This document shows positions 1-64,000 of a stretch of 64,000 bases of DNA, piece after piece. The DNA comes from a bacterium. Lineage in GTDB: Bacteria; Patescibacteriota; Minisyncoccia; Minisyncoccales; JAGLPU01. Numbering within the stretch: position 1 is the stretch's first letter; every line of letters starts with the position of its first letter. A model generated the notes under the pieces. It ran no database searches, was not told where the DNA came from, and saw nothing but the letters and a program-made list of their open reading frames with translations. The stretch covers positions 18,837 through 82,836 of the forward strand of contig DAOVZN010000001.1 of assembly GCA_030635055.1 (NCBI GenBank), in the 5' to 3' direction. The translations under genes and the position numbers were made by a program.

Positions 1-450
1 AACATTAGTTATCATCCCGCCGCTAACCAAACATTCAGTGATAATGCTGAAAATTATAACTAAGCTACTGCTCTTAAGGCCTATCTTAGCGCCATCTATC
101 GGACGAGTGGAAAGATGGTAAAATACTTTTTTTAAAGCTTTCGTGGAAATATCAGGAGAAATATGGCCACCCTTGATGTTTTCATTTAAAATTTGAAATT
201 TTTCTAGTTTTTCTCTTATCCCTATAATTCTGAAAGCCCCGTGTTCCGCCAAAGTATGAATTTCGGCGATTAAAAGATAAAGCAAAAACGAAAAGATGAA
301 AACTGTTCTCGTCCCAGTCGCTTCAAAATCAGCCTGGCTGAGAATAAGAAAATAAGCAAAACCAGCACATAGCAATGCCCAAGCTGCGCAATAAAGGACT
401 AAAATTACGCTATAAGGAAGATTAGGAAATTTTCTTAAAAAATAATCCAT
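1..450 (-). CDS. partial CDS (first 150 codons; continues past window start): membrane protein, function unknown
   Basis: Minus-strand frame from ATG at 448-450 stays open to position 1; I checked every in-frame triplet and found no tta/cta/tca. It is absent from the ORF track because it runs off the edge. N-terminus MDYFLRKFPNLPYSVILVLYCAAWALLCAGFAYFLIL is hydrophobic. Confidence 0.45.
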   Translation of the reverse strand, partial: MDYFLRKFPNLPYSVILVLYCAAWALLCAGFAYFLILSQADFEATGTRTVFIFSFLLYLLIAEIHTLAEHGAFRIIGIREKLEKFQILNENIKGGHISPDISTKALKKVFYHLSTRPIDGAKIGLKSSSLVIIFSIITECLVSGGMITNV

Positions 451-495
451 ATTAAATTTTGACTTATCCAAAAATCTGTCTTGATGAAAGCAACT

Positions 496-2169
496 TTATT
501 GGATAATTCCTTGCTCTATACTAATTGTTTCATCGTCCGGCAAAGTAGTATCAATCGCTTCCGCCGTAATGCTAATAATATGCTCTGTCCACTGGTCTTC
601 TCCGAAAATTTCAACCTCATTCACTAGAATGGCTGTACTTCCTCTTTGGCTTTGTGTTGGAACTAAAGCAACTTGGAAGATACATGTCTTGTTCTGGCTG
701 AAAACCCCGGCTCCTATTTCTAAATCATCCACCTGCCAAACAATTTCCCTTGATTGGGAATCAAAGGCAAAACTGGAAGATTCTTCTTCTGGAGAAATCT
801 TGCCGGTCAATCTGACATTTTCCGGCAAAACAGCTTTAACTTTTACATTTTTTAATTCATTATGATAATTCTCGATCTGCCAAGTTATGGTATAGGTAGT
901 AAGACTATCCACTTTAGGAGGAATGGGCCCGTTATTTCCAAAAACATCATCATTGAAATATCCTTTCTGATTGATTACTAATTTTGAATTAATTTTAGTG
1001 GCAAACTCTTTGCGCGCTTGGCTCAAATAAATCTTATTTTTAACAAGCGGCTCTTTGTCTTGGATCGAGCCAACTCCCCATTCGTCTTTCAGGTTAATCC
1101 AAAATTCAACCTTTCCCTGTTCTTGCCCGTCTAAAAATCTAAGTTTAGGAATCTCGCTACCGTCCCAAATAATTGAATTATCTCCTAATTGAAATTTCCC
1201 CTCTGGCGCTTTTATTGAATAAAAATCAAAAGCTTCCCCTTCTAATTTTATAATCATTGCCAAATCCATCATTGTCTCTTCGCCAATATTTCTAAAAGAA
1301 ATTTCATAATGAAGCATATCTCCCGGATTGGCCACATACTCGGGATTGCCGTTGATCTGCTGGGATATATACAATGAAGGTTCAATAATCTCTACTCCCT
1401 TAGTAATTTCTTTTAATAGGATAAATTCTCCTTCCTGCCAAACTCCAAGTTTCGCCTTAAAGTTCTTCTGCTCTTTTAATTCTCCGGAAAGAGATCCCCA
1501 AATTTCAATTCTGCCTCCTTCGGCCCTATTTAGAAGAGGAATCTCCCATTCGGTTTGTTCCATTGACTCAGGAACTGATCTGGAAAATTCAAACCCGGAA
1601 GGATATTCAACGATACACCTTAAATCAGAAAGAGGATAATCAATATTGGAAGAATAATTCAATCTGAATTGTATATTCTTACCTGATTCAATTTTAGAAG
1701 GAAGGTCAAACTCAAAAACCAAAGGAACTTTTTCAATAACAGTGCTAAAGGTGGTGTCTGATTCATAACGGGCAGTTAAATCCTTTGGTCGATAGCTCAA
1801 CCATGCCTTAGCCTCTTTAATTTCACCTTCTTTTCCTAATAATCTTCCTTTAAAGCGAATAATTTTTTCTTCGCCTGGATAAATAGCTTCACCTAATTTT
1901 TCCGAACCAATTTCCTGGCGCAAAACTCCCCCTTCCACAAGAGAATACTTGGGATATTCAAAAATCAATTTCGGCTCTTCTAGCCTGATATTGCCGTTGT
2001 TTTTATATTTGATAATGTATTCAACTTCCTGGGCAAGCTCAGCTTTGTCTGAACTCAAAATTTCCAGTTTCAGGGTATCCCGAGAATAAATGTTTTTTGA
2101 GTAATAATAGTAGCCCGTAATGCCCACTATAACTGATAAAAGAATGATAAAAATTATAAGTTTTCTCAT
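496..2169 (-). CDS. membrane-anchored hypothetical protein with repeated beta-sandwich-like modules
   Basis: 557-aa ORF with an N-terminal TM helix (LIIFIILLSVIVGITGYYYY). Recurring segments of similar composition (..YxIxYxNxG.., ..WxI..L..) suggest repeated extracytoplasmic domains. No family recognised with certainty. Confidence 0.55.
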   Translation of the reverse strand: MRKLIIFIILLSVIVGITGYYYYSKNIYSRDTLKLEILSSDKAELAQEVEYIIKYKNNGNIRLEEPKLIFEYPKYSLVEGGVLRQEIGSEKLGEAIYPGEEKIIRFKGRLLGKEGEIKEAKAWLSYRPKDLTARYESDTTFSTVIEKVPLVFEFDLPSKIESGKNIQFRLNYSSNIDYPLSDLRCIVEYPSGFEFSRSVPESMEQTEWEIPLLNRAEGGRIEIWGSLSGELKEQKNFKAKLGVWQEGEFILLKEITKGVEIIEPSLYISQQINGNPEYVANPGDMLHYEISFRNIGEETMMDLAMIIKLEGEAFDFYSIKAPEGKFQLGDNSIIWDGSEIPKLRFLDGQEQGKVEFWINLKDEWGVGSIQDKEPLVKNKIYLSQARKEFATKINSKLVINQKGYFNDDVFGNNGPIPPKVDSLTTYTITWQIENYHNELKNVKVKAVLPENVRLTGKISPEEESSSFAFDSQSREIVWQVDDLEIGAGVFSQNKTCIFQVALVPTQSQRGSTAILVNEVEIFGEDQWTEHIISITAEAIDTTLPDDETISIEQGIIQ

Positions 2170-2171
2170 GG

Positions 2172-2876
2172 TTAAATTGTATTAGCTTTTAAAATATGAG
2201 CAAAATAATCTTCAGAAATAATAGCTAAAGATTTTTTATACTGATTATTTATTTTTAGTTTTGATAAAATTGTCCATCTTTTTTTAAAAAAGATTCGTAA
2301 TATTTTTATAGTCTCCGGAGAAATTTCCTTGCCTGCTTTTTGCATAGTAAAACAATCTTTGCAAATCACTCCTCCTCTGCCTGAATCAAAATACAAGTTT
2401 AAGGGAATAAGCTTTTTTTGACAGGAGACACAATGCCAAACTTCAGGTTGATACCCCAATATTGTCAATAAATTCCAAAAAAAATAATAGTAAACAATTT
2501 CCCTATTGTGTTCTAGTCTTTCAAAGGTTTCTATTGCTAAATTCCAAATCTTTTTGTCTTCCTCTTCTCCTTTCACTAAATCGTCCAGCGCTCGCGTAAT
2601 TTTATAAGCGATTTGCATCTGGGGCAAGCTTTTCCTAAATTTTCTGATTAAATCGGCATCAGTTAAAATCTTATGAGTTTTTCCTTGAATAAATTCAATT
2701 TCAGAATAATAGAAAATCTCTGCACCTGATTTCAGCTTTGATTTAATCTTGCGGATGGCTTTAGCTGTAACTTTAAGTTTTCCAAAATCTTTAGTATAGA
2801 CGGTAAAAACTTGATTTGTTTCCCCTTGATTGGTTTTTTTAAGAAACAGAGCTTTAGTCCTGTGGCGGGTAAACAT
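2172..2876 (-). CDS. recO: DNA repair protein RecO
   Basis: 234 aa. N-terminal OB-like segment (VFTVYTKDFGKLKVTAKAIRKIKSKL) and a C-terminal CxxC...CxxC zinc motif (CVSCQKK...CKDC), typical of RecO. Confidence 0.8.
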   Translation of the reverse strand: MFTRHRTKALFLKKTNQGETNQVFTVYTKDFGKLKVTAKAIRKIKSKLKSGAEIFYYSEIEFIQGKTHKILTDADLIRKFRKSLPQMQIAYKITRALDDLVKGEEEDKKIWNLAIETFERLEHNREIVYYYFFWNLLTILGYQPEVWHCVSCQKKLIPLNLYFDSGRGGVICKDCFTMQKAGKEISPETIKILRIFFKKRWTILSKLKINNQYKKSLAIISEDYFAHILKANTI

Positions 2877-2879
2877 AAT

Positions 2880-3491
2880 TTATAATTTTCTAACTTCCCC
2901 CACCTTCATCATGCTTAATCTTTTTTCCAGCATCTCTTTCTTGCTTAATTCTTCCAACAAACATTCCAAAAGCCATAAAGGATCCCCATGGCTGACAATC
3001 AAAATAGTCTTATTCTCATACTTATTATCTATTTCTTTTAAAAAATCTGTCATTCTTTTATAACAATCATTCCAACTCTCCCCTTCGGGCACGGCTTTAT
3101 CAAATTTTTCCTCCATATTTTTAAAATAGGCCCAAGCTTCCTGTTTTGTTTTTCCTTGGAAAATACCCCAATTATCATCTCTTAATCTTTCGTCGTAATT
3201 AATTTCTTTTATCCTTAATCTCTCGGCCACTATTTCGGCGCTTTGGCGCGTTCTCAAAATATCAGAGGAAAAAATAAGGTCAATGTTTTCTGACGCCAGT
3301 TTTTCTGCCGAAGCTTTGATTTGTTCTATCCCCACTGAATCAAGAACACAAGGAGGATCTTCGCTAATCCAATCGTAGACTATGTTTTCTTTCTCTGTTT
3401 GATGGATATTTCTTCCATGCCTCAGCATAAAATATGAATTTCGCAGCTTCTTCATTGTTATTAGAGTATCATTTTTGGAGCTACTTTTCAA
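2880..3491 (-). CDS. histidine phosphatase family protein (phosphoglycerate mutase-like)
   Basis: RHG motif near the N-terminus (MLRHGRNIHQ) and a C-terminal SHGDPLW motif, hallmarks of the histidine phosphatase superfamily. Confidence 0.75.
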   Translation of the reverse strand: MKSSSKNDTLITMKKLRNSYFMLRHGRNIHQTEKENIVYDWISEDPPCVLDSVGIEQIKASAEKLASENIDLIFSSDILRTRQSAEIVAERLRIKEINYDERLRDDNWGIFQGKTKQEAWAYFKNMEEKFDKAVPEGESWNDCYKRMTDFLKEIDNKYENKTILIVSHGDPLWLLECLLEELSKKEMLEKRLSMMKVGEVRKL

Positions 3492-3496
3492 ATCAG

Positions 3497-5209
3497 CTAC
3501 ATTTTTTTAGGAATGGAAATTCCTAAAAGTTTGAGGCAACTTTTTAAAACCTGGCCTACTGCCGCATTTAAGGCCAATCTGGTTTCTTTATTTTCAGATG
3601 ACAAAATCGGACATTGATTATAGAAAAGATTGTATTTTTGAGCTAAATCGTGAGCGAAATTACAAATCAAGTTTGGTGAAAAATTATCAGCCGCTAATTG
3701 AATTATTTCCGGAAATTTGTAAATAGTCTTCAGAATATTCTTTTCTGCTTCGTTTAAGCCAGTCAAGTTTACTTCTAATTTTTTAGCTTTTGCCTTTTTT
3801 GCCACGCTTTGGCATCTGACAACCGTATATTGCAAATAAGGGCCGGAATTACCATCCATACTTAATATTTTTTCCCAGCTAAAGATTATATCTCTGCTGT
3901 GATGCTGAGATAAATCATTGTATTTTATCGCTCCAATGCCAACTATCTCAGAAATTTCTTTTTTCTCTTTCTCTGAAAGCACGATATTCGCTTTTGCTGA
4001 TTCAATAATTTTCATGGCTCTGGATATTGCTTCCTGCAAGACTTCTTCTAAATGAATTGTCTGGCCCTTTCTGGTAGAAAATTTGCCGTGCTCCCAGCGA
4101 ATCATTCCATGAGCGACATGGACAAGTTTTTGTTTTTTTACCCAGCCCAAGCTCTTAACAGCTGAAAACAGCTGTTTCAAATGAAGATACTGGTCAGCGC
4201 CTATTTCATAAACAAAAATATCAGGACGCCAAGTCTTTAATCTATATTTAATTGTGGCTAAATCTCTGAGAAAATAAGTAGTGGCTTTGTCAGACTTCAG
4301 GATCATGGCCGGCGGCAATTCGTCATTGGCATATTTAATAACTATTGCCCCTTGGCTCTTAGCGCTAATTTTCTTTTTTGCCAATTCAGCAACAATTTTT
4401 TGCATTGGTTCTCCTCCATAAAAACTTTCTCCTAAAGCATAATCAATTTTTATTCCAAGCATCTTATAAATCCGATCAAATTCCTTTAAACTGGTGTCGA
4501 CACAGGCTTGCCAGATTGTTTTAGCTTCCTTATCTCCTTTTTCCAGTTTTTTAAAATAGCTTCTGGCTTCTTCCTCCATTTCCGGATAGGTTTCAGCTTC
4601 TTTATGAAATTCAACATAAAGCTTTTCTAGCTCGTTAATGCTCAGCTTTTTCCAATCTTTGGGCTTTATTTTCTTTTTTATCTGATAAATCAGCTTGCCG
4701 AATTGAGTTCCCCAATCCCCTAGATGATTGTCTCCGATGCATTTCCAGCCTAGAAACTGATAAATATTATAGAGTGCCTGACCAATAATAGTGGAACGCA
4801 AATGTCCGATGCCGAAAGGTTTGGCAATATTGGGAGCGGAATAATCAATCACTACTGTTTTTTTGCTCTGCTGGGAACCGTATTTGTCTTTTTGCCGCAG
4901 AATTACAGAAATCTCCTGTTGAAAAAACTCCATAGAAAGATAGAAATTAATAAAGCCGGAAACTGCTTCTATTTTTTCTACTGCTTTAGAAGGTTTAATT
5001 TTTGCGCAAATAGCTTCGGCTATTTCTTGAGGGTTTTTCTTGACTGTTTTAGCCAGCTTAAGAGCGATATTAACGGAATAATCGCCATTATTCTGCTTGT
5101 CCGGATGCTCAACCAGAACTTCCGGAATAACAAATTCCGGAAAAACTTTCTCTTTTTGGAGAGTCTTTATTGCTTTTTCTACTAATTTCGCTATATTTTC
5201 TTTAACCAT
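3497..5209 (-). CDS. argS: arginine--tRNA ligase
   Basis: 570 aa with a class I HIGH-type motif (PFGIGHLRSTIIGQ), typical ArgRS length and a C-terminal anticodon-binding region. Confidence 0.93.
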   Translation of the reverse strand: MVKENIAKLVEKAIKTLQKEKVFPEFVIPEVLVEHPDKQNNGDYSVNIALKLAKTVKKNPQEIAEAICAKIKPSKAVEKIEAVSGFINFYLSMEFFQQEISVILRQKDKYGSQQSKKTVVIDYSAPNIAKPFGIGHLRSTIIGQALYNIYQFLGWKCIGDNHLGDWGTQFGKLIYQIKKKIKPKDWKKLSINELEKLYVEFHKEAETYPEMEEEARSYFKKLEKGDKEAKTIWQACVDTSLKEFDRIYKMLGIKIDYALGESFYGGEPMQKIVAELAKKKISAKSQGAIVIKYANDELPPAMILKSDKATTYFLRDLATIKYRLKTWRPDIFVYEIGADQYLHLKQLFSAVKSLGWVKKQKLVHVAHGMIRWEHGKFSTRKGQTIHLEEVLQEAISRAMKIIESAKANIVLSEKEKKEISEIVGIGAIKYNDLSQHHSRDIIFSWEKILSMDGNSGPYLQYTVVRCQSVAKKAKAKKLEVNLTGLNEAEKNILKTIYKFPEIIQLAADNFSPNLICNFAHDLAQKYNLFYNQCPILSSENKETRLALNAAVGQVLKSCLKLLGISIPKKM

Positions 5210-5245
5210 GTTTATATCTTACCTTAATAATGCTATAAAATAAAT

Positions 5246-5695
5246 ATGAAAGCCTTATCTGAAAGCAAAAAAGCATATTTTGATTATCAAATCCTGGAAA
5301 AGTTCGAGGCTGGTTTGGTTTTGCTCGGCACGGAAGTAAAAGCAATTAAAACCGGAAAGATAAGCTTAAAAGGTTCATATATCATAATTGACAAAAATAA
5401 TGAAGTTCAGCTGACTGGCTGCCATATCCCCCCTTACCAGCCCGGCAATGCCCCGCTTGATTATAATCCGGAAAGATTACGCAAGCTATTGTTAAAGAAA
5501 AAAGAAATCATGTATCTTATCGGAAAATCAAGAGAAAAAGGCTTGACTTTAATCCCTTTAAGGGTATATAGTAAGAAAGGAAAAATAAAGATAGAATTCG
5601 GAATCGCTAAAGGAAAAAAGAAAGTGGACAAAAGAGAGGCAATCAAAAAGAAAGAATTCAGACGAAAGAAAGACAGGCTGTTGAAAGAATCATAA
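5246..5695 (+). CDS. smpB: SsrA-binding protein SmpB
   Basis: 149 aa. KKAYFDYQILEKFEAGLVLLGTEVKAIK and a basic C-terminal tail are characteristic of SmpB. It lies directly upstream of the tmRNA. Confidence 0.93.
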   Translation: MKALSESKKAYFDYQILEKFEAGLVLLGTEVKAIKTGKISLKGSYIIIDKNNEVQLTGCHIPPYQPGNAPLDYNPERLRKLLLKKKEIMYLIGKSREKGLTLIPLRVYSKKGKIKIEFGIAKGKKKVDKREAIKKKEFRRKKDRLLKES

Positions 5696-5696
5696 A

Positions 5697-6085
5697 GGGG
5701 GTGCCAGGCATCGACAGAAGTTCCTATTAAAATATGCAAGTCCAGCAATCTAAAATCTGGTAAAACTTTTAGAAACAAAATAAGTGCTAACTTATTTACA
5801 AAAGCTAAAAATACTGTTGTCAATGCTTTTGGCAGCGGCACGCTAGCTCCTGCTTGCGCCTAGCGCAGGCCATCTGCTTTATTGATTCTCAATAAATAAA
5901 ACCAGGTGTCAAAACATTGAGATAGATAATTTCTGTTTCTCCGAAAATTATTGAAAACTTTTAGAGGATAGGAATATTAAAATTTTGTCTGCTTCTTATT
6001 AATATTCCGAATTTCAAAACAGACTAAGCTTGTAGAAGTGTTTTAATGAAATTTTTGCACGCGAGTTCAATTCTCGCCATCTCCA
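5697..6085 (+). ncRNA. ssrA: tmRNA (ssrA)
   Basis: 5' GGGGGUG (5697-5703) pairs with 3' CAUCUCC (6078-6084), including a G3:U pair, followed by discriminator A. The T-arm is GCGAG-UUCAAUU-CUCGC (6061-6077). The 5' GGCAUCGAC motif is present. An internal tag frame runs from GCU (5804) to TAG (5861-5863). Starts 2 nt after the smpB stop. Confidence 0.8.
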
Positions 6086-6262
6086 CATTTTTTAGCTATC
6101 TTCTGTAAAATCAAGGCTTTCAAAAAAATCTTCAGCATAAAATAGCTGAGAAACAATATTTATTGTTCTTTTTTTAAAAAAACTTGCAATTTTCTTGTTT
6201 TTTTGATAACTTCTATCTATAAGCATTAATATATTAAAACAAACATTTTCAAAAGGACATTT

Positions 6263-6757
6263 ATCAATAATCAAATAAGGGCAAAGGAAGTCAGGTTGAT
6301 TGACGAAGAAGGAGAGCAAAAAGGCGTTATTGCATTGGGAGAAGCCCTGCAAATGGCTCAAGAACGCGGTTTGGATTTAATCCAAGTGACAGATAAAGTA
6401 GACCCTCCAGTTTGTAAAATAACAGACCATGGAAAATACCTTTATTCCCAGAAGAAGAAAGAGAGAAAGGCAAATAGCAAACAAAAAGTGAGCGAATTAA
6501 AAGTAGTAAGACTGACATTTAATATTTCTCAGCACGATATGGAAACCAGAGTGAGACAAGCGGAAAAATTTCTTACTAAAGGAGACAAAGTAAGGATAGA
6601 AATGAAGCTTAGAGGACGGGAAAGAGCATTAAAACAATTCGCCGAAGAAAAAATAAATAAATACTTAGAAGTTCTACGAGGTCTTGTTCCGATAAAAATT
6701 GAACAAGGATTAAAAAAACAGCCAAGAGGACTGACTATGATAGTCGCCAAAGAATAA
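6263..6757 (+). CDS. infC: translation initiation factor IF-3 (probable non-AUG start)
   Basis: The track ORF starts at TTG 6296, but the in-frame upstream sequence reads INNQIRAKEVRLIDEEG, the conserved IF-3 N-terminus. ATC at 6263 sits 5 nt after AAGGA (6253-6257). The rest matches the IF-3 C-domain. Confidence 0.8.
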   Translation: MNNQIRAKEVRLIDEEGEQKGVIALGEALQMAQERGLDLIQVTDKVDPPVCKITDHGKYLYSQKKKERKANSKQKVSELKVVRLTFNISQHDMETRVRQAEKFLTKGDKVRIEMKLRGRERALKQFAEEKINKYLEVLRGLVPIKIEQGLKKQPRGLTMIVAKE

Positions 6758-6760
6758 ATT

Positions 6761-6949
6761 ATGAAAACCCGCAAATCAATAACAAAACGATTCAAAATTA
6801 CCAGAACCGGAAAAGTTCTGCGCCGACTTTGCGGCCAGGACCACTGTTTAGCTAAAAAAACAGGCAACAGAAGAAGATTAGCGAGAAAATTAGTTTTGGT
6901 ATCTAAAGCAGAAGCAAAAAAAATTAAGAAACTATTACCAGGCTTATGA
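6761..6949 (+). CDS. rpmI: 50S ribosomal protein L35
   Basis: 62-aa basic protein (MKTRKSITKRFKITRTGKVLRR) in the canonical infC-rpmI-rplT order. Confidence 0.93.
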   Translation: MKTRKSITKRFKITRTGKVLRRLCGQDHCLAKKTGNRRRLARKLVLVSKAEAKKIKKLLPGL

Positions 6950-7293
6950 CACGAGTAAAACGAGGAACAATTGCAAATAAAAGAAGAAAAAATGTTTTAA
7001 AACACACTAAGGGTTTTTGCTGGGGACGAAAATCAAAGTTTAAGGCAGCCAAAGAAGCTTTACTCCATGCATGGACTTATGCTTATCGGGATCGAAAAGT
7101 AAAGAAAAGAACATTCCGCCAGCTTTGGCAGATTAGAATTAATGCTGCTTGCCGAGAACAAGGAATCACTTACAGCAGATTTATTGAAGCCTTGAAGAAA
7201 AATAAAATTGATATAGATAGAAAAGTATTATCCGAACTGGCAAAAGACCATCCGGAAATATTCACGAAAATAGTGGAAAAAGCAAAAGCCTAA
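6946..7293 (+). CDS. rplT: 50S ribosomal protein L20
   Basis: 115 aa, MTRVKRGTIANKRRKNVLK..; ATGA overlap with the rpmI stop. Confidence 0.93.
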   Translation: MTRVKRGTIANKRRKNVLKHTKGFCWGRKSKFKAAKEALLHAWTYAYRDRKVKKRTFRQLWQIRINAACREQGITYSRFIEALKKNKIDIDRKVLSELAKDHPEIFTKIVEKAKA

Positions 7294-7305
7294 TAAAAAA
7301 AAGAA

Positions 7306-7338
7306 AACTCCGTCCCGCTTAGCGGGACGGAGTTTTTA
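7306..7338. terminator. intrinsic terminator hairpin between convergent rplT and NUDIX genes
   Basis: CTCCGTCCCG-CTTAG-CGGGACGGAG (7308-7332), flanked by an A-run upstream and TTTTT downstream. Confidence 0.7.
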
Positions 7339-7346
7339 ATTCTTAG

Positions 7347-7787
7347 TTATTCCTTGTTTAAAGAGACCTCCTCATCAGCTTTTTTAAGAATTGTTTTGGC
7401 ATTGTCAAAAGTTAGTTGTTCTTGAGCTTCCTCGTAAGGAAGCCATTGATAACCAGTATGCTCAAAAGAAATCTTTATTTCTTTTGTTTTTGTTTCTGCT
7501 AAATAAAAAACAACTGTTTTAAAAACTATTTCTCCTTTTAATTTGAAAAAATACTTTATTTGTTCTTTAAAGCCAGAAATGAATTCTAATTCTTTAAGTC
7601 CGGTTTCCTCCTCAGCTTCCCTGCTAGCTGTTTCTATCGCCTCTTCCCCTTTTTCCATGTGGCCCTTGGAAAAATCCCAGTAATCTTTACTTGCTCGGGA
7701 GCTGGAGGGATAATGCAAAAGAAGATAATAAATATTATCTTCTTCCTTTCTAAAAATTATAACTCCAGCGGATTTTTCTGTAGGCAT
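7347..7787 (-). CDS. NUDIX hydrolase
   Basis: Nudix box GHMEKGEEAIETASREAEEETG. Confidence 0.85.
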   Translation of the reverse strand: MPTEKSAGVIIFRKEEDNIYYLLLHYPSSSRASKDYWDFSKGHMEKGEEAIETASREAEEETGLKELEFISGFKEQIKYFFKLKGEIVFKTVVFYLAETKTKEIKISFEHTGYQWLPYEEAQEQLTFDNAKTILKKADEEVSLNKE

Positions 7788-7790
7788 AAA

Positions 7791-9041
7791 TTATTTCTTA
7801 AAAGGATTTTTTAATTTTTCTTCCATTTTTTTTAGTTCTTCTTTTAATTCTATCATTTTTAATTCCCTGCCGACTGTAAGTTTATACCACTTATTTAATT
7901 CTCTTATCCTCTCTTGAAGCTCTTCTGTTTTTATTTCCAGCTGAGTTGTTTTGGCGTTTAGCCGCCTCAACATTTGATTAAAAGATGTTGCCAGTTTTTC
8001 TATCTCGTCTCCGGTTTTAACGACAATTTCAGTGTCTGTGCCTTGTTTAACTCCTATCTCTGACACTTTTTCAGTTAATTTTTTTAAAGGAGTGGTAATT
8101 TTCCCGGATAAAGAAAAGGCAGCCAATATAACAGAAATAATAATTAATAATAATAGAAGTAAAAATTGATTCCTGATACTTAAAGGAGCGGCTAAAACTT
8201 CAGGCAAAGACTGGTTAGACACCACTATCCAATCTATCGTTCCTAAAGAAGAATAAACAATGATCCTGTCTGGATTTTCCGGAGGATGAAAAATAACTCC
8301 ATGGGAATATTTTTGTTTTAAAAGCTCTGCTGACATTTTCTCTTCAATATTTTGAAACTGCAGGATTAACTCCTTTTCCGGATGAGTGACAATAATCCCT
8401 TTTCTATTGATAGTAAAAAAGCTGTTTGTTCCTTCCATTTTTATTTGATTGGTCAACTGAAGAATTCCCTCTAATTTTATATCCGCTTTAACAATAAAAG
8501 ATACTTCTCCTTGCTCGTCAAACACAGGCACAGCGATTATTATCACAGGTTCTCCGGTAGATTCAGATATTGAAATATCCGAAGAAAAAAAAGTTTTTTT
8601 CTTTTGAATAACTTCTTGAAAAAAAAGCTGATCGAAATAATCATACCCTAAATAATCTTCTTCTAACGGATAAATTGTTTTGACTGATCCTTTATCACTT
8701 AAAACAGTAAATGCTTCAAAGGGACTAGCTTCAAAAATAGTATCCAGCCCATCGTAATAAATAGTATAATTTGCATAATAAGAATCGAGTAATAAATCTA
8801 TTCTTTCTTTGTCGAAATCAACCATTTCCGGAAGCGATGCTAGGGATTCCATAGATTTCAAAATAGTCTCAAAATAAGTATCTATTTGCCAGCCTATTTG
8901 TCTGGTCGAGGAAATACTCTCTTCTAAGGCCGCTTCTCTAACAATATCAAAAATTTTGTTTACTATAAAAACACCGAAAGCGGTTATCGGAACTACACTG
9001 ACTAATAAAAAACTTGCTATAATTTTCTTAAATAAGCTCAT
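7791..9041 (-). CDS. membrane sensor protein: extracytoplasmic Cache-like domain, HAMP-like linker, C-terminal coiled coil, no recognisable output enzyme
   Basis: N-terminal TM, a roughly 260-aa periplasmic-type region, a second TM (LLLLLLIIISVILAAFSL), a HAMP-like segment (ITTPLKKLTEKVSEIG...IEKLATSFNQMLRRL), then a coiled coil ending in VGRELKMIELKEELKK. Confidence 0.6.
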   Translation of the reverse strand: MSLFKKIIASFLLVSVVPITAFGVFIVNKIFDIVREAALEESISSTRQIGWQIDTYFETILKSMESLASLPEMVDFDKERIDLLLDSYYANYTIYYDGLDTIFEASPFEAFTVLSDKGSVKTIYPLEEDYLGYDYFDQLFFQEVIQKKKTFFSSDISISESTGEPVIIIAVPVFDEQGEVSFIVKADIKLEGILQLTNQIKMEGTNSFFTINRKGIIVTHPEKELILQFQNIEEKMSAELLKQKYSHGVIFHPPENPDRIIVYSSLGTIDWIVVSNQSLPEVLAAPLSIRNQFLLLLLLIIISVILAAFSLSGKITTPLKKLTEKVSEIGVKQGTDTEIVVKTGDEIEKLATSFNQMLRRLNAKTTQLEIKTEELQERIRELNKWYKLTVGRELKMIELKEELKKMEEKLKNPFKK

Positions 9042-9679
9042 TCTTCTTTTTCTTTTTCAAAAATCTCTTTAAAGTCCATATCTAAACCATTGTCAAAAAC
9101 TCCCTTAATGTCGTTCTTTAAACATAAAAGGAGGAAAACGCTGACCAAGCCCAATGAAGAAACTGACGCAAAAACAACTTGAAAACCAAATTGCGTGGCT
9201 GCCCATCCGCCTAAGGCTCCTGATATTCCCATACCAACACCGACTGAAGTAGCGTCAAGCCCCCATTCTGTCGCTTCTTTCCCTTTATCTATATGGCGGG
9301 TAAAAATTGCAGACCAACCAGACAGCGATATTGCCATTGCTAGAGCGTGAACTGCCTGAATAACATAAATGTGCCAAGGAACTTTGGCAAAAATGAAAGC
9401 AAGCGGAGTAAGGGCGGCAATAAAAAGCCCGGCAGTCAAAAATAAATAATCATCCCTTTCCGCCGGATGGCGGTCCAGAAATATCCCGATCGGAATTCTA
9501 AAAGCAGATCTTAAAATCCAATAAACAGCAGCTGCCATTCCTGCTACAAAAATCGTTCCTCCGTCAATTTTTTCTATAATAAAAATAGAGAAAATCGGCG
9601 TGATTAATCCCCAACCTGCCCAGAATAACAAGTCGCTTAAAACCAGATATTTAATAATACGATTAGGTTTAAATTTCAT
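9038..9679 (-). CDS. six-TM membrane protein (MFS-like half-size transporter?)
   Basis: 213 aa and strongly hydrophobic, with about 6 predicted helices. Family assignment is uncertain. Confidence 0.45.
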   Translation of the reverse strand: MKFKPNRIIKYLVLSDLLFWAGWGLITPIFSIFIIEKIDGGTIFVAGMAAAVYWILRSAFRIPIGIFLDRHPAERDDYLFLTAGLFIAALTPLAFIFAKVPWHIYVIQAVHALAMAISLSGWSAIFTRHIDKGKEATEWGLDATSVGVGMGISGALGGWAATQFGFQVVFASVSSLGLVSVFLLLCLKNDIKGVFDNGLDMDFKEIFEKEKEE

Positions 9680-10653
9680 TTGCGATTATTTTTAAATAAA
9701 GTATTTTTTAACAATTCCAATCCCGCATGGAATAAAACAATAATACCGACCAAGGCAATAGCAAGCTCTGCTCCCCTTATAATCATAGTAAAAGCAGCTG
9801 CTGTTCCTGTTTTTAGTCCAAAACTATTAAAAGCAAAAATTTGAACCAATTCATGGCTCCCTAAAGATGCGGGGATAGGGATCATTACAGCTAAATAAGA
9901 AAACCCGAGAATAGACAATGCTGGCAAAAACTTTATGCCCTCAACTAAAAACAATATCAACAGCCAAGTCCTAAAAAGCATAACTCCTCCCCTAAGAAAA
10001 GAAAGAAAAAGCCCTCTCCACATAGGAATTTCTCTTGGTTTGAAATAATTGAAAATCTCCCTTTCCATCTCCAAAGCCTGGCCATTCTTTATTTTTAAAA
10101 GATTTTTTACTACGCTTTCCTTTTTAAAAGTTTTAAAATAGAAAAAAGATATCGTTATGATAAAAAATAAAAATGTTGCGCCTAAAATTATTGCTAAGTT
10201 TCTTGGTGGCAGGCCTATTTTGAAAAGAAAAAAACCAAGGCCGAAAAAAATAACTATTAAATTCACTGTCCATTCTAAAATTCTGTCTATGACCACTGAA
10301 GCCATTCCTTTGGACCAAGGAATGTCATTCTTTTTTTTGAGAAAATAGCTTCGAAAAATCTCCCCTCCGAAAACTACCATAGGGAAAAGATACATCATGG
10401 AAAAACCAAGAAGGTAGGGCTTAAAGAGCTTTCTAAAAGGAATATTTGCTCCCTGACTTTTTAAAATATCCTTCCACTTCCAAGTGCCAATTACGGCCAT
10501 TAAAAGCGTCAGTCCCAAAATCAGAACACCTTGCCAGCCAGTGAAATCCAAGAAGCCCTCTTTAATTTGATCCCAGCCGACAACTTTGGTAGTTTCAATA
10601 AAAAGGCCGGATCCAATTAAAAGCAAAACTAGGAAAAGAATAATTTTCTTCAT
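9676..10653 (-). CDS. polytopic membrane protein, flippase-like / lysylphosphatidylglycerol-synthase TM-region family (UPF0104-like)
   Basis: 325 aa with about 8 TM helices and a conserved-looking FRSYFLKKK loop after TM3. Family call is from overall architecture only. Confidence 0.5.
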   Translation of the reverse strand: MKKIILFLVLLLIGSGLFIETTKVVGWDQIKEGFLDFTGWQGVLILGLTLLMAVIGTWKWKDILKSQGANIPFRKLFKPYLLGFSMMYLFPMVVFGGEIFRSYFLKKKNDIPWSKGMASVVIDRILEWTVNLIVIFFGLGFFLFKIGLPPRNLAIILGATFLFFIITISFFYFKTFKKESVVKNLLKIKNGQALEMEREIFNYFKPREIPMWRGLFLSFLRGGVMLFRTWLLILFLVEGIKFLPALSILGFSYLAVMIPIPASLGSHELVQIFAFNSFGLKTGTAAAFTMIIRGAELAIALVGIIVLFHAGLELLKNTLFKNNRK

Positions 10654-10680
10654 TGTTTTAAATTATACCCTATTTAAAAT

Positions 10681-11394
10681 TTATTCACAAAGTTTAATTA
10701 ATTCTTTTGCATTACTAACGGCACGCCCTTGAGCGTCATTGTTAAAATAAACATAAACATCCTTGTTTGTTTTAAGCCATTTCTTTATTTTTCCGGCCAG
10801 TTTTTTTAATTCTTCTTTTGTGTACTTTGAGGTAAATAAAACTTGCGAACCATGTTCCCTAAGATAAACAAAATCTGCTGTAACAGCTTCTATCTTCGGA
10901 TAGGAGGGAGAATCAGCAATAACCCATGCAGAATTATATTTTTCCAACAAGCAATAAATTTCTTTATCTGCCCAAGATTCGTGCCTAAATTCAAAAGCGC
11001 CTTTGGCAAACTTTAAAAAATCTTCCAATCTTGTTTTGTTTTCTGCCGTAGCCTTAAAGGAAGCTGGAAACTGGAATAAAATCGGTCCTAGTTTTTCTTT
11101 GAGATTCAGGGCATTTTTAACGAATTGCTGCCAAGCATCTTTTACATTCTTAAGCCTTTTAACATGGGTAATATAACGGGAAGCCTTAAGAGAAAATAAA
11201 AAACCCTTAGGGGTTTGTTGATGCCAATTGCTATAAGTTTGAGGTGAAGGCAAACGATAAAAAGAATAATTTACTTCTGCAGTCTTAAATTGCTGGGAAA
11301 AATATTTCAGTCTGTCTTTATCGGGCAAGCCAGTTGGGTAAAAAATATCATTCCAGTGTTTATAGGCCCAGCCCGATGTTCCAATATAGAGCAT
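10681..11394 (-). CDS. DUF72 family protein (YecE-like)
   Basis: N-terminus MLYIGTSGWAYKHWNDIFYP and the FEFRHESW motif are typical of DUF72. Confidence 0.8.
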   Translation of the reverse strand: MLYIGTSGWAYKHWNDIFYPTGLPDKDRLKYFSQQFKTAEVNYSFYRLPSPQTYSNWHQQTPKGFLFSLKASRYITHVKRLKNVKDAWQQFVKNALNLKEKLGPILFQFPASFKATAENKTRLEDFLKFAKGAFEFRHESWADKEIYCLLEKYNSAWVIADSPSYPKIEAVTADFVYLREHGSQVLFTSKYTKEELKKLAGKIKKWLKTNKDVYVYFNNDAQGRAVSNAKELIKLCE

Positions 11395-12569
11395 TAAACT
11401 CTTTGAATTTTTATAAATCTTCTTTTGCCGACTTGAACAATCATTCCTTCATGCAGCTCAATATCCTGCTTTGAATCTCCGCAAATCTTATCGTTGATCT
11501 TCACTCCTTTTTGGACAACCAATCTTCTCCCTTCTGATTTTGAAGAAGCTAATCCGGCTAGTTTCAACAAATCAAGAATATTAAGTTTGTCCTGAGAAAT
11601 TTTTAAAGTCGGCATTTGTCCAGGAACCTTCTTTTCTTGAAAAACTCTGGCAAATTCTTTAGCCGCTTTTCCTGCCGCGCTTTCTCCATAATATAATCTG
11701 ACAATTTCTTTAGCTAGTCTAACTTTGATGTCTCTGGGATTTTCTGTTCCTATTTTCTCTAAAGGCAACAGGGTGGCCATCTCAAAATATTGCGGCATTT
11801 GTTCGTCCTTCATCGACATTACTTTCCCATACATATCTTCCGGTTTATCAATAATATTAATAACATTGCCCCAACTAGTTGACATTTTCCTGCCGTCCAG
11901 CCCGTCAAGCATCTTCAAGGTCATAATATCTTGAGGTTTCTGCTTAAGCATTTTTTGCATTTCCCGTCCAATCTCTAAATTGAATAGCTGGTCAGAACCT
12001 CCCAGCTCGACATCAGCTTTTATCGCCACTGAATCATAACCCTGGAATAAAGGATAAAATAATTCATGAAGGCCGATAGGCTTATTCTGGTCCCAGCGTT
12101 CTTTAAAATTTCTGCGCTGAATCATTTGTTGGGCGGTAAAACTCATAGCTAATTTAATCAAATCTTCAATTCTTAATTTAGCCAGCCATTCACTATTATA
12201 GTGCAGCTCCACTTTATCCATATCCAAAATCTTGCCGATTTGTTTGGCATAATCTTTCATGTTTCTTTTAATTTCCTGACCGGTTAAAACAGGACGCAAA
12301 GATTGTTTATCAGAAGCATCGCCGATACGAGCTGTAAAATCGCCGATAATCAAAACAATTTGGTGTCCCATCTCTTGGAACGCTCTCAACTTCCAAAGCT
12401 GAGAAGCCCGGCCTATATGAATTCTAGGCCCGGTAGGATCAATCCCGTGCTTAATCCTTAACTTTTTGCCCGACCTTAATTTTTCCGCAAGGCTGTCCTT
12501 AAGAGAAATTCCTTCCACTCCCCTTTCCAATAATTCTTTTATTTTTTCTAAATCAGTATTAATTTTCAT
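11394..12569 (-). CDS. tyrS: tyrosine--tRNA ligase
   Basis: HIGH-type motif (PTGPRIHIGR), KMSKS-type motif (KMSTSWGN) and a C-terminal S4-like domain (SKSEGRRLVVQKGVKIND). Confidence 0.9.
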   Translation of the reverse strand: MKINTDLEKIKELLERGVEGISLKDSLAEKLRSGKKLRIKHGIDPTGPRIHIGRASQLWKLRAFQEMGHQIVLIIGDFTARIGDASDKQSLRPVLTGQEIKRNMKDYAKQIGKILDMDKVELHYNSEWLAKLRIEDLIKLAMSFTAQQMIQRRNFKERWDQNKPIGLHELFYPLFQGYDSVAIKADVELGGSDQLFNLEIGREMQKMLKQKPQDIMTLKMLDGLDGRKMSTSWGNVINIIDKPEDMYGKVMSMKDEQMPQYFEMATLLPLEKIGTENPRDIKVRLAKEIVRLYYGESAAGKAAKEFARVFQEKKVPGQMPTLKISQDKLNILDLLKLAGLASSKSEGRRLVVQKGVKINDKICGDSKQDIELHEGMIVQVGKRRFIKIQRV

Positions 12570-12597
12570 AGTAGTTTTATCCTAATACTTTTTAAAA

Positions 12598-13842
12598 TTA
12601 AAATAAAGCCTTTTGCTTAATGTGCTTTTCTCTTTCCGCCTCAGAAAAGATTTTTATTTTTCCAAAAACTCCATCATAGCCAGGCTCAATACGTACTTTA
12701 CCCTCTCTGACCCTTATGATTGCTTCTGCAATTTCCGGTAAAGTAAAGTTTTTTAGTTCTCCTAAAGGAATTTCCAATAAAATCTTGAATTCTGAGCCAA
12801 GATTTTTGATTAAATTTTGATACTCCTTATTTACTCCTTTAGTGTTTACTCCTAAACCTAAAGATTCGGCAATTATTTCCGACAAAGGAACCAAGCTTTT
12901 AAAAGGTATCGCCCCTTTGGGCTTAAATCCTTTTTTTCTATCTGCCAAGTCTTCAATCCTATTTAAAACTCCAATAACCAAAGATCTTCCGCAAACAGGA
13001 CAAATATTGTTGTATTTTTTTGATTCTTGCGGCGTTAAGCAAATATCGCAATCTCTGTGCCCGTCATAATGATATTTTCCTTCTTCAGGATAAAATTCAA
13101 TCGTGGAAACTAATTTAGTTTTTCCCGGCTCTCTTTTTATGGCACTGACAATTGACTTATAATTCATTTCGCCTTCAAAAATATTAGCTTCCCTTCCTAT
13201 TTTCGGCAATGAATGAGCGTCTGAATTGCTGATTAAAGTCATTTTGTCTAAGTTTGAATTCCTCCAGCTCATTGGAGGGTCCGAGGATAAACCGGTCTCG
13301 CCGGCAAAAATATATTTTGTGTAGTTTTCAAAACATTCTTCAATTGAATCAAATCCAGAGCGTGAACCAAAAAGAGAAAACCAGGGAGTATAAATATGGG
13401 CCGGAACAATCAAGCAATCTTCTGAAACATCAAGCGCAATCTTAGCCAGTTCCTTGGCATCAAGCCCCAGTATCGGCCGGCCGTCTGCTTTTAAATTCCC
13501 AATCTTGGCTAACTGACCATTGATCTTTTTAACAACCTCAAAACTTGGAGCAAAAATCACAATATGAATTTTCCTGACTTTGCCTCCCTTAGAATAAATA
13601 CAACTGATTTCAGTGGTAAGAATAAATCTGGTCTCGCTTCCATTCAACCTATATAGTCCCTGTTCGGCTGGTTCTAGTTTTTCCCTTAATTCCGCAAACC
13701 ATTCAGGATGGGTAAAATCAGCGGCAGTCAAAACTTCTATCCCTTTGATTTTTGCCCATTCGTCCATATGTTCCAAATCCATATTTTTGGAAGTCGCTCG
13801 GGAGTATTTGCTATGAAGATGGAAATCGCCAATAAATCGCAT
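12598..13842 (-). CDS. endonuclease Q-like PHP-domain nuclease
   Basis: N-terminal PHP motif GDFHLHSKYSRATS, SNSDAHS, GKYHYDGHRDC plus a CPVCGR zinc finger, and a C-terminal GYDGVFGKIKIF. Collinear with my recollection of archaeal/Bacillus EndoQ. Confidence 0.75.
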   Translation of the reverse strand: MRFIGDFHLHSKYSRATSKNMDLEHMDEWAKIKGIEVLTAADFTHPEWFAELREKLEPAEQGLYRLNGSETRFILTTEISCIYSKGGKVRKIHIVIFAPSFEVVKKINGQLAKIGNLKADGRPILGLDAKELAKIALDVSEDCLIVPAHIYTPWFSLFGSRSGFDSIEECFENYTKYIFAGETGLSSDPPMSWRNSNLDKMTLISNSDAHSLPKIGREANIFEGEMNYKSIVSAIKREPGKTKLVSTIEFYPEEGKYHYDGHRDCDICLTPQESKKYNNICPVCGRSLVIGVLNRIEDLADRKKGFKPKGAIPFKSLVPLSEIIAESLGLGVNTKGVNKEYQNLIKNLGSEFKILLEIPLGELKNFTLPEIAEAIIRVREGKVRIEPGYDGVFGKIKIFSEAEREKHIKQKALF

Positions 13843-13889
13843 ATATTTTATTTTATCATTTTTTATTTAAAAAGCCTAAAAAAAGAGGG

Positions 13890-14540
13890 CTAATTGCCCT
13901 CAAGAATACATTTTTTGATTTCTTCCAGGTTGTTACCTTCTATATAATGATTTGGCTCCGGAAGCGTTCTGACTTCTCCAAAAGTCTCTATTTCTTCAAC
14001 AATCTTCTTTGTATATTCTGTTCTCCCATCTTGCCGTATACGAAGCTTATTCTCTGGAGGAAGAAAGAAAATCATCTTAGTTCCGTTTTTCTTATGTTCC
14101 ATAAGCCCATACCAAATTTTGTGCCAGAAGTTTTTGCTTTCCAATTCCGCAAACCCCGGAAAATGTACAGGATCTGCTAAAAACTGTGTCTCATTCTCTC
14201 TGTATACAACTGTCCCATGCCCAAATACCGGGGCATAGAAAATTATTGTGTCAAAATTTAGTTCTTCTGACAATTGTGACACCACAGGTAGCCCATAGCT
14301 ATATACAAAAGCGTTGCTTCTTGCTCTTAGCTTTTTCGCCTTTATAATTACTCTCGCCTCTTCAACGGCTTTGTCTAAATTCCATCCGATAAGAGATTTT
14401 TCAGCTATTACTTTCGCTAAATAATCAATAATATCAAAATTGATATTATTCTTATGTAGAAAAGGAAACAATCCTCCTAATCTTTTCTCTGGAGTTTCCA
14501 TAGAAAACCCAGGAACCAAAACTAAATTTCTTTCTTGCAT
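13890..14540 (-). CDS. hypothetical protein (possible alpha/beta-fold)
   Basis: 216-aa ORF with no strong motif; VYSYG could be a degenerate nucleophile elbow. Confidence 0.45.
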   Translation of the reverse strand: MQERNLVLVPGFSMETPEKRLGGLFPFLHKNNINFDIIDYLAKVIAEKSLIGWNLDKAVEEARVIIKAKKLRARSNAFVYSYGLPVVSQLSEELNFDTIIFYAPVFGHGTVVYRENETQFLADPVHFPGFAELESKNFWHKIWYGLMEHKKNGTKMIFFLPPENKLRIRQDGRTEYTKKIVEEIETFGEVRTLPEPNHYIEGNNLEEIKKCILEGN

Positions 14541-14619
14541 TCATACCACCATCCATATATATTTTAAAGTTGCAATGTTTGTATCTAAACAATAGCACAA
14601 ACAAACTATTTGTCAATTT

Positions 14620-15741
14620 TTATTTCACCCAAAGAAAATAGAAAACCTCTAAACCAATTCCTAAAATAAAAACCAAGCCGGCTAAATATATCAAAGGATT
14701 CATCGTTTGAGAGCGCTTCTGTCGCAAAAACTTCCGATAAAGAAAGATAATTATCATTCCATCTATCCCAATAGTCAAGGCGCCAACAAAACCAATAATA
14801 TCAATAAACTCTTTGAAACCGATTAAAAACAAACCTAAAGGAACAAAACAAGTAATAAACCATGCTATATTTTTAGGAATATTGAAATCATACCAAAAAA
14901 TCTTTTTAAGAGTCAGTCCCACGGCAAGGAAAGAAGTAAAACAAGTAATAACTCCGAAAAGAAAACCAAAGACAAGAGTTCCATTTCCAACCACATCAAT
15001 AAACCCTCCCATTCCCGTTTTAGAAGTATTGGGTCCGGAGACTCCCAAAACAATAATAATAAAAAGCAAATAAATAAAAACAGAAAGCAAGGTTCCCGTG
15101 GCGATAACTTTTTTAAGTTCTCTCTGCTTCCCTTTCAACATCTCTTTGATTTCTGGAATAATAGACATTCCCCATAAGGAAAAAAGTATTACTCCGTAAG
15201 GAAGGGCAGCAAATTCCCAGTTTGTGTCGCTAAAATAATCTGTGTTGATAAAAGGGACCGCTCTAAAGGAAAATAAAGCCAAAATAGCGAAAAGAACCAG
15301 TGAAAGAACAAATTCTATTTGAGATATGCTTTTAATCCCCCTAAAAACAAAATAGGCTCCCAAACTAAAAAAAATTAAGGTATAAAGCAAGGAATCTCCG
15401 CCAAAAAAAGGAGAGAAAAAAAACTGGAGGAATTCTCCGCCCACAATCAGATAAGCCAATAAGGATCCACATATTCCTATGCTACCTGTTAACAAAGTTA
15501 CTCTTTTCCAAAAAGAACCAAAATATCTCCCCACATAACCAGGAAAACGATGTTCTCCTTTGGTTGCCAAACAAATTTCAGCGAAAAGAAAATGGATCAA
15601 AACAGCAATCCCGGCCATTAACAGAAAATAGAACAAGACAATAGAAAAACCTGTCTTATAAGCAACATAAGGCAGGCCGAAAATTCCCACTCCAATCACG
15701 GTACCGATAAAAACAGACAGCGCTTTTAAAAAATCGGACAT
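14620..15741 (-). CDS. amino acid permease-like transporter (about 11 TM)
   Basis: 373 aa and highly hydrophobic. N-terminal IGTVIGVGIFGLPY resembles the aromatic/neutral amino acid permease signature. Confidence 0.6.
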   Translation of the reverse strand: MSDFLKALSVFIGTVIGVGIFGLPYVAYKTGFSIVLFYFLLMAGIAVLIHFLFAEICLATKGEHRFPGYVGRYFGSFWKRVTLLTGSIGICGSLLAYLIVGGEFLQFFFSPFFGGDSLLYTLIFFSLGAYFVFRGIKSISQIEFVLSLVLFAILALFSFRAVPFINTDYFSDTNWEFAALPYGVILFSLWGMSIIPEIKEMLKGKQRELKKVIATGTLLSVFIYLLFIIIVLGVSGPNTSKTGMGGFIDVVGNGTLVFGFLFGVITCFTSFLAVGLTLKKIFWYDFNIPKNIAWFITCFVPLGLFLIGFKEFIDIIGFVGALTIGIDGMIIIFLYRKFLRQKRSQTMNPLIYLAGLVFILGIGLEVFYFLWVK

Positions 15742-15749
15742 ATTACGCG

Positions 15750-16106
15750 CTAATTTTTAATCAGCTTAATGCCAATGCCTGATACATGAGTTCCGCCAAA
15801 AATCAAAATCGTGGCAAAAATTGACCAAGAAATCAAATTCATAAGCCGAGGAATAAAATCGCTTGGAAACATTTCCCCTATTTGCTCTTTCATTGTTTCC
15901 TCCATCTGGCTCTGGATATCCTCCATGCTGGTTGCGACACTCACTTCCCCACCAGATTCCTCCACCACAGTTTCCGGAATTGTAAAAATCTCCGGCACTT
16001 CAGTTTTAGCGGTAAAAATATTATAACTGGAATAAAGGGCATAAAATATTATTATTACACCGATAAATAATAAAAGAAAGCCAATAATTTTTGTTGTTGA
16101 TTTCAT
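15750..16106 (-). CDS. small membrane protein
   Basis: 118 aa with N- and C-terminal TM helices and an acidic central segment. Confidence 0.5.
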   Translation of the reverse strand: MKSTTKIIGFLLLFIGVIIIFYALYSSYNIFTAKTEVPEIFTIPETVVEESGGEVSVATSMEDIQSQMEETMKEQIGEMFPSDFIPRLMNLISWSIFATILIFGGTHVSGIGIKLIKN

Positions 16107-16393
16107 TTTTGAGGTTTTTTAATAATAATTTTGTAAAGATTCTCCAAAAAATCACCGCCGGCATAACCGACAATAAAAGATAATGCCGGAGTAACTTCGC
16201 TTATTCCAAAATCAATTCCAGCTCCTTTCACGGCTACGGCACACAAAAGTCCGATTATGCCGGAAAGAAATACCATTGTAGAAAAATAAGGAAGGTTAAA
16301 GCCGACATTCTTATAGGAATATTGGTGTTTGATAAAACCCACCAAACCCCTGACCGCTCCTCCACCGAATCCGGCAATTAAAAAATAATACAT
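16103..16393 (-). CDS. small membrane protein (Gly-rich, 3 TM)
   Basis: 96 aa; 4-nt overlap with the downstream gene. Confidence 0.5.
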   Translation of the reverse strand: MYYFLIAGFGGGAVRGLVGFIKHQYSYKNVGFNLPYFSTMVFLSGIIGLLCAVAVKGAGIDFGISEVTPALSFIVGYAGGDFLENLYKIIIKKPQK

Positions 16394-16396
16394 AAA

Positions 16397-16675
16397 TTAT
16401 ATTTTATAAACCTTATATCCTTCCCTAACTTTCTTTTTTACTTTTAAACCAATAGCAGCTTTGGCCTTTGCTTTGGCAATTTTTTCATGCTCTGATTCCA
16501 TTGACTTTACCGGCTGTTTAAAATCAGTGTCTTCACCTCCGATAATGCGAATTTCATCCCCTGCCTTTAATGGCTTAGAAAGCTTAATCACCGCTACTTT
16601 CACTTTGCTAAAATAATGGATAACTTTTCCAATAAGCTGTTTTTTATTAGGAAGGATTTCTTTTATTTTTGCCAT
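16397..16675 (-). CDS. small EF-Tu domain-2-like beta-barrel protein (translation elongation factor-like protein)
   Basis: 92 aa. The pattern IGKVIHYFSKVKVAVIKLSKPLKAGDEIRIIG resembles the small elongation-factor-like proteins common in archaea and CPR. Confidence 0.5.
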   Translation of the reverse strand: MAKIKEILPNKKQLIGKVIHYFSKVKVAVIKLSKPLKAGDEIRIIGGEDTDFKQPVKSMESEHEKIAKAKAKAAIGLKVKKKVREGYKVYKI

Positions 16676-16680
16676 ATTGT

Positions 16681-17226
16681 CTAATCCTTGTTTTTTGCTT
16701 TTATTAAATTAACCAAACGCTTAACTAATCTTTGCGGATTTGTATCATAAATAATCCTTTTTTTTCCTTTCAAGGGACCCGCTGTCACCATTCTTATCTT
16801 ATCCGCTATTCCTCCTGAACCTTCTAATATCCCGATTGGCTTTTTGTCTTCAAAAGCAACGCTAAATTCATTTAAAGTGCCCATTCTTCCGCAAATAATA
16901 ATTACCGCATCAGACGATCTGGTCATTAAAAGATTCCGGCCGGAATAATCAAATCCAGTATAAACTATAACATCAAAATTATCCGTTGGAAGCTTATAGG
17001 CTTTTTTATGAGCGGCTTCTGTGGCAGCCGGAGAAAAACCAATACTAATCCCTTTAGCTTGTTTTGCTCCTTGAGCAGAGCAATAAGGCAAACCAATAGT
17101 GGCGCCGGTAATCAAAATACAGCCCTGTTTAACTATTTCTTCGCCTATTTCTTTGGCCAGTTCATGCGCGCATTCAGGACAAATCTTAGTATCGGCAGAT
17201 CCGGCAACAGCAATTTTGTATTTCAT
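16681..17226 (-). CDS. TIGR00725/LOG-like Rossmann-fold protein
   Basis: IAVAGSAD..., ILITGATIGLP and the PGGxGTxxE-like GRMGTLNEF motif. Confidence 0.6.
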   Translation of the reverse strand: MKYKIAVAGSADTKICPECAHELAKEIGEEIVKQGCILITGATIGLPYCSAQGAKQAKGISIGFSPAATEAAHKKAYKLPTDNFDVIVYTGFDYSGRNLLMTRSSDAVIIICGRMGTLNEFSVAFEDKKPIGILEGSGGIADKIRMVTAGPLKGKKRIIYDTNPQRLVKRLVNLIKAKNKD

Positions 17227-17261
17227 ATATTTATTCTAACAAAAATTAATGTTTTTATCTA

Positions 17262-17333
17262 TGCCCCCGGGCTGATTCGAACAGCCAGCTCCTCCTCCGG
17301 AGGGAGGTGTCTTATCCGTTAAACTACGGGGGC
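17262..17333 (-). tRNA. tRNA-Arg (anticodon CCG)
   Basis: Hand-folded cloverleaf of 72 nt. Acceptor GCCCCCG/CGGGGGC, D-arm GTTT/AGAC, anticodon stem CCTCC/GGAGG with loop CTCCGGA, T-arm GGCTG-TTCGAAT-CAGCC, discriminator A. CCA is not encoded. Confidence 0.85.
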
Positions 17334-18056
17334 AGGCTTATGGGCTACAATATAAATATCGGAATATTTCCATTCTTTTCCGGTAGTCCAAATTTTTGCT
17401 ACCTCAAAATCTGCTTTTTCAGTTAAAGACTTCAGTTCATTTTTGGTAAAAAAATGATAATAGCGCGATGCTTTGTCCCCCCAAGGGATAAAAGTATCGC
17501 CAAAGTCAAGTTTGGAAGCGCCAATGATTTTTAGAAATGTGCTCTTGATCAGCCTAAAAAGATTTTGTTTATCCCGACATTCCCAAACATTCCAAACCGT
17601 TAAAATTAAAGTTCCTCCCGGTTTAAGCACTCTATTCGCTTCAGCTAAAAATTGGGTTCTAAATTCTTGGGAAGGAAGGTTGTGCAAGGCTCTAATGCTG
17701 TAAATTTTGTCAAAATGATTATCAGGAAAGGGCAGATTTAAAGCGTCTGCCGTCTGGAAATGCAAGTGGGGATAATTTTCTTTTGCTATTTCAATCAACT
17801 CGCCGGAATTATCAACGCCAACATAGTCTATTTTTTTGTCTTTGAAAATTTTATATAAACGACCATTGCCACAGCCCAAATCCAAAACCCTTTCTTCTGG
17901 AACAACATATTCTTTCAAACAATCAATGTCCCAAACAAAACCTCTTGACCTTGTAAAATGCAGGGCAATTCGGTTATAATTCTGACAAGTTTCCTTTAAT
18001 AAATATTTTGCGTATTCTCTATCCATAAAATGCAAACTGCTCAAGCCATAATCCAA
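17319..18056 (-). CDS. class I SAM-dependent methyltransferase, Trm9-like
   Basis: Motif I VLDLGCGNGR. IYSIRALHNLPSQEFRTQFLAEANRVLKPGGTLILTVWN resembles the Trm9/ALKBH8 methyltransferase core. An alternative start (MDREYAKY) lies at 18026. Confidence 0.65.
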   Translation of the reverse strand: MDYGLSSLHFMDREYAKYLLKETCQNYNRIALHFTRSRGFVWDIDCLKEYVVPEERVLDLGCGNGRLYKIFKDKKIDYVGVDNSGELIEIAKENYPHLHFQTADALNLPFPDNHFDKIYSIRALHNLPSQEFRTQFLAEANRVLKPGGTLILTVWNVWECRDKQNLFRLIKSTFLKIIGASKLDFGDTFIPWGDKASRYYHFFTKNELKSLTEKADFEVAKIWTTGKEWKYSDIYIVAHKPAPVV

Positions 18057-19625
18057 AAACTAATTAAAGATAAAGCAAAAACTGTGGAGGATTTGGCATT
18101 GGCAAAAAGAAGAGTGGCTAAAGAGCTAAACTCCTCTCTTCCCACTAATGTAAAACTTTTAGCAGTATATCACAATTTGCTCCGGGAAAAAAGAATTACC
18201 AAGTCTGAAACTTTAGAAAAGCTTCTAATTAAAAGGGGCATTCGCAGCCTTTCTGGAGTAATAGTGGTTTCAGTATTAACCAAACCCTATTCTTGTCCGG
18301 GAAAATGCATTTACTGCCCTACCGAAAAAGGAATACCGAAAAGTTATTTGTCGGGAGAACCGGCAGTAGAAAGAGCCAAAGCGTTAAAATACGATCCTTA
18401 TCTACAAACCAAAACAAGAATAGACAGCTTATCAAAACAGGGGCACCCGATTGATAAAGTTGAACTGAGAATTATTGGCGCCACATGGAGTTCCTACCCT
18501 AAACAATATCAAGTCTGGTTTATAAAAGAATGCTTTAGGGCGGCCAATGAATTCTTGGCCGATAAAAAACAGCCCAGTAGTAAAAAAACCAGCTGGCCCG
18601 AGCTTAAAAGAGAACAGAGAAAGAACGAAAAAACCAAATGCCGTCTTGTGGGTATTAGCATAGAAACTCGGCCGGATTCAGTTGATCTGAAAGAGATCAT
18701 CAACTTAAGAAAATTGGGTGTAACCATGGTTGAAATCGGCGTACAAACCATCTTTGACGATATTTTGGAAAAATGCAAAAGAGGGCATCTGGTGGAAGAA
18801 ACAATAGCTGCCACTAAACTTCTTAAAAATGCCGGCTTTAAAGTAATGTACCAAATGATGCCCAATCTTCCCGGCTCCAGCTTAAAAAGAGATCTTACTT
18901 GTTTCAAATCTCTTTTTAACGACTCTAAGCTTAAACCCGACTGGCTGAAAATTTATCCTTGCCTGGTCTGCAAGGGCTCGGAGCTTTATGAACTTTGGAA
19001 ACAAAAAAAATATCATCCCTACACAGACAAAGAATTGACTGAGCTTTTGATCGCAATTAAAAAAATCATTCCTTACTGGGTAAGGCTCAGTAGATTAATA
19101 AGAGACATCCCTGCATTTCAAATTGAAGCCGGCTGCAAAATTTCAAATCTAAGAGAAATAATTCAGAAAAAATTCAAAGAAAAAGGAATAAGATGCAACT
19201 GCATAAGATGCCGGGAAGTGAGAGAAAGATACAACCCCAAGGAAAAAATTGAACTTCATAGAGAAGACTATGATGCCTCCGAAGGCAAAGAAATATTCTT
19301 GAGCTTTGAAAATAAGGAGAAAACAAAACTTTTTGCCTATTTAAGGTTAAGAATTTCTTCTAATCTGTTGCCAGTGTTAAAAAACGCTGCTCTTGTCAGA
19401 GAACTACATACCTTTGGACAAATGGTGCCGGTAGGCAAAAAAGCTTGCCTAGCACAACACAAAGGACTGGGCAAAAAATTGCTCAAAGAAGCGGAAAAGA
19501 TAAGCAGAAAAGAATTCAAACTAAATAAAATTGCCGTGATTTCCGGCATTGGCGCAAGAGATTATTTTCGCAAAACAGACTATCGCCTAAAAGACAATTA
19601 CATGGTGAAAACTCTACCTTTTTAA
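18030..19625 (+). CDS. elp3: Elp3-like radical SAM / GNAT acetyltransferase (tRNA U34 cm5 modification family)
   Basis: 531 aa. Radical-SAM cysteine cluster CPGKCIYCP, a TIM-barrel region, and a C-terminal GNAT segment VRELHTFGQMVPVG...AQHKGLGKKLLKEAEKIS. Confidence 0.8.
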   Translation: MQTAQAIIQKLIKDKAKTVEDLALAKRRVAKELNSSLPTNVKLLAVYHNLLREKRITKSETLEKLLIKRGIRSLSGVIVVSVLTKPYSCPGKCIYCPTEKGIPKSYLSGEPAVERAKALKYDPYLQTKTRIDSLSKQGHPIDKVELRIIGATWSSYPKQYQVWFIKECFRAANEFLADKKQPSSKKTSWPELKREQRKNEKTKCRLVGISIETRPDSVDLKEIINLRKLGVTMVEIGVQTIFDDILEKCKRGHLVEETIAATKLLKNAGFKVMYQMMPNLPGSSLKRDLTCFKSLFNDSKLKPDWLKIYPCLVCKGSELYELWKQKKYHPYTDKELTELLIAIKKIIPYWVRLSRLIRDIPAFQIEAGCKISNLREIIQKKFKEKGIRCNCIRCREVRERYNPKEKIELHREDYDASEGKEIFLSFENKEKTKLFAYLRLRISSNLLPVLKNAALVRELHTFGQMVPVGKKACLAQHKGLGKKLLKEAEKISRKEFKLNKIAVISGIGARDYFRKTDYRLKDNYMVKTLPF

Positions 19626-19676
19626 AATTTTTTGCTATACTCTAATAAAGATTAATATTAATTTAAATATAAAAAT

Positions 19677-20435
19677 ATGGAACCTATACTACTTATCTTA
19701 ATTTTCTTATTTATAGTTTTTGGATTAGGCGGACTAAGAGTGGTTAATCAATACGAAAGAGGAGTGATTCTTACTTTAGGTAAATACACCGGCACTTATG
19801 AGCCGGGGCTGCGCTGGATATTTATCGGCATTCAAAACATAATCAAAGTCGATATTAGAATTACCACTATTGATATCCCACGTCAGGAAGCAATCACTAT
19901 GGACAATGTTCCGGTAGGCATCAATGCTGTTGTTTATTTCAAAGTATTAAAAGCAGAAGACGCAATATTAAAAGTAGAAAACTATTCTTACGCTGTTTCC
20001 CAGTATGCCTTAGCTGCTTTGCGTGACATTATCGGAGGAGTAGAACTGGATACTCTTTTGGCAGAAAGAGAAAAAATAGCCGTTGACATTAAAAAAGTCG
20101 TTGACGAAGAAACCGATGCTTGGGGAATTGATGTTACAGCAATAAAAATACAAGATGTAGAACTCCCGGCCGGGATGAAAAGAGCTATGGCTGCTCAAGC
20201 TGAAAGTGAAAGAGAAAAAAGAGCGATTATTATTAAGGCCGGAGGCGAGGTAAAGGCGGCGGAAAATCTGCAAAGAGCGGCGGAAATTTTAGGAGCTACC
20301 CCAGGAGGTTTGTCTTTAAGAACTTTGGGAACAATAGAGAAACTCCAACCAGACCCTTCAAAGACAGTGATATTCGCTTTACCAGTAGAGGTTTTAGAAG
20401 GATTAAAATCTTTAACAAGTAGCAAGAAAGTTTAG
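19677..20435 (+). CDS. SPFH/band 7 (stomatin-like) protein
   Basis: N-terminal TM, then VNQYERGVILTLGKY... and the ALRDIIG..ELDTLLAEREKI pattern typical of stomatin/HflC-like proteins. Confidence 0.85.
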   Translation: MEPILLILIFLFIVFGLGGLRVVNQYERGVILTLGKYTGTYEPGLRWIFIGIQNIIKVDIRITTIDIPRQEAITMDNVPVGINAVVYFKVLKAEDAILKVENYSYAVSQYALAALRDIIGGVELDTLLAEREKIAVDIKKVVDEETDAWGIDVTAIKIQDVELPAGMKRAMAAQAESEREKRAIIIKAGGEVKAAENLQRAAEILGATPGGLSLRTLGTIEKLQPDPSKTVIFALPVEVLEGLKSLTSSKKV

Positions 20436-20448
20436 AGAAAATTATTGA

Positions 20449-20478
20449 CCTCGCCCCGCTTAGCGGGGCGAGGTTTTT
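20449..20478 (+). terminator. intrinsic terminator
   Basis: CCTCGCCCCG-CTTAG-CGGGGCGAGG (20449-20473) followed by TTTTT. Confidence 0.7.
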
Positions 20479-20480
20479 GA

Positions 20481-21263
20481 TTATCTAATTTGTTGTAAAA
20501 ACTTTTTAGCCAGTTCTGCTGTGTTGGCGGTGCCGTTATAAAATGATTTCCAGACAACAACAATGTCAGCATCATTAAAAATAGCCCGTTGAACTTCCTG
20601 AAAGTCATCCCCTCCGGCAACAGCAATCATAATATCATAGCTGTTTTTAATTCTTTGAATTTCGTGAAAAGGAATTTCTTTTTCAATGTTATCCGATTCT
20701 TCGTCAACCCCCCGGTGCAAAATTACAACCTGCGGAAGTTTTTTTAATTGGCGCAAAACAGACAAAGGAAATTCAACATTCATCATGTCTATCATTGCTT
20801 CCAAATTATATGCTCCGCATTTTTGAATAAAAGCGTTCAGGGTTTCAATGGGAGCCTGGCCCAAAGCGGTAACAGCGTTAGCTCCTCCTTCTTTGGCAAT
20901 CTCCACTTCTCTCGCTCCCCTGTCCATACACTTTAAGTCAGCAACAATATAGGGAGCAAAAACTGTTTCTTTGTTTTCTTGCAGCTTTTTTTTCTGAACA
21001 TCAGCTAATTTTCCTGCCAATAAGGGCATCAAAATCCCCGCTAAAGAAGAATCTTTCACTTCCGGAATATTATATCCAAAAAGTCTCTGCTCCCACCATG
21101 ACCTTATATTCCTAATTCCTCTTACTCCGTAATTCTTTATCAAAGGAGTTCCGGCCTCAATAATAATTCTTTTATCCAAAGGAATTTGGCCAATAATATT
21201 CTGTGCCTCGGTTAGGGTGCTGTTTAAAGCAATTTGGAGATAGCGCTGTTTTTTATCTAGCAT
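20481..21263 (-). CDS. 3-hexulose-6-phosphate synthase-like protein (OMP decarboxylase suprafamily) with an internal insertion
   Basis: YLQIALNS...IIIEAGTPLIKNYG, ADLKCMDRG (the D-x-K-x-x-D signature), VTALG, HRGVDE and AVAGG follow the HPS/KGPDC pattern. About 50 extra residues follow the first strand-helix. Confidence 0.55.
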   Translation of the reverse strand: MLDKKQRYLQIALNSTLTEAQNIIGQIPLDKRIIIEAGTPLIKNYGVRGIRNIRSWWEQRLFGYNIPEVKDSSLAGILMPLLAGKLADVQKKKLQENKETVFAPYIVADLKCMDRGAREVEIAKEGGANAVTALGQAPIETLNAFIQKCGAYNLEAMIDMMNVEFPLSVLRQLKKLPQVVILHRGVDEESDNIEKEIPFHEIQRIKNSYDIMIAVAGGDDFQEVQRAIFNDADIVVVWKSFYNGTANTAELAKKFLQQIR

Positions 21264-21275
21264 ACTTAAAGTATA

Positions 21276-22148
21276 TCAAATAATTAAAGTAATCAAAAAC
21301 CCTATTAAAGAAGATAAAGCGATGGGAGGCAAGGCAGGTATAGGCTTTCTATTTTCCTGCCTGATAAAAAGCCAAAAACTGGCCAAGAGCCCTATTAAAG
21401 AAAAAACCGCAACGATTAAAGAATTATTTATTCCCTGCGGAAGCAGAGAAATACAAAAAATCATCGGAAAAACAACATCACCTCCTCCTAAAATTAAAAA
21501 TTCTCTTTTAACGGCTTGAGAATCAGTTCTTACTTTTTCCAGCTGCGCTCCGAAATCGGAAATCTTTTGCGGAATAATTAAGGCCAGAATAGCCTTATGT
21601 TCTATCATTTCTCTAGCCATCTTCACCATGTGTTTTGTCTTATAAACAGCAATGAAATCATATATTGAAAAAAGCACCAATAGCCATACTATCGCATAAG
21701 GGTCAAGGGTTAAACCTAAAATAACTCCTGCTCCAACTAAGCCTAAAATAAGGCAGATATTATGGTTTAAAACTAAAGGCTGTTTATGCCACCAAAAAAC
21801 CAATAACCCCATTAAAACCATTGCTGGCAAAGAACTGAGCCACAAATTAAGAGTAAGAGTTCCTCCCCACCAGACAGTCAAGACAAAAAGACTTTTATAA
21901 ACTATTTTCTTCTTTTTTCTTTGTTTTATTATAAAAAGAATAAAAAAAAGAACAGAGACAGCCAAAATAAACTGCAGAATAAACTGTCCTAAAGAAACCT
22001 GCGGTAAAGAAATAATTTCCTTTTCTGAAAATTCATTCACTCTTAAACCGGCGATTAAACCCAATCCCAAAGTAAGAGAAAATAAAAAAACTTCTCCTAA
22101 AAGAATTCTCCAGGGAACTATTCTTTGAGTTGTTGCGCTGTTTTGCAT
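21276..22148 (-). CDS. presenilin / signal-peptide-peptidase-like intramembrane aspartyl protease (A22 family-like)
   Basis: 290 aa with about 9 TM. The three signature motifs occur in the right order: YD (SIYDFIAVY), GxGD (LGGGDVVFP) and PAL (PIPALPP). Confidence 0.65.
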   Translation of the reverse strand: MQNSATTQRIVPWRILLGEVFLFSLTLGLGLIAGLRVNEFSEKEIISLPQVSLGQFILQFILAVSVLFFILFIIKQRKKKKIVYKSLFVLTVWWGGTLTLNLWLSSLPAMVLMGLLVFWWHKQPLVLNHNICLILGLVGAGVILGLTLDPYAIVWLLVLFSIYDFIAVYKTKHMVKMAREMIEHKAILALIIPQKISDFGAQLEKVRTDSQAVKREFLILGGGDVVFPMIFCISLLPQGINNSLIVAVFSLIGLLASFWLFIRQENRKPIPALPPIALSSLIGFLITLII

Positions 22149-22304
22149 TTTTAAGCCTTGTTCTTTTCAAACAATTCAGCTATCTTCTTCTCTTGTTTTT
22201 TTAAACTAAGTACCTCCCGCCGTATCCGAGCTTTTTGTCGGCAAATATATTTGCGCAAACCTTTAGGAATTTTTTGTCTGTCCATTTTTATTCAATATTA
22301 ATTA

Positions 22305-23552
22305 TCAGCGCAATAATGATTTTCTGACAATCTCCCTGTCATCCCAAGAAATTTTCTTTCCGTTGGCGATACACATCCATGGTTCGCATCCTTTGCCAGT
22401 AATAATCACAGTGTCTTTTGGCTGGGCCAAGCTTAACGCTTTTTTAATTGCCTGCTCTCTGTCTAAGACTTCATATAAATCAGAATTATGAATTCCTGCT
22501 TTCACTTCCTGTAAAATCTGCTCAGGATTTTCGTCATAGGGATCTTCATTAGCAAGAACAATCTTATCGCAGTAGTTGGCCGCTATCTTCCCCATTTCCG
22601 GTCTCTTCCACTTATCCCTTCCTCCTCCCGCAGAACCCAAAAGACAAATTAGATTGCCGTCACTAAAGCTCTTGATAGATTTATATACTTTTTCCAAGCT
22701 GTCAGGAGTATGGGCATAGTCAACAATAACTGACGGCTCCTTAGCTACTACTTCCATCCTGCCAGGAACACCAACTGTTTTTTCTAAAACTCGTTTGCAA
22801 ATTTCCAAACTGACTCCTTGAGACAAGCCAATGCAAATTGCTGTTAAGGCGTTATAAACATTGAAGCTGCCTAACAGCTTCATATCAAATAAAACATTAT
22901 TAGCTGTGAAGTTTATGCCTGTAGAAAAAAGACTAACATTGGTTGCTCCAACATATTTCAATCCCTGCTTTTTTAATTCTTTCAACCCATAGCTATATTT
23001 TTTATTAGCTGAAAAACTAAGAAAATATTCTGCATTGTCGTCATCTGTGTTCAGAATATGTATTCCCTTAGTCGCGGCAAATAGTTTTCCTTTTGCCTGC
23101 CGGTATTTTTTAAAACTGCCATGGGATTCAATATGTTCTCGAGTAAGATTAGTAAACACTGCCGTGTCTAAATCAATAAACCTATGGCGATGTTGCTTAA
23201 TCCCCTCTGAGGTTACCTCTAATATTAGACACTTGCAGTCGGCATCAACTGCCCGTCTGATGAACTTTTGCAGCTTAAAGCGACCGGGCATAGTCATCTT
23301 CAATGTATTTGGCCATTCTTGATTGCCAATCTTAAATCTAATTGAAGAAACAGAAGCAACTTTAAACCCAGCTTCTGTTAAAATTTCACTTGCCAAGTGC
23401 GTAACTGTTGATTTGCCGTTCGTTCCAGTAATGCCGATCACGGTTATTTTCTTAGCTGGAAAACGATAGAAAGTAGCTCCTAATAACGATAACAAAAAAT
23501 GGTACCAACTAAGTAAAAACGGAGGAATAAATTTTCTTAATAATCCTAACAT
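22305..23552 (-). CDS. murE: Mur ligase, MurE-like (UDP-MurNAc-tripeptide synthetase) with hydrophobic N-terminus
   Basis: ATP-binding GITGTNGKST, DYAHTPDSL, GSAGGGRDKWKRPEMG and NEDPYDENP follow the MurE pattern. Amino acid specificity cannot be told. Confidence 0.7.
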   Translation of the reverse strand: MLGLLRKFIPPFLLSWYHFLLSLLGATFYRFPAKKITVIGITGTNGKSTVTHLASEILTEAGFKVASVSSIRFKIGNQEWPNTLKMTMPGRFKLQKFIRRAVDADCKCLILEVTSEGIKQHRHRFIDLDTAVFTNLTREHIESHGSFKKYRQAKGKLFAATKGIHILNTDDDNAEYFLSFSANKKYSYGLKELKKQGLKYVGATNVSLFSTGINFTANNVLFDMKLLGSFNVYNALTAICIGLSQGVSLEICKRVLEKTVGVPGRMEVVAKEPSVIVDYAHTPDSLEKVYKSIKSFSDGNLICLLGSAGGGRDKWKRPEMGKIAANYCDKIVLANEDPYDENPEQILQEVKAGIHNSDLYEVLDREQAIKKALSLAQPKDTVIITGKGCEPWMCIANGKKISWDDREIVRKSLLR

Positions 23553-23582
23553 CTTCTTTATGATATCTTATAATGCGCAAAT

Positions 23583-23603
23583 AAAAAAGAGGCTTTCTGC
23601 CTC
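23583..23603 (-). terminator. putative intrinsic terminator after the response regulator gene
   Basis: On the minus strand, GAGGC-AGAAA-GCCTC is followed by TTTTTTATTT. Confidence 0.5.
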
Positions 23604-23630
23604 CTGATTACGACCCTCAACAAGAAGCCC

Positions 23631-23993
23631 TTATAAATACTTATTAACATAGCCTACTAGTTCGGCGGGAGTAATGTTAGTTTTGATCAAATAAGCCTTA
23701 ACGCCGCATTTTTCTGCTTGCTTCCGGGAATCAGGATCGTCATAATTAGAAAAAACAATTACCGGAATAGAAGAAATTTTAGGATTATTTTTTTGCTGCT
23801 TTAAGAAAAAAATACCATTTTCTTTAGGCAACAAGACATCAAGAATTACCATGTCTATTTCTTCTTTTTCAATAAGCTCTAATCCCTGTTCAGCGCTGGA
23901 AGCTGAAATTACTTCGAAACCAGCATGAACAAGCTTTTCCTTGTACATCTCTTTTAAAAGTTTTTCATCTTCTACCAATAGAATCTTTTTCAT
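23631..23993 (-). CDS. single-domain response regulator (receiver only)
   Basis: 120 aa. ILLVEDE..., phospho-acceptor context MVILDVLLP, and a conserved K (KAYLIKT). Confidence 0.85.
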   Translation of the reverse strand: MKKILLVEDEKLLKEMYKEKLVHAGFEVISASSAEQGLELIEKEEIDMVILDVLLPKENGIFFLKQQKNNPKISSIPVIVFSNYDDPDSRKQAEKCGVKAYLIKTNITPAELVGYVNKYL

Positions 23994-24045
23994 AAATCAG
24001 TTCCTCCTCTTTTATTTTAATATAAATAAAAAAAATGGCAAGGAT

Positions 24046-26190
24046 TTACTCCGGCCATTTTTCAACAATAAGAGCCTTCTTTTCTTTCAACGGAAGTGAT
24101 TGATAAATCTCTTCTGTGATAAAGGGCATAAACGGATGTAGAATTTTTAAAGAAGTTGCCAAGACATATATTAGAATTTTTCTGGTGTTCTCTGCCTCTT
24201 TGGCCGATTTCGGCTCTTTGATTTGGTTCTTAGCTTCTTCAATATATAAATCACAAAATTGATGCCAGAAAAAATGATAAATTTCCTGAATCGCGGTTCC
24301 AAAAGATAGCTTTGCTAAGTTAGTATCTATTTTTTTTATTGTTTTTTCCAGCTCGTTTAAAATCTTCTTATCTTCTTTAGTTATAGGGCTTGGTTTTATG
24401 ATTATATCAAATTTTTCATCACCAAGCTGCTGCATAACGAACTTAGATGCATTCCAAATCTTATTACAGAACTTTTTGCCAGCCAGCATATTCTCCTCCC
24501 CAAATCTTATATCCTGCAGTTCCGTAATCTGCCAAGATAAGCCAAACCTGGTCGCGTCAGACCCGTATCTCTCAATTAAATTCATTGGATTAATCCCTGT
24601 TCCTAAAGATTTTGACATTCTCCTACCGTCTTTAGTCATAATCGTGGCATGGATTATTATTTTTTTGAAAGGAACCTCTTTTAATAATTCCAGAGAAGAA
24701 AATATCATTCTAACCACCCAGAAATTAATAATATCCCTGGCAGTACAAATTATATCGGTAGGATAAAATTGTTCTAGATCTTTTGTTTTCTTTGGCCATC
24801 CCAAAGTGGCGAAAGGCCACAAAGCGGCGGAAAACCAAGTATCGAAAACGTCTTCTGATTGTTTTGGCTGGCATTTTTTGCAGATAGAACATTCTTTCGG
24901 AGTTTCGATAGAAACAAAGTGAGCTTCTTTATTTGTTTGGCAAAACCACACCGGCAATCTGTGTCCCCACCAAATTTGGCGGGAAATACACCAATCCTGA
25001 ATATTTTTCAGCCATGTGAAATATCCTTTTTCCCATCTTTTTGCCGTGAACACTATTTCCTTTTTTTTCACAGCATCTGTAGATAATTTGGCTAATTTAT
25101 CCATTTTCACAAACCATTGCCAGGAAGGAATAATTTCAATCGTTGTGTTGCAACGGTAGCACTTAGGAATTTGATGGGTGTAATCAATAACTTTCTCTAA
25201 AACGTCTAATTTTTCCAATTCAGCAACCACTTTTTCTCTGGCTACTTTAGCCTTAAGCCCTTGATAAGCTGAAGAAACATTGTCCATGCGACCATTTTCA
25301 TCAATGATCTGCATTACTTCCAGCTTATGCCTTAATGAAATTTGGTAATCTCCCATATCGTGCGCAGGAGTAACTTTTACCGCTCCGGTGCCAAATTCAA
25401 GATCAACGAAATCATCAGCCACAATAGGGATTTCCCTATTAACAATTGGTAAAATTATTGTTTTGCCAATAAGTTTTTTGTACCTTTTGTCTTTGGGATT
25501 TACCGCCACTGCCATATCGCCCAACATTGTTTCCGGCCTTGTCGTTGCTACTTCAATATATCCATCTTCGTCTTTTAGTTTGTATTTTATAAACCAAAGT
25601 TTGCCTTTTTCCTCTTTGTATTCAAGTTCTAGATCAGACAAACTTGTCTGGCACCTCGGACACCAGTTTACCGCCCTCTTCCCTCTATAAACTAATCCCT
25701 TGTCGTAGTAATGGAGAAAAGACTGCTGGACGGCTTCCGTATAACCTTCATCCATTGTAAATCTTGTTCTGGACCAATCGCAGGAAGTCCCCAGCGATTC
25801 TATTTGTTTTAGGATCATACTTCCATACTCTTTTTTCCATTCCCAAACTTTTTTAATAAATTCATCTCTTCCTAGATCAAATCTTGTTTTGCCTTCTTTT
25901 TTAAGCTTTTTTTCCACTACATTTTGAGTGGCAATGCCGGCATGGTCAGTCCCAGGCAATAAAAGAGTTTTAAACCCCTGCATTCTTTTCCATCTTATTA
26001 GAATATCCTGAATGGTAAAGTTCAATGCATGTCCCATGTGAAGCACTCCCGTGACATTTGGTGGTGGCGTGGCAATAGAGAAAGAACCTTTCTTACTTTC
26101 AGAAAGATTGTCCGGATTGAAAAAGCCTCCTTTCTTCCAAAATTGATAAATCTTTTCTTCAATATTTTTAGCTTGATATTGCTTATCCAT
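24046..26190 (-). CDS. valS: valine--tRNA ligase (short form, no long C-terminal coiled coil)
   Basis: PPPNVTGVLHMGH (HIGH), KMSKSLGT, and a CP1 editing-domain-like region (TRPETMLGD, AVKVTPAHD). 714 aa. Confidence 0.92.
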   Translation of the reverse strand: MDKQYQAKNIEEKIYQFWKKGGFFNPDNLSESKKGSFSIATPPPNVTGVLHMGHALNFTIQDILIRWKRMQGFKTLLLPGTDHAGIATQNVVEKKLKKEGKTRFDLGRDEFIKKVWEWKKEYGSMILKQIESLGTSCDWSRTRFTMDEGYTEAVQQSFLHYYDKGLVYRGKRAVNWCPRCQTSLSDLELEYKEEKGKLWFIKYKLKDEDGYIEVATTRPETMLGDMAVAVNPKDKRYKKLIGKTIILPIVNREIPIVADDFVDLEFGTGAVKVTPAHDMGDYQISLRHKLEVMQIIDENGRMDNVSSAYQGLKAKVAREKVVAELEKLDVLEKVIDYTHQIPKCYRCNTTIEIIPSWQWFVKMDKLAKLSTDAVKKKEIVFTAKRWEKGYFTWLKNIQDWCISRQIWWGHRLPVWFCQTNKEAHFVSIETPKECSICKKCQPKQSEDVFDTWFSAALWPFATLGWPKKTKDLEQFYPTDIICTARDIINFWVVRMIFSSLELLKEVPFKKIIIHATIMTKDGRRMSKSLGTGINPMNLIERYGSDATRFGLSWQITELQDIRFGEENMLAGKKFCNKIWNASKFVMQQLGDEKFDIIIKPSPITKEDKKILNELEKTIKKIDTNLAKLSFGTAIQEIYHFFWHQFCDLYIEEAKNQIKEPKSAKEAENTRKILIYVLATSLKILHPFMPFITEEIYQSLPLKEKKALIVEKWPE

Positions 26191-26199
26191 AGTATTGTT

Positions 26200-26228
26200 A
26201 TATTATCAGCAAGAAAGTTCTGTGTAAA
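26200..26228 (-). promoter_or_regulatory. sigma70-like promoter of valS (TTTACA-17-TAATAT)
   Basis: On the minus strand, -35 TTTACA is at 26223-26228 and -10 TAATAT at 26200-26205, with a 17-nt spacer. Only 9 nt separate the -10 from the ATG. Confidence 0.45.
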
Positions 26229-26234
26229 GAAAAT

Positions 26235-27815
26235 TTACTTTGCTAAACTGCTTAATAATTCTTTTGCTTTATCCTCTCCTATAGCAATCAAAAATGTCGA
26301 CAAACGCGGCCCTGTGTCAGCATCTATTAACATTTGGTAAATATTCTTAAAAAAGCTCCTTTGCGCTTTCTTTTTTTCTTCGTCGGAAAAACTTGGACTT
26401 TTAGGAATTTCATAAACCAACCATGTAAGTTTATCCAAATCCCAATAATTATTTATATCTTCTGCCAATTTATCTATTTGTTTTTTTTCTTCAAGTGGCA
26501 AAGAGTTGTAATAATTTTCATTAAAACCTTCTCTTAATTTGATTTTCAGCTCCGGCATAAATTTATTAATCCAGTTTTGAGATTTTTCCAATCTGGCTCC
26601 TAATAGTTTCTCGTCATATGCTTCTCCGAATCTTTTATATATATTTTTTAATTCTTCAAAATTCCCTTGAGTTATCTGCCCAAAAGAAGCAACTTGCCTG
26701 AAGGGCGCTCTTTTTTCTATTGGCTGTTCCTTATGGACTACGCTGGAGAATTCTATTCCTCTTTCCCCTACCGGTGAAAGCTTCTTCTTATAATAGTCTG
26801 ATATTGCTCTATCAAATTCTTCGTATTGCTTTATTATAAATGTATCAAAAAATAAAGTGAAAGATTTGTTTGGCCTGGTTTTACAAAACATCCATCTTAA
26901 TAATTCCGGCTCATATATTTTAAGCAGATCTGCGGGAACAACGCCTGTTCCTTCCGAACTCGACATTTTTGCCGCTCCTTGTATGCCGACAAACGCATAT
27001 CCTTTAAATAAAGGAGGTTCAGTTTCAAAGACTTCTTTAGCTATATTTTTTGCAACATAGTAGCTCCCTCCATGCGCGGCATGGTCTGTTCCTCCGGGCT
27101 CAAAAGAAACATTTTCATATTTCCACCTCATTGCCCAGTCTATTTTCCAGCCCAGCTTTCCAATGTTTTCCTTAGAAATATCTGCAATCTCCGTATGCCC
27201 ACAATCACACGAATACTCAATTTCGTTTTCCCCGTTATAGCTTATAATCTTCGTAGAAGTGCTTTTTCTGCATTTTCTGCAATACACTTGCAAGGGATAA
27301 TATTCTTCAATTTCTTTTTTGGAAATTCCTTGCGTTCTAAACTTACCTAAAATTTCAGCAATTACTTTTCTTTTCTTGAGCGCTGTTTTAATTTCTTCAT
27401 AATATTTGTTTTTTTGATACATTTCGGATTGGCATATAAACCTTGCCTCTACTCCAAATTGCGGCATAACTTCTTCAAACTCAGATTCAAAATGTTTCGC
27501 ATAAGAATCATGACAGCCGTAAGGGTCTGGAATTTCCGTAAGAGGCATTCCTAAATACTTGGAAAAATCTGAAGGAACTCCTCCGGGCACTTTTCTTAAT
27601 CTATCAAAATCATCCCATGAAAAAATCAGCTCTGCTTCACAACCTTTATCTTTTAAGGCTCTGCAAACTAACTCTGAAGTAATAATATCTCTAAAATTAC
27701 CTATATGCACTTTCCCTGAGGGAGTAATTCCAGCAGCACAAATAAACTTTTTCTTAGTTGGAAAAAGTTTTATCAATTCTTCAGTTATTTCATCTGTCCA
27801 ATGTATTGCTTTCAT
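26235..27815 (-). CDS. lysK: lysine--tRNA ligase, class I
   Basis: 526 aa. GITPSGKVHIGNFRD (HIGH-type), KMSSSEGTG (KMSKS-type) and a Cys-rich insertion (CRKCRK...CDCGH), typical of class I LysRS. Confidence 0.88.
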   Translation of the reverse strand: MKAIHWTDEITEELIKLFPTKKKFICAAGITPSGKVHIGNFRDIITSELVCRALKDKGCEAELIFSWDDFDRLRKVPGGVPSDFSKYLGMPLTEIPDPYGCHDSYAKHFESEFEEVMPQFGVEARFICQSEMYQKNKYYEEIKTALKKRKVIAEILGKFRTQGISKKEIEEYYPLQVYCRKCRKSTSTKIISYNGENEIEYSCDCGHTEIADISKENIGKLGWKIDWAMRWKYENVSFEPGGTDHAAHGGSYYVAKNIAKEVFETEPPLFKGYAFVGIQGAAKMSSSEGTGVVPADLLKIYEPELLRWMFCKTRPNKSFTLFFDTFIIKQYEEFDRAISDYYKKKLSPVGERGIEFSSVVHKEQPIEKRAPFRQVASFGQITQGNFEELKNIYKRFGEAYDEKLLGARLEKSQNWINKFMPELKIKLREGFNENYYNSLPLEEKKQIDKLAEDINNYWDLDKLTWLVYEIPKSPSFSDEEKKKAQRSFFKNIYQMLIDADTGPRLSTFLIAIGEDKAKELLSSLAK

Positions 27816-27836
27816 AATTTTACTTATATTGATGCC

Positions 27837-27865
27837 ATAGTATCAGTAAGAAAGTTCTATGTAAA
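27837..27865 (-). promoter_or_regulatory. sigma70-like promoter of lysK (TTTACA-17-TACTAT)
   Basis: On the minus strand, -35 is at 27860-27865 and -10 at 27837-27842. The spacer is nearly identical to that of the valS promoter. Confidence 0.45.
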
Positions 27866-27909
27866 GAAACTTGTATTTCTTAACCCGATCAAGTAATGCT
27901 ATTTTCAAC

Positions 27910-29460
27910 TTAAGCCATTTGTTTCGGCTTCTTGGGCAGTTCGATATAAAAGGTTGAGCCTTTGCCCCTTCCTTTTGATTCAGCCCAGATTTTGCCTTTG
28001 TGCATTTCCGCAAACTTGCGGGCGATATATAGTCCCAGTCCGGCTCCTTCAGTATGGGTTTCGTTGCCAACGCTTCCCCTGGAAAAGCTATGGAAAACTT
28101 TTGTTACTTCTTCCTCTGTCATCCCCTCTCCCGTATCAATAATTGAAATCAAAACACCATACCTTAAATTCTTGACTTTTACGACTATACCACCTTGTTT
28201 AGTATAGCGAATGCAATTGTCAATCACATTTAAAATTATCTGCCTGATTTTTTCCGCGTCAACTAAAATCTGTGGCACTGGCTTTTTAGACTGTTCCAAT
28301 TTTAAATAAAGCTTTTTCTTTTTTGATTCCAGTTTCAGTTCACTGATTATTCCCTCTATCATCTCTTCTAAAGAAGTCTTTTCATAAGCCATCTCCAATT
28401 TACCTGCTTTAATTCTGGAAATGTTCAAGAAATTATTCACAAGCCTTATTAGTCTTTCGTTGCTCTCATAAACATTGCCTATAACTCGTTCTGATTTCTT
28501 GGGCAACTTTCCGTAGCTTCCTTCGATGAGCATCGACATATATCCTTTTATGGCCGTTAAAGGAGTTCTTAACTGATGAGAAACAATAGAAACAAACTCT
28601 GACTTAGCCCGAGTTAATTTCTCTAAAGTTTCAATTTCTTTTAAAGTCCCTCGTATTAAGAAAAATCCGAATATTGTCACAAAAAGAAACACGCCTCCTC
28701 TGATTAAAAATTCATCAAAAGAAGGAGCAATAATGGTTTGGACTAAAAGAATAAGGATAATCAAGCCGGTGAATAGTTCCGTAGCGATTACTCTGATGTT
28801 CATTAAGTGATGTTTTAGAATGGCATAAGTAACTAATATAACATAAATAGATACCAATCCGTTGCCGATTGGTAGAATAGGAATATTATACCATAAAAAA
28901 TAATTAGTTGAACCGCCGATAAATCCAACCAACGTTCCAATTAATACAAACTTTATTTGTTTACGCTTCATTCCTGTAAATTTTTTGTAAGCGCCTATCA
29001 TTAAATACCAGCTCCAAGCCGTATATCCAAAAAACATTAAAAGAAAAAAATGAAATAAAATGCCAGGCTCTGGCCAGAAAGGAAATGAAAGTTTTGAAGT
29101 CACATCCCGCACAAATAATGGAGTAAAATTTAAAAGAAAAAAAATAAAACTAGCAATATATCCAAAAATAAGTAAATTTTTATTTCTTTTGACATTATTT
29201 ATGAGACGAAGAACAAAATCAAAATAAAATACAGGAATAAAAATTGTTCCAGCCATTAAAACACGAGACCAAAAAAGAGCTTCTTGCGGTTCTTTAGCTA
29301 TCTGCCAAAAGAAGTAACCAAAACTCCATATTGCAACACTAAAGGCGAATAAACCAAATTTTTTATTAAGCTCATTTTTTCTGTTTTTAGAGTAAACAAA
29401 AATACCAAGAATAAGGCTAGTCGCAGCATTTATAAGACCTGTAATAGCGTAAAAAAACAT
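27910..29460 (-). CDS. sensor histidine kinase with N-terminal 7-TM input domain
   Basis: About 7 TM helices, an H-box SIVSHQLRTPLTAI, an N-box (NVIDNCIRYT), and G-boxes (DTGEGM, GAGLGLYI). Confidence 0.85.
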   Translation of the reverse strand: MFFYAITGLINAATSLILGIFVYSKNRKNELNKKFGLFAFSVAIWSFGYFFWQIAKEPQEALFWSRVLMAGTIFIPVFYFDFVLRLINNVKRNKNLLIFGYIASFIFFLLNFTPLFVRDVTSKLSFPFWPEPGILFHFFLLMFFGYTAWSWYLMIGAYKKFTGMKRKQIKFVLIGTLVGFIGGSTNYFLWYNIPILPIGNGLVSIYVILVTYAILKHHLMNIRVIATELFTGLIILILLVQTIIAPSFDEFLIRGGVFLFVTIFGFFLIRGTLKEIETLEKLTRAKSEFVSIVSHQLRTPLTAIKGYMSMLIEGSYGKLPKKSERVIGNVYESNERLIRLVNNFLNISRIKAGKLEMAYEKTSLEEMIEGIISELKLESKKKKLYLKLEQSKKPVPQILVDAEKIRQIILNVIDNCIRYTKQGGIVVKVKNLRYGVLISIIDTGEGMTEEEVTKVFHSFSRGSVGNETHTEGAGLGLYIARKFAEMHKGKIWAESKGRGKGSTFYIELPKKPKQMA

Positions 29461-29473
29461 ACTTTAATATTTT

Positions 29474-30382
29474 TTAATCAATAGATTTTTGACAAATCAC
29501 TATATTATGAATTTTATGTGACTCATAAATAATCCTGCAATTAGAAGCAATGAAACCACTTTTAAATAAAACTTCTGACAATTCTTCTGGAGTTCTGTAT
29601 ATCATTGACCAATTAATAACATAATAAAGAAAAGGACGCTCTAAATTATTAGAAATACTGGCTGTCAAGAACATTCCTCCTGGCATAAGAAATCGATGAA
29701 TTTTACTAATTAATTCAATCGCTTGCTTTCGAGGTCTATATTCTAAAAATCCAATCATTTCTACTACATGAGGGCAAAAATCATTCAATACTTCTTGAAG
29801 TATTCTCGTGCTCTTATTAAGAAAAGTTATTTGGTTTTCTACCTCGTATTCTCGTGCTAATTTCTTGGCATATTCTATCGCTGTTGGATCAAGATCTAAT
29901 AAAACAGCCTTCACTAAAATATTTTCTTTCTTAAGGTCTGATATTACGCCTATCACGCCTTGAGCAGAACCGCTAGCAATCGAAAGTAGCCGAATTTCCT
30001 TTTCTTTACTAAATTTTTTAATGCTTTCTTTGAGCAAATAATTGACTAATTTAAGCCTATTGCGGACAGCTTGAGCATTCATCATGCCAATCCAAAAATT
30101 ACTGATGAATTTTCTAAAATTATAAGCTTTATTGAACTCATAATTATAAATAATATCTAATGCTTGCCACCCTTTAGCCCCTTCCTTGATTTTCCGGCAA
30201 GAAGAACTTAAACCATCGAACCAAAAGGTATTGATTTCAGAATTACTTTTAAAAAACTTCTTTTTTATCGCAACATAAAAAGCTAATACCCACATTAATG
30301 GCAAGGTAAAATAATAAAGCCATCGTTTTTTTTCAAGGTTTAACTCCTTGTCCTGAAGTACTGTCACCTTTATATTTTCCAT
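29474..30382 (-). CDS. membrane-anchored class I SAM-dependent methyltransferase
   Basis: One N-terminal TM (YYFTLPLMWVLAFYVAI). Rossmann motif I-like LLSIASGSAQG with acidic LLDLDP, and a post-I motif PGGMFL. Confidence 0.65.
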   Translation of the reverse strand: MENIKVTVLQDKELNLEKKRWLYYFTLPLMWVLAFYVAIKKKFFKSNSEINTFWFDGLSSSCRKIKEGAKGWQALDIIYNYEFNKAYNFRKFISNFWIGMMNAQAVRNRLKLVNYLLKESIKKFSKEKEIRLLSIASGSAQGVIGVISDLKKENILVKAVLLDLDPTAIEYAKKLAREYEVENQITFLNKSTRILQEVLNDFCPHVVEMIGFLEYRPRKQAIELISKIHRFLMPGGMFLTASISNNLERPFLYYVINWSMIYRTPEELSEVLFKSGFIASNCRIIYESHKIHNIVICQKSID

Positions 30383-30402
30383 CTGAATATTTTAAGTTTG
30401 TT

Positions 30403-30436
30403 TAAACAAAAAACTCTGCAATACTGCAGAGTTTTA
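30403..30436 (-). terminator. intrinsic terminator only about 20 nt upstream of the methyltransferase start
   Basis: On the minus strand, AAAACTCTGCA-GTAT-TGCAGAGTTTT is followed by TTGTTT. Confidence 0.6.
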
Positions 30437-30529
30437 GACTAAAAATTATATGTTCCTTCATTTATAGAAGAATTATTATATCTCTCATTCTTTTCCAACA
30501 ATAATGACTTCGCTCTTATCATTACGGGT

Positions 30530-30558
30530 ATCTTATCTGAAAACCTGCATTTTGTCAA
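30530..30558 (-). promoter_or_regulatory. candidate promoter TTGACA-17-TAAGAT
   Basis: On the minus strand, -35 TTGACA is at 30553-30558 and -10 TAAGAT at 30530-30535. Confidence 0.4.
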
Positions 30559-30609
30559 AGAAAAGTCTTGTTTAATACAAAAGGAGATAAGCTCCTTCTT
30601 TCAAAAGAA

Positions 30610-31035
30610 TTAAAACTTAAAGAGATTATGCTTTTTTGATTTTAGTGCTGCAAAGCAGTCATACAGATAATCAACTAGTTGGTATTGATCAACTTCGGAG
30701 ATATCTATCCACCTATAATCATTGTGTTCTTTTGGATTAACTTTTACTTCTCCGTCTTTATATTCCGCTATAAATATGAGCCTGACAAACTGTTTATTTT
30801 TCTCGTTATCTATATTAGATGTATAGAAAAATAAATTTGGGTTATTAATATCTAATCCTGACTCCTCTTTAGTCTCTCTTATAGCTCCAGAACAAGGATC
30901 TTCACCGTTTTTCAGTGTCCCTCCCGGGACATCCCAGTAATTCGCAAGCACATCATTGTTTGTCGCTCTTTTAATAATAAGAATTTGTTTCTTCTTATTA
31001 AAAATAATAGTGTGCACAATTAATCCTTTATCCAT
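30610..31035 (-). CDS. NUDIX hydrolase
   Basis: Nudix box GGTLKNGEDPCSGAIRETKEESG. Confidence 0.8.
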   Translation of the reverse strand: MDKGLIVHTIIFNKKKQILIIKRATNNDVLANYWDVPGGTLKNGEDPCSGAIRETKEESGLDINNPNLFFYTSNIDNEKNKQFVRLIFIAEYKDGEVKVNPKEHNDYRWIDISEVDQYQLVDYLYDCFAALKSKKHNLFKF

Positions 31036-31097
31036 TTATTAAAAATAAATAATTTAATTAGCTAAAAACTATAAACTGTTAATAGTTTAACACTAAA

Positions 31098-31124
31098 AAT
31101 AAAAAAGCCTAAATGAATAGGCTT
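31098..31124 (-). terminator. putative intrinsic terminator
   Basis: On the minus strand, AAGCCTA-TTCATT-TAGGCTT is followed by TTTTTATTTTT. Confidence 0.45.
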
Positions 31125-31149
31125 GGATAAAATTTAAATTTGGTAAAGT

Positions 31150-31524
31150 CTAGGCTAAATCCACACCGAGTTTTTCTCTAACAACCTCTTTGGTCCTTTT
31201 TTGCTCTTCTTTCATTAAAACAAATTCTTGATCAAGCTTATCAACTGTTTTCACGAACCCGTCAACAGCGTTATAAGTGTCATCAATTTTTTCTCTTAAT
31301 TCTTCTCTGTCTGCTTTCGCTTCGGCAAAGCCCTCTTGAATATTTACTCTATTAACAGCCACATCGGTCTTTATTCCTTCAATGTTTTCTTTATTCGTTA
31401 CCACATCGGTCTTTATTCCTTCAATGTTTTCTTTATTCGTTACCACATCGGTCTTTATTCCCTCCAGCTCAGTATCTATTTTATTAAATTTTTTGTCTAA
31501 ATATTCTATTAGTTCTTCGTTCAT
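31150..31524 (-). CDS. coiled-coil protein with 14-aa tandem repeats
   Basis: 124 aa. It contains EGIKTDVVTNKENI repeated, and the rest is heptad-like and charged. Confidence 0.6.
   Translation of the reverse strand: MNEELIEYLDKKFNKIDTELEGIKTDVVTNKENIEGIKTDVVTNKENIEGIKTDVAVNRVNIQEGFAEAKADREELREKIDDTYNAVDGFVKTVDKLDQEFVLMKEEQKRTKEVVREKLGVDLA
31359..31466. repeat. tandem repeat, 42-bp unit, about 2.5 copies (inside the CDS)
   Basis: CCACATCGGTCTTTATTCCTTCAATGTTTTCTTTATTCGTTA occurs at 31359-31400 and is identical at 31401-31442. A partial third copy starts at 31443. Confidence 0.9.
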
Positions 31525-31575
31525 ATTTTTAATAAGTTTATAATATCATTCTACTATTTTAAAAAACCATGTCAA

Positions 31576-32142
31576 TTATTTCCCTAAAATTTTTAACGCC
31601 CTCTTTATTTTCTCTTCATCATCTTTAATATTAGTCAATCCAGACAGTGTTTGTTTCGCCTTGTCTCGGGGGAAGCCGAGATTAATTAGGGTGTCAAGAA
31701 CCGGATCTGTTTCTTTTTTTCTTGAAATAAACGAATCAAAGTCCTTTATTTTTCCGGAAAGTTCTAAGATGATTTTTCTGGCCTTCTTCTGTCCAATTCC
31801 CAGAATGCCTTCAAATATTTCCTCGTGCTGCAACTCAATCGCCTCTTTCAATTTTTCTTTGGGCCCAATGGAAGAAATCTCTAAGGCAGCCTTGGGTCCC
31901 ACTCCGGAAATTCCTATCACCAGTTCAAAAAGATCCAGCTCTTCCAGCTCTAAAAATCCATACAAATCTAAAGAATTTTCACGGACACTGAGATGGCAGA
32001 AAAAACTTAATAATTCGTCTGTATCCCCTATCTTGTCAAAAGTCTTTTGAGATAAAAACACTTTATATCCCACTCCATTCACATCCAAGACAATAAATTT
32101 GTCTTTTTTAAGAATAATCCTGCCTTTAAGATAGCTAATCAT
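31576..32142 (-). CDS. ruvA: Holliday junction DNA helicase RuvA
   Basis: MISYLKGRIILKKDKFIVLDVNGVGYKVFLS plus HhH motifs (ISGVGPKAALEI, GIGQKKARKI). Confidence 0.9.
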   Translation of the reverse strand: MISYLKGRIILKKDKFIVLDVNGVGYKVFLSQKTFDKIGDTDELLSFFCHLSVRENSLDLYGFLELEELDLFELVIGISGVGPKAALEISSIGPKEKLKEAIELQHEEIFEGILGIGQKKARKIILELSGKIKDFDSFISRKKETDPVLDTLINLGFPRDKAKQTLSGLTNIKDDEEKIKRALKILGK

Positions 32143-32210
32143 TGTTTTTATTATAGCATAAGTATTGCCTTGTTAAAAAAAGTATGCTATCCTCGTATTA
32201 AATCAATTTT

Positions 32211-32483
32211 ATGCCAATTACTAAAGCAGCAAAAAAATCCGTCAGACAGGACGAGAAAAAAAGAAAAAGAAACACGCTTTGCAAAAAAACAATGAGAGGC
32301 CTTTTAAAAGAGGCTAAGACTTTGATTGTTAAAAAGAAGGCCGAAGCAGCAAAAGAGCTTCTGCCAAAGATATATAAATCTTTGGATAAAGCGGCTAAAA
32401 AAGGAGTGATTAAAAAAAATACAGCTTCCAGAAAGAAAGCAAGAATAACAAAGTTAATAAATATTAAAGCAGCGACAAAATAA
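32211..32483 (+). CDS. rpsT: 30S ribosomal protein S20
   Basis: 90 aa, basic: MPITKAAKKSVRQDEKKRKRN... Confidence 0.9.
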   Translation: MPITKAAKKSVRQDEKKRKRNTLCKKTMRGLLKEAKTLIVKKKAEAAKELLPKIYKSLDKAAKKGVIKKNTASRKKARITKLINIKAATK

Positions 32484-32485
32484 CC

Positions 32486-33418
32486 TTATATCTCAGCAAT
32501 TAGCAAATCAAGCGCCACTTCTGGACCTACTTGTCCGGTTTTTATTTGCAAATCTATCTTAAAGATTCTTTTATATATCTTTTTCAACTCTTCCAAGGAA
32601 AACCTTTTAGTTTGCCAAAGCGTTTTTCTTATTACATAAGGGTGTATCCCCAGCTCTTTACTGGCGCTGGGCGACAGATATTCCATGTTTTTGCATTTGT
32701 CTTTTACCATTAAAAGATTGCGGAACTGGAAGTTTATCATCGAAAGAATGTATAAAGGCGAGTCCCCTTTTTCTAGATGCTTATGAACAGAGATAAGCGC
32801 TTCCTTCTTGTTTTTTACGGCCAAGGCGTCAATGGTTTTAAAAATATCAGCCTCAATCCGCGGAGCCACTAACAATTCAATGTCCTCTTTTTTAATCTTC
32901 AGGCTATAAGAAGCAAGCTTTTGTAGCTCAAAAGAAAGCCTCCATAAATCATTGCCGACAAATTCAACTAATTTTTCCACGGCAGTAGTCTCTATTTCTG
33001 CCTTATATCTGCTTATTTCTGTTTTTATCCAATTCTTCAACTTTAAGCCGGAAAGAGGCTCAAACTCCTGGCATTTCCCTTCTTTTTTTAGAAACCTTAA
33101 AAGAGTGTTATTAGCGGGGATCTTATCCTTTTCATAGAATATAATAATATCGTCTGATTGAATAAAAAGTTTCTTTTGCTTTAAAAATTCGGTTTTAAAG
33201 TCTGTATTGTTTAGAACATTTTTAAGAACGAGTAGCTTTTTTTCGCGAAACATTGAGATTGTATTAATTCGGTTTTTGAAATCTTTAAAATCCAGATTTT
33301 GGCCGTCAAAAAACTCCAAATTCAAGCCACTTTGGTGAACCTTCTTATAGCTACTAATAATTCCATTCAGCTTATGCCGGGAACGATAAATATCTTGTCC
33401 GTAAAGAAATAAAAGCAT
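32486..33418 (-). CDS. holA: DNA polymerase III subunit delta
   Basis: 310 aa. MLLFLYGQDIYRS start and delta-subunit-like length and helical C-terminal domain. Sequence conservation is weak, as is usual for HolA. Confidence 0.7.
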   Translation of the reverse strand: MLLFLYGQDIYRSRHKLNGIISSYKKVHQSGLNLEFFDGQNLDFKDFKNRINTISMFREKKLLVLKNVLNNTDFKTEFLKQKKLFIQSDDIIIFYEKDKIPANNTLLRFLKKEGKCQEFEPLSGLKLKNWIKTEISRYKAEIETTAVEKLVEFVGNDLWRLSFELQKLASYSLKIKKEDIELLVAPRIEADIFKTIDALAVKNKKEALISVHKHLEKGDSPLYILSMINFQFRNLLMVKDKCKNMEYLSPSASKELGIHPYVIRKTLWQTKRFSLEELKKIYKRIFKIDLQIKTGQVGPEVALDLLIAEI

Positions 33419-33476
33419 GTTATTAATAAAGGCCCTTTAAAAGGACCTTTGTTGAAAATATATTGTTCAAAGTGAT

Positions 33477-33848
33477 TTACTTCCCGAGTATAAATTTAAC
33501 TTTTTCAATAATCTCTCCCGGAGTGAAATGAGCTTTTATCAAATAGTCAGTAGCTCCCAGCTTTAATCCTTTTTCAATATCCTCTTTTTGCCCAAGATTA
33601 GACAAAATAATTACAGGAACTGGAATTAGAGAATCTTCTTCCTTGATCTTTGCGAGAACATCAAATCCATCTATACCAGGAAGTATAAGGTCAAGTAGGA
33701 TTAATTCTGGGTTTTCTTCTTTGGCTTTTTTTACTCCCTCTTCCCCATCCACAGCTTCAACAACATCATATTCTTCATTGCGAAGCTTTTGAGACATTAA
33801 TTCTCTTAAAAATTTATCATCTTCAACTATAAGAATTTTTTCTGCCAT
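33477..33848 (-). CDS. single-domain response regulator
   Basis: ILIVEDD, LILLDLILPGIDG, YLIKAHF. Confidence 0.85.
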   Translation of the reverse strand: MAEKILIVEDDKFLRELMSQKLRNEEYDVVEAVDGEEGVKKAKEENPELILLDLILPGIDGFDVLAKIKEEDSLIPVPVIILSNLGQKEDIEKGLKLGATDYLIKAHFTPGEIIEKVKFILGK

Positions 33849-33855
33849 GTAAAAT

Positions 33856-34227
33856 TTATTCTCCTATTTGTTTTATTATTTTTTCAATAATTTCCTGAGG
33901 ATCAAATTCTGTCTTAATCAGCCAATCTTTTGCTCCTAATTCTTTGACTCTTTCAATCTCTACCGGCTCACCGGAATTGGAAATAACAATAACTGGAATT
34001 TCTTTTAATTCCTGATCATTATTCATCGCCTCCATTGTTTCCAAACCATTCATTTTAGGCATAACGATATCCATTAAAACAAGATCTGGCTTTTCTTTCT
34101 TCATTGCCTCCAATCCTTCTTTGCCGTTTCGAGACAAAGAAACTTCATATCCTTTTTCTTTTAATTTTTTTTCTAAAATATTGATTATCAGCTCTTCGTC
34201 TTCAACTAGTAGGATTTTTTTTGCCAT
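33856..34227 (-). CDS. single-domain response regulator
   Basis: ILLVEDE, LVLMDIVMPKMNG, WLIKTEF. Confidence 0.85.
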   Translation of the reverse strand: MAKKILLVEDEELIINILEKKLKEKGYEVSLSRNGKEGLEAMKKEKPDLVLMDIVMPKMNGLETMEAMNNDQELKEIPVIVISNSGEPVEIERVKELGAKDWLIKTEFDPQEIIEKIIKQIGE

Positions 34228-34300
34228 ATTAGACTTGTGTTGAGATTATTCTACGATCTCATTATAATAATTATTTGACCTTAAGACAAGTGTGTATAAC

Positions 34301-35884
34301 TTATTTTGCTGGCAGACTAAAATTGAATGTTGACCCTTTCCCCTCTTCTGACTCAAACCAAACTTTTCCATGGTGAGCTTCAATTATGTTTTTAGCTATA
34401 TAAAGACCAAGACCCGAACCTTCTGTTTCCATCCTCAAGGCATTGCCGCTTCGAAAAAACCTTGTATATATCCTGTCTTGCTGATCTTTGGCTATCCCTA
34501 TGCCAGTGTCTTTTATCGAAAATACCATTTCATTCTTCTTCTTGTCGTGCTCAATAGCAACACTTACTTCCCCGTCCTTTTTAGTATACTTTAACGCATT
34601 ATCGAAAAGATTCTGAAGCACTAAGTTTATTTTCTCTACATCAACAGTCAGCTTAGGCACTGCTCTTGGTTTTTTAAAACCAAATTTGATTTCCTTTTTC
34701 TCAAATTCATTTTTGTATAAATCTATCATTTTTTGGACTAGGTCTATAAAAGAAACTTGAGTGAGGTCATAAATATACCTTCCTTCTTCTATTCTAGTCA
34801 CATCTAGAAGGTCATTGATTAAAGCAATCATTCTTTCATTGCTTACATAGATTTTTTCTAGAAATTCTTCCTGTCCTTTATTCACTTCTCCCAAGTCTCC
34901 GTCTATTAACATTTTTATCGTCCATTTAATTGCTGAAAGAGGAGTCCTTAATTGATGGGCTGAAATTGAAACAAACTCTGTCTTCATTTTTTCTATTAAT
35001 TTCCCCCTGGTAACATCGTGAAGAATCACTAATGTTCCTGTCTGCTTTCCTTCTTTTACTATTGGGATTGTGCTCACTTCCAAAATCAACTTTTCGCTTA
35101 TCTTTAACTCTTTTTTAAAAATCTCGTCTATCTTCACATGCTTGCTAGGCCCGCTTAAAATTTCTATTAAAGATTTAATGTTTGGAATTTTTGCCAGTTC
35201 GGCGATAGACTTGCCTGTTACCTCCTGATTTTTAACGGAAAATATCTTTTCTGCCTCGGAATTAATAAGGACCATCTTATTCTCCATGTCAAAATTAATC
35301 AATCCGTCAACAAAATTAGCGACAATAGATAATGTTCTTTCTTTCTCTTCTTCGACCTGTTTTTTTGACTCCTCTGCATCTTCAAGCATGTTTAACAAGG
35401 CCAACCTTGAATTCCTTAGCTCTGTTAATTTGGTTTCCAGCTCTTTGGTTTTTTCTTTTATCTGTTCTTTCAACTCTAAAGGAGAATATGCTTCTTCGTT
35501 TTTATGAATTCTATCTATTACTAAAAAATAACCGTTAAAATAGTTTTGTCTATCTCTTCTGGCTATGGCAGACAAACTGACTAGAATCTCTTTTTTATCC
35601 TTAGTTAAAAAAATTGCTTCTTTTTTAACCGAACCTTTTTGGACAATTTCTTTTTTTAATTCTTCCATAGAAGAATTTTCTTGAAAAAACTTTTCAATAT
35701 CTTCGCCAGCCATTTCAACCTGAGTATAGCCGAAAACCTGCTCTAGCTTTTCATTAATATCTAAAATAAAATGAAGAGAATTCACGTAGCACAAAGGCAA
35801 AGGCAGAAATTTCCAAAAATCATAAAGATATCCTTCTGATGCTCCTGCCTCCTGCCAGGAGTTTTTTTCTTTTGAGTCTTCCAT
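34301..35884 (-). CDS. cytoplasmic PAS-domain sensor histidine kinase
   Basis: Two PAS-like regions and a coiled coil. H-box SISAHQLRTPLSAI, N-box QNLFDNALKYT, G-boxes DTGIGI and GSGLGLYI. Confidence 0.85.
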   Translation of the reverse strand: MEDSKEKNSWQEAGASEGYLYDFWKFLPLPLCYVNSLHFILDINEKLEQVFGYTQVEMAGEDIEKFFQENSSMEELKKEIVQKGSVKKEAIFLTKDKKEILVSLSAIARRDRQNYFNGYFLVIDRIHKNEEAYSPLELKEQIKEKTKELETKLTELRNSRLALLNMLEDAEESKKQVEEEKERTLSIVANFVDGLINFDMENKMVLINSEAEKIFSVKNQEVTGKSIAELAKIPNIKSLIEILSGPSKHVKIDEIFKKELKISEKLILEVSTIPIVKEGKQTGTLVILHDVTRGKLIEKMKTEFVSISAHQLRTPLSAIKWTIKMLIDGDLGEVNKGQEEFLEKIYVSNERMIALINDLLDVTRIEEGRYIYDLTQVSFIDLVQKMIDLYKNEFEKKEIKFGFKKPRAVPKLTVDVEKINLVLQNLFDNALKYTKKDGEVSVAIEHDKKKNEMVFSIKDTGIGIAKDQQDRIYTRFFRSGNALRMETEGSGLGLYIAKNIIEAHHGKVWFESEEGKGSTFNFSLPAK

Positions 35885-36513
35885 TATGATTGGTTTTTTA
35901 TTTTTAATTTTAGTTCTTTATTTTTTTCTTTTAGTTCCGCCATTTTTAACTCTCTGCCAACTGCCATCTTGCGCCATTGTTCCAGCTCGTCAATCTGTTC
36001 CTGGAGCTCTTTGGTTCTTGCTTCCACTTGGTCCTCAAGTGTTTCATTAAGCTCTCTTAAAGCCCTGGTTTTAGCCTTAACTTTCACTTCCAGCACCATT
36101 CTTATTTCTTCTGAGTCTTCTTTCGCTTTTTGCAGTTTATCCAAGCCCGGCTCTGTCTTATCTTTGCCTCTTTCCGAAAATACAGCCAGTCCGCCGACAA
36201 ATTTGTCTGTTTTGTCTGTTAATGGCAAAAGGCTTAAAACAATAGAGATTTCTTTTTTATTTTTGCCCAAGAAAAAAGTATCAAGTTTTTTTGCCTTTTT
36301 TATCTCTTTCTCAAATAAGCTGTCAATTTTTCTTTTTTCCCTGCCAGAGATCAAAGCAAATAAAGGCTTGTTGGTTAATTCTTTCAATTTGTAGCCGCTG
36401 AAATTCTTCCAGCGCTTATTGCTATATTTAATACGCCCTTTTTGGTCAAACAGCACCAAGGGGTCAATATAGTCGTCAAAGATTTTTTGGAATAAAAAGA
36501 GATTTTTTATCAT
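35884..36513 (-). CDS. PAS domain protein with C-terminal coiled coil (no output enzyme)
   Basis: N-terminal PAS-like fold (FDQKGRIKYSNKRWKNFSGYKLKEL) and a C-terminal coiled coil ending in VGRELKMAELKEKNKELK. 1-nt overlap with the kinase start. Confidence 0.6.
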   Translation of the reverse strand: MIKNLFLFQKIFDDYIDPLVLFDQKGRIKYSNKRWKNFSGYKLKELTNKPLFALISGREKRKIDSLFEKEIKKAKKLDTFFLGKNKKEISIVLSLLPLTDKTDKFVGGLAVFSERGKDKTEPGLDKLQKAKEDSEEIRMVLEVKVKAKTRALRELNETLEDQVEARTKELQEQIDELEQWRKMAVGRELKMAELKEKNKELKLKIKNQS

Positions 36514-37434
36514 TTAAAAAAGAGTCATATTATTTGTTTGTTCTTTTTCCTTTGACAGCCTTTTCGCTAGGCTATGAAACCCAAACTTTTCCAATGTCTC
36601 TGCTGTTTTTTCTTCATCAAAACCGCGCCAAACGCATTTCTTTAAATCAAATTCAAAAGACACATCGCACTTAATTTGACCTAATTCCTTGGAAAGAAGG
36701 GCTGAATCTTTATTGTCTATCAATAGTTTTCTTAATTTTTCTCTGATTTTTTCGGATTGTCGGTCAAGCTCTTGATAAAGATTTTCAATACTATCGAATT
36801 CTTGAATTAATTGAATGGCTGTTTTTTCTCCAATACCTGGAACGCCGGGAATATTATCAGAGGGATCGCCTCTTAATCCTTTAAAGTCTGCCAACTGATC
36901 TGGAGTCAATCCTTGATACTTTTCTTTTACCAGTCGCTCGTCGTATAAAACGATATCTTTGAGCCCCTTTCTTAAAGTATAAACTTTTGTTTGCTCGTTG
37001 ACCAGCTGCAAGGCATCCATGTCTCCGGTTAAAATAATAGTTTCTACGTCAAAAGACTTTTTTGTTAAATGCGCAATCGTGCCAATGATATCATCTGCTT
37101 CGTATCCTTGCTTTTCAAAAACTGGAATGTCAAAATCTCTTAAAACACTTTTTACTTTTGGAATTTGCTCATAAAGCTCGTCCGGAGCCTTAACCCTTTT
37201 CCCTTTATAATCCTTAAACTTTTTATGGCGGAAAGTGGGACCGGGCAGATCAAAGGTAGCAGCGATATAGTCCGGTTCCAACTCTTTGACAACTTTGAAA
37301 AAGATTGACAAGAAGCCATAAACAGCGTTTACCAATTCTCCTTTTGGCGTGGTCAGCGGAGGAAGGGCGTGATAAGCCCGATGGATTAAGGCGTTACTGT
37401 CAATAACCACCAAGCGCTTCTTTTCTTTTTTCAT
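36514..37434 (-). CDS. 5'-3' exonuclease (Pol I N-terminal domain-like FEN)
   Basis: LVVIDSNALIHRAYHA, EADDIIGT, GDMDALQL and GVPGIGEKTA (H3TH). Confidence 0.85.
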   Translation of the reverse strand: MKKEKKRLVVIDSNALIHRAYHALPPLTTPKGELVNAVYGFLSIFFKVVKELEPDYIAATFDLPGPTFRHKKFKDYKGKRVKAPDELYEQIPKVKSVLRDFDIPVFEKQGYEADDIIGTIAHLTKKSFDVETIILTGDMDALQLVNEQTKVYTLRKGLKDIVLYDERLVKEKYQGLTPDQLADFKGLRGDPSDNIPGVPGIGEKTAIQLIQEFDSIENLYQELDRQSEKIREKLRKLLIDNKDSALLSKELGQIKCDVSFEFDLKKCVWRGFDEEKTAETLEKFGFHSLAKRLSKEKEQTNNMTLF

Positions 37435-37455
37435 ATTCCTATTTTAACACAGATA

Positions 37456-37890
37456 TTAGAAAGCTTCTATTTTTCGGGTTGTCTCGTCTATAAAATCAAA
37501 CTTAAGAATTATTATCTCTTTTGGCAAAAGCTGTCGCGCCTTTTCCGCCCACTCAATCGCCACTATGTTTTTCGGATCGGAAATAATTTCTTTAAAGCCA
37601 AGAGTCAATAATTCTTTTGGTTCTTGAATCCGGTAGCAGTCAAAATGATAAAAAGATTGATATGAACCGGATAAAGAATATTTCTTAAAAACAGCAAAAG
37701 TAGGGCTAAGGATTTTTTCTTTAATCCCCAGCCCTGCTCCAAATCCCTGTAAAAAAGTTGTCTTACCTGCTCCTAGATCCCCTTCCAGGCCAATGATTAC
37801 TGCCATTTCCGCGGAAGTCCGCGTAATCTCTTTTGCCAGGATACTTCCTGCTTTTTTTGTTTGTTTAAAATTTTCAGTTAAAATTTCCAT
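37456..37890 (-). CDS. tsaE: tRNA t6A37 biosynthesis protein TsaE
   Basis: P-loop GDLGAGKTTF and HFDCYR motifs. I place the start at the internal MEILTENF (37890) because the 36 upstream residues of the track ORF look non-native. Confidence 0.75.
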   Translation of the reverse strand: MEILTENFKQTKKAGSILAKEITRTSAEMAVIIGLEGDLGAGKTTFLQGFGAGLGIKEKILSPTFAVFKKYSLSGSYQSFYHFDCYRIQEPKELLTLGFKEIISDPKNIVAIEWAEKARQLLPKEIIILKFDFIDETTRKIEAF

Positions 37891-38057
37891 AAGACCTCTT
37901 GCGAAATAACTTTTCGCAACGAAAATTAATAATTTTGAACGAAAATTGTGAAGAACGAGAAGGCATATACGATGTATATGGCGACGAGTTCTGAACAATT
38001 TGCAGCCAAAATTTTTAATTTGCAGTAGAAAGTGTTATTTTTGTAAGAGGGCTAAGA

Positions 38058-38086
38058 TTGACTGTTTGTAAAAAATAAGTTAATTT
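38058..38086 (+). promoter_or_regulatory. candidate promoter TTGACT-17-TAATTT
   Basis: -35 at 38058-38063 and -10 at 38081-38086, 12 nt before the ATG at 38099. Confidence 0.35.
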
Positions 38087-38098
38087 GGAGATAATCTT

Positions 38099-39193
38099 AT
38101 GGCAGAACCAATAATAGAAGCAAAGGAACTTATCCAAGACGCGCATAACATCTCTATCTTGCTTTCGGACATTCAAGAAGACAATTTGACAAGCGCCATA
38201 GCTCTTTTCCATAGTTTAAAAAAGCGGGCAAAAAAAGCAGTTATCCTGCTACCGGCCTCCTCGTTGGCGAATCTCCAATCTCTAAGGATTTATAAATTAT
38301 TGCAGCCGAAAAACTTTGTTATTTCTATTGACACCTCACAGAATAAAGTTTCGGAAATATTCTACGAAAAAAACGAAAAAAATCTGAAAATCTGTTTAGC
38401 TTTAAGCTCGGGCCACATTGAAGAAAAAAACATTGATTTTTCCTTTCTTTCCTTTAAATCTTTAGACACTCTTAAAGAGGAAAAATTTGATTTGTTAATA
38501 ACCTTGGGCGTTCAGAATTCAGAAGATTTATTTAAAAAACAAGAAACTCCTATTTTAAATATTGATAATCACCCTGACGGCAAGAACTTTGGCAAAGTGA
38601 ATATAAGAGAACCTCAGTTTTCTATAGCGCAAACCTTGATTGAGCTCATTAATGAAATGGATAAAAATATTGCCACTCCCCTTTTAGCGGGAATGATATA
38701 TTTTTCTATCCAAAGAGAAACAACTATCCAGCCGAAAGTTTTTAAGGCTATCTCTTATCTTATCAAAAAAGACGGAGATATCCAAAAAATAATCCAGCAT
38801 CTTAAGACTGAAACAGAATTGCCAAACAACTCTGTAAAACAAATTTCACAAATCCGGCTGCTGGCAAAAGTTCTGGAAAAACTGGACTATGATAAAGACA
38901 AACAACTATATTGCGCAGTTCTGACAAACGAAGATTTTGAAAAATTGGAAGCCAGCTCTTTGGATTTAAATTTTGTAATCACAGAATTGAAAAATGCTTG
39001 GCATTTCCCTTGTTTACTCGTTCTCTGGGAAGACAAGACCGCGACTAAAGGGGTTTTCTATTCTCCTCAGCCAGAAGCAATCAAAAAAATTCTGGAAAAC
39101 TTTACCGGAACGCTAAAGGGCGAAGGAGGAATATTCCTGATTCAAGAAGTAGATCTTGAAACAGCTAAAAAGAAAATTTTAAAACTATTATGA
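38099..39193 (+). CDS. degenerate DHH/DHHA1-like (NrnA-like) protein, probably non-catalytic
   Basis: 364 aa. NrnA-like layout with altered signature positions: ISILLSDIQEDNLTSAIAL replaces H..PDGD..GS, IDNHPDGKNFG replaces IDHH, and GEGGIF replaces GGGH. ATGA overlap with the downstream ATPase. Confidence 0.4.
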   Translation: MAEPIIEAKELIQDAHNISILLSDIQEDNLTSAIALFHSLKKRAKKAVILLPASSLANLQSLRIYKLLQPKNFVISIDTSQNKVSEIFYEKNEKNLKICLALSSGHIEEKNIDFSFLSFKSLDTLKEEKFDLLITLGVQNSEDLFKKQETPILNIDNHPDGKNFGKVNIREPQFSIAQTLIELINEMDKNIATPLLAGMIYFSIQRETTIQPKVFKAISYLIKKDGDIQKIIQHLKTETELPNNSVKQISQIRLLAKVLEKLDYDKDKQLYCAVLTNEDFEKLEASSLDLNFVITELKNAWHFPCLLVLWEDKTATKGVFYSPQPEAIKKILENFTGTLKGEGGIFLIQEVDLETAKKKILKLL

Positions 39194-40485
39194 TGCGCAA
39201 AACTACCGGAGAAATAAAAATATCTCCAGAAATACTTGATCAAATCAAAAAAAGCATTAAAAGCCTTTCTGATTTGGGAAAAAAAATTAAAGAGTCCTCC
39301 TTTAGAAACACAACCGAGGTCTTAGAAATTATCTTAGCCAGCCTGATTATTTTGGAAGCTTCTGATGTTCATATTGAACCGGAAGAAGAGAAAACCAAGA
39401 TAAGAGCCAGAATCGATGGAATGCTGCACAGGGTAACCTTTATTGAAAACAGCCTTTACAGCGCTCTTGCCTCTCGCATTAAACTAATTTCCGGCATTAA
39501 ACTAAACATAAAGAACCGACCTCAAGACGGCAGGTTCTCAATAGATGTAGAAGAAGGCCAGACTATTGAGATTAGAAGCTCTACTCTCCCCTCTGAACAT
39601 GGCGAATCAATAGTGATGAGAGTTCTTAACCCTAAAAATTTGATTAGCATTGAAGAATTGGGACTAAGAGAAGATTTATTGCAAATTTTTAATAAACAAG
39701 CGAAAAAACCTAACGGAATGATTATTATTACCGGTCCCACCGGTTCCGGTAAAACAACCACCTTATACGCTTTCTTAAAAAAAGCTCAATCTCCGGAAAT
39801 TAAAATCATTACGATTGAAGACCCGATTGAATACCATTTGTCGGGAATTTCCCAAACTCAGACAGCTCCGGAGCAAGGATATGATTTTGCTTCCGGATTG
39901 AAATCATTAATGAGGCAGGATCCGGATATAATTTTAGTCGGAGAAATCAGAGACGCTGAAACAGCCAGAATCACTATTCAGGCCGCCTTAACCGGACATT
40001 TTGTGCTCACAACTCTGCATACTAACGATACCGCAGGAACAATCGCCAGATTAATTACTTTAGGAGCAAGTCCTTCAAACATTGGACCGGCTTTAAATAT
40101 GGTTGTCGCTCAAAGACTAGTAAGAAAGGTTTGCCAAAAATGCGGAGGGCTCAAGGCTCCTTCCCTCGAAGAAAAAAAGAAAATAAAAAAAGGATTGGCT
40201 AAAATTCCAGCCAATGTTAAAATTCCAAAAATTACCCAAATCCCGGAAGTTAAAGGATGTAAATATTGCAATAAGAGTGGCTATAGAGGAAGAGTAGCAA
40301 TTTCCGAAGCTTTGATTATGGATGCAAAAATGGAAAAATTTATTTTAACCAATACTTCCATTTCCGCTTTTAAAGAAGAAGCAGTTAAACAAGGAATGAC
40401 CACCGTTTATCAAGACGGATTAATAAAAGTTCTTAATGGTATTACCACCATAGAAGAAATAGAAAGAGTAGTTGGTAAAAAATAA
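39190..40485 (+). CDS. type II/IV secretion system ATPase (GspE/PilB family)
   Basis: Walker A GPTGSGKTTT, Asp box and Walker B (ILVGEIRD), His box (TGHFVLTTLHTND), and a tetracysteine motif (CQKCGG...CKYCNKSG). Confidence 0.85.
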   Translation: MMRKTTGEIKISPEILDQIKKSIKSLSDLGKKIKESSFRNTTEVLEIILASLIILEASDVHIEPEEEKTKIRARIDGMLHRVTFIENSLYSALASRIKLISGIKLNIKNRPQDGRFSIDVEEGQTIEIRSSTLPSEHGESIVMRVLNPKNLISIEELGLREDLLQIFNKQAKKPNGMIIITGPTGSGKTTTLYAFLKKAQSPEIKIITIEDPIEYHLSGISQTQTAPEQGYDFASGLKSLMRQDPDIILVGEIRDAETARITIQAALTGHFVLTTLHTNDTAGTIARLITLGASPSNIGPALNMVVAQRLVRKVCQKCGGLKAPSLEEKKKIKKGLAKIPANVKIPKITQIPEVKGCKYCNKSGYRGRVAISEALIMDAKMEKFILTNTSISAFKEEAVKQGMTTVYQDGLIKVLNGITTIEEIERVVGKK

Positions 40486-40486
40486 G

Positions 40487-40610
40487 CTTGAAGCCGCAGG
40501 TAAAATAAACTTTAGCTTAGCACTAAGGGTGAGGAAATTTCCGAGGCGTAAATTAGTTCTCACCAATTTACCCGTCTAAGAAATTTCCCCTATTACCTGC
40601 AGTTTCAAAC
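40487..40610. ncRNA. candidate structured RNA / complex hairpin element in the pilB-ruvB spacer
   Basis: Nested inverted repeats. The outer stem pairs 40487-40507 with 40591-40610 (GCAGGTA/TACCTGC core). The inner long stem pairs GGAAATTTC..AGGCG (40533-40548) with CGTCT..GAAATTTCC (40573-40588). The apical stem is TAAATT/AATTTA. Loop CTCACC (40559-40564) is complementary to GGTGAG (40528-40533). Confidence 0.3.
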
Positions 40611-40661
40611 TTATTATTTTTTAAACGCGTTGCAACAGTATTCTACAATAATACTTTAAAA

Positions 40662-41666
40662 ATGTCAAGCCCTCGAAGCATAAAACAAAAAGATCCGCTC
40701 CTGGATTCCGCTTTGCGGCCTAAAACATGGGATTCATACATTGGACAGGACAAGATAAAAAAGAATATTAAAATAATTGTTTCAGCTGCTAAAAAGAGAG
40801 ATGAAGCTCCTGAACACATTCTTTTTTATGGCGGGCCGGGTTTAGGAAAGACCACTCTGTCCCATATTATCGCCCATGAAATGGAAGCGGACATAAAAGT
40901 AACTTCCGGACCGGCGATTGAAAGAGCCGGCGATTTGGTGGCGATTTTAAGCAATCTATCCGAAGGAGATGTTCTTTTTCTGGATGAATGCCATCGAATA
41001 AATAAAACCTGTGAAGAATATCTTTATTCGGCCATGGAAGATTTTAAACTAAATTTGATTTTAGGTAAGGGTCCGATGGCCAGAACAATGGAGTTAAATA
41101 TCCCCCACTTTACTTTAATCGGAGCCACAACCAGAATCGCTTTAATTTCATCGCCATTAAGAGACCGTTTTGGGGCAACCTTTCAACTTTCCTTCTATAA
41201 AAATGAGGATATTGAAAAAATAATCCAAAGGTCAGCCAAGCTTTTGAAGATAGGCATATCTCCGCAAGCCTGCAAGATTATTGCCGAGCGCTCACGATTT
41301 ACTCCCAGAGTTGCCAACCGCCTGCTTAAAAGGGCCAGAGACTTCGCTCAAATAAAAGAAAAAGATGTTATCGCCGAAGAAGTTGCTATTGAGGCGCTGG
41401 AGGCGCTGGAAATAGATAAAATGGGGCTAGAAAACGAAGACAGAAGGATACTGAAAATAATCATTGAAAGGTTTGACGGCGGACCGGTGGGAATACAGGC
41501 TTTAGCCGCGGCCGCGGCCGAAGAAGAAGACGCTATCCTAGAAATTTACGAACCATATCTAATGCAGCTTGGGCTTATTGAGAGAACTCATAGAGGCAGA
41601 ATGGCAACAAAGCTGACTTATCAGCATTTGGGGATAGAATACAAGAAGCAAGACAGTTTGCTATAA
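40662..41666 (+). CDS. ruvB: Holliday junction DNA helicase RuvB
   Basis: LRPKTWDSYIGQ, Walker A GPGLGKTT, Walker B LFLDECHR, and the sensor region. Confidence 0.93.
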   Translation: MSSPRSIKQKDPLLDSALRPKTWDSYIGQDKIKKNIKIIVSAAKKRDEAPEHILFYGGPGLGKTTLSHIIAHEMEADIKVTSGPAIERAGDLVAILSNLSEGDVLFLDECHRINKTCEEYLYSAMEDFKLNLILGKGPMARTMELNIPHFTLIGATTRIALISSPLRDRFGATFQLSFYKNEDIEKIIQRSAKLLKIGISPQACKIIAERSRFTPRVANRLLKRARDFAQIKEKDVIAEEVAIEALEALEIDKMGLENEDRRILKIIIERFDGGPVGIQALAAAAAEEEDAILEIYEPYLMQLGLIERTHRGRMATKLTYQHLGIEYKKQDSLL

Positions 41667-42751
41667 TGCTTAAAGCAATTATCTTTTTAATAATCATTTT
41701 TTGGCCGCCAGCCGTAATGGCGGCTGATTTTTTAACCGTTGTTATTGATAAGATTACATGGATGGGAAACAAAGATTCCCATAGTAACGAATGGATTGAA
41801 CTTTATAATAATTCCTCAGTTCCTGTTGTTCTTGACAACTGGAAATTAATCGCGGAAGATGGAAGCCCGGAAATCAATTTAATCGGCGAAATTGCCGGGC
41901 AAGACTTCTTTCTCTTGGAGAGGTCAGATGATGAAACAGTTCCGGAGATTGAAGCTGACTTGATTTATACTAAAAGCTTGAACAATGATGGTGAAAGCTT
42001 AAAGCTTATCAACGAACAAGGAAAAGTAATAGACGAAGTAAATTGTTCCGCGGGCTGGTTTGCTGGAGACAATGAGACTAAACAGACCATGAAAAGAAAA
42101 AGTCCTAATGTTTCGGGGAACAATCCTGACAACTGGCAAACTGGCCAAAATACAACTAAGACAAAAGAAGCCAAGCCTCTTTTGTCTTATTCTGATGGAA
42201 TTGTGATTAATGAAGTTCTCCCCTCTCCGGAAGGCCCTGACGCTGATAACGAATGGATTGAATTTCTCAATCAAAATGATTTTGCTGTTGATTTGTCCGG
42301 CTGGAAAATCTCTGACACTGAAGGAAAAACTAAAATATATGTTTTTCCGGAGAAAACAAATATTAAGGCAAATTCTTTTCTTTTGCTTTCTCGAACAGAA
42401 AGCAAAGTCACTCTGAACAATAATGGTGATGGAATACAGCTTATTCAACCTGACGGAAACATTATAGATAATGTAAATTGGGGGCAAGCTGCTAAGAACC
42501 AGTCATACGGCCGAACCGAATCCGGGTGGAAGTGGATTTCTGATTTAACTCCTAATTCAGCTAATGCTGTTTTAAAAATAACAAAAACCAACCCTACTAA
42601 GAATATAGAGAAAAAAGAACCTAAAATTAGCTCAAAAGTCTTCACCTCTTCAGCGAAAGACTCCAGTTTCTCTTTGTCAGCCGCTCTAGTAGTGGCTCTT
42701 CTGTCCGGTGGAATAATAATCTTTCTTAAAAGAACAATTAATCAGGCTTGA
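41666..42751 (+). CDS. secreted/anchored protein with two lamin-tail-domain (LTD)-like modules
   Basis: Signal/TM at the N-terminus and a C-terminal TM (ALVVALLSGGIIIFL). Two repeats of the pattern NEWIELYN..., W.L.D..G and NN.GD.+.L. Confidence 0.65.
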   Translation: MLKAIIFLIIIFWPPAVMAADFLTVVIDKITWMGNKDSHSNEWIELYNNSSVPVVLDNWKLIAEDGSPEINLIGEIAGQDFFLLERSDDETVPEIEADLIYTKSLNNDGESLKLINEQGKVIDEVNCSAGWFAGDNETKQTMKRKSPNVSGNNPDNWQTGQNTTKTKEAKPLLSYSDGIVINEVLPSPEGPDADNEWIEFLNQNDFAVDLSGWKISDTEGKTKIYVFPEKTNIKANSFLLLSRTESKVTLNNNGDGIQLIQPDGNIIDNVNWGQAAKNQSYGRTESGWKWISDLTPNSANAVLKITKTNPTKNIEKKEPKISSKVFTSSAKDSSFSLSAALVVALLSGGIIIFLKRTINQA

Positions 42752-42782
42752 TTAATCAAAAAAGTTAAGATAAAATTAAAAC

Positions 42783-43490
42783 ATGTCAGGTCATTCTCAT
42801 TGGAGCTCAATTAAAAGGGCTAAAGAAGCCACAGATCAAAAACGGGGAAAGGTTTTTTCTAAAATTGCTCGGCAGATTTCGGTTGTCTCCAGAGAAAAAG
42901 GAGGAGATATTGAAACTAACGCTTCTCTACGCATTGTTATCGATAAAGCCAAAAAACTTAATATGCCCAAAGAAAACATTGAAAGGGCCATTAAGCGCGG
43001 CTCTGGAGAATTCGGCGAAGGCAAATTAGAAGAATTTATCTTTGAAGCTTACGGACCGGGAGGAATTGCCGTTATTATTGAAGGAATCACGGATAACAAG
43101 AATCGGGCCTTAGGAGAAATTAAACAAATTCTAAGTAAAAATGGTGGTAAATTAGCCAGCGAAGGCTCGGTGAAATGGATGTTTAACCAAAAAGGAGTGA
43201 TACTTATAGAAAATAAGGGGAATAAAGACGAGTTGGAAATGAAAGCGATTGAAGCTGGCGCTGAAGATATTAAATGGGAAGACGACAATCTGATTGTCTA
43301 TGCCAAGGCGGAAGATTTGGAAAAAACAAAAAAGAATTTGGAAAATCAGGGAACCGAGATTGAATCTGCTTCTTTGTGCTGGATAGCGAAAGAAGAAGTA
43401 GAACTGGAACAAAAAGAAAAGATGGAAAAACTTTTTGAACTCCTGGACGAAGAAGACGATATTCAGGAAATATATTCAAATTTAGCATGA
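42783..43490 (+). CDS. yebC: YebC/PmpR family DNA-binding regulator
   Basis: MSGHSHWSSIKRAKEATDQKRGKVFSKIARQI is the family signature. Confidence 0.9.
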   Translation: MSGHSHWSSIKRAKEATDQKRGKVFSKIARQISVVSREKGGDIETNASLRIVIDKAKKLNMPKENIERAIKRGSGEFGEGKLEEFIFEAYGPGGIAVIIEGITDNKNRALGEIKQILSKNGGKLASEGSVKWMFNQKGVILIENKGNKDELEMKAIEAGAEDIKWEDDNLIVYAKAEDLEKTKKNLENQGTEIESASLCWIAKEEVELEQKEKMEKLFELLDEEDDIQEIYSNLA

Positions 43491-43951
43491 TAATTTTAGG
43501 CATTGATCCCGGAACCGCAACCACCGGATTTGGACTAATAGAAAGCAGCCCGGAAATTAAGTATTTAGACCATGGCTGTATTAAAACCAGCTCCAAGCTG
43601 CCGGCGGAACAGCGGCTTAAGGAAATACACCAAAAACTCAGTAAAATAATAGGGCAATATCAGCCTGACGCTTTGGCCGTTGAAACCCTTTATTTTTTTA
43701 AAAATTTAAAAACAGCGATGCCTGTAAGCCAGGCAAGAGGAGTTATTTTATTGGCCGCCGCCCAAAAAAAAATTCCTATTTACGAATTCACTCCTTTGCA
43801 GGCAAAAATGGCGGTTGTCGGCTACGGACGAGCAGAAAAAAAACAAGTACAGGAGATGGTTAAGTTGCTTCTTAACTTGGAAGAAATACCAAAACCCGAT
43901 GATTCAGCCGACGCTTTGGCTATAGCTATTTGCTATTCTCGAACACTTTGA
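43487..43951 (+). CDS. ruvC: crossover junction endodeoxyribonuclease RuvC
   Basis: MIILGIDPGTATTGFGLIE; catalytic-acid pattern (ALAVETLYF, DDSADALAIA). Confidence 0.9.
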   Translation: MIILGIDPGTATTGFGLIESSPEIKYLDHGCIKTSSKLPAEQRLKEIHQKLSKIIGQYQPDALAVETLYFFKNLKTAMPVSQARGVILLAAAQKKIPIYEFTPLQAKMAVVGYGRAEKKQVQEMVKLLLNLEEIPKPDDSADALAIAICYSRTL

Positions 43952-43959
43952 AATAAGGG

Positions 43960-43987
43960 TTGACAAGGGTTTTTGAAAACATATAAT
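43960..43987 (+). promoter_or_regulatory. near-consensus promoter TTGACA-16-TATAAT
   Basis: TTGACA at 43960-43965 and TATAAT at 43982-43987. Confidence 0.6.
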
Positions 43988-44067
43988 TATTGTAATAATC
44001 CTTTTCATTGCTTATAGTAGTGAGGGATAAAGTCGATAATAATTAATATAATTTAAGAAACAAAATT

Positions 44068-44154
44068 ATGATTTACGAGGAAATCACAAACGAAGAAGAA
44101 GAAACTGAAGAGACCGAAGAAGATGAAGAAGAAGATGAAGACGATGAAGAGTAA
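44068..44154 (+). CDS. possible 28-codon hyper-acidic micro-ORF (MIYEEITNEEEETEETEEDEEEDEDDEE)
   Basis: ATG to TAA frame between a near-consensus promoter and a strong terminator. No clear SD, so coding status is unproven. Confidence 0.3.
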   Translation: MIYEEITNEEEETEETEEDEEEDEDDEE

Positions 44155-44169
44155 TTAAAAATACCTCCC

Positions 44170-44199
44170 CCCGCCAGTTTAACAGACTGGCGGGTTTTT
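44170..44199 (+). terminator. intrinsic terminator 24 nt before the PBP start codon
   Basis: CCCGCCAGT-TTAACAG-ACTGGCGGG (44170-44194) followed by TTTTT. Confidence 0.7.
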
Positions 44200-44222
44200 A
44201 TTAAAAATGTTAGATTTTAGAT

Positions 44223-46331
44223 ATGGCGGAAAGAAAATATTACCGCAAAATCTATCAAAAAAAGAAAAATAAGAAAATAAACTTAATTTTAAAGTTGTTG
44301 GTTTTTTGTTTTTTGTTTTTAGGATTTGCCTCTCTTTTGGTATTTTTTTACTATGCCAAAGACCTTCCTCGGCCAGAAGTATTCACTGAAAGACAATTTA
44401 TCCAATCAACTAAAATTTATGACCGGACAGGAGAAGTGTTGCTTTATGACATTCACGGAGAAGAAAGAAGGACTATAGTATCTTTAAACATTATCCCTAA
44501 GAGCCTGCAACAAGCAGTCATGGCGGCCGAAGACGCTAGATTTTACCAACATTTTGGAATAGATTTTAAAGGAGTAGGCAGAGCAATACTGGTTAATTTG
44601 CAAAGGAGAGATGTTTCTTCTTCTGTTGGAGCTTCAACCATCACGCAGCAGTTTATCCGCTGCTCTTTTTTGACAATGGAAAAAACCATAGAAAGAAAGA
44701 TAAAAGAACTCGTTTTAACAATAGAAATAGAAAGAAGGTATTCTAAGGACCAAATTCTGGAATGGTATTTAAATCAAGTTCCTCTAGGAAGCGTTTATGG
44801 AGTAGAGGCCGCCAGCAGGTCATTTTTTGATAAAAAAGTGCAAGATATTTCTTTAGCAGAATCAGCCATAATAGCTTCTTTAATTAAGGCTCCCAGTTAT
44901 CTTTTAGAAAATAAAGATAAACTTGTTATAAGAAAAGATTATGTTCTGGATAGAATGGTGGAAGAAAATTTTATCACGGCAGAAGAGGCGGAAACCGCTA
45001 AAAAAGAAGAAATAAAATTCGCCAAGGCTAAATCAATCCAAGCCCCTCATTTTACCCTCTATATTAAAAAATATCTAACAGAAAAATACGGGGAGAAGTT
45101 TTTAGAAGAGAAAGGATTGAAAATCTATACTTCCTTAGACTGGAACCTCCAACAGGAAGTAGAAAAAATAATAGAAGAAAGAGCAAAAATTAACGAGAAC
45201 TATGGAGCCTTTAATGCTTCTTTGGTTGCTCTTGACCCAAAAACCGGAGAAGTTTTAAGTATGGCCGGTTCAAAGGACTACTTTGCCGACTCTTATCCCG
45301 AAGGCTGCTCTGGTCCGGACTGCTTATTTGAACCGGATTTTAATGTGTCCATGATTGGGAAGAGACAGCCGGGATCAGCTTTCAAGCCTTTCGCTTACGC
45401 CACTGCTTTTAAAAAAGGATTTACCCCGGAAACAATTTTATGGGATGTAGAGACTAATTTCGGCATTTACGGCAACGAGTCCTATATCCCGCAAAACTAT
45501 AATGAAAAATTCCAAGGAGCCATAAGCTTAAGGGATGCTTTGGCTCAGTCCGTTAATGTTCCCGCAGTAAAAATGCTTTATTTGGCCGGACAAAAAGATA
45601 CACTAGAGACAGCTAAAAAACTTGGCATAACAACCTTAGAAAAAGACCCCTCTTATTACGGCCTATCTTTAGTTCTGGGAGGAGGAGAAGTCAAGCTGAT
45701 AGATATGGTTTCGGCTTACGGGGTATTCGCCACTGAAGGGCTGCAAATTCCTCCTGTGTTTATTTTAAAAATTGAAGACAGTCAAGGAAACATTATTGAA
45801 GAAAACAATAAAACTCTAAAGAGAGTTTTAGATAGACAAACAACAAAAAACATCAATGACATTCTTTCTGATAATCAAGCTCGCACACCAACTTTCGGAC
45901 CTAATTCCGCTCTACACTTTAATGATCGCCAGGTAGCGGGGAAAACCGGAACTACCCAAGAATACAAGGACGCATGGACAATAGGATACACTCCTTCAAT
46001 TGTGGTCGGAGTGTGGGTTGGAAATAATAATAATTCTCCGACAAAAAAGCCCGGTGTAGTTTTAGCCGGGCCCATCTTTCATAGAGTTATGGAAAAAGCT
46101 TTATTAGGGACTGAAAAAGAATACTTTAATGAGCCCGAAGTGATTATAACTTCTAAGCCGATTTTAAACGGAGAAGTAGAAGAATATGAACTGCCGGAAA
46201 CACCTCATTCCATTTTGTATTATGTTGATAAAAATAACCCCTTAGGAGAAATGCCTGTTGAGCCTGAATCAGATTCCCAATACTCAGCGTGGGAACAAGG
46301 GATCAAGGATTATTTTAAAGTTTCTGATTAA
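44223..46331 (+). CDS. class A penicillin-binding protein (glycosyltransferase + transpeptidase)
   Basis: N-terminal TM. GT51 motifs EDARFYQHFGID and ITQQ. Transpeptidase motifs SAFKP (SxxK), SVN (in LAQSVNV) and KTGT. Confidence 0.9.
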   Translation: MAERKYYRKIYQKKKNKKINLILKLLVFCFLFLGFASLLVFFYYAKDLPRPEVFTERQFIQSTKIYDRTGEVLLYDIHGEERRTIVSLNIIPKSLQQAVMAAEDARFYQHFGIDFKGVGRAILVNLQRRDVSSSVGASTITQQFIRCSFLTMEKTIERKIKELVLTIEIERRYSKDQILEWYLNQVPLGSVYGVEAASRSFFDKKVQDISLAESAIIASLIKAPSYLLENKDKLVIRKDYVLDRMVEENFITAEEAETAKKEEIKFAKAKSIQAPHFTLYIKKYLTEKYGEKFLEEKGLKIYTSLDWNLQQEVEKIIEERAKINENYGAFNASLVALDPKTGEVLSMAGSKDYFADSYPEGCSGPDCLFEPDFNVSMIGKRQPGSAFKPFAYATAFKKGFTPETILWDVETNFGIYGNESYIPQNYNEKFQGAISLRDALAQSVNVPAVKMLYLAGQKDTLETAKKLGITTLEKDPSYYGLSLVLGGGEVKLIDMVSAYGVFATEGLQIPPVFILKIEDSQGNIIEENNKTLKRVLDRQTTKNINDILSDNQARTPTFGPNSALHFNDRQVAGKTGTTQEYKDAWTIGYTPSIVVGVWVGNNNNSPTKKPGVVLAGPIFHRVMEKALLGTEKEYFNEPEVIITSKPILNGEVEEYELPETPHSILYYVDKNNPLGEMPVEPESDSQYSAWEQGIKDYFKVSD

Positions 46332-47458
46332 TTACCCTTAATCGGCATCACCACATAAAGATAACTCGTATCCCCTACCGGCTTTAATATCGCCGGCCCT
46401 TCTATTCCATTAATGCCGAAGATGACTTCGTCACTTTTTATATTTGTCAGTCCATCAAGTAAGAATTTAAAATTAAAGGAAGTCTCTGTATTTTTGCCTT
46501 CCGCTTTGACTAAAATTTCTGATTTGTTCTCTCCAATCTCCGGGGTTTGGGCAAAAAGCTCCATTTTATTCTTATTGACATTGACATTGATTTTGATTTC
46601 ATTGGTTTTCCCACTGAACAACGAAGTTGTTTTAATTTGGCTGATAAGCTCATCTCTTGAAACAACCACTTGCGTTTCATATTTTTGAGGAATAATTTCT
46701 TGATAATTAGGATATTTCCCCTCTATTAGACGAGACACAAGCTGAATTTGAGGCTGATTGCCTTCTGGAAAAGACAGTTCAAATAAAACCTGGCTAGATG
46801 ATAAATACATTTTTAATTTATCCTCTCTTTCAGAAGTAATATTAATAAGCTCGCGCGCTGTTCTTTGAGGAATAATAAAAGAAGTTTCTTTTTTTATATC
46901 CATTCCGTCTTTAAAATAAAGAGTTTTCTCGGCTAGTCTAAAACTATCTGTTGCCACGATCTTTAAAGCGTTTTTTTGTAAATTAAAATAAATTCCGGAT
47001 ATTTCGGGCTTAGTCTGGTTTAAAGAGCTGAATTCCACCACTTGAGATATTCCTTTATAAAAAGGGATACTGTTTATTTCTATAAAATCAGTAGTTTCAG
47101 TTTTAGGGATAATAGGAAAATCATCTGGGGACTGCCCTTTAATTTTCACATTATAATTATCGCAGTTTATATTTAAAACTTGATCTTTTTCTTCTAAAGT
47201 TATCTTCTTGTTTGGTAAGGAATTAACTAAACTTAAAATAAGCTTTGCCGGAACCGTTATCTTTCCTTCTTTTTCTGTTTTAGTTAAAGTCCAATAATTT
47301 ATTCCCACTTCTAAATCGGTAGTGGAAAGTTTTAAAAGATTCTTTTTAACAGAAATCAAAACATTATTTAAAATAGGCAATGTTAAGTTTTTTCCTGTAA
47401 TTCTTTCGACAATGTCTAATCCTCTTTTTAAATTTTCTTTTAATATAATTAAATTCAT
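46328..47458 (-). CDS. dnaN: DNA polymerase III subunit beta
   Basis: 376 aa with a three-domain clamp pattern, directly downstream of dnaA. Confidence 0.88.
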   Translation of the reverse strand: MNLIILKENLKRGLDIVERITGKNLTLPILNNVLISVKKNLLKLSTTDLEVGINYWTLTKTEKEGKITVPAKLILSLVNSLPNKKITLEEKDQVLNINCDNYNVKIKGQSPDDFPIIPKTETTDFIEINSIPFYKGISQVVEFSSLNQTKPEISGIYFNLQKNALKIVATDSFRLAEKTLYFKDGMDIKKETSFIIPQRTARELINITSEREDKLKMYLSSSQVLFELSFPEGNQPQIQLVSRLIEGKYPNYQEIIPQKYETQVVVSRDELISQIKTTSLFSGKTNEIKINVNVNKNKMELFAQTPEIGENKSEILVKAEGKNTETSFNFKFLLDGLTNIKSDEVIFGINGIEGPAILKPVGDTSYLYVVMPIKGN

Positions 47459-47655
47459 TGTTGTTACTATATCGTTATATTTTTATATTTTTACTCTTAT
47501 TTAGCTTAGAATAAAGTGTGGAAAATGTAGTGGATGAATCCCTTATTTTCTCCTTAATAAATTGTGACCTTTTTAATTGTTTTAAAAGCTATAAAATTTA
47601 TCCTCTATTCTTAAAGTATTTTTCCTCTTCTTTGTCCACAGTTTTTAAACACTCT
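47459..47655. other. dnaA-dnaN spacer with DnaA-box-like 9-mers and an AT-rich tract (oriC candidate)
   Basis: TTTTCCACA (reverse complement, 47517-47525) and TTGTCCACA (47632-47640) each have 1 mismatch to TTATCCACA. Weaker boxes lie at 47529-47537 and 47598-47606. An AT-rich run TTATATTTTTATATTTTTAC is near 47475-47500. Confidence 0.5.
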
Positions 47656-48996
47656 TTATAAATATAATTGCTCTTTTATTAATTTTATTTCTTCAACCAA
47701 TATTTCGTTTTCCTCTTTTTCTTTGGCAATTTTCGTACAAGCATGGATAGCGGTTGTATGGTCTTTTCCTCCGAACTTTCTTCCAATAGCAGGAAATGAA
47801 TTACTTAATTCGTTTCTTAATAAATACATGGCAATTTGTCTGGGTCTGACAATTTCTTTCTTGCGAGAAGCAGCTATTAAATCTTTTTCCTTCAGATCAT
47901 AAAATTCAGCCACTATTTGGATTATTTTTCTTGGATTAATCACTTTTACCGGCGATAAAATAGCTGTTTTAAGAAGGTTTTTTATAATTAATAGGTCAGC
48001 ATCTTTGTTATTGATTTTTTGATAAGCGGCCAATCTATTTAGGGCGCCTTCTAGCTCTCTGATGTTCTTTTTAATATTAGTGGCAATATATTCTAAGATT
48101 TCGTCAGAGATGTTAACCCTTTTTTCTTGCGATTTAACTTTTAAAATAGCCATCCTAGTTTCAAAGTCCGGGAAATCAACGTCAGCGATCATTCCCCCTT
48201 CAAAACGGGAACGCAGTCTGTCTTCTAAAGCGGAAATAGCCTTAGGAGGACGGTCAGCAGAAAGAATGATTTGTTTATTTTCTTCATATAGAGTATTAAA
48301 AATGTGAAAAAATTCTTCTTGAGTTTTTTCTTTTCCGGCTAAAAACTGGATATCGTCAATAATTAAGACATCGTATTTGCGATATTGTGTTTTGAAACTT
48401 TCAATACTGTGGTCTCTGATAGAATTAACCACTCCGGAAATAAATTTTTCTGAAGGAATATATTTTATTTTTTTTCGTGGAAAGTTTTTTTTCACCTTAT
48501 CTCCGATAGCTTGTATTAAATGTGTTTTGCCTAGTCCCACTCCCCCATAAATGAAAAGAGGATTATAAACGGCGCCGGGATTTTTGGAAACAGCCCATGC
48601 GGCAGCGTGAGGTAATTCGTTAAACGGACCCACTACAAAATTTTCAAAAGTATAACGGGGGTTAAGGTTAGTCTCTCTATTAATTTTAAGCTCTTGGAAT
48701 TCAAGCTGGTCAGTTTCCGGAAGACTTACTGTCGGCTGTTTTTTAAATTCAGTGTGATTCACCGTATATTGAGCTTCTTTGATTCCCTCATCAAGGTTAT
48801 GCAGGGTTTTAAGGATAATCTTATTATACTTGTTTTCCAGCCATTCCTTTGAAAAATTATTAGGGACAGAAACAATTACCAATCCTTCTTTTTTATTAAG
48901 AATTTTAGTGTTTTTAAACCAGGTAGCAAAACTAGCCTGTGAAATATTAAATTGGATTTGAGCAAGAACTGCTTGCCAAAGTTCTTCGTTATTCAT
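47656..48996 (-). CDS. dnaA: chromosomal replication initiator DnaA
   Basis: Walker A GGVGLGKTHL, Walker B VLIIDDIQF, and the C-terminal DNA-binding helix (GGKDHTTAIHA). Confidence 0.95.
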   Translation of the reverse strand: MNNEELWQAVLAQIQFNISQASFATWFKNTKILNKKEGLVIVSVPNNFSKEWLENKYNKIILKTLHNLDEGIKEAQYTVNHTEFKKQPTVSLPETDQLEFQELKINRETNLNPRYTFENFVVGPFNELPHAAAWAVSKNPGAVYNPLFIYGGVGLGKTHLIQAIGDKVKKNFPRKKIKYIPSEKFISGVVNSIRDHSIESFKTQYRKYDVLIIDDIQFLAGKEKTQEEFFHIFNTLYEENKQIILSADRPPKAISALEDRLRSRFEGGMIADVDFPDFETRMAILKVKSQEKRVNISDEILEYIATNIKKNIRELEGALNRLAAYQKINNKDADLLIIKNLLKTAILSPVKVINPRKIIQIVAEFYDLKEKDLIAASRKKEIVRPRQIAMYLLRNELSNSFPAIGRKFGGKDHTTAIHACTKIAKEKEENEILVEEIKLIKEQLYL

Positions 48997-49074
48997 AAAT
49001 TTAATACTAGAATTTCCTTGTTTAGTATAACATAAGTCTTAAACAAGAGTAAAATAAGCGTAAGTATAATTTTG

Positions 49075-49094
49075 TGTTGATAAGCTGTGGATAA
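49075..49094. promoter_or_regulatory. tandem DnaA boxes in the dnaA-rpmH divergent spacer
   Basis: TGTGGATAA at 49086-49094 is the exact complement of TTATCCACA. TGTTGATAA at 49075-49083 has 1 mismatch and the same orientation. Confidence 0.65.
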
Positions 49095-49137
49095 CTTGTG
49101 TAGTGTTTCAAAACAAGTGATTGTAATTGTCAAAAAA

Positions 49138-49166
49138 TTGACTAAAATACAAGAAACTGATATATT
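49138..49166 (+). promoter_or_regulatory. rpmH promoter TTGACT-17-TATATT
   Basis: -35 at 49138-49143 and -10 at 49161-49166. The ATG at 49174 is only 7 nt downstream. Confidence 0.5.
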
Positions 49167-49173
49167 AGTTAAT

Positions 49174-49308
49174 ATGAGTATTACTTATCAACCTAAAAAA
49201 AGAAAAAGAAAGCGGACTCACGGGTTTAAGACAAGACAGAATACTAAGAATGGGAGAGAGGTCTTATCTCGCCGCAGAGCAAAAAATAGGCAGAAACTAA
49301 CTGTCTAG
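49174..49308 (+). CDS. rpmH: 50S ribosomal protein L34
   Basis: 44 aa, [44 protein letters not shown]. The track ORF (from 49087) includes a non-native extension. Confidence 0.9.
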
Positions 49309-49323
49309 TTATTCTGTTAGTAT

Positions 49324-49689
49324 ATGTTACCAAAAGAGAACAGATTAAGGAGTAAAAAAGATTTTGACAGAGTTTTTAGAGAAGGGAGAGGGCTTAAAGA
49401 AGATTTTCTTTATTTGAAATTTGCAAAAAATAATTCAAATTTCAGCCGTTTTGGCTTTATTGTCAGCCAGAAAGTTTCTAAGAGGGCAGTTGTCAGAAAT
49501 AGGCTTAAAAGAGCCTTGAGAGCACTGATAAGAACGAGAATGCCTAGAGTTAAGAAAGGAGTAGATATTGTTCTGATAGCGATTTCTGGATTAGAGAATA
49601 AAGATTTTTGGGAGCTGGAGAATATTGTGGATAAAATTTTTGAAAGAACAAAGATTTTAGAAAATATAAATGAAAATATTAGTTCTTAA
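49324..49689 (+). CDS. rnpA: ribonuclease P protein component
   Basis: Basic 121-aa protein with an RNR-like motif ([12 protein letters not shown]), located after rpmH. Confidence 0.85.
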
Positions 49690-49876
49690 GATTATAAGTT
49701 TTTATCGGAAGTTTATTTCCCCTCTTTTGGGGAAACGTTGCCGTTTTTATCCCAGTTGTTCTCAATATACCTATAGAGCTATTGAAAAATATGGGCTGTC
49801 CAAGGGCTTGATGCAAGGAATAAAAAGAATATTGAGGTGCCATCCGTTTAATCCGGGAGGGATAGATTTTCCCTAA
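49670..49876 (+). CDS. yidD: membrane protein insertion efficiency factor YidD
   Basis: [32 protein letters not shown]. Confidence 0.9.
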
Positions 49877-49920
49877 TTAAAAAGACGAAAATAATAATAA
49901 GTTTGACTTAAATTTTTATT

Positions 49921-50655
49921 GTGTTTGATTTATTAATCTCATTTTTTAATACTGTCCTATATCAGCCGTTATTTAATGCTCTGATTTTGTTATACGAATA
50001 CCTGCCCGGTCATGATTTTGGTATAGCGGTTATCGCGCTGACTTTGATAATTCGTTTACTGCTTTATCCTTCTTCAGTGCAGGCGATTAAATCCCAGGCG
50101 GCGCTGTCCAGGCTCCAGCCTAAAATTAAAGAAATTCAGCAGAAATACAAAGACGAAAAAGAAAAGCAAGCCATGGAGATGATGGAGCTTTATAAGAAGG
50201 AAAAGATTAATCCTCTTTCCGGATGCTTGCCCTTGCTAATACAGCTGCCGTTGATTATTGCCCTTTATCAAGTATTTTGGAAAGGTTTTAAAAGTGAAGA
50301 AATGCATTTTCTTTATAGTTTTGTCCCCTATTCCGGGACTATCGATACTACTTTTCTGGGGATGCTCAGTCTAAGTGAACCTTCGGCGGTCCTGGCTGTT
50401 TTAGCCGGTATAGCCCAGTTCTTTCAAAGCAAAATGATGGTTACCGCGCCTACTTCTAAAAAGAAAGGAAATGATATCGCCCAAACAATGCAAAAGCAAA
50501 TGACATATTTTCTTCCTTTTTTTACAGTTTTTATTCTTTGGAATATGCCGTCAGCAGTCGGATTGTATTGGCTAGTAACCAGCCTTTTTTCCATAATTCA
50601 ACAATATTTTATTTTAAAGCCTCAGGCCCAGCCTATCCAGGGAAGCCAGGGTTAA
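49921..50655 (+). CDS. yidC: membrane protein insertase YidC (short form)
   Basis: GTG start. LQPKIKEIQQKYKDE...MMELYKKEKINPLSGCLP and about 5 TM. Confidence 0.85.
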   Translation: MFDLLISFFNTVLYQPLFNALILLYEYLPGHDFGIAVIALTLIIRLLLYPSSVQAIKSQAALSRLQPKIKEIQQKYKDEKEKQAMEMMELYKKEKINPLSGCLPLLIQLPLIIALYQVFWKGFKSEEMHFLYSFVPYSGTIDTTFLGMLSLSEPSAVLAVLAGIAQFFQSKMMVTAPTSKKKGNDIAQTMQKQMTYFLPFFTVFILWNMPSAVGLYWLVTSLFSIIQQYFILKPQAQPIQGSQG

Positions 50656-50686
50656 GTTTTCTAACAACTTAGGGGTTAGAACCATT

Positions 50687-51148
50687 ATGATTAATCAAGA
50701 AAATTTAGAAAAAATAAGAGAAATCAGCCAGGATTTTTTCCAGAGAGTTGATGGTGAGGCTCAAATCACAGTTGTGATCCTTAATGATGAATCAGTTCAA
50801 GTTGATTTAAGAATTGAGAAGCCGCAAATGTTGATTGGAAACAGGGGCGCGATTTTAATTGAAATCCAACACCTTTTAAAAGCAATATTAAAGAGAAAAA
50901 TAAACGAAGATTTCTATATTGATCTTGATATCAACGATTATAAAAAGAAAAAGAACGAATACATAAAGCAATTAAGTGAATCTTTGGCAGAAGAAGTGGC
51001 GCTTACTAAAAAAGAAAAGATATTGCCTTCAATGTCGGCTTACGAAAGAAGAATCGTCCATTTATTATTGGCTGATCGAGAGGATGTGGTTACGGAAAGC
51101 ATTGGGGTGGAACCGGAAAGAAGGGTGATCATTAGGATACAATCATAA
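50687..51148 (+). CDS. jag: Jag/KhpB-like KH + R3H RNA-binding protein
   Basis: KH-like GNRGAILIEIQHLLK and R3H-like MSAYERRIVH, in the conserved position after yidC. Confidence 0.8.
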   Translation: MINQENLEKIREISQDFFQRVDGEAQITVVILNDESVQVDLRIEKPQMLIGNRGAILIEIQHLLKAILKRKINEDFYIDLDINDYKKKKNEYIKQLSESLAEEVALTKKEKILPSMSAYERRIVHLLLADREDVVTESIGVEPERRVIIRIQS

Positions 51149-51161
51149 TTTCAAAAAACAA

Positions 51162-51188
51162 AAAGAGGGATTATTCCCCTCTTTTTTC
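51162..51188 (+). terminator. intrinsic terminator after jag
   Basis: AAAGAGGG-ATTATTC-CCCTCTTT followed by TTT. Confidence 0.6.
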
Positions 51189-51217
51189 TTGACAGGTGTT
51201 TGGAAATGTTACATAAT
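51189..51217 (+). promoter_or_regulatory. candidate promoter TTGACA-17-CATAAT
   Basis: -35 at 51189-51194 and -10 at 51212-51217. Confidence 0.5.
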
Positions 51218-51279
51218 TATAATAATATAGCTCTTTAGCTCTTTACAATAATTTAACAATTAAAAAAGAGAAAGAGATA

Positions 51280-51699
51280 ATGTCTGAGGTGATTGAAATG
51301 GAAGGAAAGAAACATAGAATATTCCCACCGATATTTGTTGATAAAGAGAAGAGAATTGGCTTCGGGATTCTTGCTCTATTTTGTCTTGTGATAGTGGGAG
51401 CTTACGCTTTTGGAGGCGGTGGCGATGTTATCGCAGATAGCGTAGGTTGTTATGTGTGCGGCACATGGGTCCCCGTGAGAGAAGTAGGAGGAACAGTTAG
51501 CATAGAATTTAGTAGTGATGGCAGTTTCAACTACTTTGAAAACATGGAAGATGACTGGGCCAGGTTTTCCGCAGCCGGCACATGGGAACAGACAGGAAAC
51601 ACAATAACAGTTGAATATAGAGGACTGAAAGAAACATGTGTTTTAAAAGGAAGAGTCTTGCACGACGAAGATGGCATAGCATGGAAAAAGCTCCGTTAA
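51280..51699 (+). CDS. small membrane-anchored hypothetical protein
   Basis: 139 aa with one TM (IGFGILALFCLVIVGAYAF) and a Trp/Gly-rich C-terminal domain. Confidence 0.55.
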   Translation: MSEVIEMEGKKHRIFPPIFVDKEKRIGFGILALFCLVIVGAYAFGGGGDVIADSVGCYVCGTWVPVREVGGTVSIEFSSDGSFNYFENMEDDWARFSAAGTWEQTGNTITVEYRGLKETCVLKGRVLHDEDGIAWKKLR

Positions 51700-51703
51700 A
51701 AAA

Positions 51704-51740
51704 ATATTTCTGTCTTAATAGGCAGAAATTTTTTTATTTT
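51704..51740. terminator. bidirectional terminator hairpin between convergent genes
   Basis: ATTTCTGTC-TTAATA-GGCAGAAAT flanked by A-run and T-run. Confidence 0.5.
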
Positions 51741-53184
51741 AATATTTTACTTTAACCACTATTAGAGAAGAGCCTATGTCGTTCATGGTGTAGGTAAAGT
51801 TTTTTAGTTCTCCTTTGCGAAGAACCATACATTTACCCGAATAGTTGCTATCTTTATACAGGAAGGCTATATAGTTGCCGTCTGCGCTGATTTCTGCTGC
51901 AGAAATACCACTATCGGTCAAAAGACCGTCCCCTATCGGGTCATCAGGATCAGGAGCCAGCACTCCGTGTTCCTCCCATGTATGAAGCTGTAAATTAGCG
52001 TCTCCTTTGGCCACTGCTTTGCCAGCTAAGCTAAAAGTGTCGCCAAATTTAGTATCAGCAAATCCATAGTAGGTAAATGTGGCAAGATTAGGGACTATTG
52101 TCCCGCCGATACAGCCAAGCGGTGTCCATATGCCTCCAACACAGTAATTATGTTTTTCACAGTTATGCTCGCGGCATAACTTTATTCTCCCATCGTAATA
52201 AGGCTGAATGTTCAAATCAAGAAAAGTCATAGAAGAGGCGCCATAACCTACAGCGTTGTCGGTTAGATCCGGATCATCGTCAAGTATAATGTCGCATTCT
52301 CCTTCATAATGAAAATTCTTATGTAGAGCGACACGGAGATAAGAATTTAAGTCGTCTTTGAATTTAATAGATTTTACTTTATCGTTAAGATTTTCAGTAT
52401 AAAGATTATAGAGATCGGGTTGTTTCGGAAAAAATTTGCACTTGCCGTAATTTGTTTCTTCACAAAGATAAAGACCAGGTTCTCTTTTGTTAACTATTTT
52501 TATTGATTTGGGGGCAAAGCCGCAGAGAGCGGTTATGTCATCGTGATGTCTAGGGGGATTTCCGGATGCTGGGTCAATAGGATCAAGGAATTTTCTCTCT
52601 ATCCCTCCATAGTCTATCTCAGTATAAAAATAAACATCTATATCTTCCACGGAAACAGAATCATTGATTTTGACAGAAAGAGTATTGAAATCACTTAAGT
52701 TGTGCATGGATTGATCAAATCCATAGATACGATGGTCCCCCCCTAAATTTATTTCAGGGTAAAGTTCTATTGCTCCTGACATTTCTATCTTATCTAATCT
52801 TAAAATTGTTAGTTCCGGGTTAATGGTATTTAAAATCAAGAACGAAGAAAGTAGTATCGCCAAACCTATGACCGCTGAGGTTATTTGATCTCTGGCGTCG
52901 CTCATTTTTGCCGGATTACCGCCGGAAGTCATATGTTTGTATCCTCCTAAAATCAAAGCGCTAAAAGCTACTAAGCCGGCAATCATTAAAGCGAAACTGA
53001 AAATATACTCTATATAATCCGGCAGAAGGGTTTTGGTCGAAACAGGCACAGGCACTCCGCCAATTATAGGATAATCAACTTCCAAGTCTGTTTCGCTGAA
53101 ACAAAAACTACTAGGAGCAAGAGTTAAAAAAAAGAATAAAACAAGAATAAAGCCAATGATTTTTTTATGTTTAGTTATTTTCAT
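51739..53184 (-). CDS. pilin-like (VirB2/TrbC-topology) N-terminal module fused to a large extracellular domain with beta-gamma-crystallin-like repeats
   Basis: 481 aa. Signal peptide, DLEVDYP motif, TM hairpin (..FALMIAGLVAFSALILGG...GNPAKMSDARDQITSAVIGLAILLSSFLILNTINPEL), then repeated Y/F-x4-Y/F-x-G ... S modules such as IAFLYKDSNYSGKCMVLRKGELKNFTYTMNDIGSSLIVVKV. Confidence 0.6.
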   Translation of the reverse strand: MKITKHKKIIGFILVLFFFLTLAPSSFCFSETDLEVDYPIIGGVPVPVSTKTLLPDYIEYIFSFALMIAGLVAFSALILGGYKHMTSGGNPAKMSDARDQITSAVIGLAILLSSFLILNTINPELTILRLDKIEMSGAIELYPEINLGGDHRIYGFDQSMHNLSDFNTLSVKINDSVSVEDIDVYFYTEIDYGGIERKFLDPIDPASGNPPRHHDDITALCGFAPKSIKIVNKREPGLYLCEETNYGKCKFFPKQPDLYNLYTENLNDKVKSIKFKDDLNSYLRVALHKNFHYEGECDIILDDDPDLTDNAVGYGASSMTFLDLNIQPYYDGRIKLCREHNCEKHNYCVGGIWTPLGCIGGTIVPNLATFTYYGFADTKFGDTFSLAGKAVAKGDANLQLHTWEEHGVLAPDPDDPIGDGLLTDSGISAAEISADGNYIAFLYKDSNYSGKCMVLRKGELKNFTYTMNDIGSSLIVVKVKY

Positions 53185-53190
53185 ATATTT

Positions 53191-54336
53191 TTAATAAATT
53201 AGATCGCAGCAGAAATAATTAGGGGCCTTAGCCGGATCGGCCGCTTCTTCGCTGCACCTGGGTTTATCAATTTCTAAAAAGTACTTAATAATAGAACAGT
53301 TTAATGTGTCTTTTATAGTGAATATCTCACCTTCAACAACACAGTATCCATCTCCGGCGACAAGTTGCTTATAACATGTTAAAGGTGTAAAACACTGTCT
53401 TAATTCTTTTCTAGCCCCATCTAATTTTGCTGAAATTTGCGTAGGCGTAACCGATGTAGTCAGCGTCATAACATTTAAAAGATCACCGGTAATGTTTAAA
53501 TTATGGATTTGAATATTTGTATAAGAATTATTAATGTTAGTATAATTTGTAAGCGCGTTGCTATAGTAGCCAGTTATTGCGGCAATAGAGGCATCAATGT
53601 CTGTCATGGGGCAGGCGTTATCAGTGCCGTCCCAGCGAGCGCAGCTGGCCTTAGAACCGTCAAGGAGAGTAAAAATATCGCAATTGCAAGGATTCTCACA
53701 GTTAGGGCATTTATAGTATGGTTCGTCGCAGATCCAATCACAGGTCCATGGGAACACTGGTAAACAATCAAGGTGTCCAGAGAAACAGTCATCTGGGCAA
53801 TCATTTGTTGTGTCTATATCATTATTGTCACACATTTTACAACCATGGCGCTTTGGTGTCCCATCCGCATTAAAAACATCAGATTCCAAAAGATCAAATT
53901 CCCATATTTTAGTACAGTTGCATTTTCCGGGCAAACAAGCTCCTGAGCAATCCTCGCAATTATTCGGGCTTCCGTCTGTAAAACCGAGTATTTTATTAGC
54001 TTCTTTTCTCGCTGAATTAGTCGTTTTCGCGATATTCTCTATTAAGAGTATAGCATTATCAACTGCGGAAAACCCTTCGTCTTTAGCTAAAACGGCATTA
54101 TCATAAAGATCTTTGTATTTTATAAGCAGGTCATCGCCGTATTCTTTCGTTTCGTCAACCGCTTCTCCTATGCGAATTTCTGTGTGGCAATCCCATTGTT
54201 CCGTTTTTTCTTGTCCCTGGACAATCTCTTTTTCATTAAATGACAAGAAACAGGAGAGTAAAAGAGAAACCGTCAAAACTAAGAAAGTTTTTATGCCTAT
54301 TCTGTAGATTTTTTTATTTAATAAATAATATTTCAT
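53191..54336 (-). CDS. secreted cysteine-rich protein (27 Cys), unknown family
   Basis: 381 aa. N-terminal signal/anchor, a helical segment, then dense CxxC/CxC clusters (NNCEDCSGACLPGKCNC, YYKCPNCENPCNCD) and an Asn/Thr-rich stretch. Confidence 0.6.
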   Translation of the reverse strand: MKYYLLNKKIYRIGIKTFLVLTVSLLLSCFLSFNEKEIVQGQEKTEQWDCHTEIRIGEAVDETKEYGDDLLIKYKDLYDNAVLAKDEGFSAVDNAILLIENIAKTTNSARKEANKILGFTDGSPNNCEDCSGACLPGKCNCTKIWEFDLLESDVFNADGTPKRHGCKMCDNNDIDTTNDCPDDCFSGHLDCLPVFPWTCDWICDEPYYKCPNCENPCNCDIFTLLDGSKASCARWDGTDNACPMTDIDASIAAITGYYSNALTNYTNINNSYTNIQIHNLNITGDLLNVMTLTTSVTPTQISAKLDGARKELRQCFTPLTCYKQLVAGDGYCVVEGEIFTIKDTLNCSIIKYFLEIDKPRCSEEAADPAKAPNYFCCDLIY

Positions 54337-54342
54337 AGACTA

Positions 54343-55689
54343 TTATTCCACATAATAAAAAGTTGCCGGATCGCCTCCCGGTTCAATTTCTCCATCTCTA
54401 TATTCCTTTAATTCTATGTTTGTTTTTTCAGTTTCTAAAAAAGAATAATAACTCATTATAGAATTATAGGGATTTAATTTTATTATCATTTCAATTTCTT
54501 CCAGGCTGACCAAATCTTTTGTCAGGTTTTCTATTATTTCTTCCGGACTGCCGTAGTCTTGTTCAATTTCTTTTAATCCTGTGCGGTCAGCTTTTGAAAT
54601 CAGATCTTTGGCTTCCGTATCAAGTATAAACAAGGCGTTAATTTCTACTGAATTAGTGGTTTCAAATGCTTCAACAGTATTAGTATCGCTCTTGCTTAAA
54701 AAAGCGTCAATCACGCCGGCAAATAATTCAACCCTTTTTAATTCTTCTTCCACCACCGGTTTTTTGGCAGAGATATTGGCAATAATTTCAGGAATGCCAT
54801 CTATAATATTAAAAGGATCTCTTAGCTCATCCATTCTGGCTCTATCCGGGCAGGTGTCAGTAATAGGGCCGGTATTGCAGGCGCTGCAAGCAGTCATAGC
54901 GTGGCAGCCGTCATTGGTACAGTTATCGCACTTGTTGCCTCCAAATACCCAAAATATAGTGCAATCAGAACTGCAGTTGCTGCATTTACAATCAGCGGCA
55001 AGAGTTGCCAGTTCTATGGACTGGGCTTTTAAGAAGAGGCCAAGATTTTTTAATTTCAAAGACTCATCGTGCAAGACTTCCATTAATTTTTCTAATTTTT
55101 TGTTCGCTCTTTCAAGAGCGTCTCCGGTTTTTTCTAGTCTTTGCAGCCTGGCAGGGTTTAAAATTCCTTCGTAAGCTGAATAGGAGATGCTTAAAACAGA
55201 ATTTTTATTATTAATTAGCGTCCCTAAAGGAAATTCATAAACAGTAATCTTTGGTTCTATATTATAATCCTCGGGGAGAGGCAAAGCTTCAGGATCGTGT
55301 GTTAACGGGGCAAAGGAGAAAAATACCAAGTTAGGATTAATAGTAGATAAGAGGATATAAGAAGAAAGTAAAATTAGCAGTCCAACAATGCCGCAAATGA
55401 TTCGGTCCCTTGCGTCTCTATGAGAGGCTGGGTTTCCCCGGGAAGCTGTATATTGTGCTCCGGCTCTAACTATTACTCCTAAAGCAATAAGCCCGCAAGC
55501 AATGATGGCAAAATTAAAAATATATTTAATGTAGCTATGCAAGAAGGTTCTGGTTGATGTCGGGCTTTCCCCGCTGATTACAGGATAATCAACTTCTAAA
55601 TCTGTTTGGGAAAAAACAAAACCGCCTATAGACATCAGCAAGAGAGAAAGAACAAGAGCTATAATAAATGTTTTGGAATGTTTAATCAT
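54343..55689 (-). CDS. pilin-like paralog with helical stalk and Cys-knot extension
   Basis: 448 aa. The first ~125 aa align by eye with the 481-aa protein (DLEVDYP..., GNPASHRDARDRIICGIVGLLILLSSYILLSTINPNL). A 10-Cys cluster follows: CKCSNCSSDCTIFWVFGGNKCDNCTNDGCHAMTACSACNTGPITDTC. Confidence 0.6.
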   Translation of the reverse strand: MIKHSKTFIIALVLSLLLMSIGGFVFSQTDLEVDYPVISGESPTSTRTFLHSYIKYIFNFAIIACGLIALGVIVRAGAQYTASRGNPASHRDARDRIICGIVGLLILLSSYILLSTINPNLVFFSFAPLTHDPEALPLPEDYNIEPKITVYEFPLGTLINNKNSVLSISYSAYEGILNPARLQRLEKTGDALERANKKLEKLMEVLHDESLKLKNLGLFLKAQSIELATLAADCKCSNCSSDCTIFWVFGGNKCDNCTNDGCHAMTACSACNTGPITDTCPDRARMDELRDPFNIIDGIPEIIANISAKKPVVEEELKRVELFAGVIDAFLSKSDTNTVEAFETTNSVEINALFILDTEAKDLISKADRTGLKEIEQDYGSPEEIIENLTKDLVSLEEIEMIIKLNPYNSIMSYYSFLETEKTNIELKEYRDGEIEPGGDPATFYYVE

Positions 55690-56245
55690 TTTTTAACTCG
55701 CTTACTACAGTTAAGCTCCAGAAAGGAAAAACTTGGATAATAGGGACTAAGGTGCCGACAAAAGACCTAAATAATTTTAGAGCTATCTTACCGCCACTTC
55801 TCGCCGCTGTTTTTACTGCCGTTTTTGTAACTACTCTTTTTGTCGTTGTTTTTTTTATTCTTGTCGCTGCTGCTCTTTCCGCCTCCTGTGCCATATCTTT
55901 TTCCGTGGCCTTGGCCACTCCTTTTTCTGATTCTTTGGCGTCAGCCTTAGTGGCAGCTCTGTCTTTTTTAGTTAAATTTGTATCCGGTAGGGTTATCTCC
56001 GGTTCTTCTATCGTATCTATTTCTTCTTCCTCCTCTTCCGTTGATGCTTTTTTACCGCTTGCGCGAGAATACATCCATGAGCCGACTATTATTAAACAGA
56101 AAAAGTCTAAGATTAAACAAGAGATAATAGCTGCCAGTGCGCCTATTATCGTAGGAAGCAAGAGTGTTGTGACAATGCTTACTAAGTCGCAAGCTCCGCC
56201 CACTATTAACATTGCTACTCCTTCCGGTCTGGTAAAACTAGACAT
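55682..56245 (-). CDS. membrane protein with two N-terminal TM helices, charged low-complexity linker and C-terminal hydrophobic helix
   Basis: 187 aa. 8-nt overlap with the downstream pilin-like gene and a 2-nt gap after the VirB4 gene. The linker is EEEEEEIDTIEEPE followed by a Lys/Thr/Ala-rich stretch. Confidence 0.55.
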   Translation of the reverse strand: MSSFTRPEGVAMLIVGGACDLVSIVTTLLLPTIIGALAAIISCLILDFFCLIIVGSWMYSRASGKKASTEEEEEEIDTIEEPEITLPDTNLTKKDRAATKADAKESEKGVAKATEKDMAQEAERAAATRIKKTTTKRVVTKTAVKTAARSGGKIALKLFRSFVGTLVPIIQVFPFWSLTVVSELKND

Positions 56246-56247
56246 AT

Positions 56248-58029
56248 TTATTCTGCTTGTTTAGCTCTTTTTATTTTCAGAATTTCTTCGGGAGAGGTGG
56301 TGATTATTTGGTCCTCGGCATAAGAGGCGACAACTTTAACTAAAACATGCTTTTGTCCGGCGAAAAATAATCCCTCCCCTATCGCTGCCTCTAAGAGCAT
56401 GTATTTTTCTTCGTCAGTCAAATTAAAAGTCTTTTGGACGATGTCTATGCTTGCCGGGCTTTGTTTCATCAGAAATTGCAAAGAGGAATTAGTGATAATG
56501 GGACGGCCATAGCTTGATTTCATAAAGTCAGCCACATCCTGGGTAATAGTGGTAAGTCCCAACCAGTATTTCCGTCCCCTTTTCGCAATGCCGAAAAGGA
56601 AAGAAGCTCCATCTTCCGTTTTCATCAGCCACCATGCTTCGTCGATAACCAGAATTCTTTTCTTTAGCTCTGAGCGAACCTTGTTCCAGATGTATCTCAT
56701 GATGATAAACATTGCCATGGGCCTGAGTTCGTCTTCCATGTCCCTTATGCCAAAAGCAACCAAAGAAGAATCCATAGAGATGTTGGTGGGCTGGTTAAAG
56801 AAATTTGAAAAAGTTCCTTCAGTGAATTTAGCCATCCGTTTTAATAAAGAGTCAGTCCCATCCATTCCTTCCAGCACTGACTGCAAGTCTTCCATTAAAG
56901 GGATATTATCCGGCCAGGCGTCTGGATCGCTATCTATAGTAATATCATGGGAGGCATAAGTTTCAGTCAAAGCCTGGTCCATAATACTGTCTTCAGCCGC
57001 TGACAGACCGCCAAGCATAATTCTTAATAACCCCACTAAGTTGATAATATTGGAGCGGAGGATATCTTCCGGCTTTTCTCCTTCCCTGGGGCAAGGCAGG
57101 TCAAAAGGATTGATATGATTATCTGATGATAAAGAAATATTAAAGAAAGATCCTCCTACTGCGTCAGCCAAAAACTGATATTCGTTTTCCGGGTCAAGAA
57201 TAATGCAATCCACTCCCAACATTAAAGAGCGCAACAGTTCCAGCTTTACCATGTATGATTTACCGGAACCGGATTTGGCAAAGATTACACAGTTGGCATT
57301 TTCTAAACTAAATCTGTCAAACAAAATTAAAGAATTGTTATGTTGGTTTACCCCGTAAAGGATTCCTTCATTCGAGCTTAAATCAAAGGAAATAAAAGGG
57401 AAAACGCTGGATAAAGGGCCGGTGTTCATCGGTGTATAGACCTGAAGTTCATCCAAACCATAAGGCGCAGAAGAAGTAAATCCCTGTTTTTGCTGGTAAA
57501 GAGCGGGTTTGATATAGATTAAGCGTGATTCCAGAATTGAACGAAGCTCGGTTTCAGTGCTTATTAATTCTTTTTCGGTATCAGCGTAAATAGTCAGATA
57601 TATGCCAAGATTAAACATTCTTTCCTGAGCGGTTTGTAACTGATCTCTTAAAGTTTCTAAGTCTTGATGCGCAGTTTCCAAAACCGGATCGCGAACCAAT
57701 CCTTTCTCTTCTTTCTCCATAATCTCGGCTTGAACTTCGGTTACTCTTTTTCTTAAATCCTTTAAGGTTCTTTCGGTTTCGATAGGATAAACAAAAAAGG
57801 AAATATCCATTGGCGTATCCAGATTGATTATTGGAGAAAACCAGCCTGTTGTCAGATATCTGGGATAAGAAAAAATGAAAAAGCTTTTAGTGAGCCTTTC
57901 CCCTACTTTTGAATAGCTTTGAGCAATTTCAATAAAAGAAGGAGCGATAATATCAACAGCTTTAAGAGTGTCTATCTCAAAAATTCTTTCAGGGACTCCT
58001 TCCTTCTTTTTTTTAAAAAATGGGAACAT
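56248..58029 (-). CDS. virB4: VirB4-family type IV secretion ATPase (C-terminal 593-aa part)
   Basis: Walker A FAKSGSGKSY and Walker B ILVIDEAWWLM. The N-terminal segment SYSKVGERLTKSFFIFSYPRYLTTGWFSPI resembles the middle region of Gram-positive VirB4 proteins (Tn916 Orf16 / PrgJ type). Confidence 0.85.
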   Translation of the reverse strand: MFPFFKKKKEGVPERIFEIDTLKAVDIIAPSFIEIAQSYSKVGERLTKSFFIFSYPRYLTTGWFSPIINLDTPMDISFFVYPIETERTLKDLRKRVTEVQAEIMEKEEKGLVRDPVLETAHQDLETLRDQLQTAQERMFNLGIYLTIYADTEKELISTETELRSILESRLIYIKPALYQQKQGFTSSAPYGLDELQVYTPMNTGPLSSVFPFISFDLSSNEGILYGVNQHNNSLILFDRFSLENANCVIFAKSGSGKSYMVKLELLRSLMLGVDCIILDPENEYQFLADAVGGSFFNISLSSDNHINPFDLPCPREGEKPEDILRSNIINLVGLLRIMLGGLSAAEDSIMDQALTETYASHDITIDSDPDAWPDNIPLMEDLQSVLEGMDGTDSLLKRMAKFTEGTFSNFFNQPTNISMDSSLVAFGIRDMEDELRPMAMFIIMRYIWNKVRSELKKRILVIDEAWWLMKTEDGASFLFGIAKRGRKYWLGLTTITQDVADFMKSSYGRPIITNSSLQFLMKQSPASIDIVQKTFNLTDEEKYMLLEAAIGEGLFFAGQKHVLVKVVASYAEDQIITTSPEEILKIKRAKQAE

Positions 58030-58044
58030 ATTTAAAATAAATTA

Positions 58045-58701
58045 TTATGTTGTTAGTTCTGGCGGGATTTCAGGGTAATAACCAATTTCCGCTTGCTTGG
58101 GGTGGTGCAGAGCCCAAAACAGTTCAATTAATTCGCCGGTAGTTAAAGGAACGGCTTTCAGCCCGCATCTTCTTAATCCTAAAACAACGAACTCCATTCT
58201 TTGCCAAAGCTGAGTTTTGCATCTTTGGAATATCTCTTCGGTCAAATTGGGCGCTTTCTGCTTTTTTTTGGATTTTATGGAACTAGTAGCTAGGACAGAA
58301 GTGCTGAAAGGAACCACTAAAAAGAAAGTCTTTGACATAATGGTGCCTGTTTTCACTAATCCTTGAATAAACTCTATATAACCGGTAGTTTGCATTTTAA
58401 GAAGTTCGTTTTGCTGCTTTGCTTCTATCTCTTTTAATTTTTCAATATAGCCGGTAATGTTAAGTTTTCTTGATTGAACCAGGATTTGGCAGCCGAAATC
58501 CATAGAATTAAGAAAATTCTGGAATTGATAAATGGTGGCAGTTTGTTCTTCTTCTGACTTCAAAGCGAAATTTAAAGAAGAAACCATTAAAACTCCCCTA
58601 AAGGATTTGTTTTTTAAAATGATAACTCCTTCCCTTATTTGTTTTATTTTTAAAAAGTCTTGAGTTGCTGATTTAGCCATGTTGTGTTCTGTTAACTTCA
58701 A
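58045..58701 (-). CDS. VirB4 N-terminal-domain-like protein (separate ORF, same frame as the ATPase)
   Basis: 218 aa. IREGVIILKNKSFRGVLMVSSLNFALKSEEEQTATIYQFQNFLNSMDFGCQILVQSRK resembles the extreme N-terminus of Gram-positive VirB4 proteins. It ends in TAA TAA, 15 nt before the ATPase ATG and in the same frame. Confidence 0.5.
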   Translation of the reverse strand: MKLTEHNMAKSATQDFLKIKQIREGVIILKNKSFRGVLMVSSLNFALKSEEEQTATIYQFQNFLNSMDFGCQILVQSRKLNITGYIEKLKEIEAKQQNELLKMQTTGYIEFIQGLVKTGTIMSKTFFLVVPFSTSVLATSSIKSKKKQKAPNLTEEIFQRCKTQLWQRMEFVVLGLRRCGLKAVPLTTGELIELFWALHHPKQAEIGYYPEIPPELTT

Positions 58702-59101
58702 TTTGAGTGAATAATTTTTTTAATTTGCTTCTGCCGGCAATTTCCGGAAGAATGTATTGTTTTTTCTTTATATCTTCTTCGCTCTTTTTAGGCATTTTTT
58801 TGATTACAAATTTAGGCGGCATAACTTTTCTTTTCCAAAGAAATATTTTAGAAGAAAGAGCAAAAATTAAAAAGTTTCTGAAAACTATCTCTAAGCTTTG
58901 TCCGTTGATTTTTAAAAAAGTGAGGGAACCCACTGCGCCGACAAGAGTGACGGAAGCCATTAAGAAAAAGAAAGGAGGCAGAGAAACTTTAAAAAAATAG
59001 CAAGCAGCTGCCGTCAGAACAATAATGATAAACTGGCGGAAAGTAAGCGGACCTACTATTTTTGGTTTTCGGTCAATAAATTGTGGAACCTGAAATCGCA
59101 T
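58673..59101 (-). CDS. PrgI/VirB3-like small membrane protein
   Basis: 142 aa. MRFQVPQFIDRKPKIVGPLTFRQFIIIV followed by two TM helices, positioned immediately upstream of VirB4 as in Gram-positive T4SS loci. Confidence 0.55.
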   Translation of the reverse strand: MRFQVPQFIDRKPKIVGPLTFRQFIIIVLTAAACYFFKVSLPPFFFLMASVTLVGAVGSLTFLKINGQSLEIVFRNFLIFALSSKIFLWKRKVMPPKFVIKKMPKKSEEDIKKKQYILPEIAGRSKLKKLFTQIEVNRTQHG

Positions 59102-59113
59102 ATGAATTTAAGC

Positions 59114-59485
59114 TTATTCAATTGATTCTCTATAAGTATCTTTTATTGGAGGAGAAGAAGGCGTTTCTGTTTTGTATAAAGAGGCCAAACTTTTTTCCAC
59201 GGGACTGAAAACAGTTTGTTTAATTTTCAAAGCAATTTTTTCAGCGGTTTCCGCTTCTATCCCTGTTTTCTCTATAGTTTCCTGAAATTTATCCGGAGGC
59301 AAAAGACCTGTTAAGACGTCTTCAATGACTTGAGCGATTTTGGAAATTCTATCGGTTTTAATTCCATTATCAGTGCAAATGTTATAGACAGCATCAGCTG
59401 TTTTTTCTGAGAAAATCACTTCTTTTAGTTCTTTAGAGAGGTCTTTGTGATCTTTTTCTTTTGTCAGAGAATCAGGTGTTTCCAT
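59114..59485 (-). CDS. small acidic hypothetical protein (first gene of the cluster operon)
   Basis: 123 aa, helical by composition, with no TM and no recognised family. Confidence 0.5.
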   Translation of the reverse strand: METPDSLTKEKDHKDLSKELKEVIFSEKTADAVYNICTDNGIKTDRISKIAQVIEDVLTGLLPPDKFQETIEKTGIEAETAEKIALKIKQTVFSPVEKSLASLYKTETPSSPPIKDTYRESIE

Positions 59486-59645
59486 AATAAATTTATAAAT
59501 TCTTCTTACACTTATTATTTTACTATATATTTAATCAACAGGCAATGTTAGCAAATTTGATTTTTTAAAGAAGTTGACAGATTTAGAGAATTGTGTTATT
59601 GATATAATCAAACCAAAATGCACATTAAAATATAAATAAATACAG

Positions 59646-60791
59646 GTGATAAGAATGATAGGATTTCTAATAGGATTAGTAACAACTATAGCAACGGCGG
59701 TAGCAATATTGGTATTAGCGGCAGTGGCAGGCTTTCTTATAGTCTATTTCTATTTGGCTCCGAGAAACTATTTTTTTACTTTTGTAAAAGAAGGTTCAGC
59801 TAAAGCCATTATGAGAGCCGGTAAATTTGAAAAGATTCTTATCCAATGGGAAGGTCGTGGGTTAACTGAAAACGGCGATGTAAGTTGGTTCGAAGAAGAC
59901 AAGAGTTTTCTCAGGCGCTTGTTCGGTGGCCTTTGGTATTATGGATTTTGGCCGCTGCACGATGTCTATATCTATAAATTTGACTGGACTGGGATAAAAG
60001 AAAATGGAGAACCAAATCCTCACCAGGGGAAAACGCTTGATTACATCTTAGTAAAAGAAGATGTTTATCGGGTAGAGATTAAAGATGCTGAGGACAAAGA
60101 TTTGCTTCATTTATTAGTGGAAGTAGTTATGCCTATAAGAATTGTTAACCCGCGGAAGGCGCTATTTGATGTGGAGAATTGGTTGGAGGCAGTGATTGCG
60201 CTAGTGGCGCCTGCAGTACGAGATGCAATTACCCAAGACACTTATAAAAACCACATTAGAAACCCAGAGTCATTAGGGGAAAAAATATTTAGTCTTTTAA
60301 AAAAGCAGATAAAAAGATTTGAAAAAGACTATGGTGTAAAAATTCTTGATATAGGTATAAAGAATATAGATCCTCCTGAAGAATATCGGGAGGCGAGCAT
60401 TAAAGAATATCTTGCCGAACAAGAGAAAAAAAGAATTAAAATACTGGCAGAAGCGCAAAAACAAAAGTTGATAACTGAAGCCGAAGGAGAAAGACGAAGA
60501 ATAGAAAAGGTATACGGGCAGACTGACAAAATGGGTTATATCGGTCAATTAAAAGCGATATTAGAATCAATGGAAAAAACAGGAATGGCTGGTGTCTACG
60601 CTGTGCCAGGGCTTAAGGAATTTATAGGAGAAGCCGTTGGTAAACCCACAGAAAAGATAACTCCTGAGGATATTGCAATTTTTAGAAAAGTGGCTGAAGA
60701 AGAAATTGCAAAATCAAAAAAACCTAAGTCTGCAAAAAAGAAAAAACCTGCCAAAAAACGCAAGGAGGTTACTAGAAAAAAGAAAAATTGA
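59646..60791 (+). CDS. SPFH/band 7 domain protein with Lys-rich C-terminal tail
   Basis: 381 aa. N-terminal TM, an SPFH-like core, a coiled coil (EQEKKRIKILAEAQKQKLITEAEGERRRIE), and the tail KSKKPKSAKKKKPAKKRKEVTRKKKN. Confidence 0.75.
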   Translation: MIRMIGFLIGLVTTIATAVAILVLAAVAGFLIVYFYLAPRNYFFTFVKEGSAKAIMRAGKFEKILIQWEGRGLTENGDVSWFEEDKSFLRRLFGGLWYYGFWPLHDVYIYKFDWTGIKENGEPNPHQGKTLDYILVKEDVYRVEIKDAEDKDLLHLLVEVVMPIRIVNPRKALFDVENWLEAVIALVAPAVRDAITQDTYKNHIRNPESLGEKIFSLLKKQIKRFEKDYGVKILDIGIKNIDPPEEYREASIKEYLAEQEKKRIKILAEAQKQKLITEAEGERRRIEKVYGQTDKMGYIGQLKAILESMEKTGMAGVYAVPGLKEFIGEAVGKPTEKITPEDIAIFRKVAEEEIAKSKKPKSAKKKKPAKKRKEVTRKKKN

Positions 60792-60794
60792 GAG

Positions 60795-60826
60795 AAAAAA
60801 AGAGGCTGAAATTCAGCCTCTTTTTC
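60795..60826. terminator. bidirectional terminator between convergent genes
   Basis: AAAAAA-AGAGGCTGA-AAT-TCAGCCTCT-TTTT. Confidence 0.6.
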
Positions 60827-63026
60827 ATGAGTCAAACCCGGCTCCTCCTTGTCCTCTAGGAGGTTTTCCCTTTTTTTTAGAAGGCTTTATCTCTCTTGGT
60901 CCGGTCACTCCTCGTGGTTCTTCAGGTGGCTGTAGCTTTTTCTTTATCCAGCCCGTTAGTTTTTTTCGTTTCTTTGTTTTCTTTATATCTTCTTCGCTTT
61001 CTTTTTCCATTACATCCATTTGGCCTAATGTCTCTTTCCATCCTTCGTTCGTTAGATCCCTATCTTCTGTAACTTTTTCAAATTTTCCAAGTATTTTCTC
61101 CTGCCACTCTTTTTGTTCCTGTTCGCTTTTTTGAGGAACATCAATGTTTTTTATTTCTTTCAAAGTTTCCAAGAAGTTTTCTTTGCCTTGAGGATTATTG
61201 CGGCTCATAGATTTGTAAAATCCTTTGCCTAGATACTGCATGAACGCCGTGACAAAAGCCTTATCCTTAAAGACATCAGCGCCCATGTCTTTTATGTCTT
61301 CAACTCTTACTTTGTCTCTTGCCACTGCCTCTACTGCTTCGTCTTCTGTCATTTTTCTCTTTGTCATTTTACCAGTCTTAGTATCTCTCTTTTCTATATA
61401 TTCATAAGCTCCTATGTTTCCAGCCGCCAATCTTGCCAATCGAGGATTATTTCTTAAAATAGGAGTTAATTCACCTCCTTTATTAGCATCTACTAATTTT
61501 GGAGTTATTAATTGCTTGAATCTTTTATCTTTTATAACCTGATCATCTGTACTGAGCTTATATTGTTTTTTAGCTGCATCAAACAAGTCCTGCACATCGC
61601 CGTTTTTGGCAAGTTGTTTAAGGGCGGCAGTGCCGCGTATTTCTGACAAATCTTCGGTCATCAGTCCATGAGCCAAAGAGCCGGAATTTCTGTAAGAAAG
61701 CTCTTTTTGGGCGGTTTCAATCGACCCTTTGTGCTCGGCATATTTTCTAAGCCCTTCCGGGACAGCCCACCTGGCTATATTATGTTTTTCCCATTGTCTT
61801 GTTACGCTACCTGCTATTTCTCGAGTTTTTAACTTTCTTTCAATTGGAGCGGCAATTCTCTCTCTGACCACTCTTGTGCCTCCTTTTCTCATCCATCCTA
61901 AGGCTTTATTTCCATATTTTTTGCCGCCGCTTATAACCCCTCCGGCGCCCATTGGCGTGGTTTTAATTGCAGTAAGAAAACCGATGAATAACAATACCAT
62001 ACAAACAATATAAGGCATTATTGTGTCTAGATAACCACTGCTGCCGGCTAAGATTTTGCCGATGGAAATAACATTAGTGTCCACCATATATCCTTTTAGC
62101 TGGTTGGACAAGAACAGAAAAAAAGCTAAAGTTATACCGATAATATTCCATTGTAAAAATTGGTTCCACCATTCTTCCCAATGTAATATTCCCGGGAATA
62201 GTTTTTTTGTTAAACCGCTTTCTTTAAAAATATAGGTAAAGAATGCTATAGGCGACAGAATAACCAGAATCCATAACATAACATATCGAGTGATGAATAA
62301 AGCAACAAAGAGGAAATAAATAAAAGCAGTCATCAAACTTATGAAAATATGAATGATGGTTTTAAACATAAAACTAAAAGAAAGAATTTCAGATATAGCG
62401 CTGAAGCCCATTAAGCTTGATGTTATTTCTTTATATTGTTTGGTAAATTCATCTAAAACAGATCCCCAACCGGTGACTCCGTCTAGAAAATAGTTCATTG
62501 CAATATTGGAAGCGTCAATAATAACTCCACATATCACCGGAGTGAAATTAATTAACAACAGGATAATAAATAAACGAGGCAAAGTTTTCTGCCACTGGTA
62601 TTCTTGGATTCTCAAAGCGGTTCCCAGCCCAATAAAAGCTAAAATAATAATAAAGCCCATATTGACCAAGTTTCTAACAATGTTCCATCCTTGAATCACA
62701 AATTCGTTGGAAGTGAAAGAAACATTAATAAAATAGGGACTGGTCACTATCGTTAAAAGCCCCGCCGCCGCCGCCAAAAGAACATTGGCAAGAAGTAAAA
62801 GGAATTGCAAAACTACATCTTTGAGAAGAAGAAAGGATATGCTAATACCAAAAAGTGCGTGAGCGGAAAAAATCGGCAATGTTATTCCTAAAACTGAAAA
62901 CAATAAAACAGCCATCCAACGCTGTTTTTTATTTTTTTGAAAATATGAAACTTTATCTATAAATTTTCTGAGAAATTGTTTCATAGAAGCAAGAGGTTTG
63001 TAATCATCTATATTATTATAACACAA
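60825..63026 (-). CDS. large polytopic membrane protein, VirB6/TcpH(Orf15)-like candidate, with about 330-aa cytoplasmic C-terminal region
   Basis: 733 aa with about 8-9 TM helices in the first 400 aa, then a charged soluble region and a basic Pro/Gly tail. The call rests on architecture and genomic context only. The start may be the internal MKQFLRKF at 62984. Confidence 0.45.
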   Translation of the reverse strand: MCYNNIDDYKPLASMKQFLRKFIDKVSYFQKNKKQRWMAVLLFSVLGITLPIFSAHALFGISISFLLLKDVVLQFLLLLANVLLAAAAGLLTIVTSPYFINVSFTSNEFVIQGWNIVRNLVNMGFIIILAFIGLGTALRIQEYQWQKTLPRLFIILLLINFTPVICGVIIDASNIAMNYFLDGVTGWGSVLDEFTKQYKEITSSLMGFSAISEILSFSFMFKTIIHIFISLMTAFIYFLFVALFITRYVMLWILVILSPIAFFTYIFKESGLTKKLFPGILHWEEWWNQFLQWNIIGITLAFFLFLSNQLKGYMVDTNVISIGKILAGSSGYLDTIMPYIVCMVLLFIGFLTAIKTTPMGAGGVISGGKKYGNKALGWMRKGGTRVVRERIAAPIERKLKTREIAGSVTRQWEKHNIARWAVPEGLRKYAEHKGSIETAQKELSYRNSGSLAHGLMTEDLSEIRGTAALKQLAKNGDVQDLFDAAKKQYKLSTDDQVIKDKRFKQLITPKLVDANKGGELTPILRNNPRLARLAAGNIGAYEYIEKRDTKTGKMTKRKMTEDEAVEAVARDKVRVEDIKDMGADVFKDKAFVTAFMQYLGKGFYKSMSRNNPQGKENFLETLKEIKNIDVPQKSEQEQKEWQEKILGKFEKVTEDRDLTNEGWKETLGQMDVMEKESEEDIKKTKKRKKLTGWIKKKLQPPEEPRGVTGPREIKPSKKKGKPPRGQGGAGFDS

Positions 63027-63032
63027 CTTTTT

Positions 63033-63848
63033 TTATAATAACACATTTTTAAAATTTACTAAATTTTTCCAGTCGTCGAGGCTTAAAGTTTCCGCTCTTT
63101 GGTTCGGCTTAATATTATTTTCCGATAGCCATGATGCGGTTTTTTCTTTTGGCAGATTTAATCCCCCGCTTAGATTGTTGACCAGTTGTTTTCTGGGGTG
63201 GGAAAATCCAGCCTTAACAATTTTAAAGAATTCTTTGGGGAGTTTGGGCGTGAAGCAAGGAATTATTTCAATGATGGCGGAGTTTACTTTAGGCATCGGA
63301 TAGAATGACCCACGGGAGACATAACTCATAATTTTGGGCTGGCTATAGAACTGTACGGAAACAGCCAATAAATTCATTCGCGGAGGTCTAGAGCAAATTC
63401 TTTGCGCCACTTCTTTTTGCATCATCAAAACCATTGATTCGGGCCGATTTTCCGCTTCTAAAAACTTTCTTATAACAGGAGAGGTAAGGTAAAAAGGCAG
63501 ATTGGCAACCACTTTATAGTTGGAAACCAAAGATTGTAGATTTAATTCAAGGATGTCCTCCCTTACAACTTTAACATTTTTTGTTTCTTCCAGGGTTTCT
63601 TTTAAAATTTCTATCATCTCTCTGCTTTTTTCTACGGCAATAACCTGTCTTGCTTTTTTTGCCAGCTCCTGGGTGATAACTCCAATTCCCGGTCCGACCT
63701 CTAAAACAATGTCTTTTTGCGTTGTTTTTGCTGTTATTTTTTCCACCACTCCTCTGTTAACTAAAAAATTCTGCCCGAAATATTTTATGGGAGCAGTTTC
63801 ATATTTTTTAAGCAGTCCAACAATGTCTTTTTTTGAACATAAGTCCAT
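63033..63848 (-). CDS. rsmA: 16S rRNA (adenine1518/1519-N6)-dimethyltransferase RsmA/KsgA
   Basis: KYFGQNFLVN, SAM motif VLEVGPGIGVIT, NLPFY. Confidence 0.9.
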   Translation of the reverse strand: MDLCSKKDIVGLLKKYETAPIKYFGQNFLVNRGVVEKITAKTTQKDIVLEVGPGIGVITQELAKKARQVIAVEKSREMIEILKETLEETKNVKVVREDILELNLQSLVSNYKVVANLPFYLTSPVIRKFLEAENRPESMVLMMQKEVAQRICSRPPRMNLLAVSVQFYSQPKIMSYVSRGSFYPMPKVNSAIIEIIPCFTPKLPKEFFKIVKAGFSHPRKQLVNNLSGGLNLPKEKTASWLSENNIKPNQRAETLSLDDWKNLVNFKNVLL

Positions 63849-64000
63849 TGCCTTACTTTACCATAAATTTGCCTGGTTGTGGAAAAGACGCTTGACTTTT
63901 ATCTTAGGAACGATAGACTTAGAACAAGTTAATTTATATGAGTACTATCTTAAAACTAAGTACAAATTCATTGAGGAGAGTTGCGAAATCTCCTTTTTTT

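Follow-up and report, generated by a model that had tools for sequence, protein, structure and literature searches.

Does the VirB4-type gene cluster beside the replication origin of this bacterium belong to a conjugative element, or does it serve contact with a host cell? Within the window (the whole stretch of DNA analysed, 64 kb) the cluster comprises eight minus-strand ORFs spanning 59485-51739 and an upstream ORF for a polytopic membrane protein. When the positions were re-verified on the window sequence, all of these ORFs were present as given in the first-pass annotation. A plus-strand SPFH/Band_7 gene, absent from that annotation, sits between the polytopic protein and the eight-gene run. 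The features and the basis of each assignment are as follows.

63033..63848, minus strand: rsmA/ksgA, conserved upstream boundary gene (RrnaAD Pfam label)
60825..63026, minus strand: putative extended VirB6/TrbL-like polytopic membrane protein (homologues)
59646..60791, plus strand: SPFH/Band_7 membrane-scaffold protein (Pfam Band_7)
59114..59485, minus strand: small, mildly acidic soluble protein of 123 aa, first of the eight-gene run (no family match)
58673..59101, minus strand: PrgI/VirB3-like protein with two TM segments (Pfam PrgI)
58045..58701, minus strand: TrsD / VirB4 N-terminal-domain-like protein (NCBIfam, below cut-off)
56248..58029, minus strand: VirB4 ATPase core of 593 aa, MPF_FATA / CD1110 type (NCBIfam, Pfam, PDB)
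55682..56245, minus strand: small membrane protein of 187 aa (TM prediction, synteny; no family match)
54343..55689, minus strand: protein of 448 aa with VirB2-like pilin domain and extension (paralogy, family HMM)
53191..54336, minus strand: secreted or anchored 27-Cys protein of 381 aa (Cys count, synteny)
51739..53184, minus strand: protein of 481 aa with VirB2-like pilin domain and predicted beta/gamma-crystallin-fold extension (T4SS_pilin, Foldseek)
47656..49094, minus strand: dnaA, at the probable origin (ORF and DnaA boxes)

The minus-strand junctions of the run agree with the spacing first described, from a 29-nt overlap to a 15-nt gap. There are gaps of 12 nt (123-aa protein/PrgI), 15 nt (TrsD/VirB4), 2 nt (VirB4/187-aa protein) and 6 nt on both sides of the 381-aa protein (towards the 448-aa and the 481-aa pilin), and an overlap of 8 nt between the 187-aa protein and the 448-aa pilin. 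PrgI and TrsD overlap by 29 nt if TrsD begins at TTG (218 aa), or by 8 nt with the ATG at 58680 that is chosen in public gene calls (211 aa).

Profiles or homology identify in the cluster VirB4, a TrsD-like protein, PrgI/VirB3, an extended VirB6/TrbL and two VirB2-type pilins. The 593-aa protein scores 354.6 bits against NCBIfam conju_CD1110 (cut-off 325; profile positions 183-732 of 752), the kind of match on which its proposed identity as a VirB4 ATPase was said to depend. It also matches Pfam P-loop_TraG (E 1.2e-22) and, in PDB, VirB4 4ag5 (E 7.8e-44) and TrwK (E 3.6e-6), and contains the expected Walker A (KSGSGKS) and Walker B (VIDEAWW) motifs. More than 8000 homologues were found, those best listed sharing ~75% identity and all being near 595 aa; together with an identity of 64-92% across related genome loci, this suggests that VirB4 is under purifying selection. 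The protein is 100% identical to one from a 'Candidatus Parcubacteria bacterium' and has relatives in Nealsonbacteria, Staskawiczbacteria and Minisyncoccales, which supports the attribution of the DNA to a reduced-genome Patescibacterium.

Gene order was compared across 80 genome loci from distinct species, plus metagenome contigs. VirB4 had been described as encoded in two parts, and there is indeed a separate VirB4-N/TrsD-like protein beside the VirB4 core, although its NCBIfam matches are below cut-off (VirB4_plasma, E 5e-9, profile positions 96-233; CD1110, E 2e-5, positions 2-144; TrsD, E 4e-4). It has a precomputed PF26593 TraC-like label and no match among PDB sequences. TrsD and VirB4 are separate genes in 79 of the 80 loci; the two-gene architecture is therefore conserved and does not reflect a frameshift. 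The PrgI/VirB3-like protein, as proposed, exceeds the Pfam PrgI cut-off (36.1 bits against 27) and has two TM segments, with hydrophobic segments at about residues 15-63; its gene is directly upstream of TrsD in 74/80 loci.

The polytopic protein belongs to the same group, as claimed; the length of 733 aa assumes a TTG start, whereas the public annotation has 719 aa from an ATG at 62984. Its N-terminal part (about residues 30-350) is a membrane domain of several helices, its C-terminal part a large helical domain. The protein itself has no match in Pfam, including the TrbL profile. Among its 173 homologues many have precomputed PF04610/PF19590 labels, 8 of 50 family members match TrbL (best E 1e-6), and P0129, P0136 and P0170 score high enough to pass the TrbL gathering threshold; over residues 29-376 the protein shares 41% identity with P0136 (E 1e-80). 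Transitive homology through these homologues points to an extended VirB6/TrbL. Foldseek comparison of the AF2 model (pLDDT 78) with PDB gave nothing significant, the best T4SS match being R388 8rtd_L (TMt 0.44, E 3.2). The gene is syntenic in 44/80 loci.

Other genes are regarded as putative accessory parts by conserved synteny only, namely those for the 123-aa protein, the 187-aa protein, the SPFH protein and a LysM-M23 hydrolase. The 123-aa protein, first described as small and acidic, is mildly so (D+E 24, K+R 18) and has no TM segment. In 60/80 loci a homologue precedes PrgI, and the family, without match in Pfam or PDB, conserves a C-terminal D-x-Y-R-E-P-I-E motif (alignment A4). In the 187-aa protein, TM candidates at residues 36-54 and 163-181 and the variable charged linker bear out the original description; the linker separates an N-terminal hydrophobic hairpin from a C-terminal hydrophobic segment with E-x-x-P...P-x-W. 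Residues D20, G55, E165, P168, P174 and W176 are conserved in the family (alignment A3), which has no Pfam match, and the gene adjoins pilin genes in 47/80 loci, mostly directly 3' of VirB4. The SPFH gene (Band_7, E 2.2e-14) occupies the same slot and strand in loci L001, L004 and L086 and in at least 23 of the 54 related loci whose upstream sequence is long enough; a role in the system is likewise suggested by synteny.

The order rsmA-VirB6-small protein-SPFH-PrgI-TrsD-VirB4-membrane protein-pilins-jag-yidC-rnpA-dnaA is common to ~78 Paceibacteria (Parcubacteria) genomes. The locus therefore belongs to the core chromosome, inherited vertically, and is not an island, as its place beside dnaA, between yidC-jag and rsmA, had been taken to indicate. 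In most of the 80 loci the cluster is followed by jag-yidC-yidD-rnpA-dnaA-dnaN. Here its end is ~2.7 kb from dnaA, close to the ~3 kb first estimated, and dnaA together with DnaA-box matches at 47517, 47632, 49075 and 49086 (the last perfect) marks the probable replication origin. On the other side rsmA/ksgA, present in 32 loci, has the VirB6-like gene directly after it in 16/30 loci with both genes, and a divergent LysM-M23 gene before it in 21/25 loci with enough sequence. On the source contig, too, a LysM+Peptidase_M23 gene lies directly beyond rsmA, just outside the window, so that the reported lack of a peptidoglycan hydrolase is correct inside the window but not for its immediate surroundings.

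It is highly improbable that an ICE has left a degenerate or domesticated remnant here, or that this is a working conjugation system with its relaxase and coupling protein elsewhere in the genome. VirB4 belongs to a conjugative type, MPF_FATA/CD1110, and the visible sequence (64 kb and a 10-kb flank, of a ~139-kb contig) is part of the genome, so that a coupling protein or relaxase may lie farther off. According to Quinonero-Coronel et al. 2025 (Microb Genom, PMC12102498), many Patescibacteria have VirD4 homologues encoded a long way from virB4, and 103 genomes contain relaxases. Relaxases are nevertheless rare in the phylum, and the coupling protein is non-essential in Southlakia (PMC12102498). 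The locus keeps the same position and the same gene order in ~78 species, and VirB4 is strongly conserved. Profile scans of the cluster and 40 other window proteins found no relaxase, coupling ATPase or integrase, no bounding repeats were found, and the GC content is not deviant, composition being uniform; the missing mobility genes and repeats had been claimed for the window originally, and the 10 kb beyond it on the rsmA side also showed no ICE features. A VirB11 was also said to be missing, and none was found, but a GspE/PilB-type ATPase of the VirB11 superfamily lies at 39190-40485; VirB11 identity was rejected for it, as it is pilus-type. Because the system is without relaxase, coupling protein and integrase and is fixed beside the origin in ~78 species, we suggest that it does not conjugate.

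The pilin-like proteins bear more directly on function. The 481-aa protein matches T4SS_pilin at 32.2 bits (cut-off 26.6); the 448-aa protein, at 20 bits, is below this cut-off and matches the N-domain HMM of the pilin family with E 3e-49. The pilin domain covers about residues 1-125 and 1-121, respectively. The supposed paralogy of the two proteins applies to their N-terminal 123 residues (48% identity, E 2e-26), beyond which the extensions are unrelated. That of the 448-aa pilin (325 aa, predicted extracellular, with a Cys-rich stretch) was recognised in L006 and L020 only. That of the 481-aa pilin is predicted to carry tandem beta/gamma-crystallin-fold domains: the Pfam Crystall match is below cut-off (E 0.0011), several homologues have PF00030/PF03995 labels, and the AF2 model (pLDDT 70.5; ~85 for residues 140-370) retrieves beta/gamma-crystallins from PDB with Foldseek (E 4.5e-7, probability 1.0; 69 matches at E<=1e-3). 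Co-conservation of pilin-like genes with VirB4, on which the first-pass reading was to stand or fall, is seen in 62-63 of the 80 related loci. Pilin ORFs exceed 300 aa in 115/130 cases and reach 2,239 aa in relatives; their extensions are seldom recognisable between genomes and include Peptidase_M23 and Ig-like domains in relatives.

The 381-aa protein contains 27 Cys, as counted before, and one N-terminal hydrophobic segment. It is a near-orphan, with 5 clusters only among 1.84 billion representatives, and its Cys motifs resemble only weakly those in the extension of the 448-aa pilin (E 0.05). It is not broadly co-conserved with VirB4 (no match in the 80 genome loci) and is confined to close relatives, but these keep the slot: its homologue P0300 lies between two pilin genes in L086.

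The long pilin ORFs raise the question whether the VirB2-like domain is a conserved export or anchor handle and not a polymerising pilin, the locus being a surface-display or secretion system for a hypervariable protein repertoire whose large C-terminal domains would be cut at the conserved T-I-N-P-x-L boundary and released, or anchored singly. We regard this as unlikely. The motif is found at about residue 117 in 87/130 pilin ORFs, and canonical-size pilins of relatives (100-136 aa) end 5-12 residues past it; it may, though, merely be the end of TM2, and cleavage is putative. C-terminal processing of TrbC/VirB2 pilins is established in the RP4 and Ti systems. The prevalence of long ORFs and the mutually unrelated extensions, some with enzyme domains, also fit a handle, while the Cys-rich 381-aa protein has none although it is inside the array. 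No polymerising VirB2 pilin that is known comes near subunits of 448-481 aa in size, which counts against a pilus, and no small pilin was found within the window; the 'pilins' may thus be surface proteins anchored in the membrane, or be cleaved.

Compared with Gram-positive MPF_FATA T4SS (pCF10 Prg/Pcf, pGO1 Trs, C. difficile CTn2), the locus shares VirB4 (best profile, the CD1110 family), a PrgI-type VirB3, TrsD as in pGO1 and a VirB6/PrgH-class polytopic protein, and both lack outer-membrane core parts. Unlike those mobile-element systems it is fixed on the chromosome, has VirB2-type pilins without counterpart there, and is devoid of relaxase, coupling protein, PrgB-type adhesin and recognisable VirB8-like protein; that no VirB8 analogue was identified counts against our main reading. 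With Gram-negative VirB2/TrbC pilins (Pfam T4SS_pilin PF18895, TrbC PF04956) its pilins share a signal peptide, two hydrophobic helices, a short polar loop and an operon with VirB3/VirB4. Canonical ones are ~70-120 aa when mature, whereas those of the locus add C-terminal ectodomains of 325-355 aa, and those of relatives thousands of residues.

There is no difference in kind between the locus and the Patescibacteria-clade T4SS (PMC12102498, PMC10633639), which likewise has a VirB4 of MPF_FATA ancestry, adjacent TrsD, PrgI/VirB3, VirB6 and a VirB2-like pilin array, is chromosomal, and has an associated Peptidase_M23/LysM hydrolase, as reported for Paceibacteria. The locus is thus a copy of a known chromosomal T4SS-like system beside the origin, published in 2023-2025, and the novelty implied at first was overestimated: PMC12102498 describes the system from 2,407/3,035 genomes of Patescibacteria, where it has pilin arrays and no relaxase and lies beside dnaA/dnaN/rnpA/ksgA/rpmH. 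In the main text of that paper no mention was found of pilins of 450-2,200 aa whose extensions are crystallin, Cys-rich, M23 or Ig-like, of an in-cluster SPFH gene, of the 123-aa soluble and 187-aa membrane families, or of the 27-Cys near-orphan.

Functional tests of Patescibacteria T4SS come from Saccharimonadia only, a class other than that of this locus. Wang et al. 2023 (Cell, PMC10633639) found the T4SS essential in a Saccharibacterium, and in Southlakia it is needed for epibiotic growth independently of comEC (PMC10633639, PMC12857230). Essentiality there, without an obvious adhesion-only role, would suit a machine that works chiefly as a conduit for translocation rather than as a fibre for adhesion, exporting effectors or importing host macromolecules (nucleic acids, nutrients) in a Ced-like manner, the pilin proteins forming or tipping the channel. 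A 2025 review speculates on an uptake conduit from the host, and a cultivated Minisyncoccota parasite acquires host RNA and has tubular structures, possibly T4SS pili, at the host interface, in a study that ties VirB4 to macromolecule transfer (bioRxiv 10.64898/2026.06.21.733656). Peptidase_M23 fused to pilin domains in some relatives would help to breach the host wall. Archaeal Ced (CedA/CedB) shares with the locus a VirB4/HerA-type ATPase, the lack of an outer membrane and a use other than donor-driven conjugation. The similarity of VirB4 to CedB and CedD is weak, however (CedB 52 bits, cut-off 700), the gene sets differ, and CedA-like parts were not identified. Candidate effectors are not evident in the locus, scans of the window proteins found no substrate-selecting coupling ATPase nearby, and the comEC result speaks against DNA uptake for transformation, leaving Ced-type DNA import unsupported. 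A conduit as the main function is therefore possible but doubtful.

Very probably, the locus encodes an MPF_FATA-derived T4SS-like system that shows decorated pilin domains for host contact or adhesion, and not for conjugation; host contact over conjugation is also the published proposal. The essentiality in Southlakia and the tubular structures at the host interface of the Minisyncoccota strain are in line with this reading as well. The system would derive from monoderm MPF_FATA conjugation machinery. From established T4SS knowledge, VirB3 would dock hexameric VirB4 to the membrane platform of VirB6, and VirB4 would pull the pilin domains, with their two TM segments, out of the membrane and build from them a fibre or an array at the cell surface. 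The C-terminus of each pilin comes after TM2 and would point outward. This would present the large, fast-evolving C-terminal domains, such as beta/gamma-crystallin repeats and Cys-rich modules, to the host cell for contact or adhesion. The assembled structure might serve adhesion only, or might also pass material to or from the host.

The arrangement reported in the first-pass annotation was reproduced in our ORF list. The run of eight ORFs on the minus strand spans 59485 to 51739, its junctions varying between a 29-nt overlap and a 15-nt gap, and a 733-aa polytopic ORF is present at 60825-63026. Starting the 218-aa protein at the ATG of the public gene calls reduces the overlap to 8 nt, and the public annotation of the polytopic protein is 719 aa, from an ATG. 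The polytopic gene is divided from the eight-ORF run by a plus-strand SPFH/Band_7 gene that the annotation did not mention; an extended -10-like sequence, TGATATAAT, lies by this gene at 59600-59608. SPFH genes occupy the same arrangement in at least 23 of 54 related loci with room for one, as well as in the source contig (L001) and two metagenome relatives (L004, L086). A second, canonical SPFH paralogue is found at 19677-20435.

Features of the locus and related genes (window positions unless stated)
L001 3037-4092, minus strand: LysM+Peptidase_M23 peptidoglycan hydrolase, just past window position 64000 on the rsmA side
60825-63026, minus strand: polytopic membrane protein, putatively VirB6/TrbL-like
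59646-60791, plus strand: SPFH/Band_7 protein
59114-59485, minus strand: 123-aa protein
58673-59101, minus strand: 142-aa PrgI (VirB3) protein
58045-58701, minus strand: 218-aa putative TrsD
56248-58029, minus strand: 593-aa VirB4 ATPase
55682-56245, minus strand: 187-aa protein
54343-55689, minus strand: 448-aa pilin-like protein
55327-55344, minus strand: T-I-N-P-E/N-L codons of the 448-aa protein
53191-54336, minus strand: 381-aa Cys-rich protein
51739-53184, minus strand: 481-aa pilin
52810-52827, minus strand: T-I-N-P-E/N-L codons of the 481-aa pilin
39190-40485, plus strand: GspE/PilB-type ATPase

The 593-aa protein scores 354.6 bits with the NCBIfam CD1110 (VirB4-like) profile (cut-off 325; profile positions 183-732 covered) and matches the solved VirB4 C-terminal domain (PDB 4ag5) with E 7.8e-44. 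The Walker A (KSGSGKS) and Walker B (VIDEAWW) motifs read earlier are indeed found in its sequence, and the protein is assigned as an MPF_FATA-type VirB4 ATPase with intact Walker motifs. It has more than 8000 close homologues, and those listed are all ~595 aa long with ~75% identity. Among the best 120 of the more than 8000 matches (74-92% identity), the named taxa are, going by names only, all Patescibacteria, Parcubacteria or Paceibacterota; the exact match carries the name 'Candidatus Parcubacteria bacterium', and the best 80 genome loci belong to Patescibacteria MAGs. The 218-aa protein matches TrsD and the VirB4 N-terminus under the cut-offs (E 4e-4 to 5e-9), bears the precomputed label PF26593 TraC-like, and covers the N-terminal part that is missing from the 593-aa protein in VirB4 profiles. 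By profile similarity, a probable TrsD homologue thus adjoins virB4, and what had been described as a VirB4 'in two parts' corresponds to separate TrsD and VirB4 genes. A frameshift or pseudogene origin of the split was rejected, since the two-gene form is kept in 79 of 80 loci and the homologues listed are all ~595 aa long; because of this retention, the split is a conserved two-gene architecture.

The 142-aa protein scores 36.1 bits with Pfam PrgI (cut-off 27) and is assigned to VirB3. The polytopic protein itself has no direct family match in Pfam. Three of its homologues (P0129, P0136 and P0170) attain the TrbL gathering score, and over the full length of the membrane domain P0136 shares 41% identity with it (E 1e-80). 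For the 719-aa form, Foldseek with a full-length AF2 model gave no significant PDB fold match (the best T4SS-related match was R388 8rtd_L, E 3.2), and a profile comparison with PDB sequences brought up coiled-coil noise only, so the VirB6 identity rests on transitive Pfam matches. The protein is probably VirB6/TrbL-like, by transitive homology only; it fits the extended VirB6 of PMC12857230, with a confidently predicted helical C-terminal domain. PF19590, a precomputed label on many of the VirB6 homologues, was absent from the Pfam families returned and was not found in a literature search.

Gene order was compared across 80 genome loci of distinct species (Nealsonbacteria, Staskawiczbacteria, Minisyncoccales and Paceibacterota), using our own ORF calling and iterative HMM searches. 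The order is near-invariant: a divergent LysM-M23 gene, rsmA, VirB6-like, 123-aa, SPFH (on the opposite strand), PrgI, TrsD and VirB4, followed by 187-aa, one to four pilin genes, jag, yidC, yidD, rnpA, dnaA and dnaN. Pilin genes differ in number, size and even position, some lying upstream of VirB6.

Occurrence of the components among related loci
TrsD, next to VirB4: 79/80
PrgI: 74/80
Pilins: 62-63/80
123-aa protein: 60/80
187-aa protein: 47/80
VirB6-like: 44/80
SPFH in its slot: at least 23/54 with room
LysM-M23 adjoining rsmA: 21/25 with room

The position of the locus is the same in about 78 species, and dnaA is flanked by DnaA boxes. The conserved order and the origin-side position indicate that the locus is part of the core, vertically inherited chromosome. 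DnaA boxes cluster around dnaA (47517-49094). Within 38000-48000, however, the cumulative GC skew reaches its minimum, and the genes change orientation, near 38-40 kb, some 8-10 kb away from dnaA; because the skew minimum and the box cluster disagree, the exact position of the origin is ambiguous. In three loci (L042, L074 and L055) the ori-side genes are inverted, with jag directly before PrgI-TrsD-VirB4 and no upstream VirB6-like or 123-aa gene; loci of this inverted layout bear single giant pilins (2113 and 2239 aa). Two further observations concern the wider window. At 41666-42751 on the plus strand, between ruvB and yebC, lies the gene for a secreted protein that bears two lamin-tail domains (LTD, E 1e-29); the LTD-YebC-RuvC neighbourhood recurs in L004. 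The tmRNA gene (5697-6088, plus strand; Rfam 134 bits) directly follows smpB, and its tag peptide is ANLFTKAKNTVVNAFGSGTLAPACA.

The first-pass annotation preferred a host-contact, adhesion or DNA-uptake apparatus to a conjugative element, having seen no relaxase, coupling ATPase, integrase or bounding repeats. Our window scans found none of these. Neither a relaxase nor a VirD4/TcpA coupling protein was detected in the 64-kb window or the 10-kb flank, no integrase occurs among the window proteins scanned, the only repeats in the window are short, AT-rich chance ones, and no mobility genes lie on the source contig flank past rsmA. Forty other window proteins were scanned against Pfam and have only housekeeping, signalling or envelope functions; the remaining small or plainly housekeeping ORFs, judged by eye, are translation and replication genes. 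The GC content of the cluster (0.34-0.40) is like that of its surroundings, with no compositional shift. Synteny, composition and the lack of repeats and mobility genes lead us to reject the reading as an ICE: the locus is not mobile. The feature is real, and the overall interpretation made of it is sound.

The absence of VirB11 was likewise upheld. The one T2SSE-superfamily ATPase of the window, at 39 kb, scores as GspE/PilB (T2SSE 385 bits, GspE 431, PilB 419) and reaches only 57 bits with VirB11 against a cut-off of 250; these profile scores rule it out as the missing VirB11. Its gene overlaps by 4 nt that of a 364-aa protein (38099-39193, plus strand; weak DHH match only), RuvB comes after it, and no further pilus genes adjoin it. 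Unlike the archaeal Ced system, the locus has no CedB-type ATPase, the window VirB4 scoring 52.4 bits with CedB (cut-off 700) and 17.4 with CedD (cut-off 600).

The claim that no peptidoglycan hydrolase is present holds inside the window but fails just beyond it, where the contig carries the LysM+Peptidase_M23 gene. Such a gene adjoins rsmA, in divergent orientation, in 21 of the 25 related loci whose sequence reaches far enough. The hydrolase may be a VirB1 analogue, and could equally act in cell division. Past the window, the source contig reads rsmA, LysM+Peptidase_M23, DksA-like, an unassigned 687-aa protein and PNPase. The PNPase gene (L001 1-437) is ~8 kb from virB4, a proximity that may be coincidental; a 2026 preprint treats PNPase and VirB4 jointly as ancestral traits of RNA-feeding Minisyncoccota (bioRxiv 10.64898/2026.06.21.733656).

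Two pilin-domain proteins are encoded in the window, and no small pilin. The 481-aa protein clears the T4SS_pilin cut-off; the 448-aa protein falls under it, yet is 48% identical to the former over the pilin domain and is, on this similarity, clearly homologous to it. The paralogy proposed earlier therefore stands for the N-terminal 123 residues and does not extend to the C-terminal extensions, which are mutually unrelated. Hydrophobic segments occupy residues 9-27, 61-79 and 100-118 of the 481-aa pilin and 8-26, 56-74 and 97-115 of the 448-aa pilin, and the AF2 model of the former has helices at 50-86 and 91-120. Both proteins share with the canonical VirB2/TrbC pilin a signal peptide and two hydrophobic helices, but the canonical pilin is a polymerising precursor of ~100-120 aa, far shorter than either. 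Of 130 related pilin ORFs, 115 exceed 300 aa and 19 exceed 1000 aa (median 494, maximum 2,239 aa); in the giant pilins of L074 (2239 aa) and L042 (2113 aa), a VirB2-like domain is joined to a very large extension. A conserved T-I-N-P-x-L motif closes the N-terminal pilin domain near residue 117 and occurs in 87 of the 130 pilin ORFs (L006-L085). The few pilins of canonical size (100-136 aa) end 5-12 residues past it. The motif may be a site of processing, or may just mark where TM2 ends.

The extensions are seldom recognisable from genome to genome. That of the 481-aa pilin was modelled by AF2 on 26 homologues with a pLDDT of ~85, and Foldseek matched it to gamma-/beta-crystallins in the PDB (E 4.5e-7, probability 1.0; 69 matches at E<=1e-3). 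This agrees with weak Pfam Crystall/Inhibitor_I36 signals, although membership of the Crystall sequence family is below threshold because the score is 19.5 bits against a cut-off of 25. The model thus predicts that the extension bears Greek-key beta/gamma-crystallin domains. Among 74 related pilins scanned, a few carry Peptidase_M23 (2/74), Ig-like (He_PIG, 1/74) or crystallin domains.

The 381-aa protein between the two pilin genes has the 27 cysteines counted earlier. It has no Pfam or NCBIfam family and no homologue in the 80 genome loci, and is a near-orphan (5 clusters, 4 besides its own, among 1.84 billion representatives); in the close relative L086, a Cys-rich homologue also lies between two pilin genes. 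A weak Cys-motif match (E 0.05) faintly suggests that it may be a pilin extension minus the pilin domain. For the 123-aa and 187-aa families, Pfam scans of alignment members gave scattered single-member noise only, as did a PDB profile search with the 123-aa family (alignment A4). We infer the roles of the 123-aa, 187-aa, SPFH and LysM-M23 proteins in the system by synteny only. For the plus-strand 139-aa ORF at 51280-51699 the loci contain no homologues, and this orphan gene does not belong to the system. At its position the close relative L086 (10536-11797) has an insertion between jag and the last pilin gene, made up of a 183-aa gene and a small gene pair, one of which encodes a ParE toxin.

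The window locus is one more example of a system known from earlier work and represents no new class. Quinonero-Coronel et al. 2025 (PMC12102498) reported a monophyletic, MPF_FATA-derived VirB4 clade in 2,407 of 3,035 Patescibacteria genomes, accompanied by TrsD, PrgI/VirB3, VirB6 and divergent VirB2-like pilins in arrays, with relaxases almost always absent. In that study the neighbours in Paceibacteria and Microgenomatia are dnaA, dnaN, rnpA, ksgA and rpmH, and Peptidase_M23/LysM VirB1 homologues are tied to virB4 specifically in Paceibacteria. The window has exactly these five neighbours, yielded no relaxase among the proteins scanned or in its 10-kb flank, and has one non-pilin gene between two pilin genes, as in the published arrays. 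Novelty is low because this system was already described. The main text of PMC12102498, searched by term, does not mention pilin extensions, crystallin domains or the SPFH gene, and what still attracts interest is the giant decorated pilins together with those conserved accessory genes that are unassigned. By Tn-seq, the T4SS and pilin array have been shown to be essential for epibiotic growth, so far only in Southlakia epibionticum (Wang et al. 2023, PMC10633639); a 2025 nomenclature review (PMC12857230) notes that this essentiality is independent of comEC and speculates on a pilus conduit. Tubular structures, possibly T4SS pili, have been described at the host interface of a cultivated Minisyncoccota parasite (bioRxiv 10.64898/2026.06.21.733656).

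By established T4SS biology, VirB3 would anchor the VirB4 (plus TrsD) ATPase onto the VirB6 platform, and VirB4 would dislocate pilin domains out of the membrane for assembly; since the pilin C-termini would face outward, the ectodomains would be presented to the host. We tentatively suggest, while thinking it rather unlikely, that the VirB2-type domain of Paceibacteria is an N-terminal handle by which the T4SS displays, or releases after cleavage at T-I-N-P-x-L, hypervariable host-targeting ectodomains, with the 187-aa, 123-aa and SPFH proteins as lineage-specific assembly factors. Such ectodomains may comprise beta/gamma-crystallin repeats, Cys-rich modules, Ig-like domains and even M23 peptidoglycan peptidases. 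If this were true, the apparatus would be a surface-display or secretion system for cargo-bearing pilins, not a classical pilus. Systems of this class occur in almost all of a very large bacterial radiation, most of it uncultured, and are essential in its one genetically tractable member, with adhesion, effector export and uptake from the host as candidate functions. The locus offers a clean reference layout for Paceibacteria, a conserved 10-gene core between rsmA and jag. Its VirB2-like proteins with very large, fast-evolving ectodomains, the boundary motif and the three conserved accessory families that lack an assigned role are worth systematic study, as handles on how a minimal-genome epibiont recognises and exploits its host.

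Follow-up and report, generated by a model that had tools for sequence, protein, structure and literature searches.

Patescibacteria carry T4SS loci in which arrays of VirB2-like pilin genes lie near dnaA (PMC12102498). Growth of Southlakia epibionticum as an epibiont requires both the T4SS and its pilins (PMC10633639, PMC12857230), and whether Patescibacteria pilin arrays polymerise into a filament is still open (PMC12857230). The published pilins have been treated solely as VirB2-like subunits, and the main texts describe neither additional C-terminal domains nor crystallins (PMC12102498, PMC10633639). We analyzed a gene at positions 51739..53184 on the minus strand of a 64,000-nucleotide window (the whole stretch of DNA under study) from an uncultivated, ultra-small, host-dependent Parcubacteria bacterium. 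Its product departs in size from the classical conjugative pilins, which are small single-module proteins of diderm systems: at 481 aa, it exceeds them (mature ∼70–130 aa) by ∼350 aa beyond its pilin-like module. Two further groups offer points of comparison. Microbial beta-gamma-crystallins (Myxococcus Protein S, clostrillin, flavollin, spherulin 3a) are built of double Greek-key domains in tandem, as the C-terminal part of our protein is predicted to be. They also share Ser at the motif ends and a secreted or extracellular location, the latter predicted for our protein. Within the literature searched, we found neither their fusion to a pilin module nor anything connecting crystallins with the pilins of T4SSs or of CPR bacteria. 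In the type IV pilins PilB and PilC of Streptococcus sanguinis, adhesin modules are grafted onto a pilin module, so that a polymerization module is joined to a folded adhesive or lectin-type module decorating the filament. The resemblance is one of analogy only: theirs is an unrelated filament system, and our protein lacks a class III signal peptide and, where those pilins have one N-terminal helix, has a hairpin of two.

The ORF lies exactly where an earlier note on this DNA had placed it, and its product is 100% identical to the MAG-derived [quoted passage not shown] at NCBI. All the strings quoted in that note were located in the translation: DLEVDYP at aa 33–39, GGNPAKMSDARDQI at aa 88–101, and, in the crystallin region, LYLCEETNYGKC...KSIKF at aa 238–275 and IAFLYKDSNYSGKC...VVKV at aa 439–479. 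Orthologs align at 41–48% identity across 92–100% of the length. The hydropathy profile contains three hydrophobic segments (∼6–31, 57–83, and 99–123). The AF2 model, computed from a shallow alignment of 53 sequences, has a mean pLDDT of 83.1 and lies mostly above 85 across aa 139–479. The product consists of a pilin-like membrane module followed by three predicted beta-gamma-crystallin domains, and we lean modestly toward reading it as a modular T4SS pilin-like protein. Its features are:

51739..53184, minus strand: whole gene, intact ORF with ATG start, 481 aa; stop codon at 51739..51741
53095..53184, minus strand: predicted signal peptide, aa 1–30 (hydropathy; AF2 helix 6–30)
53017..53094, minus strand: acidic conserved N-terminal segment of the mature protein, aa 31–56, with the LEVDYP motif; predicted extracellular
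52810..53016, minus strand: pilin hairpin, aa 57–125, two TM helices joined by the short basic loop TSGGNPAK, the second helix ending LNTINP (PF18895 and AF2)
52786..52809, minus strand: flexible linker, aa 126–133 (AF2 pLDDT below 50 at aa 128–133)
52486..52785, minus strand: predicted beta-gamma-crystallin domain 1, aa 134–233, Greek keys 1 and 2, with Ser170 and Ser227 conserved (AF2 strands; clostrillin PDB match; hhalign)
52207..52485, minus strand: predicted beta-gamma-crystallin domain 2, aa 234–326, Greek keys 3 and 4, Ser272 and Ser318, NDKVKS at 267–272 (Protein S match)
51742..52206, minus strand: predicted beta-gamma-crystallin domain 3, aa 327–481, Greek key 5 degenerate and key 6 canonical (partial Crystall match, flavollin, hhalign)
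51901..52137, minus strand: clade-specific 79-aa insertion, aa 350–428, within Greek key 5 of domain 3 (alignment and AF2)
51766..51783, minus strand: sole canonical Ca-binding-type motif [ND][ND]xx[ST]S, NDIGSS, aa 468–473 (motif comparison)
51706..51729, no strand assigned: hairpin with T-runs on both sides, between convergent genes (consensus scan only)

The last of these is probably a bidirectional terminator closing the operon, judging from its sequence.

The N-terminal module had been described as a VirB2/TrbC-type pilin with a signal peptide and two hydrophobic helices, a description borne out by Pfam, by hydropathy and AF2 helices, and by the surrounding T4SS operon with its VirB4 and PrgI/VirB3 genes. 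The full protein matches Pfam T4SS_pilin (PF18895) over aa 58–120 with 32.2 bits against a cut-off of 26.6, and the module alone scores 37 bits; the same family is matched by 19 of 20 related N-terminal modules (best 3.9e-22). AF2 places confident helices at aa 54–86 and 91–121 (pLDDT 84–92). In this profile match and in the combination of signal peptide and two-helix hairpin, the protein resembles the VirB2-like pilins of Patescibacteria (PMC12102498, PMC10633639). With the classical VirB2/TrbC/TraA proteins of the T-pilus and F-pilus (PF04956), it shares a hairpin of two hydrophobic helices, a short polar loop, and a VirB4 machine. Unlike them, the 481-aa protein itself gave no PF04956 match in the Pfam search, although 3 of the 20 related modules also match this family (1.6e-4 or better). 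A PDB search with the module profile retrieved no solved VirB2/TraA pilin, only TM-helix noise (E >0.3), and NCBIfam NF045849, “pilin-like conjugal transfer protein,” was matched weakly.

Signal-peptide cleavage is predicted after Ser30 (C-F-S/E, the slash marking the cut) from the −3/−1 rule and the C-x-A/Q of aligned homologs. Two other readings of the N terminus, as a lipoprotein and as a T4P prepilin, were rejected. The conserved Cys28 is preceded by Phe at −1, and there is hence no lipobox; a T4P prepilin would have Glu at +5, whereas after G11/F12 of MKITKHKKIIG/FILVL the +5 residue is Leu, and two extra TM helices are present. In the acidic segment that follows (aa 31–56), E35, Y38, and P39 are invariant or nearly so in the alignments, with 62% identity inside the close clade and low pLDDT (55–66). 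The loop residues K83, H84, K93, and R98 are basic, while the N-terminal segment and the linker after TM2 are acidic, so the predicted orientation of the hairpin fits the positive-inside rule.

The region from aa 134 to 481 is predicted with high confidence to be all-beta, and the Greek-key fold that the earlier note had proposed was recovered by structure prediction. In a Foldseek search of the PDB, all of the top 50 matches were beta/gamma-crystallins or Protein S (E down to 2.7e-6; target-normalized TM up to 0.68). Searched against the PDB, the family profile matched Protein S (5e-5), flavollin (3hzb; 8.8e-4), and clostrillin (3.6e-3). Repeats were detected by hhalign comparison of sub-alignments, domain 1 (134–233) against domain 2 (234–326) with a probability of 96.9% (E 1.6e-10) and domain 2 against domain 3 (327–481) with 96% (E 4.6e-9). 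In sequence comparison and the predicted model, aa 134–481 thus resolve into six Greek keys, paired in three crystallin domains that are homologous to one another. Where at least five Greek-key segments had been claimed from motifs, the repeats are therefore real, by hhalign, profiles, and fold, and our count is six in three domains, the fifth being degenerate. Motif counting is by itself too weak as repeat evidence and was replaced by these three lines: the strict pattern [YFW]x4[YFW]xG has only two C-terminal instances, at aa 187 and 443 (shuffle P ∼0.05), and a relaxed pattern is not significant (P ∼0.19).

Compared with known microbial beta-gamma-crystallins, the signature is divergent. 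The strict form is found in two of the six Greek keys; motif 4 has H288 instead of the first aromatic, and in the close clade key 5 has Cys337 and Cys342 in place of aromatics and Ala429 in place of Ser. The conserved Ser is kept in the other five (170, 227, 272, 318, and 473). Pfam Crystall (PF00030) scores the protein at 19.5 bits, below its cut-off of 25 and over aa 441–466 only, and a single-sequence PDB search with the C-terminal region was marginal (gamma-E crystallin, E 0.036). The profile check suggested earlier fell short for the protein itself and succeeded for some of its relatives, which match Crystall, and for the family profile, which matches crystallin PDB entries. Domain 2 is the best conserved and is the stretch that retrieved Crystall-positive proteins in the exhaustive search. 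The 79-aa insertion, a further departure from known crystallins, was found in the family alignment only in our protein and its close relatives P0002–P0007, and it is the fastest-evolving part of the protein (26% identity). It is predicted to form beta-hairpins, with Cys348 and Cys358; its strands at aa 352–395 are modeled at pLDDT 85–90, which drops to ∼56–65 at aa 401–420.

Microbial domains of this type had been noted as often Ca-binding. Here, the canonical motif is mostly lost, being kept in one Greek key of six, at NDIGSS (aa 468–473), where it is canonical in six of the seven close-clade sequences (our protein and P0002–P0007). NDKVKS (aa 267–272) has Lys where Ser or Thr is expected, and the other four keys are also noncanonical, so that no domain of our protein has the motif in both of its keys.

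The gene is the last of a T4SS operon that ends ∼2.7 kb from dnaA, and the last four genes of the operon are joined by gaps or overlaps of at most 8 nt. Upstream of it lie the following genes:

53191..54336, minus strand: upstream neighbor, Cys-rich protein of 381 aa with an N-terminal hydrophobic segment; no family match
54343..55689, minus strand: pilin-module paralog, 448 aa; first ∼121 aa 48% identical to our protein, HMM E 6.5e-38
55682..56245, minus strand: membrane protein, 187 aa; marginal pilin-module HMM match, E 0.0096
56248..58029, minus strand: VirB4-like T4SS ATPase (PF19044, 1.2e-22; NF045971 CD1110-family VirB4, 354.6 bits against a cut-off of 325)
58045..58701, minus strand: separate VirB4 N-terminal-like protein, TrsD/TraC-like (VirB4_plasma 5.1e-9, conju_CD1110 1.9e-5, TrsD 3.6e-4)
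58673..59101, minus strand: PrgI family (VirB3-like) protein (PF12666, 9.5e-9; 36.1 bits against a cut-off of 27)
60825..63026, minus strand: protein of 733 aa with extended hydrophobic stretches, a VirB6-like candidate from its position alone; no family match

VirB4 is thus split, since the product of 58045..58701 aligns to the N-terminal positions of VirB4_plasma and conju_CD1110; its counterparts in two related loci (L001 and L002) are PF26593 TraC-like. No VirB5, VirB7–11, coupling protein, or relaxase was recognizable among the annotated genes of the cluster. The gene order, ending beside jag-yidC-yidD-rnpA-(rpmH)-dnaA, is kept in relatives at 28–47% identity, and the position of our gene within the operon is strictly conserved in related loci. 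There, genes of 327 and 432 aa take the place of the Cys-rich neighbor and genes of 174–179 aa that of the 187-aa membrane protein. In L001 and L002, the 733-aa gene is replaced by one of 657 aa and one of at least 902 aa that runs off the locus end. The locus resembles the published Patescibacteria pilin loci in its VirB4 and PrgI genes, its chromosomal site near dnaA, and its more than one divergent pilin gene. It differs from them in the ∼350-aa folded ectodomain of our protein and in that its modular pilins, two in number, are both long; neither here nor in the two related loci was a short stand-alone pilin found. BLASTP similarity between our protein and the paralog (2e-26) is confined to aa 1–125. 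The paralog’s C-terminal region is unrelated to ours, consisting of long helices and a Cys-rich stretch, with confident AF2 modeling of the hairpin alone (mean pLDDT 58.5), and by BLASTP this stretch has no significant similarity to the 381-aa neighbor (E 0.06).

The architecture had been called unusual, which holds relative to the classical VirB2/TraA pilins; it is not unique, for relatives on Patescibacteria-type metagenomic contigs commonly bear a large ectodomain C-terminal to a pilin module. Besides our protein, at least 14 cluster representatives fuse pilin and crystallin. Pfam Crystall is matched by 11 of 53 homologs (best 1.3e-8) and by 51 of 65 remote matches of the C-terminal region in the exhaustive search (best 6e-109), 14 of the 65 also having T4SS_pilin. 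By Pfam, LTD, SLT_3, and peptidase C39-like domains are present in further proteins with a match to either the pilin-module model or the paralog. Homologs with the N-terminal module alone, which the earlier note had proposed to look for, were found as well (125–228 aa).

We somewhat favor a model in which the protein is a modular T4SS pilin-like subunit, its hairpin in the pilin assembly and its crystallin array serving as a contact surface. The Sec-type signal peptide (aa 1–30) would be cut off, and the VirB2-like hairpin (aa 57–125) would insert so that the short basic loop faces the cytoplasm. Both ends would lie outside, so the three tandem crystallin domains (aa 134–481) would be displayed on the cell exterior. 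The hairpin would then dock into or co-polymerize with the T4SS pilin assembly alongside the paralog at 54343..55689, as suggested by the gene’s place at the end of a conserved VirB4/VirB3-type operon by dnaA and by the constancy of the hairpin. The crystallin array would be the exposed, fast-evolving contact surface, an adhesin or host-recognition module, of the host-dependent Parcubacteria cell. Computation shows the intact ORF, pilin-profile match, hairpin, three crystallin-fold domains, operon context, synteny, module shuffling, and conservation asymmetry; where the protein is cut, how it lies in the membrane, whether it enters a pilus or stalk, whether it adheres, and whether it depends on Ca2+ are inferred. 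Against the model, the module profile retrieves no solved VirB2/TraA pilin, and polymerization of PF18895 proteins remains putative. The Crystall score under the Pfam cut-off and the largely degenerate Ca-binding motifs also weigh against it. With no short pilin in the locus, a tip or minor-pilin arrangement needs a major pilin encoded elsewhere, or else the fiber consists of bulky subunits; by our own estimate, a 40-kDa ectodomain on each subunit may be sterically demanding. A bolder reading is that Parcubacteria-type T4SSs build a filament or stalk from VirB2-like subunits natively bearing large folded ectodomains, with the pilus as the host-recognition organ of an episymbiont; we regard this as possible but tentative. 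The ectodomains would be the three crystallin domains on our protein and a helical/Cys-rich or LTD module on the partner pilin.

The protein might instead never leave the membrane, its hairpin being a bitopic anchor or a docking element of the T4SS base and its crystallins a surface coat or static contact patch, with no pilus at all. We think this a real though lesser possibility. It accords with the missing short major pilin, with Protein S, a beta-gamma-crystallin that is a spore-coat protein, and with the expectation that bulky ectodomains would impede tight helical packing. Classical monoderm T4SSs, moreover, lack pili (PMC12102498, PMC12857230), and T4SS pili in Patescibacteria are still an open matter (PMC12857230). 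A simple anchor, however, would need nothing near the conservation of the hairpin, whose identity is 75% inside the clade and 58% with distant members, compared with 26–42% and 6–20% for the ectodomains and 16–38% for the signal peptide. Across the family, the hairpin keeps the motifs TSGGNP and LNTINP and Gly and Pro residues at positions that do not vary, and the gene holds a strictly conserved position in the T4SS operon. This asymmetry argues against a generic anchor, as does the paralog, which has only the module in common with our protein.

Instead of serving as an adhesin, the crystallin domains could be an inhibitor or toxin-like effector module, displayed at the host interface or released there, with models in the Streptomyces metalloproteinase inhibitor (Inhibitor_I36) and in yeast-killer-toxin-like single-domain crystallins. 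Among the 53 homologs, 9 match Inhibitor_I36, as do 49 of the 65 remote relatives (our protein does so very weakly, E 0.45), and remote relatives pair crystallin domains with proteases and cell-wall hydrolases (M23, trypsin, C39, CHAP). Yet the I36 and Crystall matches overlap on one stretch, and since both families are members of a single fold superfamily, an I36 match gives no specific functional evidence; no release or processing site was identifiable in our protein, and we consider this role improbable. Least probable of all, in our judgment, is that the crystallin likeness is a chance motif pattern or a structure-prediction artifact on a beta-rich, low-complexity surface protein. The two strict motifs (P ∼0.05), the Crystall score under threshold, the marginal single-sequence match (E 0.036), and the shallow AF2 alignment (53 sequences) would allow it, but independent lines concur against it: profile-to-PDB matches, hhalign repeats, the relatives’ Crystall matches (6e-109), and the Foldseek top 50.

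Widespread in Patescibacteria and adjoining the replication origin, the T4SS is essential for growth on the host in the one tractable species (PMC12102498, PMC10633639, PMC12857230). If the protein is just a membrane-anchored coat protein, the result amounts to little beyond a helpful annotation for a family of “hypothetical proteins.” Under the modular pilin-like reading, a pilin hairpin joined to a stable extracellular three-domain array is a concrete, testable candidate for a host-contact element, and the known contexts of microbial beta-gamma-crystallins are extended. The occurrence of the hairpin alone or with various C-terminal domains suggests a general design of constant assembly module and exchangeable head. 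If the protein does polymerize, this would be a new design for conjugative-type pilins; a filament whose subunits bear ectodomains would have no natural precedent in the VirB2/TraA pilus class, and ectodomain swaps on a constant hairpin would retarget host range. The pilin–crystallin design is recurrent though undescribed, and it may be the means by which these host-dependent bacteria touch their partners.

The target ORF (51739..53184, minus strand) starts with ATG, encodes 481 aa, and contains no internal stops. The protein matches, at 100% identity, the NCBI entry [quoted passage not shown] located on a 139-kb contig, and the orthologs P0002–P0007, which form a close clade with the target, align at 41–48% identity over 92–100% of its length. 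The fusion is therefore neither a frameshift nor an assembly artefact. The ORF and every string quoted in the earlier note were located in the target, and the architecture proposed there, a VirB2/TrbC-type pilin module joined to beta-gamma-crystallin-like Greek-key repeats, was confirmed by a pilin profile above its cut-off and by a crystallin fold from prediction and family profiles. Pfam assigned T4SS_pilin to 51 of the first 53 homologs and Crystall to 11.

Hydropathy of the target placed a signal-peptide-like segment at ∼aa 6–31 and hydrophobic segments at ∼57–83 and 99–123, on either side of the loop TSGGNPAKMSDARDQ. PF18895 (T4SS_pilin) matched the whole target at aa 58–120 with 32.2 bits (Pfam cut-off 26.6) and the isolated module with 37 bits. 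Among 20 aligned related modules, 19 matched PF18895 (best 3.9e-22) and 3 also matched TrbC/VirB2 PF04956 (best 1.6e-4); at the sequence level, the tie to classical pilins is transitive, via these PF04956-matching relatives. NCBIfam NF045849 (Mycoplasma ICE "pilin-like conjugal transfer protein") gave a weak, subthreshold match to the target, and a sequence-level search of the PDB with the module profile found no solved pilin. In the AF2 model, helices 54–86 and 91–121 form a hairpin (pLDDT 84–92). Since its loop is basic (K83, H84, K93, and R98) and the mature N-terminal and post-TM2 segments are acidic, the positive-inside rule fits a topology with the loop inside and both ends outside. Signal-peptide cleavage is most likely after Ser30, judging from the −3/−1 rule and from aligned homologs with C-x-A before the cut and Q after it. 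The module also occurs by itself: searching with it alone recovered stand-alone pilins of 125–228 aa at 30–45% identity. By profile, hairpin, and context, the target is a PF18895 member, although pilins are small single-module proteins, a trait that it does not share.

In the C-terminal 356 aa, the strict pattern [YFW]x4[YFW]xG occurs twice (shuffle P ∼0.05), and a relaxed Greek-key pattern is not enriched. Motif counts were unconvincing alone, and the repeat claim thus needed independent evidence. AF2, run on a 53-sequence alignment (mean pLDDT 83.1, pTM 0.63), predicted a low-confidence linker (aa 128–133) followed by an all-beta region (139–479), mostly at pLDDT >85, with a Greek-key fold. 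Foldseek returned 62 PDB matches at E ≤1e-3, of which the best 50 were all beta/gamma-crystallins or Myxococcus Protein S (best E 2.7e-6; target-normalised TM up to 0.64–0.68 and rmsd 4.9–6.0 Å against two-domain gamma-crystallins). A 20-sequence family profile matched Protein S (5e-5), flavollin 3hzb (8.8e-4), clostrillin (3.6e-3), and also spherulin 3a in the PDB, with the crystallin matches arising via three different parts of the profile. In hhalign comparisons of subalignments, the first domain (D1, aa 134–233) matched the second (D2, 234–326) with 96.9% probability (E 1.6e-10) and D2 matched the third (D3, 327–481) with 96% (E 4.6e-9); D1 against D3 was weak. By our parse, the region comprises three domains and six Greek keys, in line with the "at least five" segments claimed earlier and backed by hhalign, profiles, and fold.

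The target itself fell below the Crystall threshold (19.5 vs. 25 bits), which marks its sequence signature as divergent, whereas remote relatives did match. An exhaustive phmmer search with aa 132–481 against 1.84 billion representatives gave 70 matches, 5 of them full length; the other 65, when scanned with Pfam, carried Crystall (51/65, best 6e-109), Inhibitor_I36 (49/65), and Crystall_3 (29/65), and 14 had T4SS_pilin as well. A 79-aa insertion (aa 350–428) inside Greek key 5 is confined to the closest clade and is the least conserved part of the target. The canonical [ND][ND]xx[ST]S motif occurs only at aa 468–473 (NDIGSS), a position canonical in 6/7 close-clade sequences; NDKVKS (267–272) has Lys where Ser/Thr is expected. 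With the motif canonical at only one position, Ca2+ binding is uncertain and would involve at best one site. By prediction and family-level profiles, the target belongs to the beta-gamma-crystallin fold, of which it is a divergent member, mostly noncanonical for Ca binding. In distant homologs P0008–P0027 of the family alignment (A1), the final Greek key holds a conserved additional pair of Cys residues (…GxC…DCLSS…). The target clade lacks this pair and has, instead, Cys337 and Cys342 in place of aromatic signature residues in Greek key 5. In homolog P0030 (549 aa), pilin module and crystallin domains precede a C-terminal Hint/intein-like domain (Pfam Intein_splicing and Hint_2; sequence end ...LLIHNK), which hints at ectodomain autoprocessing or release in some lineages.

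The target is the last gene of a T4SS operon whose last four genes, all on the minus strand, have gaps or overlaps of ≤8 nt.

Genes of the T4SS operon, in operon order
60825..63026, minus strand: 733-aa hydrophobic protein, VirB6-like by position only
Between the 733-aa protein and the PrgI/VirB3-like gene, minus strand: 123-aa protein
58673..59101, minus strand: PrgI/VirB3-like (PF12666)
58045..58701, minus strand: 218-aa protein resembling the N-terminal part of VirB4/TrsD (NCBIfam), overlapping the PrgI gene
56248..58029, minus strand: VirB4 ATPase, 593 aa (NF045971 above cut-off)
55682..56245, minus strand: 187-aa membrane protein, overlapping the paralog start by 8 nt
54343..55689, minus strand: paralog, 448 aa, with the same pilin module as the target
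53191..54336, minus strand: protein X, 381 aa, very Cys-rich
51739..53184, minus strand: target

A hairpin with T-runs on both flanks lies 3′ of the target stop codon, and beyond the operon end follow jag, yidC, yidD, rnpA, rpmH, dnaA (47656..48996), and dnaN. Pfam and NCBIfam scans of the cluster genes recognised no coupling protein or relaxase. VirB4 appears split into the 218-aa N-terminal-like protein, whose equivalents in related loci L001 and L002 are TraC-like (PF26593), and the 593-aa ATPase. The 187-aa protein has hydrophobic stretches at ∼aa 12–58 and ∼158–180 around a Glu/Lys/Ala-rich middle and matches the pilin-module HMM marginally (E 0.0096); genes of 174–179 aa hold its position in relatives. 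It could be a pilin-like component that has diverged strongly. The cluster also encloses a gene of the SPFH/Band 7 family (59646..60791, plus strand), located between the genes on the PrgI side and the VirB6-like candidate; in L001, the equivalent place is taken by a 363-aa gene, likewise on the opposite strand. The convergent downstream gene (51280..51699, plus strand) encodes a 139-aa protein that has a single TM segment and matches a lipocalin-like family weakly, below threshold (PF13648, E 0.0021); in L001, a 140-aa gene holds this position. The cumulative GC-skew minimum and a gene-orientation switch lie near 38–40 kb and dnaA and dnaN at 46.3–49.0 kb (minus strand), so the skew-inferred origin and dnaA are ∼8–10 kb apart.

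The pilin-module HMM found only two copies in the 64-kb window, the target and the paralog, which share 48% identity over aa 1–125 and are unrelated beyond. Orthologs P0005 (L001) and P0022 (L002 and L003), at 28–47% identity, lie in loci with the same gene order: VirB6-like candidate, PrgI, TraC-like, VirB4, ∼175-aa protein, pilin-module protein A, protein X, crystallin pilin, and jag-yidC-yidD-rnpA, then rpmH in L001 or dnaA in L002. A conserved three-gene cassette, made up of A, the non-pilin secreted protein X, and the crystallin pilin, closes the T4SS operon (window 53191..55689, minus strand; L001 7633..9996; L002 6236..9996). Protein X of the window had no family match in Pfam or NCBIfam. 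The C-terminal domain of protein A differs among genomes, being helical and Cys-rich in the window and a lamin-tail domain in L002, where protein A is 822 aa long. Homologs of the paralog include pilin-module proteins of 336–773 aa; one homolog has a Peptidase_C39-like and another an SLT_3 lysozyme-like domain.

VirB2-like pilin arrays occur in Patescibacteria T4SS loci, near dnaA and usually without a relaxase, and T4SS pilin arrays are essential in Southlakia epibionticum (PMC12102498, PMC10633639, PMC12857230). Crystallin domains on pilins are not mentioned in these papers or the supplement searched, nor C-terminal ectodomains on pilins in their main texts, and the literature searched held nothing relevant on crystallins linked to T4SS pilins or CPR. 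The domain combination is latent in databases, since precomputed Pfam annotations of database proteins show both pilin and crystallin, and is undescribed within the literature searched. In design, the closest analogy is with modular type IV pilins, as found in the type IV pili of Gram-positive bacteria; however, the target lacks their defining class III signal peptide, and the likeness is therefore one of analogy only.

We lean modestly toward a mechanism in which signal-peptide removal would leave the hairpin in the membrane and the crystallin array outside. A VirB4-type machine would then recruit the hairpin into a T4SS pilin assembly, whether stalk or filament, with the paralog as assembly partner, and the three crystallin domains would form an exposed contact surface facing a partner or host cell. 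In F- and T-pili, the lumen is lined with hairpin loops, and the subunit termini point outward, so a C-terminal fusion is topologically compatible with display on a filament exterior. An adhesin or lectin function, like Ca binding, is something we infer.

A nonpolymerising, membrane-anchored surface or T4SS-accessory protein is the main alternative, a possible but distinctly less favored explanation, to which the ectodomain bulk and the absence of a short major pilin from the window locus and related loci both point. Against it, conservation within the protein is highest in the hairpin (aa 57–125), at 75% identity within the close clade and 58% between the target and 13 distant members, which would not be expected of a generic membrane anchor. 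The corresponding values are 62 and 39% for the mature N-terminal segment (aa 31–56), 38 and 16% for the signal peptide (aa 1–30), and 26–42 and 6–20% for the crystallin domains and insertion. An inhibitor or toxin-like role of the crystallin-fold domains is unlikely, and chance resemblance to crystallins is very improbable. The conservation pattern fits a module held by specific packing or machine contacts and combined with a fast-evolving exposed surface. The picture is of a constant assembly module, found either by itself or with exchangeable ectodomains.

Follow-up and report, generated by a model that had tools for sequence, protein, structure and literature searches.

The question raised by this locus is what a protein of 381 aa with 27 cysteines is doing between two pilin-like genes of a member of the Patescibacteria. 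These bacteria account for much of bacterial diversity and for the most part seem to live attached to other cells, and the host-contact component of their type IV secretion system (T4SS) has so far not been identified. Their chromosomal T4SS was essential in the sole experimentally tested case, as cited in PMC12102498. Comparison with homologues indicates that the 381-aa protein corresponds to the C-terminal half, here detached, of what in relatives is a single pilin-anchored chain, and this fused single-chain origin is new relative to an earlier reading of the same DNA made from its letters alone (the sequence-only reading). What was an orphan 27-Cys open reading frame becomes a defined family, a duplicated stalk-head module tied covalently or genetically to T4SS pilin-like anchors, with a domain definition suited to addition to family databases. 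The features discussed are collected in Table 1, and "the window" is the whole analysed stretch of 64,000 nucleotides.

Table 1. Features of the T4SS cluster and of the 381-aa protein, with positions in the window
Feature	Position	Strand	Basis
481-aa second pilin-like protein, different outer domain (beta/gamma-crystallin-like)	51739..53184	-	Pfam T4SS_pilin E 1.2e-7, Crystall E 0.0011
381-aa, 27-Cys exported protein (C-half module)	53191..54336	-	ORF, Cys count, homologues
Residues 315-381, small alpha/beta C-terminal subdomain, end N-Y-F-C-C	53194..53394	-	AF2, conservation
Residues 244-314, descending stalk helices, with Asn/Thr/Tyr-rich stretch and motif KL..(S/A)R..L..C	53395..53607	-	AF2, conservation
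Residues 122-243, Cys-rich head, 18 Cys	53608..53973	-	AF2, 43-sequence alignment
Residues 45-121, base strand (C50-HTEIRIGEAVDE; family motif C..EIPIGE), then ascending stalk helix	53974..54204	-	AF2, conservation
Residues 1-41, Sec-type signal peptide: basic n-region and hydrophobic TFLVLTVSLLLSCFLSF	54214..54336	-	read from sequence
Junction of 448-aa and 381-aa genes: ...FYYVE TAA TAG TCT ATG	54337..54345	-	sequence
448-aa pilin-like protein	54343..55689	-	Pfam T4SS_pilin E 7.1e-4, NCBIfam pilin-like ICE protein E 0.0035
187-aa small membrane protein between VirB4 and pilin-like genes	55682..56245	-	ORF
VirB4-like ATPase, 593 aa	56248..58029	-	Pfam TraG P-loop E 1.2e-22, AAA_10 E 4.9e-13
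218-aa protein resembling TrsD and VirB4 N-terminal region	58045..58701	-	NCBIfam VirB4_plasma E 5.1e-9, TrsD E 3.6e-4
PrgI (VirB3-like) protein, 142 aa	58673..59101	-	Pfam PrgI E 9.5e-9, above cut-off
123-aa conserved first gene of cluster, without known family	59114..59485	-	ORF

Fused and split forms of a Cys-rich module

Pfam and NCBIfam gave no family match for the 381-aa protein, in agreement with the sequence-only reading, which had recognised none, and no Pfam match at E up to 0.01 was found in any of 22 module members. Searches with the single sequence found 4 proteins in a set of 5.8 billion and 5 in a representative set of 1.84 billion (self included), and a protein-set search with the family profile returned the same 4 again. 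The impression of a tiny family given by the single-sequence searches was corrected by a profile search over genomes: a profile made from the relatives detected the module in 158 of the 401 genomes sampled from this order (~40%) and in almost none outside it, and found the 381-aa protein of the window at E 1e-74. Members share the motif order C..EIPIGE, helix, NC.DC..C, variable Cys block, C.G.PCP, helix, KL..SR..L..C and C-terminal N[YF][FY]CC, and all collinear motifs of the duplicated stalk-head module are present in the 381-aa protein in three alignments.

The census of fused and split forms covered 40 module-bearing loci from 40 genomes. A T4SS_pilin hairpin, a first Cys-rich module (the N-half) and the C-half follow one another in one chain in 15 of these, and of 8 fused proteins 5 were recognised by PF18895 with E no higher than 0.001, 2 passing the cut-off. 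The other 25 loci are split as in the window, the C-half being a separate open reading frame with its own signal peptide; it lies directly after the pilin-bearing frame in 23 and between two pilin-like genes in 22, and 23 of these loci have a pilin-X gene downstream. The window gene, which starts with ATG, begins 6 nt after the 448-aa gene, and this junction coincides exactly with the inter-module linker of the fused relatives, which read through as ...DPATFYC-(about 15-20 aa)-C..EIPIGE. The fused or split state requires 3 changes on a 43-row tree, at least 2 of the changes being forced by well-supported branches. This natural pair of split and fused forms predicts a protein-protein interaction between N-half and C-half.

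Contigs of 4 public runs, all from one study and 3 of them possibly the source of the DNA, are identical in sequence to the window throughout the gene and over the boundary to its upstream neighbor. The runs containing the window DNA carry the label cold seep metagenome, a setting in which stable extracellular disulfides are less obvious, and no RNA run is listed among them.

The N-half in the window occupies residues 118-448 of the 448-aa protein (EFPLG, helices, CKCSNC...TDTCPD, helices, DPATFYY), behind a signal peptide and VirB2-like two-helix hairpin (residues 1 to about 121) whose topology, read by the positive-inside rule, puts the N-half outside the cell. The 448-aa protein contains a copy of the C-half module that is collinear and probably paralogous, a shared module being what the sequence-only reading had surmised from the strings CNCTKIWEF in the 381-aa protein and CTIFWVF in its neighbor, the latter indeed present in the 448-aa translation. 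Profiles of the two halves are collinear through five motifs (EIPIG, Cys block, C.G.PCP, Cys-ended helix, FYC/FCC end), and hhalign of C-half against N-half gave Prob 95.4 and E 1.8e-8 in local mode and Prob 97.2 and E 1.1e-10 in global mode. Column-shuffle controls (n=20) fell at E 0.38-1 in all 20 local comparisons and at E 0.24-0.99 in 19 of 20 global ones, the remaining one being a spurious 2.6e-23. The reversed-profile control, N-half against C-half, still reached E about 3e-6 (Prob 76-88), so that part of the hhalign score must come from composition and architecture; in light of these control scores the hhalign numbers overstate the case, and the main ground for paralogy is the shared order of the motifs. 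When the two proteins were compared directly by BLASTP, the Cys block aligned at E 0.051, which is unconvincing alone.

The secretion locus around the gene

The window holds a Patescibacteria chromosomal T4SS locus, with homologues of VirB4, PrgI/VirB3 and TrsD clustered and pilin genes adjacent. About 2.7 kb separate the cluster, whose first position is 51739, from dnaA (DnaA at 47656-48996, DnaN at 46328-47458), and such a place near dnaA, at the origin, is known from some lineages. There was no relaxase match in a general scan of open reading frames between 51280 and 63848. The 187-aa protein has phmmer relatives at the equivalent position in 17 of the 40 loci, and the 123-aa protein has them upstream of PrgI in many loci. 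The position of the 381-aa gene between two pilin-like genes, as first read from the letters, is supported by Pfam T4SS_pilin on both neighbors, PF18895 scoring 32.2 bits on the 481-aa protein, above the 26.6 cut-off, and 20 bits, below it, on the 448-aa protein. Co-conservation of the gene with the cluster, on which that reading had staked its case, was found: of the 40 loci with the module, 36 have VirB4 at a distance of about 10 kb or less, 3 of the 4 misses being short contigs, and the split forms are pilin-flanked as described above. Counted from VirB4, just 7 of 80 VirB4-anchored loci across the class carry the module within 9 kb, and it is not a core T4SS part. Nor is the 381-aa protein a pilin, since PF18895 did not match it at E up to 0.1 and its sequence has a single hydrophobic segment, at the N-terminus.

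Our reading of the locus is that the 381-aa protein would be an exported subunit of a pilin-anchored surface structure of the Patescibacteria T4SS; its signal segment, VirB4 and pilin context and conserved cysteines uphold the original proposal of an exported component of the pilin apparatus. Alternatively, the protein could have a VirB5-like role as an assembly factor or minor subunit of the pilus, nucleating or capping a fibre of short pilins and not acting as a host-binding adhesin. VirB5/TraC-type minor pilins of Gram-negative T4SS are exported, mostly helical accessory proteins with an appendage, encoded beside the pilin gene and with a presumed place on the pilus and role in contact, and the 381-aa protein, a predicted helical bundle with an appendage encoded inside the pilin block of the operon, is alike in outline. 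The genome also has 7 T4SS_pilin matches, and some of these, short frames of 96-214 aa located on other contigs, are possible major subunits. This alternative nonetheless seems unlikely to us, considering that the protein has no match to a VirB5 or TraC family in Pfam or NCBIfam, that so variable a head (31-126 aa across 43 sequences, median 67, with 6-21 Cys) would be surprising in a conserved assembly factor, and that the absence of the module from most VirB4 loci is unexpected for such a factor. VirB5 proteins are not known to be Cys-rich. No VirB5 structure was among the top fold matches listed, where a VirB5-like fold could have gone unlisted.

The protein could also be a secreted effector or toxin sent to the host by the T4SS and not a structural part, as might suit a lineage-specific, fast-evolving product of a T4SS operon. 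T4SS substrates are normally taken from the cytoplasm, whereas this protein has a Sec signal peptide, and in 15 of 40 relatives a covalent link places it behind a membrane hairpin; on these two grounds the effector or toxin reading is rejected as highly improbable. Searches of Pfam and NCBIfam found no enzymatic or toxin domain.

Predicted architecture and the state of the cysteines

The likely signal-peptide cleavage site is VQG|Q, and all 7 close homologues share G41 and Q42; an N-terminal hydrophobic segment was present in 25 of 25 split-form homologues by a crude window rule. C29 as a lipoprotein cysteine was rejected, since homologues do not conserve its LLSC context. An AF2 model of the 381-aa protein from a 43-sequence alignment had a pLDDT of 74.5 (an earlier run with 7 sequences, at 53.7, was too poor for use) and is laid out as a strand, a 65-residue helix, a low-confidence head, helices of 47 and 16 residues and a small C-terminal domain. 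In mature numbering the base strand is 3-10 and the ascending helix 12-76, with block pLDDT 81-92 dropping to 71 at the distal end of the stalk, and I54, I56 and G57 are conserved. The head, which begins with NC.DC..C and ends with C.C..C....PCP, is mostly of low confidence (block pLDDT 41-78). The descending helices (200-246 and 254-269, mature numbering) are at pLDDT 83-92, with I268, I275, L305, R309 and C315 conserved in close homologues, and the C-terminal subdomain, at 81-87 with one block at 62, forms the predicted base together with the N-terminal strand. The Asn/Thr/Tyr-rich stretch that had been pointed out from the letters is present but is not a separate low-complexity region, since in the AF2 model it falls in the descending helix of the predicted stalk.

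Fold and structure searches returned little. Foldseek gave no significant match in the PDB (best E 0.85) and a best E of only 0.15 in BFVD, the best PDB sequence-profile match was at E 0.33 and came from coiled coils, the ESM Atlas had no usable match, and no adhesin-like fold was among the Foldseek and VIA-align matches. The best wide matches in VIA-align were generic antiparallel coiled-coil hairpins, led by the dynein stalk 8i3j_A (Z 10.1, rmsd 9.2, 168 residues), where Z ~13 is the informative level for helical proteins. Like the predicted module, the dynein stalk with its microtubule-binding domain is a long antiparallel helix pair with a distal domain, but this is a widespread arrangement scoring below the informative level, and it is not evidence of kinship.

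Cysteine makes up 7.1% of the 381-aa protein against a median of 0.77% for the window's 49 frames that reach 150 aa or more, the second-most Cys-rich of which has 2.8%. A count on the translation confirms 27 residues, C29 in the N-terminal hydrophobic segment and 26 downstream (positions 29, 50, 127, 130, 134, 139, 141, 166, 169, 180, 184, 191 and 199, then 203, 210, 213, 217, 219, 232, 242, 315, 321, 332, 347, 361, 376 and 377), and the strings quoted in the sequence-only reading, NNCEDCSGACLPGKCNC, GCKMCDNNDIDTTNDCPDDC, WTCDWICDEPYYKCPNCENPCNCD, CNCTKIWEF and YYSNALTNYTNINNSYTNIQIHNLNIT, are all present. There are 18 invariant Cys columns in 7 close homologues, with C376/C377 kept in 6 of 6 that extend to the C-terminus. 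In the 43-sequence family alignment C130 and C134 occur in all 43 rows, C232, C315 and C376 in 42, C217 in 41, C347 and C377 in 40 and C242 in 39, and C347, C361, C376 and C377 are each kept in 33-42. Because the positions are conserved among homologues, the Cys richness is not a compositional accident, the outcome that reading had feared.

Rather than pairing in disulfides, the cysteines might coordinate a metal (Zn or Fe/S), in a protein of the same architecture and location. The search for a DsbA/VKOR-like system that had been proposed gave a divided result: models for VKOR, DsbB, DsbA and Thioredoxin_4 had no match in the 89.6%-complete genome, which favors metal, but two exported CPHC thioredoxin-fold candidates were found, which speaks against it. 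One is a 255-aa TM-anchored protein and the other a 385-aa protein comprising a signal peptide, CPHC domain and membrane domain; PF00085 reached 23.0 bits on the candidates against a cut-off of 23.5, and their best PDB match was the DsbA-type 4k2d_A (E 2.2e-5). A head made of a string of metal knuckles would be stable in a reducing, sulfidic habitat, consistent with the cold seep label, and would suit its many CxxC, CxC and CxxxC pairs, but the protein has only 4 His, and no Pfam zinc-ribbon or other metal-binding family was found in the 22 members, a result compatible with metal binding outside those families. Ectodomain Cys parity, at 23 even and 15 odd of 38 with heuristic boundaries, is not clearly even and sides clearly with neither disulfides nor metal. 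Against metal, some Cys columns go in pairs and not in fours, C321/C332 sharing the 6 rows in which they occur and C180/C184 being found in 12 and 11, a weak point given rows that are phylogenetically non-independent; the C141/C213 columns also co-occur, which is suggestive with the same related rows. Metal binding is in our judgment rather doubtful, if less so than the minor-subunit alternative, and disulfides are tentatively preferred. The family also raises the question of how proteins bearing 20-50 extracellular cysteines are stabilised in organisms that have no recognisable DsbB or VKOR.

Proposed role and comparison with known systems

We consider it reasonably likely that the 381-aa protein is an exported second copy of a tandem stalk-head module which, with its 448-aa partner, rebuilds a pilin-anchored ectodomain whose head contacts the host. 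In related genomes, a VirB2-like hairpin and two tandem copies of a module of base, helical stalk and Cys-rich head make up one polypeptide, and in this genus the chain would have been cut in the inter-module linker, the distal module gaining its own signal peptide. After Sec export and cleavage at VQG|Q the protein would dock on the paralogous outer part of the 448-aa protein, and the docked halves would restore a two-module ectodomain, which the pilin hairpin would keep at the surface of the cell or on the pilus. Conserved base cysteines and dense head cysteines may steady the fold outside the cell, presumably through disulfides supplied by the membrane-anchored CPHC thioredoxin-fold proteins, with bound metal less likely. 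The variable head, predicted to stand roughly 7-10 nm from the base, would touch the surface of the partner or host cell, and could be the adhesin or receptor-binding part absent from Patescibacteria T4SS surveys. In our reading the 381-aa protein probably serves in host contact. The part that meets the partner cell could well be this protein, and the module offers a concrete candidate for it.

A broader possibility, which we offer tentatively and hold to be somewhat less probable than its opposite, is that the module marks out receptor-binding proteins, anchored by a pilin, as a family that spans the order, has not been described before and supplies the "missing adhesin" of the Patescibacteria T4SS, with indel-rich heads setting the host and fission and fusion retuning the distal unit. 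If this is true, two paralogous stalk-head units would be displayed on a VirB2-like hairpin, Cys-stabilised heads would decide the host cell of the epibiont, and repeated gene fission and fusion would let the distal unit be exchanged or retuned independently of the anchor.

The locus resembles the Patescibacteria chromosomal T4SS described by Quinonero-Coronel et al. (2025, PMC12102498) in having PrgI, a TrsD-like protein, VirB4 and then pilin-like genes near dnaA. The 381-aa protein differs from the VirB2-like pilins of that account (PF18895) in having no pilin hairpin, and counts as a non-pilin gene of the locus; no account of a duplicated module rich in Cys, of its fusion and splitting or of a stalk-head architecture was found in the passages searched of that paper, whose main text uses the word cysteine once, in an unrelated context. 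For the disulfides, a parallel is found in the MdbA/VKOR-dependent pilins of Actinobacteria, exported pilus proteins folded via a membrane-anchored thioredoxin-fold oxidase, and MdbA-like exported oxidoreductases are given as enriched in CPR bacteria in the same source (bioRxiv 10.1101/335083). The TM-anchored CPHC candidate of this genome is like that system, but no VKOR was found in the genome and the disulfides here are putative. PrgB-type surface adhesins of Gram-positive conjugation were not detected in Patescibacteria by the survey reported in PMC12102498. The 381-aa protein has no homology to PrgB and a different architecture; the two share the proposed role, cell-to-cell contact for a monoderm-type T4SS, with the anchor being the cell wall in PrgB and a pilin hairpin here.

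A split two-module protein at the type IV secretion locus

The 381-aa, 27-Cys protein belongs to the Patescibacteria T4SS locus, where it is the distal module, encoded by a detached gene, of an ectodomain that has two modules and a pilin anchor; its cysteine scaffold is conserved and its head variable in length. All motif strings and the cysteine count (1 + 26) of the sequence-only reading were recovered on translation, with C29 in the N-terminal hydrophobic segment and the other 26 behind it. Cysteine makes up 7.1% of the protein, against a median of 0.77% and a runner-up of 2.8% for the 49 window frames of at least 150 aa. The gene had been described as lying between two pilin-like genes, and the T4SS_pilin model does match the N-termini of both the 448-aa (E 7.1e-4, below the cut-off) and the 481-aa neighbour (E 1.2e-7, above the cut-off). 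Upstream, Pfam and NCBIfam identify a VirB4-like ATPase, a TrsD-like protein and PrgI, and DnaA and DnaN are encoded about 2.7 kb from the T4SS cluster. The cluster is bordered by a 733-aa ORF without a Pfam family, itself flanked by SPFH/Band-7 and KsgA-type genes, and its end is convergent with the gene of a 139-aa membrane-anchored protein.

The long frames read among relatives represent one recurring three-part protein consisting of a pilin hairpin part, a first module (N-half) and a second module (C-half). In the window, the 448-aa protein is hairpin plus first module, ending ...GGDPATFYYVE, and the second module, with a signal peptide of its own in front, makes up the 381-aa protein. The gene junction reads GAA TAA TAG TCT ATG, which, with the module boundaries, puts the break exactly at the inter-module linker of the fused proteins. 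This junction is identical in contigs from four public runs of one study, three of them possibly the source of the window DNA, and a same-genus MAG is split alike.

We surveyed the flanks (about ±9.5 kb) of the 40 highest-scoring module matches, from 40 distinct genomes outside the window's genus, annotated by phmmer with the window proteins and with HMMs of both modules. The C-half was in one frame with pilin and N-half in 15 loci and was its own ORF in 25; in 23 of these split loci the ORF immediately before the C-half was pilin-bearing, in 23 another pilin-like gene lay downstream, and 22 combined the two, and by a crude rule all 25 split proteins had an N-terminal hydrophobic segment. PF18895 matched five of eight fused proteins at E ≤0.001, with two above the cut-off. 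Many split C-halves (loci L149-L188) had a recurrent [FL][FLY]YN directly after the signal hydrophobic segment, such as LFYNKN, FLYNG or FFYNQ, where the window protein has FLSFNE. A quick maximum-likelihood tree was made for 43 C-halves, omitting L157 (a near-copy of L153), L183 (incomplete C-terminus) and L187 (below the E 1e-15 threshold). It requires three changes of the fused or split state, at least two of these changes being forced by well-supported branches, and all six members of the window's clade (SH-aLRT 97) were split.

Features of the window, the fused relatives and the source genome (AF2 mature numbering + 44 = full-length numbering)
Feature	Position	Strand	Basis
381-aa, 27-Cys ORF	53191-54336	-	ORF translation, Cys count
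733-aa ORF	60825-63026	-	
SPFH/Band-7 gene	59646-60791	+	
KsgA-type rRNA dimethylase gene	63033-63848	-	
139-aa protein	51280-51699	+	weak lipocalin-like match (E 0.0021)
Strand	3-10 (mature)		AF2
65-residue helix	12-76 (mature)		AF2
Cys-rich head, mostly low confidence	77-199 (mature)		AF2
Helices	200-246 and 254-269 (mature)		AF2
Small alpha/beta domain	to C-terminal strand (mature)		AF2
Fused protein, part 1: signal peptide + two-helix pilin hairpin, ends INPxL			frames read
Part 2, first module: EIPlG, helices, C.C..C...C.GDPCP, helices, K.CS, DPATFYC			frames read
Part 3, second module: C..EIPIGE, helices, NC.DC..C...C.G.PCP, helix, KL..SR..L..C, N[YF][FY]CC at very end			frames read
Five T4SS_pilin matches outside the cluster	C11:17900-19977, C18:89689-89850, C23:2929-3066		T4SS_pilin model
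Thioredoxin + ferredoxin-thioredoxin-reductase catalytic-chain-like domain, cytoplasmic	C8, L022:1273-1809	-	E 1.2e-26 and E 2.7e-14
255-aa, N-terminal membrane anchor + DsbA-type CPHC thioredoxin fold	C24, L023:1363-2127	-	
385-aa, signal peptide + CPHC thioredoxin-like domain + polytopic membrane domain with Cys pairs	C8, L024:550-1704	-	

Distribution of the module and its tie to VirB4

Pfam and NCBIfam were both empty for the 381-aa protein, in agreement with the first reading, which recognised no family, and the 22 members of the later profile matched no Pfam family apart from two chance-level matches. A single-sequence search found, self included, 4 proteins in a 5.8-billion set and 5 representatives in a 1.84-billion set. 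Homologues with unconserved Cys positions had been named beforehand as evidence of compositional accident; 18 Cys columns were invariant in the 7 close homologues, and none of the six that extend to the C-terminus lacks the terminal CC. The profile of these seven matched 26 of 401 sampled genomes of the same order, many matches lying within open frames of 650-1050 aa. A 22-row profile built from those matches, from which L016 and L018, as divergent or truncated, and L002/L003, an incomplete copy from the same genus, were omitted, detected the module in 158 of the 401 genomes, 134 of 329 high-quality genomes and 101 of 246 genera of the order. The C-half module is rare outside this order: it was found in 12 of 401 genomes in a class-level sample (10 belong to the order, and of the remaining two matches one is weak and contains stop codons) and, with the 43-row profile, in 4 of 401 in a phylum-level sample, 3 of them in the order.

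Co-conservation with the cluster, a test set in the sequence-only reading, was found, with VirB4 in 36 of the 40 module-bearing loci and pilin-like genes on both sides in 22 of the 25 split ones. Three of the four loci lacking VirB4 are contigs of 5.6-8.2 kb and the remaining one represents an additional pilin block of a genome that has several matches. Viewed in reverse, only 7 of 80 VirB4-anchored loci from across the class had the module within 9 kb, most of the remainder having short pilins or pilins extended in other ways, so that the module is one kind of lineage-restricted pilin cargo and not a core machine part. In some relatives (VirB4-anchored loci L092, L095 and L103), VirB4 is followed by a gene for a giant pilin-anchored protein, 1676-2264 aa long and containing 46-66 Cys, a further kind of Cys-rich pilin cargo. 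T4SS_pilin matches number seven in the genome, and short frames of 96-214 aa located elsewhere are among them, so the long pilin-anchored proteins of the operon are more likely specialised surface or tip subunits than bulk fibre. The short frames outside the cluster may be the major fibre subunits; contig C11 has an array of three T4SS_pilin frames of 157, 458 and 195 aa.

Relation between the modules and predicted structure

A module had been suspected to be shared with the 448-aa neighbour. BLASTP between the two proteins gave E 0.051, and profile-profile comparison of the 22-row C-half with the 11-row N-half alignment gave Prob 95.4 and E 1.8e-8 over 19 columns; relaxing the threshold or aligning globally (global Prob 97.2, E 1.1e-10) extended this to a collinear alignment of ~250 columns. 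Five motifs paired in order: EIPIGE with EIPlG, the Cys-block openings, C.G.PCP with C.GDPCP, a helix ending in a conserved Cys, and NYFCC with ATFYC. Column shuffling gave E 0.38-1 in 20 of 20 local comparisons and 0.24-0.99 in 19 of 20 global ones, with one spurious E of 2.6e-23, and a reversed profile still reached E about 3e-6 (Prob 76-88), so part of the score reflects a shared helix, Cys-rich, helix layout. Mainly on the five motifs, the halves are a probable tandem duplication, and the suspicion of a shared module holds at that strength.

AF2 with 7 sequences gave pLDDT 53.7, and on the mature part with the 43-row alignment pLDDT 74.5 and pTM 0.53, the scaffold blocks being mostly at 81-92. 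The Asn/Thr/Tyr-rich stretch reported to follow the Cys-rich block is present; as to its place, AF2 puts it inside the descending helix. Foldseek found nothing at E ≤0.001 in PDB and BFVD. Among the matches listed by VIA-align for 48,161 chains there were only antiparallel coiled-coil hairpins (dynein stalk at Z 10.1, prefoldin, SMC arms, LXG complexes), which are below the level informative for helical proteins. Across the family the head has 31-126 aa (median 67) and 6-21 Cys, that of the window's clade being among the largest (122 aa, 18 Cys). Gapped reference positions among close homologues numbered 8-39 in the head and 0-5 in other mature regions, the exception being 14 at the early end of the truncated L002.

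Cysteine chemistry, proposed role and placing

The proposed search for an extracytoplasmic disulfide-forming system divided: VKOR, DsbB, DSBA and Thioredoxin_4 models had no match in the genome (768 kb in 25 contigs, 89.6% complete), with positive controls, and two exported CPHC proteins emerged as candidates. The Thioredoxin model matched three frames. The 255-aa CPHC protein (PF00085 23.0 bits, cut-off 23.5; best PDB match the DsbA-type 4k2d_A, E 2.2e-5) is a candidate MdbA-like oxidase. The 385-aa CPHC protein, with no Pfam match and weak GRX-, TrbB- and TraF-like NCBIfam matches (E 2.4e-4 to 0.04), is possibly a fused, exported thiol oxidoreductase not described before, the genome having no VKOR/DsbB matches; its gene adjoins the thioredoxin/ferredoxin-thioredoxin-reductase-like fusion gene. 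Passages of a preprint (10.1101/335083) report CPR genomes to be enriched in MdbA-like exported oxidoreductases, often beside VKOR, and together with the CPHC candidates this makes a disulfide-forming route for the 381-aa protein plausible. With heuristic boundaries, ectodomain Cys number was even in 23 and odd in 15 of 38 proteins, and a few Cys columns co-occur across the family. Metal coordination by these cysteines also stays in play, given that the runs containing this DNA carry a cold seep metagenome label.

The 381-aa protein would cross the membrane through Sec and lose its signal peptide at the conserved VxG|Q site, where G41-Q42 is invariant in 7 of 7 close homologues. It would then dock on the paralogous module of the upstream 448-aa protein, as the recurrent fusion of both in relatives suggests, and would display its head to the partner cell on a helical stalk of roughly 7-10 nm.

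A full-text literature search returned no paper joining cysteine-rich proteins with Patescibacteria type IV secretion, and for a Parcubacteria cysteine-rich pilin only an unrelated preprint. In a 2025 study of 3,035 Patescibacteria genomes (PMC12102498), the main-text passages on the locus, to which our comparison is confined, describe VirB4, TrsD, PrgI, VirB6 and VirB2-like genes and a position near dnaA, and no Cys-rich module. The 381-aa feature is real and conserved, and its fused relatives and T4SS locus context now place the gene: the system is of a known kind, and the C-half forms a new domain family in it.
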